From assembly GCA_000934665.2 (NCBI GenBank), contig KZ537995.1:124001-167593 (forward strand): a stretch of DNA of 43,593 nt, written 5' to 3'. Numbering within the stretch: the first letter of the stretch is position 1; each line of letters begins with the position of its first letter. The stretch is from Catajapyx aquilonaris (lineage: Eukaryota). Made by a program: the position numbers and the translations under genes. Positions 1-43,593 of the stretch are shown here, one piece after another. Under the pieces are notes generated by a model. That model made no database searches and was not told where the DNA came from. It was given only the letters and a program-made list of their open reading frames with translations.

Positions 1-112
1 TGAAAGTTCTTCATTGGAGAGAAAATAGTCGAAAGTGAGCAGTAAAAAGCGAAGTGAAGATTTCCACATGTGAAAGGGTCATAACTTTAATTCGCTTTTC
101 TCCTCCTGTCAG

Positions 113-1659
113 TCGTGACTTGATGCAGCGGTGGGTGTATCCAGTGGTACCGGATGGAAGCTATTCCCACCATCCTGGAAATATTTACAAAGGGGACGTC
201 CGATTGGCCAGGTTTGTTGTTTCATGCCTTATTGTTGGATTTTGAATCATAACCATATTGCTTGTAATAAACATTAATATTACGATTTATGTCCACCTTT
301 CATACTATCGTGTTACATTATTTTTATAGCCTCTCTTGCTCGTATAAGCCAAAGTTACCTCAGTAGAATTATGTTATGCCGGACATGAACAGTAGTATTA
401 AATGACAATGTTTTCCAGAGGATGTGTACTGGAGGAGGATGTTTTGATTGGCAGTGGGACATCCATTGGGAAGGATAGCACAATTAAGCATGCCTCAGTT
501 GGGCGCAACTGTACTATTGGATGTGGAGTTCACATCAGCGATTCGCACTTGATGGATGGCTGCATCATTGGGGATGGGTGTCAGATCCGATCCTCTTTGC
601 TGGCAGAAGGGGTATGCTTGGGGAAAGAGGTTAATCTGAAGTCAAATTGCGTGCTGGGCGAGAAAGTGAAGATTAAATCTGGCTGGTCAGGCGAAGGACA
701 GCGGATGATTGCAAGTGATGGTGGATGGGCTCTGTACGAAAGCAAGGATGGGTCTGATTCCGAAGAAGAGTCAGATGGAGATCTGATTGATGCTGGTGTT
801 GAGTCAGACAGCACTGCTAGCCACAGTGACAGGGAGGACACTTCACTTGAGGACCTTTCACTCAGGGGATCCCCAGCAATGGTGGATGACTCAAAAAGTA
901 ATGGTTGCCAACTGAGTTAACATTACAAGATTTATTTGTTTCAGCATGTTACATCATTTTAACTTAACCTGTTGCAGTATTCAAGAGTGAAGTGGAGGAC
1001 AGCCTCACACGTGGTCTTGAAGAGCGTGTGAATTGTGAAAACCTAATTCTCGAGATCAACTCCTCCAAGTATGCCTACAATGTCTCCATGGCAGAGGTCA
1101 ACTCCATCGTCACCAAGGCTGCACTGCAGGTGTCACACAACAAGTCAGCTGCTACAACCACTCCTCAGCTGATATCCGCCATGATTGGGAAAGAAGGGGG
1201 ACTTACCTACTTCCTGCCACTCTTCAGGAACTACATCAAGAGTGCAGATTCACAGGGTCACTGCCTGGCAGCCATTGAGGTTAGGGTCACTTCATACGTA
1301 CGTCTCACTTGGGCTAATTAAATTTATTTCATGATACAAGCCTATGCAAACATTATTTTCCTTGCTTTCTGTGAGATGTCAAAATGAAGAAGCTGGTGTA
1401 GTCATTAATAATAATAATGGTTATTTTCCAACAGGAATGGTGTGCATCTGATGTGACCAGCAATGCCACTTTGCCCACCAAGATATTCCACTTTTTTTAC
1501 CAGCACGACATTCTCTCAGAAGACAGCGTTCTCCAGTGGTATCAGTCCCCTCCTGACAACCCGGATGTGGGGAACACTGTCAGGAAGCAGGTGGAGCCAT
1601 TCGTCAAGTGGTTGCAGGAAGCAGAAGAAGAAGAGGATGATTCAGATGATTCAGACTGA
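113..1659 (+). CDS. EIF2B5: Translation initiation factor eIF2B epsilon subunit, 5'-truncated by the window edge (last 4 exons)
   Basis: Exons 113-211, 419-897, 978-1279 and 1435-1659 have GT-AG boundaries and compatible phases. The translation contains RWVYP..NIYKG, hexapeptide left-handed beta-helix repeats (VLIGSGTSIG, VGRNCTIG), an acidic linker, the catalytic ENLILEINSSKYAYN motif and the W2-domain end FVKWLQEAEEE. ATTAAA at 1723-1728. Confidence 0.95.
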
Positions 1660-1870
1660 TCCAGTTGTTCTCTGGCAGTCTCACACTTGGTACAGTATTG
1701 TACTTCAGCCTTGGGAATGACTATTAAAAGGGGCTTATTGCATTGATAAAGAGAGTTTTATGCAAGGACTAGGTTGTAGTGATTCTTAAAAAGTGATTTA
1801 AAAAGTACTCTACTGTCACAGTGCTGAAATAGTGTGAGAATTGGAAATTATTGATTAATTTTTGATAATG

Positions 1871-2011
1871 AAGGTGGGGTTTACATGTGCGAAATCTTTT
1901 CCGAGGCTGAAATTAACAATCGATTTTTGCCTCAAACAATATTGGTTACTTGTGTTACTCACCCTCTGTGAAGATTTCGCTCGTCAAATCGCTAACATGT
2001 AAACGCACCTT
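1871..2011. mobile_element. Small MITE (~140 bp), possibly PIF/Harbinger-like
   Basis: Imperfect terminal inverted repeats AAGGTGGGGTTTACATGT ... ACATGTAAACGCACCTT. A homologous inverted partial copy lies at 6829-6897. TSD not clean, so the superfamily is tentative. Confidence 0.6.
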
Positions 2012-3856
2012 AAGGCAAAACTTAGCAAAGTATTCAAGAGTTCGTTTGGTTAAGGATGACTGCAATCAAGTGCTATGAGAACCTGTTTGCTTAACTTTCA
2101 GTTTGACAAACTTCTGCGTCAATTTGTACATTTTTAGATGCCTGACCAGTTGAGAATCACCCAACAAAATGTGTTAAAATGGCAGTTCATATTATTTTGG
2201 GGTTGGATACATTATTGGCTACCTGCCTCAAATCTTTGAAAAGTTTATTGGGCCTGCAGGAACTACATTTTAAATTAAATAAACACTAACACAGTAGCGT
2301 TATAAATTTCTCATCATGTAAAATCCAATTTGGTGAAATTCTGAATGAAATTTCAGACGTTAATTTTTATTTGCTCATGAAAACTGTGTGTATAAGCACC
2401 TGCAGCTTTGCTTTAGAAAGATTGAACAAGGGTTGATGCCAATAGTCTGGAAACTATTCACATCTGAGTGACGTAGGCAAAGAGTGTGGCTTTGACCTTT
2501 CCAAAGTGGTGTGATCCACTGTTGCTGCTCACTTAGAAAAGCAATCACAATTGAGGCGCTCAGAGGAAGAATGGCATATCCCAACCGACCTCCAATTTTG
2601 AGTTTGTAGTGCTGTTGTACCTGTGTTGTACTCTCCTTCCATGTCCCTTTCATGTGCTGAAGTACCAAATGAATTGGGACATATCAAAGCTCACATATTC
2701 CACTTGTAAAATTTGTCCGTAGCTTTAGCTGCATGGTAAAGCGAAACACAAAAAGCCACTTTTCTCAAAACGAACTGTGGTTGGGATATGCCGTTCTTCC
2801 TCTGTGCGCCTCAATGGAGAACTAGCCTTGGTCTGGGATTTGGGATTTTGGTCATAACTAGCTAGCCCATGCCTGTAAACATACATTCCATCACTCTGTT
2901 GCATCAAAATGACATTACTGGATAAATTACGGCATATTTAAAAGTGCCTTCAAAATTGGCGGGAAAAACGGGGCAGCGGAGTGGTGCCAATGGAAGTGTA
3001 CACTACAATGCCTGGTTTACTGCGAGGGATGAGGAATTTGACTTAATTAACCGCGGACACGACAACAAATTATTTTACAACCATGTGGGGGCGCGTTCAT
3101 GACATCATTTTTGTCTTCATTTCACTTCACGTGACGTCACCATTTCCCTTCGAAAAAACCCTAATTACTCCGGAACTGAAACTGATTTCTTAAAACGGAA
3201 TATGCCAAAAAAATCCAAAAAATATGGTCGAATTTATTATGTAGTTTCCAAAATGAAGGCTAGTTCCCCATTACATGATGTGAATCATTTTGCTTTGAGA
3301 TTATTGGCAGGGGATTCCCCTGTAGCAGCATGATAGCATTTTAGTTGAGCTCAAATTAATCAATTTTTATTTCTGAGCAAAAACATGCTGGACAGGTCAT
3401 TCACGTTCTCAACACATTACGTGGTTTATTGAAGGTTTTTAAATATTTCATTTTTGCGATACTAGTACTCCAAGTTAGTTACTTTTTAACATAACAGTAA
3501 TCAGCCCTGGTCATAAGGTATGAGTGCCAACTTTCTTCCCCGAGTTTTATGAGTTTCTCATCTCATTCACTTGCACATATCAATCATGAAAAAAATTTTG
3601 CTTGACAAACATAGAACAGTCAATGTTCCCTGTCAGAGGATAAACGTGCAAAAATATTTTGGGACACAATGGTGGGGAACATGGAACAGCAGAATTTTTT
3701 TGGCAGACTCAATTCGGCTATTGTTACTGTAATGATATTTTAAGCCGACAGTATATTGAAATTCAGAAAGATGACGTTGTCATTCATATTTACTATTGTG
3801 ACAAAAATAATGGGGATCTTGGACAAAGTGGAGTCAGTGCTAATTGGGCTGCTGAG

Positions 3857-6183
3857 CTAATTTATCTTACTGCATTGTAGAACTTGTTTGATCCGATGCA
3901 AACCTGAAGAAGATCAAAGTGTTCTCATAATTAACATTGTAAATAATAATTCAGGTACCATGAAACAAACAAACAACTAGACATATGGGCAGATCTTACC
4001 TTCTGCTACTTGTTCTTTGTCGTTACTGAAAATGATCCTGAACCACCCTGCTTCTGCCATCATCAGTTCAGTTGTAGGCACTACAAACACATTGTTTTGG
4101 TAGAATTTCTTGAACAGTTCTGGAGCAATTGAATAATTGTTAGAACTTCCACAGGTTTCAAGAAAGCAATTTCCATATATTCTGGCCAAAAATATCTGAA
4201 TAAGAAGTTGTATGATTCATACATACGACTAGTTTTCCAGATATTTTTGGTAAGGAGTCGGCCTACCTAATTCTCCATTTTTATCAAGGGGATGTACGTA
4301 ACGTCTGAAATCAGCCATCAGAAAAATTCCAGCCTTTCCTTGCCTGACTGGCACACCCATAGACTCGAGACCTTCTTTTGCCACAGCAAGTGATTCATTC
4401 AGCCTTTTGTGATATGTTGGCAAGTAAATATTATTGATCCATTCTGTAAGAGTGCAAACAAGCTTGTATAACTTGATAAGCATTATAACATGTACAAAGC
4501 AGCAGTCATGGCGAAACTGTTAATACCTGAGTCGTTCAGTATCTTTGCAGTCATTTCTTGCACGCATAAGGGCACAAGTTCATAGAAAGTAAGTAGCTTC
4601 AGTGCAGCAAGGACATCTGGATTTTGTGTATGTATAACTGCCACCCGAAGTGAAGCCATTCCAAAATCTTTGCTCAATCCATACAATACATGTGTCCTCA
4701 TTGGGTCAGGGACTTGCGGGAAACTCAAGATGCTGTGGAACTCTGTTGGGTCACCAAACACAGACAGAGCGTATATCTCATCGCATATGAAGTGCATATT
4801 GTGCCTGTCGGAATATTAGGAAGTTAGGAAAATGCATGTACGTCATTTTGCGAGTTTCATACCGTTTGCAAACATTCATCAGCTCCATCAATGTTTCTGG
4901 CGAGTAGAGGTCTCCCAGGGGATTGCTTGGGTTAGTCAACACAAATCCTTTCACATTTTTGCCGAGGGACAGCTGCTTTTGGATGCAGTTCTCAAGCATT
5001 TGCCCACTTGGTTGGAACGACTCCTGCAGCAGCCATTTTTTAAAGATGTACCATATGTTGAAGAGTTTAGCTCATATCTGTATTAGTGATGACGTTATGG
5101 AATTTATGCAACTCCCCTCTCTCCCTCAGGACACCAACCTACGTAACTGATATGCAAGTTTGACATTTTTACTAATATGGATGTGAGCTAAAATTCGAAA
5201 CACATGGCATTTTGATGACATCGTTACTTGTAAATAATCATTGCTTACTTTTTCCATCAGCGGAAGTGCAACCACTTCAACGCTAGCCCTTTCATTGCAG
5301 TCATTGAAAATTCGAGTGTACGCGGGTGTGGGTGTTATGAAAACGTCTCCTTCATCTGCCATTGAAAAAGCACAGGCATCCAGACATCCTGTAACTCCGT
5401 TACACACTATCAGCTGCAAAAAAAAAACAAAAAAACAGTTTATTTTAATCCCTTATTTAATGTGAATAATCACAAAATAATCATGATAATTTTATTTATT
5501 CCCCAGTAATCACAAAATAATCTTGACTTACATGGTTAGGATTAACTGGATGGCTAGCACGGAAGTTTTCAGTCAGGAAATTAGCCATTGCATTACATAG
5601 ATTCGGAGTTCCCCAGTATGAGTCGTAGAATTGCATGGATTCATCGAAGTGAAATATGTCTTTTTTGTTTAATCGTTGGACCACCAAGTCGGAACAGAGA
5701 GCGTTAACTGATGTGCCCATGTTGACCATACCCTGTAGTAAAGAATCACAAAGTAAGCGTTGAGACTAAGTTGGTTGAGACTAAAAGGATAGCAAACGAT
5801 ACGATCACACCTGCCATTAAGAAAATAAAGATGTGCATAATTATGATGTATAACATTTGAAAGAAATGTAATGAAGACAAAAGTTCTCAGCTGATGGAAT
5901 CATAATAACATGCTGAGATAATGTAGTACTTGTATGAAGAGTTGCAAGAGATTTTTTTTGTATGTCATGCATTAACATTTTGATAACTTGATGACTTCAT
6001 CTGCTTCAGTAAAAAAATATACGAGATAATTAACAATACCTTTGGGTTTGTGATCTTGTTGTAGGGATCCTTCATTGCATCCACCATATGGTAGAGCAAA
6101 AATTCTGACCTCTGGCCAACTTCGATGCATCGCCTGGAGGCAATGGAATCACTCTCGGCATCTACATTCCCATTTCTTATCAT
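3857..6183 (-). CDS. ACCS: 1-aminocyclopropane-1-carboxylate synthase-like protein (class I/II PLP aminotransferase fold), ~430 aa
   Basis: Minus-strand exons 6183-6040, 5732-5532, 5413-5249, 5023-4863, 4804-4527, 4443-4267, 4119-4000 and 3903-3857 are all GT-AG, total 1293 nt and stay in frame. Motifs: DPYNKITNPKGMVNMGTS, TNPSNPLG, CDEIY, PLP-lysine YGLSKDFGMASLRV and GWFRIIFS. Confidence 0.92.
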
Positions 6184-6828
6184 TGTTGCAGCTCACCTTT
6201 GATACTAGGCATTTCATTTGCTGTGCTCCCCTTCTTATATGGGGTCACTTCCAAGTCATTCAAGGTGAGTGAATCCGATTTCATGCAAGGAGCTTATCAC
6301 CATATGGTATTGATCCTTGCATTACAACTAATGTGTCCTGCAGGTCTGTGTCACCTCCCTTTACAGGCTTTGCGGCCTGCTCCAGGTGGTATATACATTA
6401 GTCTTAACAAATATTAAGGTGTTATGATTGCATGGCCATGTGGTTGCAAAGCATGTGCCCACATATTTGGTGATGCAACTGACAAGCAAGCTGCTATACA
6501 TATCCTCACCAGATCAAGAATAGCCTGACTTTATATTACGCATGCAGATTATTGATTCGGATTATCCTTCACTCATGGTATGCTATGTCTGTGAGGAGCC
6601 TGGCCAATTCCTGTTGGATATTTTGTACCAGATTTCTAGATTCTGACGTTCTTCATCTGACGTGTGTGATATGATTGTGATATTGCTTGTCTAGTTCTGC
6701 ATTTTTCCAGATTGAAATCTTATTAGTATTTACTCTCTTTGTACAACACCATAATATTCTAGATCGATGGAACGAAAGGTTTATTTCAAAACTGACATGC
6801 TTATTATTCTGTATCCATAATTTTGCTT

Positions 6829-6897
6829 TAAGCCGCGTTTACATGTGAGCGATTTGACAAGCGAAGTCTTCACCGAGCGAAGTAACCAATATTGTTG
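6829..6897. mobile_element. Partial inverted copy of the 1871-2011 MITE
   Basis: GCGTTTACATGTGAGCGATTTGACAAGCGAAGTCTTCAC...AAGTAACCAATATTGTT aligns to the reverse complement of ~1935-2010 with a short deletion. Confidence 0.65.
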
Positions 6898-6924
6898 CTG
6901 ATAACAGGCCTCATTTTAGGCATT

Positions 6925-6968
<44 letters not shown>
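6925..6968. repeat. (ATG)14 microsatellite
   Basis: Perfect ATG run, directly visible. Confidence 0.95.
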
Positions 6969-6969
<1 letters not shown>

Positions 6970-7004
6970 AATATTATTATATTTATGATTGACATAGTCC
7001 GAAT

Positions 7005-7290
7005 TGTGGGCGTGTCCGATTTTTTGGCGGGAAAAGTGGAGTCGCTGATTGGCTGTAACACTGAGCGTTCTTTTTATCCATAAATTTTTATGGCAATTTT
7101 ATTATTAAAAATCACTCCCTCATTTGTGCTTCCGATCAATCCAATCGATTACAGATTAACTTGCTTCCGGTCATGTTTTTATTGATTTGATTCGCCCCGC
7201 CCATTTGCGTTGGTACAGCCAATCAGGGGGAGGCATTCCAAATCGAACGTTCTGGAGAAAGAGCTCCATTTCCGGTCCGCCATTTTCGAT
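7005..7290. promoter_or_regulatory. Putative CpG-rich promoter, probably bidirectional, between the ACCS-like gene (-) and the coiled-coil gene (+)
   Basis: E2F site TTTTGGCGGGAAAA 7022-7035; CCAAT boxes at 7048 (ATTGG), 7141 and 7219; GC box CCCCGCCC 7195-7202; ETS-like TTCCGG; YY1-like CCGCCATTTT 7277-7286. A strong donor CAG|GTAAGG at 7387/7388 could splice to the acceptor at 9731, just before the coiled-coil ATG. Confidence 0.65.
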
Positions 7291-8025
7291 GAGTTGGTTA
7301 GGTTCGGTCAGGTTCTGTCTTTGTATCTCCCCAAATCTGGTGCCCTCCTCGTCCATCCTCGTCCGTCGCAGGCTGCAGGGGAGGCAGGTAAGGAAGCTAG
7401 GGAAGCTGATGTGGACAGGCATCTTCAGGGTTTGAAACTCTGGCCCACGGGGGGGATTATTGTTGGGAAAGGAAACTGTTCGAATCGGGGGAATATGGAT
7501 CGAAGCTGATTGATGCAGAAAAATTGATGATGTTTGAGGCAAATGAATGTTAGTTGTTGATATGAAAAAGATGTCATAATCGAAGTGACAAATGTACAGT
7601 ACCAGTCGTGTCGAATTATCTGGGAATTTGGCCCACTTTATAAGTACGGGTACCACAGGTCATTGACCCGACTCGTCCGAATAGGTAAATGCTCGAATGG
7701 AACGCCATCAGCGAACTCATTATTGTGTACAGCACATAACATGTTTTGCATTTATGACATCCTACGTACTTTGCCATATGGTAATGTCCTGCAGTAGAAT
7801 CTTTGGATTGCTTATTATTTAAGTTGGACCATAACATTAGCAGCTCATATTTCCACAACTGGTAATAATAAAGGTAATAATCAGAAAATTAACCACTTAA
7901 TAATAAGCTGATTAGTTCCAAAAACCGCTAACAGCACTATGGACACTTAGAACACTCCACTTAGAAGTCGCAGGTGTTCCAATATTGAAATATGGAGTGT
8001 TCAGCAGTTTATTTTTGGCTTAATT

Positions 8026-8270
8026 GAAGACCTCGGGAGAAGAACGATCAAGATCCACTTTTTGTCAAAAATGAGTTACATATCTCAGAAGATACTTTCA
8101 CTAGCGTAGAATAATTATGACGGTTCGGTTGTCGTTGTGGAGTAATGTGATCATAGGTCACTATGTGGAAGGCCCCGAAAGTGGTTTACAATGGAACCTT
8201 ACGGGCCTTCGATTGGAATGTCTCAGTTTCACCTGAGGTGGTCCTTGATCGTTCTTCCCCCGAGGTCTTC
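8026..8270. mobile_element. MITE with ~33-bp terminal inverted repeats
   Basis: Left GAAGACCTCGGGAGAAGAACGATCAAGATCCAC; right GTGGTCCTTGATCGTTCTTCCCCCGAGGTCTTC followed by TTAA. TSD ambiguous. Confidence 0.7.
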
Positions 8271-8889
8271 TTAAATTATAAATAGGCCTACTTATTTTTA
8301 CTTAGTGACTTTTAGTGGTTAAGAATATTAGCAGTTAATGTAACTGCTAGAAGTAAACCTCCCAAAGTAATTATAAGTGGCTTAGTTCCAAAATGACATA
8401 ACCACTATATGGACATTCAATCAGAATTCAGTGTATGCAGGGTGTTCCAATTGAAATGTGTAGCAGTAGTTTTGCGTAATTATGAAGTTATTTTTTGGAT
8501 AGTCACTTTCAGAGATTATGAGTTGTCTGGTAATTTGGCCCAGTTTAAATACTGGTACTGTAGCTATAAGGTCATTGACCCAAGTTTCATCCAAAGTATC
8601 TCGAATATATTGAATAACTTACCTGTGGTGCATGCATGCAGCACATAACTTTTTCTTTTAAACTTTCCATAACATTATTGATGAAAATTTGTTACTCTAG
8701 AATAAGTTTGGCTGAACATCACTCTTGATAATAACCATTCCTGTAAGTCAGAATAACAATGGCAAACACAAAGGACATGTCAGTTGGAGCTAGAAACAAT
8801 TACTGCTGCATCTAATGTATGTGAGTGAATTCCCCTGCCAACTCTGTAATTGCACAGTGCAACTAGTGTAGTCTAGATAAGTAATAGCG

Positions 8890-9145
8890 GGAAGGTACAA
8901 TGACCGAGATGGTAACGTCTCTGCTTGCTGAGTGAAAGGTCCCAGGTTTGATCCCCGCATGGGAGCTCCCTTTTGCCTGCATCAGGAGGGTCTCTCACCT
9001 GCGCCTTGGAGGTGTCTGGCAACCTAACCTCCTGGGTAACAGCACATGAGCCATTTAACAGCATTGCACTTGCACCCACGTTCCCTCCCCAAAAATCCCT
9101 ATCCTTACCCAATGTTCTTGATTCCTTGCACCGGAGTTTGAAGTG
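8890..9145 (+). mobile_element. Degenerate tRNA-derived SINE
   Basis: A-box-like TGACCGAGATGG 8901-8912 and B-box-like GGTTTGATCC 8945-8954 at pol III spacing, followed by a non-tRNA body. Ends are uncertain. Confidence 0.55.
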
Positions 9146-9742
9146 AAAACAGAAAAATTATATAAGAAAAATGGTGGCGTCCCACCCCCCTAAGAGAGCC
9201 ACTGGCTCTATCATGGGGTAAATATATTTAAAAATAAAAATAAATATAAGGAATAGCAGCATATTTAGAATTCTTCAGAGCGTACATTAATTTTGTTGCA
9301 AGCATGGTAATCTTTCTGGTCAAAAAGCATCTGTAAAGAAATAACATTTTTTGACAAACGTCATTGCAATGAGGAAAAAGTCACTTCTCTCTGGAGATGA
9401 TGCCTGCAAAATGTAAGAAAATAATGGATGCTCTAAAAATGTCAGATCTGTACTCTACCAGAGATGACTGAATCATTGAACGGAAGCAAGAGGTGGCTCT
9501 AAGTGCGAAAAGGACATATTCTTTGATGGAAGTCAACATTTTCAATCAATTTAGGTTGCATTAAAAAAATTTCATCTTGAACTGATCTGTATGCCATTCA
9601 AACTCATTTTTTTTCTTTTGAGAATATTAATAAAAACCCTATTTGCATTAGAAAAATTTCTTTTGTTGCTTCTCATCCCCTCACTTTTAACTGTCATGTC
9701 CACATTATTCTAATTCTGTCTTAATATGTAGCTTGTGCAATC

Positions 9743-10531
9743 ATGAGCTACAATCCTGAGTTCAAACTGCCACAGCGGCCAGGAGATTATGCCCGCAGGA
9801 GCAGCAGGACATTCCCGTCTCGTAACCCACAGAGCAGCAGTTCTGCAGGTACGGAAGGCATGGTTACTTGGTACCATTTCCTAGTGGCTATAACATCACA
9901 GAGTATCAATTGTTACCTTTTGTTCTTGAAGGTCCCAGTGGGCATCGATTTTCCGATCCATATCAATCTGCCTTTGGAAGCAGAGACCAAAGTCATCAAC
10001 ATTCCTCTGCAGGTGAGCCAGAATTTTGGTGTCAATAAAGTGTATGATAAATGTCCCAGATAGATCATATGGTATTGTTCCTACCAGTAGTGCAGTGATG
10101 TGAGTGAAAAAAATGCATTATGTTACCGAAGCAGTAGTGGTGTAGTGGATATGGTGTCCGACTGCTAATCGGGAGGTCCTGGGTTCGAGTCCCGGAGGCC
10201 GGCGGTCCTGACCTTGGTTTTATGTGGTTTTCCAAGGTCACTCCAGGGAAATCCCGGGATCGTACAGTTATATAGGCCACAGCCGCTTCCTTCCTTTCCC
10301 TGGAGGAGGCGCGGTGTCGGTGGGGGGCTTCCGGCTGCGCCTAGTGGGGTGTCTAAGCTTGGCCCCCTGAGGGACTACACACGGCCCCCACCACAGGACA
10401 ATGCACTGCACCTTTGTTCCTCCCTCCCTATCCCTTCCCTGTCCCTGCACCGGTGAGATTGAAAAAGTTAGAAAAATGGAGGAGATCTCCTCCCCCTGCA
10501 TTGACCAATTGGTCTCAAGGGGGATCCCAAA

Positions 10532-10562
<31 letters not shown>

Positions 10563-13500
10563 AAATGCATTATGTTAATAGGTGACAATCAGGTGTCCTA
10601 AGAACTCTCAGGCACAGTCCTTTTAGCACACAATATAATAGGTGAGCAAAAAGAAACACCTTAGTGGCATTGTTATTTATTCTTTTAATAATGGATAATT
10701 TGTTGGTCAGCATTGTGAGTATGTTGTTACACATGCTGTAGTATAAAGACACTACATGAAGAAATATATTATGATATATTTATTAATCCATTCATGTAGA
10801 CACAGCTTCATCAACTTGAGATAATGTCCATCTCCACTACCCCGTCCCATTTCCACTTTTTTGGCTTCTCAGAATGTTGGGGAGGTGGCTGTGAAAAGCG
10901 GCATAAAGACCTATCAAAAGTGTGCTAATTCAGCCCTAGTTATAATGCAGATCTCGGTTTATATTCGATGATACTGAAAAACGGTAATGGTTTGTCATGT
11001 TTCGACTATCCTTTAGCTAGCAACACCAGGAACCACTACACCTACAGGCCACCAGAAGTGCCCAACGATGAGTGGGACAGCTCAGCCCCTGTGGTACCAT
11101 ACGATGCTAAGAAAAGCCATGGAAAGATGAACCAGTATGTAAATGGTGTATACAAGTCACTGACAGCCCTGGAGGACACCTGTAAGCAGTGGGACGAAGA
11201 GATACAGGAATTGGGGGAAAAGAAGAAGGTGCTGTTGAAGCAAGTGGAAGATGCGCAGACAAAGTGTACCAACCAAAGCATTTGGATCCAAGAAGAGGCG
11301 AGGCATAGAAACACGTGCAAGGCAACGTATGTCATTAATTTTTTTCTCAATTGAATGCATTGAGGTGATTAGTTAATTACGATTACATCCTTTGAAGAAG
11401 TCTAGCTATTATAACTAGGGGTGTCCAATCTGTCATTTGGCCCTTTATAATAGCTAGACTTCTTCAAGGGATGGACGTTGCATGCGCATAGTCTAGTAAC
11501 ATAAAGTGACTACCCAGTATGGACTGCTGCTCCAGTTTACTTCACTGACCAGCTAACATAATTACGTCAACATTAGTCTTTTGCCTTTGTTGAAGCAAGG
11601 ATGTCCACAATTTCACAGAAATATTTTTTCAGGATGAAGGAGATTAACTGCGTCACAGGAGAGATCAGCACAGGTGTTCACAGAAATCAGAGGTCTTGTC
11701 ATGAGGTGAATGCCATCATCACTGAAAGTAAGAAGAAAGACTTTCAGGGCATGGGAAAGGATGTGTCTGCAGTGACTAAAATCGCGAGACAAACAAACTG
11801 GGAGAGGATGAGGAAAGGTTTTGAGAGGAAGATGGATCAGATTGAGACACATCTGCAATCTGAGTTTGAAAAGCGAAACGAGCAACACTCGGCTAGTGTT
11901 ATTGAGCTGGAAAAGATTATTGGTGATAATGCCAGTGTCTCTGAGAAAGAAGGCCTTATTAAGAAACTGGAAAATGCTGTGAAGGCAAAGGATGATGAAC
12001 TGATGGACGTCAAGGCTCGGTTGGAAAAGGTAGGCTTCTCCTCAATGACGACAATCATGTTCATTTGTTTGATATATATATATACAGGGTGTTCCAAGTT
12101 CATGGGTAATTTTATTTAAGTTATAATAACTAACATCACCCAAAGTAGTTATTTTTGTGTAGCTTGTTGTGCCCTGATCCAGGTACCTTAGTACTATCAG
12201 GTGGTTGGATGTAGCCAGGATGTAGCAGTGGCTATATGATGATGATGATGATGATGGATACCCTGTGATAAACCTCCTTGAGCTTTTTAGGGGATCATCT
12301 TTTAATTGACTGACTTTAATCATTGCCTTTGCTGTGATGGATTTTGATAGTGGGAGGAAGTGGGAGAACCCTGAGAAAACCCACGCGAACACGGAGAGAA
12401 CCCATTGAAACTCTGTCCACATAAGCATCCTCTGTCTTGATTTAGGGATCGCAATCAGGACCTTAGAGGTGGAAGGCTGTGGTGCTAACCACTACACCGC
12501 CTGCGGCTGTGGCTATAGAATGAGGCACCTGGATCGGGGCGCAACAAGCTGCAAATAAATAACAGCTTTGAGTGAAATTTCCTATAACTACAAGGCCCCA
12601 AGAACTTGGAACACCCTGTAGTTATAACTACACACTAATATTTATATATAATTATGAAAGTATTTCTTCAACTTTCAATGATATAATCTCAATTTAATAA
12701 GGTCCAAGGTAATAGTTTCCAGTGGTAGCCATCATGATAGAGGAAAATAATGAGGTAGCTGGATCAGGATGCGTAAATGTGCCCTTGTAAATCTTCATAC
12801 ATAATTATAAGTGTACAAACTGCAGTAGAATCCCAATTATCTGACCTTGGATTATCTGACTGTCCTGCTCCAGCAGTAAATAAATGTTTTCTCCTCAAAT
12901 ACTATAATGTACTATGCATTTGTTTTGTATTACCTTAGTTACATTCTGATTGTATATTTTGCGCCGATTATAAATTCTGAGTAATTGGCATTTTTATGGT
13001 AAAAAAGGACTTCATTTGTATCACTGATCAACAAAATTGAAATATTTCCGGCACATGTGTACATAATAAAAAGTGAAAATGGCTTACTTAACAAAACCAT
13101 TGTTGACCATATATTAGTCACATTGAGCAATGTGCAGTGTACTTTCCGCAGAATAACGTATTCTGTTACGCGGCTGTTACAAAAAAATGGAGCGTGATGG
13201 AAACTTTCTGACCTCATATTTGGAATCAGCGCATATGAATGAATTATAAACACCTAAAATTGTCCATGTGCCAAAAACCTTGTTGACTAGTGTTATTTAA
13301 TGCATTTATATATTTTTTGTTGTGTTTCATTAAAGTTTTCTTTTCTCCTGGGATTATGCAACCTTTTTTGTGTTTTAACCATGCGCCAGTCCCATGGGTG
13401 ACGGATAATAATCGGGGGTCTACTGTATGTGAAAACATGCAGTGGTGAACAGCATAATTATGTTGTCAACATGCAATAAAATGACTCTACCTTATGTTTA

Positions 13501-16500
13501 TTTCAGATCATAACAGAAGCTGTAGATGCTGAGACCAAGATAAAGCAGGACATTGCTGTGTTGTCATCAGATTTTAATCAACTTCAGGGCAAACTGCTGA
13601 ATGAAGAGGAAAAGTATGTTTATAGCTGTTGCTTTGTGAATTCCTAACAAATACAGTATCATTTAAATTCTAGGATGAAATGTTTTGAGCTGTGGTTGCG
13701 TCAGCTGGAGACTTACGATAAAGATTATTCAGCCCTCATAAACAACCTGAATTCTGAGAAAGAGAAAGAAGCAAAACGTGTTGAGATAACTCGAGCAGCC
13801 ATAGAACTGATGACAAAGGTGATTAATCTAATTAAGATAATTGGCAAGCTGTAATGTGAATTAAATCATTTCAGGAGCTGGAACTGCTGAAACTCAAGGA
13901 AGAATCAATGGTTTCTGACAATACACAGCTGAAAAACTGTATTGCTGAGATGAGTTCAGTAGAGAAGGAGCTGTGTGAGTTACAACAGAGCATGGGTTGG
14001 CTCAAGATTGGGGAAGGAAATTTCCAGGAGAAGGTCAAGTGGATGGCAGGAATGTACAGCGATAATGAAACTGCAAAAGCTGAGGAATGTGACCTGGAAG
14101 AGAAAGTTGCAAAGTCAGAGTCTGAACTTCAGGCAATCACAGAATATGCGTCTGGGCTAAAATTGCGATTGGATGATGTTCTTCAAGACAGCTCTCACAT
14201 AATGGAAGCAGCAGGTATAGTCACACCATTATTACTTATTAGTTTGTATCTAGGTCTTTATGAACAAGGCATATTTTTCAGTCTCCTTTTACCTGATTGT
14301 GAGTAATTCTGAAATGTTTCTTTTGACAAAAATGGTATGAGGCAATGGCATTTAGAAGCTAATGCGACAAAGTCATATGCATTGCATTCAGCTGATCTCT
14401 GAATGTAACACCAATCATGTTCAGGTAATTCACATTAGAAGCACTGTATTGTGTCTAATTATCTGTGTCCTTACACTGGTTTGTGAGAAGTGACATGCTG
14501 CAAAAAGTCACAATAATTAGTGAAACTTTTCACCTAATAATGATTGATTAATTATCTTGACAAATTCACACTCCCTGATAAAGGATTCTCAACTTGTACA
14601 TCTTTTTCCCAACCACTGTTTAGAAGTTGTTTTTTTTACAAGTTAATAACAAAGAAAGAGTAACTTCTCTATCTAGTTTGGAAAAATAACAGGCTTCTGA
14701 TTTGACCTTGAAATTGTAGCAGAGATTATTATTATTTTTGTTGTTGTGAAACATACAGTTTCAGATTGGGACTAACAAGCATTATTCATGCCAAAGAGAT
14801 ATGCAGTATTGAACTGTTTCAAGTCAGTTGCCAGTGTAAAGACTAATTTATTCATGTATGGTACTGTACCATATTGTACTCTCCACACTTTGGTTTCCAT
14901 TTTTTTGCCTCATGTGTAATTTTAAACTCGTTAGAGAGGGATTACTAACAACATCACTGGGCTGCTTTGTACGGTCTGGTGATTATAAGATTGCACACAT
15001 ATGTCTGCCCATTTTCATGGCATAACTGGGGAAGTCTATGGGTACCGTCTCTAGGGGTACCGTATTCAATAACTATCATGTTCCTCAGAACCACTAATTC
15101 ACTGTATTGCATCTTATGCATTTCACCTGATGTCATCTTTATTTTATGAAAGAGAGCAAGTCTTGATGGAATATTTATTATTCCTGAGCTTTAATTTTTC
15201 AGGATTATAAAGATACTGTTTTGTCATTGGAATATTTTCTTACATATGTGTTGTTTGAAAATAATGCAAGCATTACATGAATAGTGATTCATATATGTGT
15301 ACTGTATCTACTCTTGAGCAATAAGCAGAAATTAAATATGGTTTTCATATTTTCTAATTGTGTAGTGAAGAAGAATATGGAGCTGAAAGAGGAAGAGTCT
15401 ACGTTGAAAACCCTCTATGATAGTGTGAAGTGTGTCGCTGATGAGCTTATGAAAGAAGAAAAAATCAAGCAGGAAAGGGCTGAGTCACTGGAGGCAGAGG
15501 TGGTCATGTTGAAAGAGGCTGTTGACAAGGAAAAGGGAAATTATGAAAAACGTGACCAGCTCCTGAAGTGCAAAGAGGCCGAACTGACTCAGGCTCAAAT
15601 GTCTCTCGAGAAAGTACAGACTGTCTTGGAAGAAGACAGGTCAAGAAATACCATGTTGCAGTCTGCGGTGACGGAGACAGAGAAGGTTCTGCGCAAGGAA
15701 AGAGAGAAGACCAGAGTCACAAAAGATGATCATGCGAAGGTTCTGACTGCAATTGAAACTGGAAAGACCATGGAGGGTGCTATGGCCAAGCTGGAAGAAG
15801 CAAAGTTGAATTTGCAGGCAAAGGAGCATGAGGAGGCAGATATTAAAGCCCTACTACAGAAGGCCCATGAGAACATTAAGGCAATGCAGGAAGGGGTGAA
15901 AGCAGCTGGCAAAGATATGAAGAAAGCTGTGGCCAAATTGGAAAAGGAAACAAAGATTAACAGGGAGAGGATGATGGATGCTATGAAGCATAAGGAGCAG
16001 TTGGAGGAAAAAGAGAAGAAATACAGGACAATGAGAGAGTTATTAGAAGCTGATGCTTCAAGGGCTGAAGAGGAATACAGACTGCTGCAGGAAGACTTGT
16101 GTAAATTTGAAGAGAAGGGGAAGAATGTGGATTTCGGAGCTGGAAGAGAAGTGGAGGATATGAGGAAGGACTTGGCTGCAGCCACAAGCTCTCTACAAGC
16201 ATACAAGGCCACAGTGGAGGAGCTCCGAGCAGTTCTGAAAGCCAAGAAGCAAACACTAAGCATGAGCATGACCTCAGCAAGGCAAGAATGGACTAAGCTC
16301 ATGGGAGAGTCAGAGAAGCATATTGAAGACTTCAAGAGAGAACGGGAAGCTGAGTTGGCAAAAATTAACGTGGCACTTGAGGAGAACAAGGCGCTAGTTT
16401 CCAGGTTTGCCGATGATGAAGAGGTAATGCAGAAGTGAATGGAGAGAGATTAAAATTTTTTGTGGCTAAAATAACATTTGCCCTTGATCCCACAGTTTAA

Positions 16501-19500
16501 GTATTGTGCAGTCATAAGGAAACATTTACATGACAATCATGAGTGAACTGGTCATTAGGCAAGGCAGTGCAATGACAAAATGGTATGGAGGGCTACTCAG
16601 TTGCAGGACCAGATTTCTGCATCCAACTTGTCATATGACCTAGCTCCTATCGACTCTGTTTAATTCCATAAAACAAAACTGATGCACTCCTCCTCCAATG
16701 GCGTGATCATTGTAAATGCTCCCTTGTGGATATCATTAATACTATTTAATATCAGATTAATATACAGGCGTAGGATACAGTGTGACCAAAAAATAATGCC
16801 TCGATTTAAAAGCCTTATAACTCGATAACTTGTAAACATATCGTAATGAAGTAAGTTTTGAAATGCTAAGAAATGTTTGAAGTTTTGGTCTTACTTTAGT
16901 TTCTTTGGATATGAGCTCCACATGCAACTTTTGGAAAAATAATTACGCTAAACAGTTGATAATAATAACTATTGTTAGTCTTTTTACTGTTTCAATATTC
17001 CATGTTGCAGTAGTTGTGAGTGACTCAAGAACTAATGTGCACATTTTATGGCACAAAATTCATATGACAAAGATAACTGCAGTAACTTAAGTTTGTCTCT
17101 CATGTGGCTTGATGCAGAGATAAGAAATGAAATTTTATGTTTTATTGGAGCATCCCAAGTGTGGGCGATACTAATGTGGTTCCCATCTGCGTGTGGATTA
17201 AATGTGTAAAAAAAATCTTATACTCTTTTTCTGTATTACGTGCAGATGTACAAGCATCAAATATCTCGGAAAGAAGAGGAGTATCAGATTGCCATTAGCA
17301 ACATTGTTAAGAAGTTGGAAGCAGACAAAGAAGCAGCCACTAAGTTGAAGAAGGAGATGGGTTCACATGCACGGTCTGTCAAGAAGATTCAGAAGGAGCT
17401 AGCGAAGACCCAAGACGTTTTCAAGAACAGAGAAGTTGACCTGGTGAGTCATGGTGAAGTTGCACCCATTGCCTACTTATGGCACCAAATACTTTCCACA
17501 AAACCTGCCCAGAGAGTGAAAACCAAGTTCCATGGGGAGAAGTAAAATTTAATCCCAAAAACCAGAAAATGCTCAAGGTGATCCAGTGAAATCGAGGAGC
17601 AATATGGTTACTCCACAGCATACATACAAATAACAAAGGATTTTAATATTAAAGTATAGATGGTTTTGAGTTAGTCTGGCAATGATACAACCTGGCCTTT
17701 GTGATTTGCTGTGCTTATATTCACAGGAGGGGGAGTTGGAGAGCCATGAGAAGATTATTGCTGATATGAAGCAATTGCTTATGACGAAGGAGGGAAAAAT
17801 TGAAGAGCTCATCACTTCCATGGGCGATGTCAAGATGCTTGCGGAGGAGCAAAAGGTAGCCAAGGAGGCTGACTTCGCCACAAAAATGTCTCATGCATCC
17901 CCTAAGATGACCATGTTTAGAAGCAAGATTTTAGCCAGCCCTGCCAGGGCTCCTACATCAAAAGCGGTGGCTTCTCCTGCAATGACTCAGAAGCCGTCCT
18001 ATTTCCTACCTTCAATGACTGGTTCATCCACCACTGCTGGTGCCAGTTCACAGAAGGGATTTGTCCCACTCAACATCATCCAGGTCATTCCAAAGACGAA
18101 GAAGGACAGGGGCACTACTGCACCTGTGAAGGCAGCCAGACTCCTGGTAAATGTACCTTAATTTGGAGACAAACATGCAAGTTTTTGGATTTAAATTTTC
18201 CAGTCCCCACCAATTTTGACAGTGTGTGAGCTACTTGAAGATGTCATCGGTGAATCTGACCAAAATTATTTGCTATATATGTCCGCAGACATATGAGGTA
18301 ATGTTTAGCGCACAACTATACTGTTTCTGGAAAGTGCCCAACATCGTCCTCCTTGCAAAATGAGAACATCAAAATATACGTAACTTTCAATTAAAAGGGG
18401 TAGTCAGCAAAAAAAAAAAAAAAAAAAAAAATCTCTTTCTACACTACATTTCATTTCATTTCATTTCATATCATTGGAGGCAGTAAATAATGTTGAAATA
18501 ATGATAAAAAGATTAACATCAGAGGTCTTTCACGTTAATTGTTGGTATCGGAAGCAACAGAAATGTAACACAAGGACACATAAATATGTCTTAGGAGCAT
18601 GCTCCTCTCAGTACCCACAATTAATACTGTAATTACCCCTCAATGATGGTGCATTATTTTAGAGAAGGCTGCAAGGGGAAATCCCTAGAAAAACCATACA
18701 AGTCCAATGAAAATGATTGATCGCTGTCCTGGGTATAAACTGTGTATTTCAGAAGTGGAAGGCTGCAACCTAACCACTGCACCGTTGAACTACCCTGCTC
18801 TTATCCCAGGAGTAGTTTCTTGAATATTAATTTAGCGGCACTTCTGCAGGGACCAACTTGATCAGCATATTCCTCAATGATATTCTGATCACTGATCACT
18901 CGTAGCAAAAAATTTTACAAAGTGAGATGGGTCAAGTTGTTAAAAATAATGTCAAGTGTCTCATAAGGGAAGCTGATACGTTATAATATGAAGGGCATAG
19001 AGTGATATGCTGAATCAGTTCAAATATTTTTCTGTGGGGATGGTGGAAACTCGAGAAAAATGTTTTTATTTCCATATGTCTCTCAGGGAAATAAATTTAT
19101 TCATTAAACGGCAAAATATAATTGTTATGCACCCGTACCAAGAGGTCATGGATGAGTTTTTCCTCCTCCTGCTAAGTCTCGACTAGCAGCTTGCTTCATT
19201 ACCTTAGTAGTCATGTCACTATGGGCAACATTGAACTAACGATTCGAGACCTATGACATCCTACTACTCTCTGGCTTCATGAACAGACAGTCCAGATTCT
19301 CCCATAACTTCATTCATGAATTTGTATGAGTACTAGATGGTAATCAAGTACTAGTGGTAGTAGGACAAATCAACCCTGTGACTTTTGTGGCCTCCTTCAG
19401 AAGGTAGGTCAATTAGCATGTAATTTTGCCCAGTCCCTTCTCATCTCAACGACACCTTTAAGTATGCCAAGTTAAGTCAAAAGTAGCAGAGATTGAGTCC

Positions 19501-20532
19501 GTCTCGGTGATCTACCTGATATGAAGTTACCTTATGACTGCGCATAATATTATTTATACCTGAACAAAATGCAACGTTCATAAAAGTATTTGACAAATAG
19601 GATGGTGCATTGTGGTCGCCACTGCTGTTGAGCCACAAAAAAAAAGTCAAAATGACAAATGGGAACTCTTATTGTTAGTGGTATACTAGATAAGATGAAT
19701 TTGCCTCCTTGGGGGTACCTATAACTAGTCAGAGGTAATTTTCTCTGCGCTGTAATTAACTAATTTATGCAGTGTAATAATTAAATGGAACTGCCTTTAT
19801 TACATTGCCATTACCATTATGTATATGCAGGACTCATCTGAGATCAAGACAGAAGTCACCTATGATTCTGATCCTGATGATAACCCACCCACAACAACAC
19901 CAGTGTTCGGTGATGGAAATAAGAAGCATATTATACCTGAAGGTGCACCTTCCAAACCAAAGAAGGCAAGGAAGCAGGACCTCTCAGGACTGCAGTCATT
20001 TGCCTCCCTCTATCCTCATGGAAACATCCAAAAGGTGAGTCCATGATCATACCCTTATGACAAACTAATGTGGGTTGTCAGATGCATGGTTCATTGCTGT
20101 GCCTGTATTCCAGTCCTAGGACCCATATTTAATTTTGCTTGAATATTTGCTTCACTTTGTTAATTTTGTTCTAGTTGAAGTTGTTGTCTACTAAAAATAT
20201 CTATGATTCCTTTCAACTTCTAGTAAATCAGAACACGTATATTTAGGAACCTGAATAAAAATATCTCCAGAAGTTATGTAGTTTACAGTCAGAGATGGGT
20301 GAACACCCTTCTCTCTTCAGCAAGCTTTATTATCCTGGCTATAATCTTCAGGTTGTCTTTTCCACAGCCCGTCATTCCACTGCAGACAACTAGGCGACTT
20401 CCCACTTTTAAAGATGCCCAGCTGTTCATGAAGTCATTGAAGAAGGAGTGTTCCAATGAGAAGAAGAAGAGCTCACGTGAAGTAAACAAAAATGGCCAAC
20501 CCATAGAGTGCATAACCCTTGACTCTGATTGA
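9743..20532 (+). CDS. Long coiled-coil protein (~1176 aa), SYCP1/synaptonemal-complex transverse-filament-like
   Basis: Twelve GT-AG exons with consistent phases: 9743-9848, 9932-10012, 11017-11326, 11633-12029, 13507-13613, 13674-13818, 13875-14214, 15366-16423, 17246-17443, 17727-18146, 19831-20034, 20368-20532 (3531 nt, open to TGA). The product has a disordered N-terminus, a long E/K/L-rich heptad region and a basic S/T-P-rich tail. The gene model is solid; the SYCP1 identity is an inference. Confidence 0.85.
10126..10560 (+). mobile_element. Full-length tRNA-derived SINE with (AAAT)n tail and 17-bp TSD
   Basis: A box TGGTGTAGTGG, B box GGTTCGAGTCC, anticodon-like arm TCCGA-CTGCTAA-TCGGG and (AAAT)n tail ~10529-10560. 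Direct repeat AAAAATGCATTATGTTA at 10109-10125 and 10561-10577. Confidence 0.92.
11386..11473. repeat. Intronic inverted repeat (29-bp arms, 1 mismatch, 30-nt loop)
   Basis: CATCCTTTGAAGAAGTCTAGCTATTATAA (11386-11414) pairs with TTATAATAGCTAGACTTCTTCAAGGGATG (11445-11473). Confidence 0.85.
12085..12618. mobile_element. Tc1/mariner-type MITE interrupted by a SINE
   Basis: TA|CAGGGTGTTCCAAGTTC ... GAACTTGGAACACCCTG|TA, with imperfect inverted homology extending ~100 bp inward (AGCTTGTTGTGCCCTGATCCAGGT vs ACCTGGATCGGGGCGCAACAAGCT). Confidence 0.85.
12237..12508 (-). mobile_element. V-domain tRNA SINE with (CAT)n tail
   Basis: On the minus strand: A box GGCGGTGTAGTGG, degenerate B box, V-domain-like core GTTCTCTCCGTGTTCGCGTGGGTTTTCTCAGGG..TTCCTCCCAC and (CAT)n tail. 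TSD GTGGCTATA at 12228-12236 and 12509-12517. Confidence 0.85.
12823..13425. mobile_element. pogo/Tigger-like non-autonomous DNA transposon
   Basis: Termini CAGTAGAATCCCAATTATCTG ... CGGATAATAATCGGGGGTCTACTG|TA. The left flank is TG (probably a mutated TA). AT-rich non-coding interior. Confidence 0.65.
18447..18790 (-). mobile_element. Degenerate SINE related to the 12237-12508 element
   Basis: GTGGAAGGCTG..CTAACCACTGCACCG at ~18755-18784 matches the head of the 12.5-kb SINE. An (ATTTC)n simple-repeat tail lies at ~18447-18472. Confidence 0.5.
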
Positions 20533-20754
20533 AGGAGGACTCAGTGTTGTTTCAATGATGGGCATCAAAAAGAGATGTTTTTTTTTTCTTCGTTCCCTGA
20601 GGCAGAGTAAAAGTCGCAGTTTGTTGAGTTATTGTGCATTGCAATAAGCTCCACTAATGCTGTTCTTACATTAATACATGTTGATTAATGTTAATGCATT
20701 GGATTTGGTGACCTTTTGTGGTGGATTAATTTTTACAAATATGTTGCACTAGTG

Positions 20755-21540
20755 CAGTGGTTCCCAACCTTTTTCGGGTCGAGACCCCCTTTTATGATAG
20801 TCACATAACCTGCGACCCAACCTAATAGTAGTAGAAGATTAATGTAGTGGAGACATATTAAAACATTAAAAAACTTTCATGGTAAAATTTCCTATACAGG
20901 GTGTTTATTGTAACTCTGCAAAGACTTTCAGGGGTAATAGAGGGGATCAAGACAGGTATTTTTGACATAGGAACCCGTGTCCGGAAACGCCATCTAGAGG
21001 GGGTTCATAGACAGGGAACGGGTGCGCTCAGACGCTTCATGCGGGAGGCGCTAGGTGAGGGGACTGTTTTGTTGATAGCGATAGCGCTCGGATAGTAAAC
21101 ACCAATGTGATGTGCCATAACCTGGCAACAGCAGAGCCATCTAGCAACTAAAGTACACCTCCTAGGAGATGCGCGGATAGTCAACAGCGGTTCTGCTGCT
21201 GCCAGGTTATGGCGTATCGTGTTGTTGTTTACTTCCAACGACGCGATACGCCATTACCTGGCAACAACTGTGCGCCATCTACGAACAAAACAGTCCGCTC
21301 TCCTAGCGCCTCTCGCCTGACGCGTCTGAGCGCACCCGTTCCTTGTCTATGAACCCCCTCTAGATGACGTTTCCGGACACGGGTTCCTATGTCAAAAATA
21401 CTTGTCTTGGTCCCCTCTATTACCCCTGAAAGTCTTTGCAGAGTTACAATAAACACCCTGTATATAGCAAGTAAAAAATTCTGTCGCCACCGTGCGACCC
21501 CCCGGAAAAATCTTCTCGACCCACAGGTTGGGAACCACTG
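20755..21540. mobile_element. hAT (Charlie-like) MITE, ~220 bp after removing the nested insert
   Basis: Perfect 16-bp TIR CAGTGGTTCCCAACCT / AGGTTGGGAACCACTG and 8-bp TSD CACTAGTG (20747-20754, 21541-21548). An empty site exists in a paralogous segment at ~26511. Confidence 0.93.
20897..21460. mobile_element. Tc1/mariner-type MITE with long (~170-180 bp) TIRs, nested in the hAT MITE
   Basis: TA|CAGGGTGTTTATTGTAACTCTGCAAAGAC... and ...GTCTTTGCAGAGTTACAATAAACACCCTG|TA. The arms are near-identical over the first ~140 bp. Confidence 0.93.
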
Positions 21541-22631
21541 CACTAGTGGGTTCATAAGCCAGTAATTTTTGTAGTAATTTTTAATGAACTTGCGCAAATG
21601 GTTTTGATGTGTACGTATTGTGTAACCATTGTTGATTTGTTGCACGTTGCAGTCACTAACAGTTCAGTGCACATAACGTATGACTTTTTGTGTTTTTGTG
21701 CTAATTTTCATCATACTTGGGCAAATGGTCCTGGTGTAATAATGTCTGGCTGGTATTTTTGTTTCTCACATAGCTCAATATGAAAAACGTTGTCTATAGC
21801 TGCCCACTGCGAAATGCTGTAGTTCAGTGTATTAATTTTTGTCTGTTATTTGTTGTATTTGCCATGAATTTGGGATTGTGGTAGCCTATTACTGTTGCAC
21901 TTTGCAGAAAATGTGTTTGAAATACCCAGTAATCTTATATTAATTTCTTTGAAAATAAATGTGTTCCCAGCATTCATGAATACAGGTGGAAATTGAAAGT
22001 GAAATGCAGTGAAGCATGTTACTAGTGATGTTGCTATGTTCTACGACACTTTTATGTATGGACAATTTTTTCTCCCCAGTTTCAATCCCACCACAGCCTT
22101 TATCATTTGCGTTTACGTTTGCATCTATCATTTATGTTGGATTACACATTGTTCAATGGGTAATTTTGGGCAGTAATTGTACTTCCAACTGCAATCATAT
22201 TCTATGGCCCTTCCCATAATGAAGTTATGCAACATGTGATTATGGAGTATTGAAATAATCCAAGTAACCTTGCAGGAATGGTCAAGGTGGCCTCATGGTG
22301 GTGAAATATTTAGAATTGTTTGTGGAAAGAAGAGGGAGGGAAACAGAGAGAAAGATGAAGGAGGCTCATTACGCTGCTGATACGAAAAAAAAGGGAGGCT
22401 TCTCTGTGTAGTTTAATGGAGTAATAATAGAAGGAGCACGAAGTGTGGATGTCTGCATTTTTCATTATTTGCAGCTGGAGGAGGAGGAGGAGCAACTTGA
22501 ATGAGTTATGTTGGCAGCAGGGGGAGACCAGCAACGTTTGAATGATAAACTTGAGGCTGGGGTGTTTGCTTCTGATCAGTCGGTCACTAGCCAGCCAACC
22601 CAGCAGCAGCAGGTTTCCCTTTGTCTTCACC

Positions 22632-25600
22632 ATGAGCAGATACATCCCACCTGGTGTCAAGCTGCCCTTCAAGCACCTTCCACTTCCCACTGGTAAAAGG
22701 CACCCATAGACTTTATATCACTCCCTCCTGTACAACTTTTTTTTCTTCTTCCCCTCTTTAAAGGAAAGTATCCAGTGGGATGTGTTGACATCATGACAGA
22801 ATATTCAAAGGAGGGAACCTTCATGCGATTGTACTACCCCACTACAGATGCAAATATTGAGGTATTTTTTTTTTGTTTCGTTCATGTCAAATTATTATTG
22901 AGCATTTCCCCAATTCACTGTATAACTGATACGTTTTGAGAAAAAATCATTCACGTTAATGCCAGTGATTTTTGTACAGTAGGTTTTTAATTGTTCACAT
23001 TGATTAATAAAAACTATTGCATTATAAATTGACAATATTTAAAGTATTCATTGAAATCAGTATAAGTTAATTAATATTTCTAACCGAGCTGCAATTTTAA
23101 TGATATTTTTCATCCACCTAAGGAACTATGTTGTAATTGGCCTGATTGGATCCCCAGCAAGGAATATATTGAAGCATATGGGAAACTCTGGAATTCATGG
23201 TCCATATTCATGAACTTTATATATGAATGGGTTTTGGGTAAGGAATCTTTATTTAATTGTCTTTTAAAAAATAATGATAAGCCCCTTTTTATGACTAAAC
23301 GCACTGTGTTCATTACAATTGGCAACCACAGGTGCTCATATGAGCATCTATGGTTGCCAATTGTGATATGGTAAAATAGGGCAATGAACTTTAGACGTGA
23401 TGATGATGATGATCATGCAAGAGTCGAGATTTTGCCAAAATGAAAAGTGTACCATGCAAAGTTCTACCTATGCTACATGTCTGCTCCTCTGGAACACTAT
23501 CTATAGGGCATATGTCAATTTAATTCAGTTCCAGTTTTAGTGAGCAATTGGCTTCTGATCTCTGAAAATAGGGTATCATCTACCTTTGCTAGAAAAGTGA
23601 CTGTTAAAAGTGTCTAATGTTTCTAGTGCCTCTTGTGACGAATTTAAATAGGTAAAATTGCTAATTCGTGAATTTAAGCTTGCATGCATTCTTGTGTGCT
23701 CAAAATGATGGATAAAGCTGACGAGTTTCCTTTTTCATCTAACATAATTAATAATAACATCTCCACTTTAAAAAATGTGCAATTCATAGCAAAGTGGATT
23801 CAGGAAGTGCCCTTTATGTAACAGTTATGTAACTGTGAGGAATTGATTGAGGCTTATTAGCTTTAACCGGCTTTAACTAAGGGTGAACCATGACTTCATG
23901 GAGCCCTAAGGCTAGAAGTGTTTTTTCAGAGGTAAACAATGGATGATGCAAGTGAATATTCATCATTTTGTATTTTTTTAAAAAAATGAGTTACAACATT
24001 GCATGACGTCAGGGTAACATAGCAAAAACCAAAGAGGTTCTTGACGTCAGAAACTGAGGTACTGCCCAAGTTTTAAACATGAGGTGATGAAATTCATGAT
24101 TAAGTCCCTGGCCGCCTGGCCCTGGCCCATAAGGAATTTGTGTAGTGGTGTGCCTGAAAACTGGAAAATTTGATTGATGGCTGTGGTTTATGCAAATTTG
24201 CAGGAAACAGGTAGATTATATGGTATGATATCCCAGATGACTTCACCATTTTCCTTGAGAAAAGGGACTTGTGAATTTTTTTCCCCATGGTGCAGAATAA
24301 TGTATGTGTGGGAGGTGGGGAATTAATGGCGGCATTCAATCTTGCTTACAAAGGTGCAGAGGTTTTTGTTATTGCAGAATAATGGGCAGCTGTCAATATT
24401 TAAATCACAGTTACATGCAAATTAATAACAGTGTCATAACAAAGCAGGTGAATGATTGATTTTATTTCCTTTTTTGAGGTCCAGTCAAAGTGCCTGCTGC
24501 AGTGGGTGCCCCAATGAGGCAGAAAGGCAAACAACATCGGGTTATAATATTTTCTCATGGATTGCGATGTTGCCGTACAACATACTCCACCACCTGCACT
24601 GAACTTGCCTCCAGAGGATTTGTGGTTGCGGCTGTAGAACACAGGTGTAATCATCAGTTAAAGTGTACCAGTACTTAAAATGATGTTCCTCATGTTTGGT
24701 GTTTGGCAGAGATGGAACAGCATGCATCACCTATCATTTGAAAAAGAAAGAAAAGGATGGACCAGTGAAGATTGAGTGGGTTCCGCACAAGTTCATTCCT
24801 CCTTCACAAAGGCAGTACCCTATTCGCAATGAGCAGGTTAATAACGGCAGTGTTTCTATCAAAAGAGCACATGATTTATGATAAGGCCTATTTCAGGTGA
24901 ATCAACGAGTGTCTGAATGCCAAGCTGCTCTGGAGTTGCTACACAAACTAAATGAAGGAGAGAAAATTGTTAATGTCCTAGCGGGTGACACTATGGAGTT
25001 CAAACAGTTTGAAAACTGTCTAAATTTGACTCAACCAATAATAATGGGGCACTCTTTTGGAGGGGCTACAGCAATCCAAGCTTGTGCCACTGATAATCGA
25101 TTCCGGTACATATGCCTTTTAAATATCATAATTAATGCAGGACTAATTAATTGTTCATTTTCGTAGTGGAGGGGTAATTTTGGACTGCTGGATGTACCCA
25201 CTGAAGGAAGATCTCAATAAGGTTGCACTAACCATAACCCAGCCTCTGTTGTTCGTCAACATGGAAGCTTTCCAAACAAAAACTAATCTGAGTATGATGA
25301 AGTGGTTTGAAGGTCCTGATAGGAAAGTCCTCACCTTGAGGTGAGTCGTAACAATAATTATAGTCCTAATTTCGGCAGACCAATACATTTTATCTTGTAA
25401 CAGTGGTACAGAACATACAAACCAAACTGATTTCCCCTTCATAAGTGGCTATTGGATTGTAAAGTGGCTTATGCATTGTGCAAGCAAGATGGATGAGTAT
25501 TTGGCCAAAGATCTTTCCAATGCACTGGCGATCACTTTTATTCAGAAGACGTTAGGTATGTGCATTGATTACCGCATCATTGTATTTTAATAGCACATTG

Positions 25601-25712
25601 TGCAATTCATGTTTCAGGTGATGCGATGTCCATTGACGTGCAGCAGATAATTGATAACCACAGAGATGATATCATTGAAGGCATTTCATTGCCTGATAAT
25701 AATCACCTGTGA
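22632..25712 (+). CDS. PAFAH2: Platelet-activating factor acetylhydrolase (PLA2G7/PAFAH2 family), ~398 aa (428 aa from upstream ATG 22542)
   Basis: Exons 22632-22692, 22764-22861, 23123-23237, 24479-24644, 24710-24836, 24897-25105, 25167-25340, 25404-25555 and 25618-25712 total 1197 nt in frame. Motifs: LPLPTGKYPVGCVD, RLYYP, FSHGL, ELASRGFVVAAVEHRDG, nucleophile GHSFGG, LDCWM (Asp) and GTEH.NQTDF (His). Probably co-orthologous to vertebrate PLA2G7 and PAFAH2. Confidence 0.93.
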
Positions 25713-25952
25713 TAAATATTGCATCAGAATCAGTGAGAATAGGTTTTTAGAATAGGTTTAGTATGGTTAGAATGGGTCTTATTGGTAATGGCTGCATTTT
25801 AATAATTTTCAATTATTATTGAAAAAAAAATCCCCTTTCATGCCAGGCATGTTGGGATCCACGTTAACCATTGCAGGATCTGCACAATCGTTAATTCGTT
25901 CACCCTGATGAAGCTTGCACTTGTCTGTTCATGTGCAGCACAGAATTTATTC

Positions 25953-26421
25953 CTAGGATATGACGTAACTGTAATTGAACCGTGGCATGAAGAATGGAGA
26001 TGCAAAAATTTGAAGCTTGCTACTTGCGGCCTGGAATTGATCCAGGGCCTCGGGCCTCCTGTCCAGCTTTTTGCACCAAATTAGCTGAAGGTGCTGGAGT
26101 TTGCGGCATCTCCTCACCAGGTCAAGCAGCTGGCCGTTGGTGACCTCGTCGGTTTCCACCAAGGGGAAACAAGTGAGAAGAGAGCAGCTCATCGCAATGG
26201 CCGATATGCAACTGATGTCGTCCAGCGCTGAGCTTCTCGAGGCTACCCATGACGTTTGGCTTGGAGAAAAATCTTTGTAAAGCCTGTGCATCAGTGCAGG
26301 AGTGGAACTTTACCAGGGTCAAGCTACGGAGGTTGTGCAGATTCCCGATCCCATCATGCAGGCCCGCATCGGTTAAGAGATGACAGGACTGGAATTTCAT
26401 CTCCTCCAACCGAGGGAAGCT
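25953..26421 (-). pseudogene. Frameshifted terminal exon of an F-box/LRR (FBXL/AMN1-like cysteine-containing LRR) gene
   Basis: LRR phrases LEEMKFQSCHLLTDAGL and LHNLRSLTL are in one frame; ISAIAMSC and VTNGQLLDLVRRCRKLQHLQLIWCKKL are in another, with the switch near 26225. There is an acceptor-like TTCCTTCTTGCAAG upstream and AATAAA right after the stop (25951-25946). No upstream exons were found in the window. Confidence 0.7.
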
Positions 26422-26461
26422 TGCAAGAAGGAAATTATTATACATAATACATGTTATGGAT

Positions 26462-26680
26462 AGTGGTGACCTGATTTTGGTGGATTAATTTGTAGTATAC
26501 AAATCTGTTGCACTAGCGGGTTCATAAGTCAGTAATTTTAAAATAAACATGATGGGGGTTTTGATGTGTATTGTGTAACTATTGGTTGCACGTTTCAATC
26601 ATTACTGTTCAGTGCACATAATGTACATATTTTTGTGGTTTAGTTCTAATTCTCATCATACTTGGGCAAATGGTACTTGT
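26462..26680 (+). repeat. Diverged duplicate of 20705-20754 + 21549-21735, lacking the hAT insertion
   Basis: GGTGGATTAATTT..TACAAATCTGTTGCACTAGCGGGTTCATAAGTCAGTAATTTT..TCATCATACTTGGGCAAATGGT aligns across both flanks of the MITE. Confidence 0.88.
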
Positions 26681-27045
26681 TTTCAAATCGTGCATGATCA
26701 GTTAGCCAATTGGCCGGCAGATGGCAGCCAACGTGCTATGTGGGTGCGAAGGTATTTCATAAAAGTTTCGAGCAAAAATTCCCCGCACATATTTGACCAC
26801 AAAATATAACAACTGGTTGAATGATTGAATTTATGCTGAAATTAATTAGTAATTAAGTAAAAAGTGTGAAACTAGTACAGATTTCGGTTTATTCTTTCCG
26901 TAGCGTCGGTTTCTTACTCGCGGGGAATTACCAGTAATAATCTTCAGATATTGTGGTAGGCCTATCTGTATCTGCCCACAGTTGTCACGTACTGTACTTT
27001 TCGAGTAGTGTACGTGCTGGTTGTGTAGACCATTATCCGGGTGAC

Positions 27046-27520
27046 ATGCCACTGAATGGAAGAGCAATACTGGAGGTGTGCCAGACTGTGGCGGAGGACA
27101 AGAACATGCGGGTGACATTCACGCAGTCAGCCAAGGGTGGACTTATCGCAGGGATTGCCACAGTTCTGGGCGGACTTGCTGGAGGGAGACAAGGACTCAT
27201 GCTAGGTACGACGACACTGTCATTACACCGTAAATGGTCCCCGTAATTGTTGCTATATTGCAGGGGCCTTGTGTGGAGGTGCGGCCGCCTACATGATGAC
27301 CGATGAGTACAAACCAGTCGCAGAAGTGATCAAAGACATGCCTGAAAACGAGCAGCGTTATTTGATCCAATCTGTCCGCAGCGTCGTGGCCGACCTGGAC
27401 GCCTATGACGCCGCCCAGCTTCTCTTCTTGATCAGCGGAAACGTCGACATCGCCTCTGAAGTGATTCAGGCCATTGTTAGTGCCATCGGGAAGCAAGGAG
27501 GGATGGTCGTCATGGACTAG
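27046..27520 (+). CDS. C19orf12: C19orf12/Nazo homolog, 138 aa
   Basis: Exons 27046-27205 and 27264-27520 (58-nt GT-AG intron, 417 nt). Sequence NMRVTFTQSAKGGLIAG..glycine-zipper GGLAGGRQGLMLGALCGGAAAYMM..YKPVAEVIKDMP..DAAQL. AATAAA at 27634-27639. Confidence 0.93.
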
Positions 27521-28245
27521 AAAAATGATGCGGTATACACACAAAATTATAATTATTGTTGCGAAATGACCGAATAATGTGCGGGGTTGTAATGTCTAAT
27601 TCGAGACGTGCATGTTGATTACAGTCTGTGCTCAATAAAAGTCGTTATAATTACAGCGTTTACGAAGCTTCACCGAAAAAATATTGCTGTATGCGCACTG
27701 CCATTAAACGCAAAATATACCGTTCTGCAAATTTCCCACGTCCTTTTTAATGCCTTCGTAATGTTTAGGGAAATGGTAATAATCTGTTACTAAAAGTGTC
27801 GAATTGCAGATGTGAATTGTTTGCCCCAGTAATCCCCATACAAAACCGTAATAATTTCTTGCCACTTGTAACATCATATTACAATAAATATTTGTAAGTA
27901 TATTTAGGAAACTAGTGACGTCATCAGTGTATATACTTGTTGAAAGTTATTGTGACGTCAGGGTGTACTGTACATATTTGTATTGAGTTGCGATTAATGT
28001 CCAGAGATGGAGCAGACTGTATTCAACCTCGTTCATGTGCAAAGTATTTCAGGTATTTACAGCCAAACATTTTACTGCTTGTAAATACTCCCAAATTTCG
28101 TTGCGTAATCGTGATAATGACATCTTAATCAAACCGGTTGGAAAAGAGAAAAAGGCACAGGACGATATATTTGCTCGTAAACTCTTGGAAAATTCCTTTC
28201 CGAATTTACGCAGAAGTAAAAAAAAAAAAAAAAGGGGGGGGGGGG

Positions 28246-28471
28246 NNNNNNNNNNNNNNNNNNNNNNNNNNNNNNNNNNNNNNNNNNNNNNNNNNNNNNN
28301 NNNNNNNNNNNNNNNNNNNNNNNNNNNNNNNNNNNNNNNNNNNNNNNNNNNNNNNNNNNNNNNNNNNNNNNNNNNNNNNNNNNNNNNNNNNNNNNNNNNN
28401 NNNNNNNNNNNNNNNNNNNNNNNNNNNNNNNNNNNNNNNNNNNNNNNNNNNNNNNNNNNNNNNNNNNNNNN
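28246..28471. other. Assembly gap (226 N) flanked by poly-G
   Basis: Run of n. Smaller N runs at 31090 and 36334-36341 also sit next to homopolymers. Confidence 0.99.
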
Positions 28472-30872
28472 GGGGGGGGGGGGAGTTCCATATCAGTTAT
28501 GGAAAAAAGGAGCACCCATTCCTCTGAGGTTCAATCCAAAAATTTCTGCAAGAAGGAAAGGCAACCACCGTGAAAAACCGGAATTAGAACTCCGGGCCTG
28601 CCTTCTCCGGATAGGACGTCTATTGCCTCCGATATTGCATCTTAGACCAAGCTGAAAAACTTTTTTTTTGCGGGGGTGGAAGGCGCACAGTATGGTCCAA
28701 ATTGTTCTCTTTGTACGGCACGATGACAATATGGAATGTACAATACTGGACATTAATGGTGGCGTCACGATCCGGTGGCAGCAATGGAGCTGCGCGAATG
28801 TAGGTGCGCTCTCGGTTGCGCTCGGAAAAAAAAATTGTAATACGATTCGCTTTTTACCGCCAACGGCTCATGGCACCATCAGTATGACACCCATTACATG
28901 AATGTTACCAATTGTATATATACAAAGAGTCCAGCTTCTTGACTGCTGAACAACATGCCACGTGTCCCAGCCTCTAATTTGAAGCAATACTGTGTCCGCT
29001 GACAGTGTATTGGGACACCGGCCAAATGTACCGCGACACACAATCGGAGTTAATGACGCAAGAATTGGGCGCGTTGTTTGGGACTAAAGCAGCGCCGACA
29101 CATGGGTTGGAAGTGCAACCTGATTTTTTTTTGTGTGTGTGTGTCTCCAAAAAGGACAGGTCCGGCCTACAAAAAAAAATTCGGAGTTTTTTTTCCGGGA
29201 GGCAATCCCCCGTTGGTGGTCCATGAACTCGGGTCCGGGAGCATTGTGTGCATCGTAATCCTTCGTCTCTCTAATCCTCTTTCAGTTTGGAAGCACCTTT
29301 TGTTTCTTCGGGAAGCTTTTTCAATCGATATTGCACAGCACACAACCAATTTCCAGTTGAGTTCGGACAGGTTACATTATTTTGGTGTACAGTCAATGTA
29401 CAGTATACAAAAAAAAAACACGATTCCGTGCTACGTACAGTATATGTGCCGGGAACACTACTGCTAAATTTAATTAGGCCTAATTGGCAATTCATAAAGT
29501 CATCTATTGATGGTAATATTGCGGATTATTTTTTTAAACCAGCGATTCACAGGACCAGCAACAACGGCTCATAATGTAACGAACGCGTGCAAATTGTCTG
29601 TGTACGTGTGAAATGTTTTGTTTAATTTGAATATTTTCATGACAACGCCCCATATTCACACCAGCCATTGCGTGCTCTTCCTCCACTGGCTGTGCATCGA
29701 TATTTTGCACTAGTTTTAGATTTGCATGTAAAACCTGCCCCACTTTTTTGGGGGGTAAAATACAGTACAGCCTGTCTGTATATATTCCGTGTATTCAATG
29801 GAAACCTGTTCAGTACGTTTTTTTTTTTTTTCCTTCATAAGATGGATATAGGTTCGGGGTTTTTAAAACTGAAGCAATTTTCAGGTCGTGCCGAACGTGT
29901 TCGTAGTGACAGGAGCCTCATTTGGAAATGGGGCTGACGTTCCATGATGAACGGAAGAGATTGGTAAGGCGGTCTCTCCACACACAAGGGCTGTGCATCA
30001 TATCATATACTAAAGCGGGATCGCAAAAAAACTCGGCTCAAACTTCGCATGTAGCAGATATTCCTCTCACTCACAACGTTCTTTCAAAAAAAGCGTATTT
30101 TTTTTGGAATAGTACTGTGGTTCGTGTGCACGCACCAATTTTGCGCTAAAAGTTGCATGGTCTGTACTGAGAAGATAAAAATGTGTAAGTGTGGGAAGTT
30201 ATCAAACAATTAGGGCATCGGCTTTACTTATCTGCATACAGGGTTTATGTTACAGGGAAACATACACGCACATGCTTAAGAAAATTTTAAAAAAATCCAG
30301 ACTTACTGGCTCATTATTTTGCCTGCTGATATACAGTTTCTAGAATGGGAAATCAACAGCGCATTAGGTTAGCTGTGTGAAAGGCATAGGATCTGGAGCA
30401 AAAACGGCGGGGAGAACATAAACGGGTTTCAATAGTCGCATCACAAGACTAGCGCTGTCCCATTTGTCGGTGGCAAATGGCTAATTCCAGGCCGCGTCTG
30501 GCACGCTGCCGCCTCTCTTCTACGTCGGGCTATAGAAAGAAGAAAAAAAAAACGGTTGGATTTTTGCATCGTCGGACTGTGAGCTCAGGCTGCGAAAAGT
30601 TTGAACCTGATCTCCCAGGGAAGAACTTGCCCATCGCAATTGGCGTCCCACCTAAATAATTGAGTCGAGGACAGCAGCCATTGAATTGGCACATAGCTGT
30701 CTGGCCAGGAGAAAAGAGCTGGGGATCTCAACACTTGGGGAGTCATGCACTAGGCCAGCTCAATTATTCACCAACCCTACGTCCTATATACGCTCCTCAC
30801 TATTTTGTATACAGTACCAGCCTTATTTGCGAATAGGATTTAAAAATTGCGTTTATATAGACCTATTTGTGT

Positions 30873-31034
30873 CAGTACTGGCCAATAATCGAGGCAACGA
30901 CTAGCGACATTTTCCCGAAGCGGCAGAAGAAGGAATCTTGCTCGCCCGGCTTGTAGCATGCTTATCTTCGATTCCTTCTTCTGCCGCTTCGGGAAAATGT
31001 CGCTAGTCGTTGCCTCGATTATTGGCCAGTACTG
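30873..31034. mobile_element. Tc1-like fold-back MITE (perfect 65-bp arms, 32-nt spacer)
   Basis: 30873-30937 is the exact reverse complement of 30970-31034. The terminus CAGTACTGGCCA resembles the Tc1 TIR start CAGTGCTGGCCA. TA is present on the right flank only. Confidence 0.85.
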
Positions 31035-32837
31035 TAGACTAATTTCCCAAATCCGAGACCAAGGCTGTAGTACCCCCCCCCCCCCCCCCNTTTTAAGGAC
31101 ACGTGCAAAGAGGCACTTATAGCCTTTCTATCCAACCGGTATCCAATAGTCTAGTCGAAAACATGTGGTGAAGATGCACTGGTGTTAGTACTGAGGGTTT
31201 AGCTTCTGTATAGTGTAGGAGGGGGGAAAAAAGAGGGGGGCCTATGGCAGAGGTGCGATAGTGCTGGGTTATAGGCGCCTTATCGCGGGGCCTCAGCCCA
31301 GGGGTTTTTTGGGGCAAAAAGGACCGCCCTTTTTGCAGGTCCACAATCGATCGAACCAGCCCCCTAGGGGACGGATGACTGCCCGCAGGTCAGCCAATTG
31401 ACCACCACCAGTCTCAGGTTACACCACTTCGCACTGGTTACATTACATCTGCTCCGAATAAATCTAAGTCTCGCAGGACCTGCGGTTGCACCACTGAACG
31501 TAAATCATCCAATCGATGGTGCTAACCCGCGGATGTTATTAACCGATATTGTAATTAATATATTTTTTAAAAACATAAAATTCTGTCGGTTTAGCGTTCT
31601 TGCTGATATTGACAATCGCGTGGTAGGCTATCCAAACTTTTTTTTTTCGTCCGGAATTTCGTGGGTGCTTCAACTTCACTTAGTTTTCAGCTCATTTGCG
31701 ATTTGTTTTTTTCCTGCCGGTGACAAATTGGCAGGAATCGGGGCTTGATGGGCCGCAACTTTTTAAGGCTGAGTAAAATGTACGGGAAACTATTAGCATC
31801 GCCTTTTCCGCCCAATTTTTTTCTCCAGCTAGTTGAAAAACTTTTTTTTTTTCCCCCTCGACGAATTTTCTTGAGCACCGTCTACTCTTGCAATGGATTC
31901 AACCTTCTGACTGAAGTAATGGCGACGTTATTTTTTTCCCCCTCTGGTAATGACTGTACATTTATTTGGGAGTATCAATTATTATTTTTTGTGTATAACC
32001 AGGGTTCAAGCAATGACAAGAATTATTGTAGGGCTTGGAAAAACATGTTAACTGCTACTACAATTGGGGTTAACATGTTTTGTCTCCCGAGCTCTTCAAT
32101 AAATTATTGATGATGTCATTTATCCATTTCAGAATGCAAATAGTGACTCGCAATTTTCAGCACTCGACATATTGTTTTAAGACGTGCAATTTTCGGCCAG
32201 TCTTAAACTTTCCCATGCGTTTTTATGACAATCTGAAGGAATCAGGCAGATTTTTCCTGCTCTTTTCCCATTTCATACTTTTTTTAATACTCAAGGAAAC
32301 TTGTTAAAGTAATCGATTTCTTAATAACCGTTGGCTGAGTGGTCAAAGTGGCTATAGGAAAGCCATCCATAAATTGCCAAAGGCTCACTATGAATTCCTA
32401 TGAAGTCTTCTGCTCCAGGGGGCTGTGGGAGGGTATCGGTGGAGAGGGGGTATAGAGGACAAGATAAGCCGGGCAAAGTACACATTTCAGTCGGTTTTAC
32501 GGCCGCGGTGAAGATTCCCCCGTCTTATTGAAACCATGTTTAAGCGCAATTCCGACCCTACATTGTTTAAGATTTATTGCTGCGGTAAGCTGGCTTAATG
32601 CACTTTAGGTCGCATTGTGGCATCAACGAGGGAATTTACAGGCTAAAGGTTCAATTTTCGGAGGGGGTGGTCCTCTTTTTTTTTTTTTAGAAAAAAAATA
32701 ATCTTTGAGTATTATTATGGCTGCAAGTGTCGATTTTCTCTTCGGGTGTTGGTCGAGAGAATTGGTTTTCCCAATGTTGGTCAGCTGGAGCTGTAATAAT
32801 TAGTTGCTGGAGAAGTCTAGACGTTTTAATTGTTGGA

Positions 32838-32896
32838 AATATCGGGACATGTTCGAGCACTCATTTTTGAAGTGTGCTCGAACCTGTCCCGATATT
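32838..32896. repeat. Short inverted repeat (23-bp arms, 1 mismatch, 13-nt loop)
   Basis: AATATCGGGACATGTTCGAGCAC / GTGCTCGAACCTGTCCCGATATT. Confidence 0.85.
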
Positions 32897-35800
32897 CCGA
32901 AGTCATCACGATAGTTAAACAATCTTCCAAGTAATTATTACTTGGAAGATTTGTTTAAATTTAGTGAGGATTTCTTGTGGGCCAAGTTTCTATTGTTATC
33001 AGCAGTTTTTTTTTTCGTATGTCATCACGTATTTTTGTCGTGTCGTAGCCGTTTGTCGACATTTTTAGATGCATTTGTGCATTCGGACACGTACACCAAA
33101 CTTAACTTGTCGCTTTTTATGAATCTTCAGGGATCCTTCCGCCTCGTAAAGCATAACGTGCAAATTCAAAAATATTTATAGGCGTAGTAGGCTGCATCTG
33201 AACAAAAGCAATACCAAAAATATTGATGGTTACTATGGACAGTCCAGTTGAAAATCTGTACATATCTGACTTGCACATATCCAAGATTAGACCGATTTCC
33301 AATAGGACACGTCCCATTTTATTAAACCTCGCAATTTTTTTTCCCCACCTCTCACATCATCTCCACCAGTGTGCTGGTGGTATCTTCAATATTGGTATTT
33401 TTTTTTGCATTTTTTTGCAATATAGCTGCTTTTGCACAGCAGAGTTTAACACCAGTTTTGCAGAAGTGGTGTGCACTTTGGGGGGCTTTTCGAGTGGGGA
33501 GGAGTTGGGGTGGAGGGATGACAAATGCTGGTTCCCAGCATCAGACATCATGAGAATACAAATAACAGGACAAAGGTGGATTGTAAAGGATCGCATTAAC
33601 ATTTCTTCCAGAAATGTTACTCGGGGCCCCCTCGACGGTGGGTGGAATGCACAAAATGGTCACAGTGGAATTTCATTACTTTTTGCTCTAATTTACGGCG
33701 GTTCATTTGGAGGTGGGGTAGGGTGGGTCATTAAATTTATCCAAGTTGGTGGTGTCTGGAGAGTCGAGGGGGAGATTCTAATAATGGTGCGCTGCTGTAT
33801 GCTGGAGAAAGGAAGTGAGTTAACTTGCTGGCAACTTCCTCAAGGCTGCTAGAGTTGCGGATCTGGCCGGACAATTTGTCCTAGGTCATATTATGAAAGG
33901 GATACTTGCCTTCGCGTACCGCACAAGAGAAAAAAATTATTGCGAACAAAGCCATTGTTTCTAGTGACACAAGCCCGTGCGCGACAACACCTTTTCTGTT
34001 GTATCCAGTTCCATTCAAAAAAGACCCGGGCCTTTAATTTGCAAAAAAAACTCAGTCCGGCCCACCCCCTAACTTTGCGAGCAATTAGATACTGTAGTTA
34101 AGGTCCGTCGAGTACATTAATGGCCCTTGTCTTGCAACAAGCTAAAAACCTGAAAGGCTGGTCCTTATTATGTCGACTAATATAAAGTGGCTTCGATGTA
34201 GCAGAGTGTACGGTGGGGTTCCGGCCCATTTGTGAAGAGCTGTCAGTCGCCCACTTCATCCAAACCCCCCCTCCATTTTTTTTTACTCTGGAATATGTAT
34301 GCCAGCGTACGCGTGTGAGAGCCTGTGTGTGGTGAAGAGTACTGTATGGCCTGTGTTGTGGCGAATGATCGATTATGCCAACTCTGTACGGCAGGGGACG
34401 GGGCTTTGATGCACGTGAGAAGTGACACAATAAAAAATTCAGAGGCTAGAGGGTTCAGTTAGTTCGAGAGGCAGAACTATTGTGATAATTTTTGTAACGA
34501 TAGATTAAGCCTTGAAATGCATTAAAATGGTTTTGTTTTGGGCTCGGTTGTGTTTGCTCAGATGACTCCACAAATCTGTGACAGAATCTAAACCAGAAAG
34601 GGCCTCCACTGACATGATTAAAAGGGGGTTGACGTGCCAAACTGACCAAGACTGTCAGGCTGCTCCTAAAAGAATCACGTGAGATGGTCAAAAATCCGCA
34701 CATGCAACTGTGTGAACGTAATTATGCGTGTGAGTGACATTTTGAAGGCATCATACCATACAATACAATAATATTACAAAAAAGTACTGTGAAACTATAA
34801 AGTGCTGTGCACACATGTGGAAAAAAAACTGATTTTTTTTTTCACAATAATTATTGGCTGGGTCAATCACACGGTGCTCAGCCTTCAGATCATTATTTTA
34901 TTAGCTGGCCTCTGCAACATCCAGAGCTCATTTAGGGTAGTGCCAACAAAAGCATACCAGTGGCCAAATGGAGAGGGGGGCGTAAAAATCCAGTAGCTAT
35001 GAAAAGGTGCACTGGCTGTCGTTAATGCATTGTAATCCAGAGAAGTGGGCACATTCATGTTGGGCAGGCGTGATATCACGCTTTTGGGATGCCTGCAGAG
35101 GCCATCGGGAGGGATCAAAGATATGTCGTTATGCCCCATCCGGTTATCAAATTTGTAAACAAAATTGTGCGGGGGGCCGATTGGGTACAGGACGAACCAC
35201 CCCCCAGAAGACAAACATTTTAGTGCAATGCTCTCACTTTGATTGGTTGACACTAACAAGATTTTTGGGTGGCTGGGACAAAATACTGTCCGGGACACTT
35301 TTTGGCCACTCTCTCTCTCATTTTACACTGATGGTGTCGTGTTTCAGCAGCAGTAGGACCTACACGCCGAAAATACGAGAGCAGCAAAAGTGGTGTAGGC
35401 TTTCCCTGGAAAACACATTTATAGTGTTTTTTTTTCTTTGGGTGGAAATATGACCTAATTCGATGCACTGTCTGACTGGTATTGTTGGTGGCGAGTAACT
35501 GAATACTATTTTGCTTCGGACTAAAGGAAACCTAACTCCTAAAAGTCATTCTGGTAAAACGACCGATTTTTTTTTTTTGGGGGGGGGGGGGGGGAAGTCA
35601 CGTCAGATCCGGAAGCACATATTTTTTAGTGTTGGACATCCAGCACTTTTTCAACTTAAGTGTACAGCTCATTAGAGTCGTCTTGTCCGTCATACCCACC
35701 TTAAATGGCCATCCGGCCGGAAATGTCAAGATTGCCTTCAAGGCATGTCATCCCTTAACGTCACCAGTCGCAACAATTCATTAGGTCGCTTCCGAACAAA

Positions 35801-38800
35801 CCTAGAGAGAGGAAAAAAAGACGACCAACGGGAGAAAAAAAAAATCGCAAATTGCGCTATCGAATAACCTTTTTTCTTCTTCTTCTTCTTGTGGATAAAA
35901 AAAAAATACCCGTCGGCATACAAAGCTCGATTTAGCAGCTAGCACCAAGTAAGATAAAAGCCAAGGCTTTGCAAAGCGTGGCTTCTTGCCCTGGCAAACT
36001 GCTTTACATGCGGGACCGCGGACGTCATTACAGGAAGATGCTACATTAAGTGGGGGTTTGCCTCGCATTAGGGACCAATAAATCCACGTCGTGTCCTCCC
36101 ATTATGCGATTCAAACCTCCCCCCACCCCACGCCCAAAATATACTATATATACTACAACCCAGCCACCTTCCTCTTTCGCTTAACCATTGTCGCTTTTCT
36201 TTTCGAGGAGACACACTTTTGTGTTTGGCAGATATTCGTCAGATTCATCGGATGGCATGCCATTTGATTTGCTATTGTTATGGTCTAATGGGGGGAGACT
36301 TGATGATCGATTTTTGTGGTTGGGGGGGGGGGGNNNNNNNNGAGAGCATTGTTGATGGCATACGATTGTTTTCGGCAGGGAAACCCTGCTGAGTGTACTG
36401 CATTTTATAGGAATTAGGACCAGGCTGGGAAGGGAGGGGGGGGGGTGACATTAATGGATAACTAGAAGAACAATGACGAAGATAATTTTAAGGAAATTAA
36501 TTTCTGTACGTTCTGTGCACGCTACATTTGAAAGGTGATGTCTCCAAAAATGTGCCATTGTTTTTAAATACTGTGAAGTATAAAAATAGAAGGAAAACTA
36601 TGCGAAATTCTCTAGTAGAAGAGGCTGCAATCACTGACTTTCTGAGAGTAAGGTCACTTATCTAATTTGACAGTCTCAATTTTGACAAAATAATCTCGGA
36701 TAATGAATCGTGTTTTACATGCCTGCACAGCTACCAATAATAATTGCTTCACCAACAATAATATTACATCTGACAATGCTGCTTAGAAACCCTTAATCCT
36801 CAACCCTTCTGGTAGAGAGACCCTCCGAGTCAACTTAATTCCACACATTTCCCATGTTAGCAGAGTAAGCACCATAAACCCTCCTCTCGTGGGGGAGATG
36901 TGTATGGACCGTAAGCAGGCTGTAGACACATTGTTAGCTTGAAGGGGATAAGGAACAATTGCTCTCCGTTTAGAAGATCCTCTCCATGATGGGGGGGACC
37001 CAACCCTTCTCATGGGACCCCAGACTTGAGTTGTCATTTGGATCAAGTGAGCCTCATTGATTCTTCCGCCTCACTTTTCCCCCCAAATTTAATCCTCCAA
37101 CTTCTTTTTTTTTTTCTTTTTCTGGACAGTTTCTCCACCATTTCCACCCACCAAGTTCATAAAAAAAGAGAGGTGCCCTGCGGACTCTTCTGGGCAGTGT
37201 TTTATTGGCCAGTTAACGTCATTCGTCGCCCGGTGCAACGGCGAGGGATGATGATGTCGGTAGTTACGCGGTTTGTGGGCCAAACTATAGCCAGAAAGGT
37301 ATCGCCTGGCACTATGAATATTTATGGCTAGTTGGACCCCCCTCCCCCCCTTCTCTCTACGGACTGGGACATAAATGCAGTCCGCGCCGCAATGCTTATG
37401 TCCGGGGGAATTTTTTTACGAGCCTCGTTAGGAAAGTGGAGGGGGGAAAAAAACGAAAAGTTTTTTTTTTTCCTAGAGCATTTCTGAGGGAATGGATGAA
37501 GCAAGGGCCGTCAATTGCGTTTACATTGTGGGACTCTAACAAGCCCTTTACGAGGAGACGAGTCCGGGGAAATCCCAAAATTGCACAGGTTCTTTGCGTG
37601 ATGTTGGAGAGGTGCTGTATCCTATCATCCGGTTTTGTAGGGGGTACTCTTCTATAAACGACGCATGTATACTCTAGGATTTTCCGGATGGCTTGCTTCA
37701 AGTTCAAGCGAAGTTGTAATTAAATGACAAGGTACGTTAGTGGAGCGTAGATTTGCAGACCTTCCCAGAAGGTGAATAACTGCAGTTGTGTCATGTGGTA
37801 ACCTGAGACACACACAGGGCGGGTTTTGGAAGTTACGGGTTGCAATTCGGAGAGGACATAATTTAGGGATGCGGCGAAAAGGAGAGAAGAGGGGGGGGGG
37901 GAGGTTATATCTAGGATTCGCTTTTGGTTTCTCTCTCTACGTGGCGAGCGTTAGTCTCTTCCTCTCCATTAGGAGAAAAGAGGAAGGGGGGTAAAAGAGC
38001 GGCTCTTTTCGAGGCCGACAGGCCATCTGTCAGCGTCCGCTGACACAAAAGAGGAAAGTGGTAGGACAGTCCATTTCCAGGCAGTTTCCCCCTTTGTCAA
38101 ACATCAGGAGCTGAACGAACCTGGGCCCGCCTTACCTTTTTGCAAGGGTTTCTGAGCGAAGATCCTCCTGTGTCTGGAGGAATATAAGAGGAAGAAAAGC
38201 CGGTGGGAGTAGCTCATTTTGCACACCATGTATAGAGAGGCAGACCAAAGTGTGTAACCAGCTTGACCAGGTGTGGGCTTACAAAATTACATCTGAAATG
38301 ACCTAAAGACGTCTAAGCAGCCTCGAGATTGTAATTTTTGCAATATTCAGTACCATGAGACGATTACAAATCTACAAGTTTTCACGCAATAACCTCCGGA
38401 AATTTCTCACGTACTTTGATTAAGTTAGGGTTACAATAATTCCAGGCTCAAGCAAACGTCAATAATAAAACAGGCTGACATTATACAGTGTTGGTATTCC
38501 CACCTACTCCCATGCAGCTTCTGGATTAGACGCCATAATCACCCCCTCCATATCACCTGAATTTGAAACCGGTTCGAGTGCGAGGTATAGGCCGGACCCT
38601 GAATTGTTTACCACCATCATCAGCAGCAAAAGGGTCGGGCAGGATCTGCAGTTGTCGCAGCACTTAGGTAATCAAACACAATTGACAAGGCAAAAATGCC
38701 CGATCACGCAGGCTGCCTTTCTCATGATCCGGATATTTAAACCGCTGTTAAAATTCCAACAGTTGAAGAGAGAAAGCCTCTGTCATGCTAGGCAGAGAGG

Positions 38801-40908
38801 TGAAATAAAAAAAAGGGTAGTGGTAGAGAGGCCTAATTAATTCGTCGGCAGCCCTTGGTGGAGAGGCCTCTTCCCGTATTCCGAGCCTGTTCCTCCATGA
38901 TGCCTCGTTGCGATTCCGGGCATGGGGCTCGTCCCAGTTGGGCGATCCGATTTTTCTCTCCTGAAAGCTGGCGAATTGCGCAATGATGGCGTCAGATCAG
39001 GGGCAATCCCGTAATGGAATGCCCCTCCCGTCGCCCGGGCTAAGCGGGCTCTCTATTTGAAGCCCAGGGAACGAGAGAGAACCTCAAAAAGGTATGAGGG
39101 GGATAACACGAGCTTCAAATGCCTTAAGACCTTCATTACATGTCTTGACGCGCAACGGTCGGAAATGTATACAAAATGGCGGACCTCGGCCATTTTGTAC
39201 ATACTAACTAAAGCTGCGCGCGCAGATTCAGTTGCACAAAATGGCCGGTAAGCAATGCAGAATTGCTACATCCTCCAGTACATATAATTAACAACAATGG
39301 ACTCTGAGACGAAATTCTTGGACAAGTTCATCAGTGTTTCCTCTCGCCCGACTGAATTTAACACTCATCCAGCGGCCTCAATTCCAAAGACTGCGATGCG
39401 GACATTTTGGTGTCTCGCAACCGTGGAAAATGAGACGCGGGGACCTACGCAATTTTAGTCCTCCAGAACAATAGTTCTGGGGGGGGGGGGTTGCAGCCCT
39501 CCTTCTCTTCTTCTCTTGCCTTGTGGAAAGGCAAGCAGCCACTTGTAGTCTCTCCGAGAGGCGGATGAGGTAACCCTTAAGGCGCCCCAAACTCTGGGAA
39601 TTAAGGCTCCTGGGACCGCGCCCAAAACCGTTCCTCCGGTATTGTTTTCTGGCCACCTTCGGAAGGAATTTCCTGGAGCAGACGCCAACCCCTGAGAATC
39701 GTAATGGTCGCATGCAAATGGTCGGTTTTCACCTTCACCCCCTCCCTTTTTTTTTCTTCTTCGTCTTCTTCCTTGGTCTCTTATTTTCTTGGCTACACCA
39801 CCTCCTTGCTGCTCCTCCAGACTAATAAGGGCCTCCTTCAGCTGCACATGTTGCGAGCTAACAACCTGGCCCCCGCCCGTTGGCAATGCCTTTTCTTTCC
39901 CCTTTTCCATTGGAGGTCAGGAACGAGGAGGATTCGTTACTAAGGACCTAAGGAGATATGGCATTGTTTGGCTTCATTTGTCTCGGAGGGGAGAAAACTG
40001 CATTGTTGACTCGCTTTTTGTTGTTGGGGACAGAGGTGGCAGTGATTGGCGACGTACTTCTTGGAGATGGGCTGTTGTTAGGATAGTCATTATTTGCGCC
40101 AATTTTTTTGTGCCAAATATGCAGTATAGGGGAAGAAGGTATATGAATTGTGTACAACAGCAAACCTTTTTGTCGCCACCAGTACCAATCAATATGGCCC
40201 TAATCCTCCACATCTTTCCTCCTAGCTATCGACACTCACAGTGCTTCCCAAATCCTTTGACCCCATCTACTGAAGCGTCTTTAATCCTCCCTGTAATTAA
40301 GGGGGGGGGGGGCAACAAGCCAACAATGACATATTGCCTTGCTGCCATAACGCACTGCAGCAATAATGTTCTGGCCATGCAATAAATGTTTCTTCCAATG
40401 CAGAGAAAATATATGCTGGTCGTTTCGCCACATCCAAACAAGTTTCCGTCGAAAAAAATAACTGCAAGTCATCTGGTTCGAGGAAAGCCATGAATATTGC
40501 TTGCCCGTTGTTTACTCCTGTCATTAGACTGGTGAAGTGTGCAGTAAAAGACTTTTCTTCGTCCGCCATCCCTACCCCAATTCAATAATACGCTAGCCGT
40601 TTCGTTGAAAGGACCATCTCTGCAGCATTATAATCCTCCTTTATCCTGACGGAATGGGAAATCGATGGACACTCTTCTCCATCGAGAGTCGAAGGAGACC
40701 CACAGCTCCTATCAGAAAACAAATTCGTTCCATTTGCTTTTCCCTGGGCCTGATGTTGCTTAGCGGTCGGGTATCACTCTGTAACCATCAATTAGTGACA
40801 TTGAGAGTTTGTAATACGTCACAAAAATTACTCCATAACAGTGTAAAATTAAAACTTTTAAAAAAATGACATCACCGCATTTTAAAAAATACTAGTTCCT
40901 TCTCCCGT

Positions 40909-41037
40909 CCACCAGAGGCGCTGTATCCTTCCCACCAGAGGCGCTGTATCCTTCCCACCAGAGGCGCTGTATCCTTCCCACCAGAGGCGCTGTATCCTCC
41001 CCACCAGAGGCGCTGTATCCTCCCCACCAGAGGCGCT
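40909..41037. repeat. 23-bp minisatellite, 5.6 copies
   Basis: Unit CCACCAGAGGCGCTGTATCCT(T/C)C starts at 40909, 40932, 40955, 40978, 41001 and 41024, with no spacers. Confidence 0.95.
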
Positions 41038-43593
41038 CTATGCGCAGGCGCAGAACGGGGGCCAATAGGAAGCTTCGCGGTAACAATATACGCCGGGCCA
41101 ATAGGAAGCGTCGCGGTAACGACGATTTTAAAAGCGCATGATTGTATAAAAATTATATTAGGATTACAACTCTGGTTATTTAAATGGACTGGGATTTGCA
41201 GGGACATACGCCAATCTTTTCCCATCACCATTTCATTTCAAGCCATCCTCGTTTTAAAGACCAAGGGTCCTTTAGGAGGAAATCACACAGGGATTAGCAT
41301 GCTTTTAACAGATCATTGCAGGGCTGGAATCGCATTTTCGCTATGTAAGCTTCATAGTAAGTCGGGGAGGTCTACCTGGCGGAATATTCCACCAGAGTTA
41401 ACGGATCCGGATTTTGACTGCTCCGCTAAAAAGGTGGAGGGTCCACACCACAACCCCGGAGAGTATATATTCCATGATGATGATGAGGGCGGGGCCTGCT
41501 ACACTAGGAGTAATTTATTGCCAGGCTAAGCACTGCGTATTCCTTTCAACTAGAGAGGTGTATGAACGAGTCACACTTTCAGAGGGTAATGCGGCTGTAA
41601 TGTGTTCGTTTATTAGACTTTGTTTTCTAGCCTTTCCTATTTTCGAGCTTATCTCTCCTGAAACTCCTGCCCTGTAGGATTACAGTATAAAGTATGGAGG
41701 AAGTTGCGCCAACTTTATAGGCGCAGAGAGGCAGTTACAGTATGTTTTAAAATGCGATTGCTGAAATTGAAAAGTTAGGGCGGACCCCTTTTTTATTTAA
41801 GCGACAGTGAAATTGTTATGTACAGTGTACTTTGAAGGTATTATACTGACGCTTTGTTTGTAAAAGCAATATTTGCCAAATCCAGCGTTCCCTTTTGAGA
41901 AAACCTGCGGAAAGAAGGGGGGCGAGTCACTCTGTCATTTAATTACCCCTGAAGTAGAAAAGCGACTCTGTGTGATTAAGTGTGCATCGTCTACAGGACG
42001 GATCGAGTTGGAAAATCTTGCTGAGAATTCCGGAAACACTATCATTCCCCTCTGGGGAAATCGGATGATCCTGGCGGTATTCATCGTGTTCGATGTGGCA
42101 TGCGTGGGGCCGTTTGCGCTCCATTAGCTCTCAATGCACCAAATTAGAAACTTTCCCAAAGTTATGACCGAGGGGGCCATGAAGAGAGGGTTCGGGATTT
42201 GGAGCTAAGAAGTAAGGACAAGAGAGTTGAAAGAAAGATAAAAAAGTCGATTATTTTTTCTCCCTTTTTGCTTTTCTGAAGAGTTGGATTGCCATATGAT
42301 CTGAGCGGTTTATGATTTCGATTTTTAAGCGCATAAAGCAGGCCAATCAGACATCTGCAATAGGATTCTGTCACCTGAATCTGACAGGTATATGCATGAT
42401 ATTGACATAAGGTGCTGCTGGAGCCCAATTTAAGTATAAATTTGGTTGCCATTACAATAACGATATGCTATGCGATCTGGTAGGCTTTGTCCGCGCATCA
42501 CCAACGTGCATGTAGTACTACTTTCCCCCTGAGAGCGGCAGTAGTGTGCAGAGTGCGCCACCTTATGGAATACCATGGTAAATTTATGCTCACATTGTCA
42601 TATAATATGAGGTGTAATTTTGTCTCATAATATTAATAATTGTATACTGAACTAGAAATATTATCTTATGGATGGACTGTCATACTTATATCCATTACAA
42701 TTGCTATTTGTAACGAGACCTTATGGACACATCTCCTTTATATCCGAACCATGTGCAAATGACAAAAAGTTTCTCTCCTTAGCTCTCTCTCTCTCTAGTC
42801 TGGGGCCTATAACAATCCTCCTTTGCCATTGAAGAAGCTTCTGTGAGTACCCCCGCCTTTCCTGCCATCATTAAGCCATTTGTCCGGGTTTTGTTTGGTC
42901 CCAATTACCTCCCAGTCCACTAGACCCCCCTTCTTGATCAAGCCATCAGCAAGAGGATTTGGTGGGGAGAGAGAAGTTGCCAACAAGTCCAATTGGCTGC
43001 CGGAACAGACGCTGCCATTTCCGTCCTTGATGCCGCTTGTTAACATCTGCCTGATTTTCTTCCTCCGGACTTACTCTGTTAGGTACAAGAGCCTGGTTCT
43101 TGCCCTACCCCGAATTAACATATCAAAGGGGGAAAAAAAACCAAGTGGTTGTTTCCATTTTTTTTCTCTGCGTAGAGGGAGAGTTGAAGGGGAAAAGCAC
43201 AAGGAATCGTATTTTATTAGGCAGGAAAAGGGCCTTATTAGGCTCTGGAAATGTACCACAAAGTACAGCAGTGTAACAAAATACTCATCCAACAAATTTT
43301 GACAGTGTTTTATGAAGCATTGTGAGTGCGCCTCTTAAGGCTTAAGCCCTGCAACGTGTTTGAGTTTTTGAAAACAGGTTTAATGCATGTAATACAGTCG
43401 TGAATGAATGAATGTGTGAGATACGTAATTCCCTCCGCTCAAGCATGCTTCGGGAACAATATTTTTTTTTGTTCCTCGTTAATTAAGTCCGGATAAGAGC
43501 TGCTGGAAAACTATTTCTCTGCAAGCTGGGTATGCACACTGATTCCGATACATCCGGTTGGGGCTTGCCGATGGGGGTTTTTTTTTTTGGGGG

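Follow-up and report, generated by a model that had tools for sequence, protein, structure and literature searches.

Introduction

Among the transverse filament proteins of the meiotic synaptonemal complex (SC), human SYCP1 is reported to have its core at residues 101–783 of 976 (PMC7614228, PMC10151401), and the five transverse filaments described in PMC10151401 span 550–993 aa. The coiled-coil start of SYCP1 carries CM1, a conserved motif of 83 aa (PMC5803294), and its αN-tip is described as the best-conserved part of the protein; within the human tip, L109 is reported to be essential and V105 dispensable (PMC10588951). The C-terminus of Zip1 is described as engaging the axis via SUMO-interacting motifs (PMC12706140). 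SC proteins are reported to change fast, with rod length conserved and indels falling outside the rod (PMC8598163), and both fast evolution and duplication are given as typical of c(3)G, whose paralogs repeatedly took on new testis roles (PMC11761671).

A 2018 survey reported no credible ecdysozoan SYCP1 (PMC5803294). A diverged SYCP1 was later verified in the silkworm, Bombyx, and so persists in at least one arthropod; the Bombyx mori protein is 550 aa as cloned, has a SYCP-1 superfamily match and gives an antibody signal on pachytene SCs (PMC10151401). A transverse filament verified in a deeply diverged invertebrate would be a further data point on the timing and frequency of SYCP1 replacement in moulting animals.

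Here we describe a gene of Catajapyx aquilonaris, located in a window of 43,593 nucleotides (the whole stretch of DNA analysed), whose predicted product has the same layout as SYCP1, with a disordered head of approximately 100 aa, a long helical rod and a basic, disordered tail of approximately 200 aa. Its rod is some 27% longer than that of human SYCP1 (~870 versus 683 residues). Zip1 and C(3)G, which are analogous, present the same head-rod-tail layout at 875 and 744 aa, and all the transverse filaments of PMC10151401 are shorter than the 1,176 aa found here. Like Bombyx SYCP1, of which only the CM1-like stretch resembles the mammalian protein, it is a diverged invertebrate coiled coil; however, the Bombyx protein has a domain match and localisation, whereas the protein described here has neither and is set beside it by description. 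Newly described here are a CpG-island promoter and a SUMO-binding-like C-terminus, both conserved, together with concentrated amino-acid change between the paralogs at the N-terminal rod tip that spares L111.

The likeliest single role of the product, in our view, is that of a nuclear transverse filament of the meiotic SC, with a probability of roughly 0.38. Descent from SYCP1 is a separate claim, less likely than SYCP1-like function, and we hold it to be doubtful. A nuclear protein linked to proliferation or the germline would fit the promoter, the basic cluster and the SUMO-binding-like end, as well as the duplication of the gene and its fast evolution.

A duplicated twelve-exon gene

The 12-exon model (9743–20532, forward strand; Table 1) has GT-AG at all 11 introns and translates without an internal stop into 1,176 aa, bearing out the open reading frame proposed in a sequence-only reading of this DNA. 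In X1, a public run of unrecorded kind and tissue, one contig covers 11026–11274 of exon 3 with zero differences, exon 8 is represented by two contigs (one of this copy's type, one of the paralog's), and a contig with the paralog's letters is spliced precisely from exon 10 to the first base of exon 11. X1 is the only run in which the sequence was located, no RNA run is listed as containing it, and the parts of the gene that X1 leaves uncovered carry no information. A thirteenth exon at 10582–10641 was rejected, as it brings an in-frame stop and has no counterpart in the paralog. An Rfam scan of the window gave 0 matches at the gathering score.

Table 1. Positions of the gene, its upstream element and the surrounding duplication within the window
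Feature	Position	Strand	Remarks
Inferred promoter and non-coding first exon	6976..7513	+	CpG island, observed/expected 0.9; GT donor after 7387
E2F-type site in inferred promoter	7022-7035	.	
CCAAT boxes in inferred promoter	7047, 7217	.	
GC boxes in inferred promoter	7008, 7196	.	
ETS-type sites in inferred promoter	7164, 7269	.	
YY1-type site in inferred promoter	7277	.	
Inferred intron between non-coding exon and coding exon 1	7388-9731	+	
Coding exon 1	9732..9848	+	aa 1-35, disordered head; ATG 9743; inferred acceptor AG 9730-9731
Coding exon 2	9932..10012	+	aa 36-62, disordered head
Coding exon 3	11017..11326	+	aa 63-165, head end and rod start
Rod tip	11136..11180	+	aa 103-117, fastest-changing rod stretch between paralogs
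Motif 1 site	11148-11192	+	aa 107-121
Motif 2 site (SIWIQEE)	11277-11297	+	
Coding exon 4	11633..12029	+	aa 166-298, holds motif 3 site
Motif 3 site (NWERMRKGFE)	11796-11825	+	aa 221-230
Coding exon 5	13507..13613	+	rod
Coding exon 6	13674..13818	+	rod
Coding exon 7	13875..14214	+	rod
Coding exon 8	15366..16423	+	aa 496-848, rod
Coding exon 9	17246..17443	+	rod
Coding exon 10	17727..18146	+	rod end (~aa 965), then basic Ser/Pro-rich tail
Coding exon 11	19831..20034	+	tail, with basic cluster KKARK (aa 1098-1102)
Coding exon 12	20368..20532	+	tail and stop
Conserved last 17 aa	20479-20529	+	ends in SUMO-interacting-motif-like CITLDSD
Inverted segmental duplication, one arm	1218..21738 (approximate)	.	
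Other duplication arm	start of same contig (G000:C57), ~7,100 to 1	-	bridged by C18315, continues on C1558

The paralog belongs to the opposite arm of the inverted duplication, ~135 kb away; it encodes 1,190 aa in an intact frame, is 83% identical and preserves all 12 exon boundaries. The dN/dS ratio between the two is 0.52 (bootstrap range 0.41–0.67, below 1), and selection on the pair is purifying but loose. None of the 16 indel columns between the two paralogs lies inside the rod. Both values, taken from this single pair of paralogs, agree with the behaviour of SC proteins, a pattern that is not SC-specific, and many coiled-coil proteins lack indels in the rod and have a basic tail. The gene is real, one of two intact paralogous genes; the pair is a well-supported orphan and a reasonable candidate, and no discovery as it stands.

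A mis-assembled haplotype or decaying duplicate, rather than a functional gene pair, might be suspected from the fragmented assembly (20,583 contigs) and the high dN/dS. This explanation is largely refuted, and we give it next to no weight: one contig contains parts of both copies, oppositely oriented and followed by different neighbours; all 12 exons are open in each frame under a dN/dS range below 1 while the neighbouring genes are left in the second copy only as fragments; and the X1 contig carrying the paralog's letters leaves out the intron exactly. That the second copy is an allelic haplotig was rejected on its differing downstream DNA and its inverted position on the same contig.

Duplication also bears on a further alternative, in which the product is a germline nuclear protein other than a transverse filament (for example a central-element, telomere-attachment or axis-associated coiled coil), or one paralog is a filament and the other has been re-purposed in the germline. 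The promoter, fast-evolution and tail evidence would apply to it equally, and the testis roles repeatedly gained by c(3)G paralogs offer a parallel. However, the c(3)G duplicates described are truncated, whereas both paralogs here keep their full length and both ends, and we see a slim chance for this alternative.

Architecture of the predicted protein

The product divides into a head of ~95 aa, a rod of ~870 aa and a tail of ~210 aa. The head (aa 1–95) is Pro/Ser-rich, proline is absent from aa 91–972, and the hydrophobic period over aa 95–965 peaks at 3.49. A parallel coiled-coil dimer is predicted over aa ~95–965; its length would be up to 129 nm if unbroken and is probably less because of glycine-rich breaks. 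The earlier proposal of a disordered head, a long coil and a basic tail therefore stands, the coil being a proline-free, predicted rod. Modelled as a monomer, aa 93–165 form a single helix (mean pLDDT 91), and aa 167–298 are helical at a mean pLDDT of 70, with aa 167–190 below 50. The heptad signal is weak over aa 141–280 (z between −0.1 and 1.9 across four windows of 35 residues), and because of this weakness and the low pLDDT of aa 167–190 there may be a break in the rod at the very place where SYCP1 runs on.

Several families of long rods carry recognisable features. Myosin and paramyosin rods have a 28-residue charge repeat, golgins and tail-anchored tethers have a C-terminal GRIP-type domain or a transmembrane anchor, and lamins combine a rod of ~350 aa with an Ig-like tail domain and a CaaX end. 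In the present protein, a charge repeat of 24–33 residues is absent from three rod segments (all of 200 shuffles attain the observed power) and no myosin-tail Pfam match was found; exons 10–12 match no Pfam family, and the maximum 19-residue hydropathy of 0.68 indicates no transmembrane segment; and the rod of ~870 aa is followed by a tail with no Pfam domain and the end LDSD. No folded domain is evident at the head or the end.

Database and fold searches

Pfam was scanned exon by exon on unspliced pieces, and both this piecewise scanning and the HMMER filters lower power. With limits of E 1 and E 10, the SCP-1 family (PF05483) matched none of 12 exon pieces and none of seven pieces, respectively, no Pfam family passed the cut-off on any exon, and only generic coiled-coil matches, among them Rootletin, ADIP and Fez1, appeared below it. 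PDB sequence searches at E up to 10, with the human SYCP1 αN-end structure 6F5X in the bank, contained no SYCP1 among the 7, 13, 2 and 14 sequences listed. In a fold search, 6F5X stood 34th among the best 50 rows (Z 6.9, rmsd 2.5, 73 aligned), level with the dozens of unrelated helices that score Z 6.8–7.3. Foldseek, which is uninformative for plain helices, listed nothing in one search and a single row in the other (E up to 10). Of the earlier proposal, the architecture holds, whereas homology to SYCP1 is unestablished, as no profile, sequence or fold search pointed to SYCP1.

Larger protein searches used exons 3, 4 and 8 (3 of the 12) as queries. In word-index searches, none of 8,000 candidates reached E 0.001 for exon 8 and none of 592 reached E 0.1 for exon 4, each of which is weak evidence. 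Among 1,835,955,588 proteins searched with HMMER, three matched an alignment of exon 3 with E no higher than 0.001; they are tandem-repeat proteins in which 9–12 weak stretches are summed, and were rejected as artefacts. The best ESM Atlas scores, 0.82 and 0.79, lay under the lead threshold, and the one pattern match of 121 to pass in a metagenome scan was rejected as an off-frame stretch in a bacterial-looking contig. Genome profile searches with SCP-1, Cor1 and TEX12 yielded 0 candidates each, which says nothing on absence; the SCP-1 search detected no control.

The lack of a true relative in the three large searches, the generic matches to families such as Rootletin and the fold-search ties would all suit a lineage-specific structural coiled coil outside the nucleus, at the centrosome or ciliary rootlet, in the sperm tail, as a Golgi tether or as a myosin- or paramyosin-like filament, with the likeness to SYCP1 and the end motif arising by chance. 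The absence of a transmembrane segment, of a myosin-type charge repeat and of a golgin end-domain match on exons 10–12 argues against such a protein, and a nuclear location is indicated by the basic cluster and the SUMO-motif-like end, both of them conserved. We regard a non-nuclear coiled coil as unlikely.

Rod start and tip

Three stretches near the rod start had been read as echoing, in order, N-terminal segments of mammalian SYCP1; the motifs used for scoring are those that the first reading gave for the mammalian protein, and they were selected after looking at the sequence. Motif 1 matches at 5 of 15 positions and motif 3 at 5 of 10 (four of each in the paralog). Placed anywhere in the rod, the joint score of motifs 1 and 3 was attained 5 times in 400 when residues were shuffled and 13 times in 400 when heptad blocks were; with motif 1 held at the rod start, it was reached by 74 of 20,000 heptad-block nulls (848 of 20,000 for the paralog). 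Position-restricted nulls for motifs 1 and 3 gave 74 and 4 of 20,000, against 848 and 173 of 20,000 in the paralog. An equal or higher score for motif 1 occurs elsewhere in the rod, at aa 324, and the motif 2 site is not among the four best-scoring places for that motif in either paralog. The ordered echo thus holds modestly above chance for motifs 1 and 3, more weakly in the paralog, and fails for motif 2.

The tip (aa 103–117) differs between the paralogs by 13.5 non-synonymous versus 1.5 synonymous changes, and, with 9 of 14 tip residues altered, no other part of the rod has changed as much, whereas in SYCP1 the tip is the most conserved. Y108, S110, L111 and E115 are kept, and the coil that follows (aa 118–165) is constrained (pN 0.05, pS 0.28); a tail window at aa 1140 has as many changes as the tip. 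Positive selection at the tip is not shown: comparison with the local synonymous rate gave P values, uncorrected for scanning, of 0.02 in the best window, 0.07 for aa 103–113 and 0.38 for the motif 1 site. In the register of the first reading, which is unproven, V107 corresponds to human V105 and L111 to human L109; the paralog keeps L111 and changes V107, and a leucine in the L109 register followed by K-x-W is common to both. In a transverse filament of this kind, midline junctions would form head to head between the N-terminal tips, with L111 in place of SYCP1's L109.

A full-length paralog pair that differs mostly at its head-to-head tip would offer a ready test of zipper specificity. A bolder version, which we think quite unlikely, is that the lineage kept and duplicated a barely recognisable SYCP1, that divergence of the tip surface is under selection with the buried leucine kept, and that zipping is confined to filaments of the same paralog, with, for instance, one paralog per sex or stage. 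If true, SYCP1 would persist in a group reported to be without it, and the paralogs would be a natural pair for testing that specificity.

Basic tail and C-terminal end

The tail (aa 961–1176) is basic, with a pI of 9.8. SP sites occur at aa 972, 985 and 997, and the full CDK-type site at aa 985 is found in both paralogs. The several SP/TP sites remarked on earlier are present, but their count of four is at chance level (shuffled mean 4.2; at least four in 6,375 of 10,000 shuffles). The basic cluster KKARK is kept in the paralog and is a possible nuclear localisation signal.

The last 17 aa are identical at 15 of 17 positions, versus 21 of 37 in the rest of exon 12 (Fisher p 0.03), and resemble a SUMO-interacting motif with an acidic flank, although a Cys stands where the consensus given in PMC3174244 has V/I/L. 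A first, strict pattern gave no match at this end, and a Cys-permitting pattern, composed after the end was seen, matches it; the last exon had 0 matches among PDB sequences. By analogy with SYCP1 and Zip1, the tails of a transverse filament would attach to chromosome axes via DNA binding and the putative SUMO-interacting end.

Upstream element and a possible role in cell division

The genome contains the upstream element twice; the other copy, at 95% identity, lies upstream of the paralog. No read crosses the inferred intron (7388–9731) that follows the element. Scored with consensus patterns, all five motif classes occur together in only 3 overlapping windows among 431 of 538 bp, and these lie over the element. 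The E2F-type motif TCCCGC is present in both copies; this motif is reported to be frequent in mouse germline gene promoters (PMC12435664), and E2F and CCAAT promoters are described as equally typical of mitotic genes (PMC3287175 and others). An E2F/CCAAT promoter in a CpG island would limit strong expression to dividing or germ cells.

These features are shared with a different class of protein, namely a fast-evolving scaffold that acts in all proliferating cells as a kinetochore, spindle-pole, chromosome-periphery or nuclear-envelope coiled coil. CENP-F, NuMA/Mud, astrin and HMMR, which represent this functional class, have a long rod, a basic tail with CDK-type sites and an E2F/CCAAT-type promoter. 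In such a scaffold the rod would serve as a spacer, binding to microtubules or chromatin under CDK control would fall to the basic tail, and binding to SUMO to the end. We consider this role possible, if tentatively so, and nearly as likely as the SYCP1-like one; a mitotic rod, like a cytoskeletal one, would be ordinary.

The promoter, with its E2F site, two CCAAT boxes, GC boxes and YY1 site conserved in both copies, favours a cell-division scaffold, as do the CDK-type site at aa 985 in both paralogs, the occurrence of contigs from both in run X1 and a rod that exceeds those of the transverse filaments in PMC10151401. In contrast, the family-defining Pfam domains and folded N-terminal domain of the known scaffolds are not evident here, the SP/TP count is at chance, and motifs 1 and 3 exceed chance at the rod start. 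The sole CHR-type hexamer of the element, TTTGAA, sits past the inferred donor, and the hexamer is common in the window (41 occurrences).

CpG depletion in the gene body supports the cell-division role in resembling that of a housekeeping neighbour, eIF2B-epsilon (ratios of 0.32 versus 0.31), and fits broad as well as germline expression. A housekeeping neighbour has approximately equal matches to tick, chiton and ribbon worm, at 35–39% identity.

Gene model and protein architecture

The window holds a real, intact and duplicated orphan coiled-coil gene, which is probably expressed. The sequence-only reading had described a 12-exon open reading frame of about 1176 residues with a disordered head, a very long coiled coil and a basic tail. 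Rebuilding the model from the sequence recovered this gene, with GT-AG at 11 of 11 introns and a 1,176-aa product, and the layout held as well. The head (residues 1-95) is Pro/Ser-rich with 12 prolines, residues 91-972 contain none, and the tail (961-1176; pI 9.8) is basic and has 21. Over aa 95-965, the rod, the hydrophobic period peaks at 3.49; heptad order is highest in aa 106-140, 281-420, 456-525 and 876-945 and weak in aa 141-280. From alignments of two sequences each, AlphaFold2 predicts a single helix for aa 93-165 (mean pLDDT 91) and three helices for aa 167-298 (mean pLDDT 70, the initial 24 residues being low-confidence).

Coding exons of the coiled-coil gene and genes downstream of it
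Feature	Position in window	Strand	Basis
Coding exons 1-4	9743-9848, 9932-10012, 11017-11326, 11633-12029	+	model from sequence
Coding exons 5-8	13507-13613, 13674-13818, 13875-14214, 15366-16423	+	model from sequence
Coding exons 9-12	17246-17443, 17727-18146, 19831-20034, 20368-20532	+	model from sequence
PAF-acetylhydrolase II gene	within 22700-27520, downstream		Pfam E 1.7e-10
Leucine-rich-repeat-like gene	within 22700-27520, downstream	minus	weak match only
C19orf12-like gene	within 22700-27520, downstream		Pfam E 1.2e-9

The whole protein lacks a transmembrane segment, the rod lacks a myosin-type charge repeat, no exon matches a Pfam family at cut-off, and the C-terminus has no CaaX. These features speak against lamins, myosin or paramyosin rods, and golgins of the tail-anchored or GRIP type; the protein may still be compatible with a centrosomal or ciliary rod, or a mitotic scaffold.

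Duplication and expression

A second copy of exon 8, 94% identical, lies on another contig, C1558. This paralog has exons 4-12 on C1558 and exons 1-3 on the minus strand at the beginning of the contig that carries the window (C57), ~135 kb off, and a 353-base contig joins the two parts at 99.6-100% identity. Its reading frame is open for 1,190 aa and uses the same splice sites. The two copies are 83% identical over 1,175 aligned codons, with dS 0.164, dN 0.085 and dN/dS 0.52 (bootstrap 0.41-0.67). Genome searches with exons 3, 4, 8 and 9 returned only these copies and two small contigs matching the paralog. The mid-rod (aa 501-700, window 15366-16000; 94.5% identity, dS 0.087) is far more alike between copies than the N-terminal rod (75.6%, dS 0.248), a difference suggestive of gene conversion in the mid-rod.

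The duplicated block spans approximately positions 1218-21738 of the window. On the copy's side, the upstream neighbours are represented by short matching pieces alone, and the DNA beyond its downstream end shows no relation to the window sequence. The last-exon region of eIF2B-epsilon persists in the duplicate arm as a piece 81% alike to window 1218-1770 (G000:C57 ~3,600-7,100; stretches L014 and L017 outside the window). A minus-strand gene at ~window 4000-6200, by eye presumably an ACC-synthase-like aminotransferase, has left only short stretches in the same part of that arm (G000:C57 ~3,600-7,100). Beside the arm, L017 (G000:C57:11,800-16,000) carries 361-406 aa ORFs that by eye resemble LTR-retrotransposon integrase and envelope-like genes. 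Downstream of the paralog, in L004-L005 (G000:C1558:15,000-30,000), are tandem pepsin/cathepsin-D-like aspartic protease genes, several ORFs showing DTG motifs by eye. A short repeat, probably a young mobile element, has copies at window 20873-21097 and 21343-21470 and, at 97-99% identity, at the end of C1558.

Evidence on transcription comes from X1, one public run of unrecorded kind that contains part of the stretch. Among the matches listed (8 of 235 pieces), two pieces in exons 3 and 8 are identical to the window copy, and one in exon 8 differs from it at 20 positions, the paralog itself differing at 21 there. In exon 10, a contig with a depth of 2.9 shows five paralog-specific letters; it connects 18102 to 19830, one base short of exon 11; at this junction the intron flanks of the two copies are alike at 18 of 23 positions. 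In our reading, this single contig, from a run that gives no tissue, derives from a spliced paralog transcript. Intronic repeats at window 10130-10520 and 12260-12500 show very high X1 contig depth (bins 2,985 and 202); the former by eye resembles a tRNA-derived SINE and is missing from the paralog alignment blocks.

Relationship to SYCP1

Library searches did not reveal a link to SYCP1. SCP-1, the Pfam profile of SYCP1, matched none of 12 exon pieces and none of 7 additional pieces in an exon-by-exon scan; the first Pfam scan covered 20 proteins, 8 of them neighbours of the gene, and the gene's protein was searched as separate exons. PDB sequence searches against 177,635 entries, with E up to 10, listed 7, 13, 2 and 14 sequences and no SYCP1 among them. 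The human SYCP1 alphaN-end structure, 6F5X, is present in the PDB set and ranked 34 in a fold search (Z 6.9), tied with many other helices. An HMMER search of 1.84 billion proteins yielded three matches, all repeat artefacts. Even for part of eIF2B-epsilon, a housekeeping neighbour, the best matches reach only 32-40% identity, including tick, chiton and ribbon worm (6 of 836 candidates), so the database contains no close kin of this lineage, which partly explains the failure to find relatives.

The sequence-only reading had pointed to three mammalian SYCP1 N-terminal segments echoed in order from the start of the coil. For motif 1 the score is 25 at aa 107 and 26 at aa 324, and for motif 3 it is 22 at aa 221; the site proposed for motif 2 is outside its four best-scoring places and drops out. 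Taken together, motifs 1 and 3 reach a combined score that 5/400 residue shuffles and 13/400 heptad-block shuffles match anywhere in the rod. When motif 1 is required to start in the first 30 rod residues, the window copy's combined score is matched by 74/20,000 heptad-block and 4/20,000 residue nulls, and the paralog's by 848/20,000 and 173/20,000. Because the motifs were chosen after looking, we grade this echo as a modest lead. We consider membership of the SYCP1 family by descent rather unlikely.

Human SYCP1 assembles head-to-head through residues 101-111, reported as its best-conserved region, and in mouse L109 is essential and V105 is not (PMC10588951). In the proposed register, L109 and V105 correspond to L111 and V107 of the window copy. 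The paralog retains Y108, S110, L111, E115, C118, K119 and W121, and V107 is changed, a pattern that fits the mouse result. Across aa 103-116, 9 of 14 residues differ between paralogs, the densest divergence anywhere along the rod (P 0.02 by permutation across the whole rod and 0.11 for aa 91-300 alone), and codons 103-117 contain 13.5 non-synonymous versus 1.5 synonymous differences (permutation P 0.001 gene-wide, 0.0125 when confined to exons 3-4). Set against the synonymous rate nearby, it is a weak excess (P 0.02-0.38 depending on the comparison window, uncorrected). This divergence may reflect either loose constraint at the coil start, which would count against SYCP1, or an interface surface that diverged once the gene had duplicated.

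Tail and comparison with transverse filaments

The tail is basic, as first described; its four SP/TP sites match composition expectation (6,375/10,000 shuffles), so their number carries no signal. A KKARK cluster and one complete CDK-type site persist in both copies. The C-terminal 17 residues are identical between paralogs at 15 positions, versus 21 of 37 in the remainder of exon 12 (Fisher p 0.03), with pN 0.05 and pS 0.375. They end in CITLDSD, a hydrophobic core with an acidic flank resembling a SUMO-interacting motif; such motifs are also common to many other nuclear proteins. A pattern written after seeing CITLDSD ends the tail in 2 of 20,000 shuffles. Compared with the consensus (PMC3174244), the first residue is Cys. 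Zip1 is described as engaging the axis by C-terminal SUMO-interacting motifs (PMC12706140, PMC3542071).

Human SYCP1, with a helical core of aa 101-783 (PMC7614228) in a full length of 976, has head and tail lengths similar to those of the candidate, whereas the candidate rod is ~27% longer (129 vs 101 nm if continuous). Transverse filaments are listed at 550-993 aa (PMC10151401). Synaptonemal-complex proteins are reported to evolve rapidly with the coil spared from indels (PMC8598163); likewise, 0 of 16 indel columns between the paralogs lie in the candidate rod. Repeated duplication is reported for c(3)G, the described duplicates being truncated (PMC11761671). According to a 2018 survey no ecdysozoan SYCP1 was found (PMC5803294), silkworm SYCP1 was verified in 2023 (PMC10151401), and no title or abstract in a narrow literature check reported SYCP1 from crustaceans, myriapods or chelicerates. 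Weighing the evidence, we judge the probability that the protein works like a transverse filament to be a little under 0.4.

Putative promoter and neighbouring genes

Window 6976-7513 occurs in two genomic copies at 95% identity, above that of most exons, with a CpG observed/expected ratio of 0.9 versus 0.32 in coding sequence. Scans with generally known consensus patterns place an E2F-type and a YY1-type site in it, along with ETS-type sites and pairs of CCAAT and GC boxes; the five classes co-occur in only 3 of 431 scanned segments, the overlapping ones that cover it. There is a GT donor after 7387 and, ahead of the ATG, an AG acceptor at 9730-9731. We infer that 6976-7513 serves the coiled-coil gene as promoter and non-coding first exon, since the copy retains the element while the divergent neighbour survives there only as fragments. 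E2F motifs mark mouse germline genes (PMC12435664) and, together with CCAAT boxes, cell-cycle genes according to a literature listing; the promoter therefore cannot tell meiosis from mitosis. It would equally suit a cell-division scaffold, a role we consider somewhat less likely than that of a transverse filament. Among the neighbours, a C19orf12-like gene lies downstream, and another C19orf12-like stretch is found upstream of the window (L018:5881-6001).
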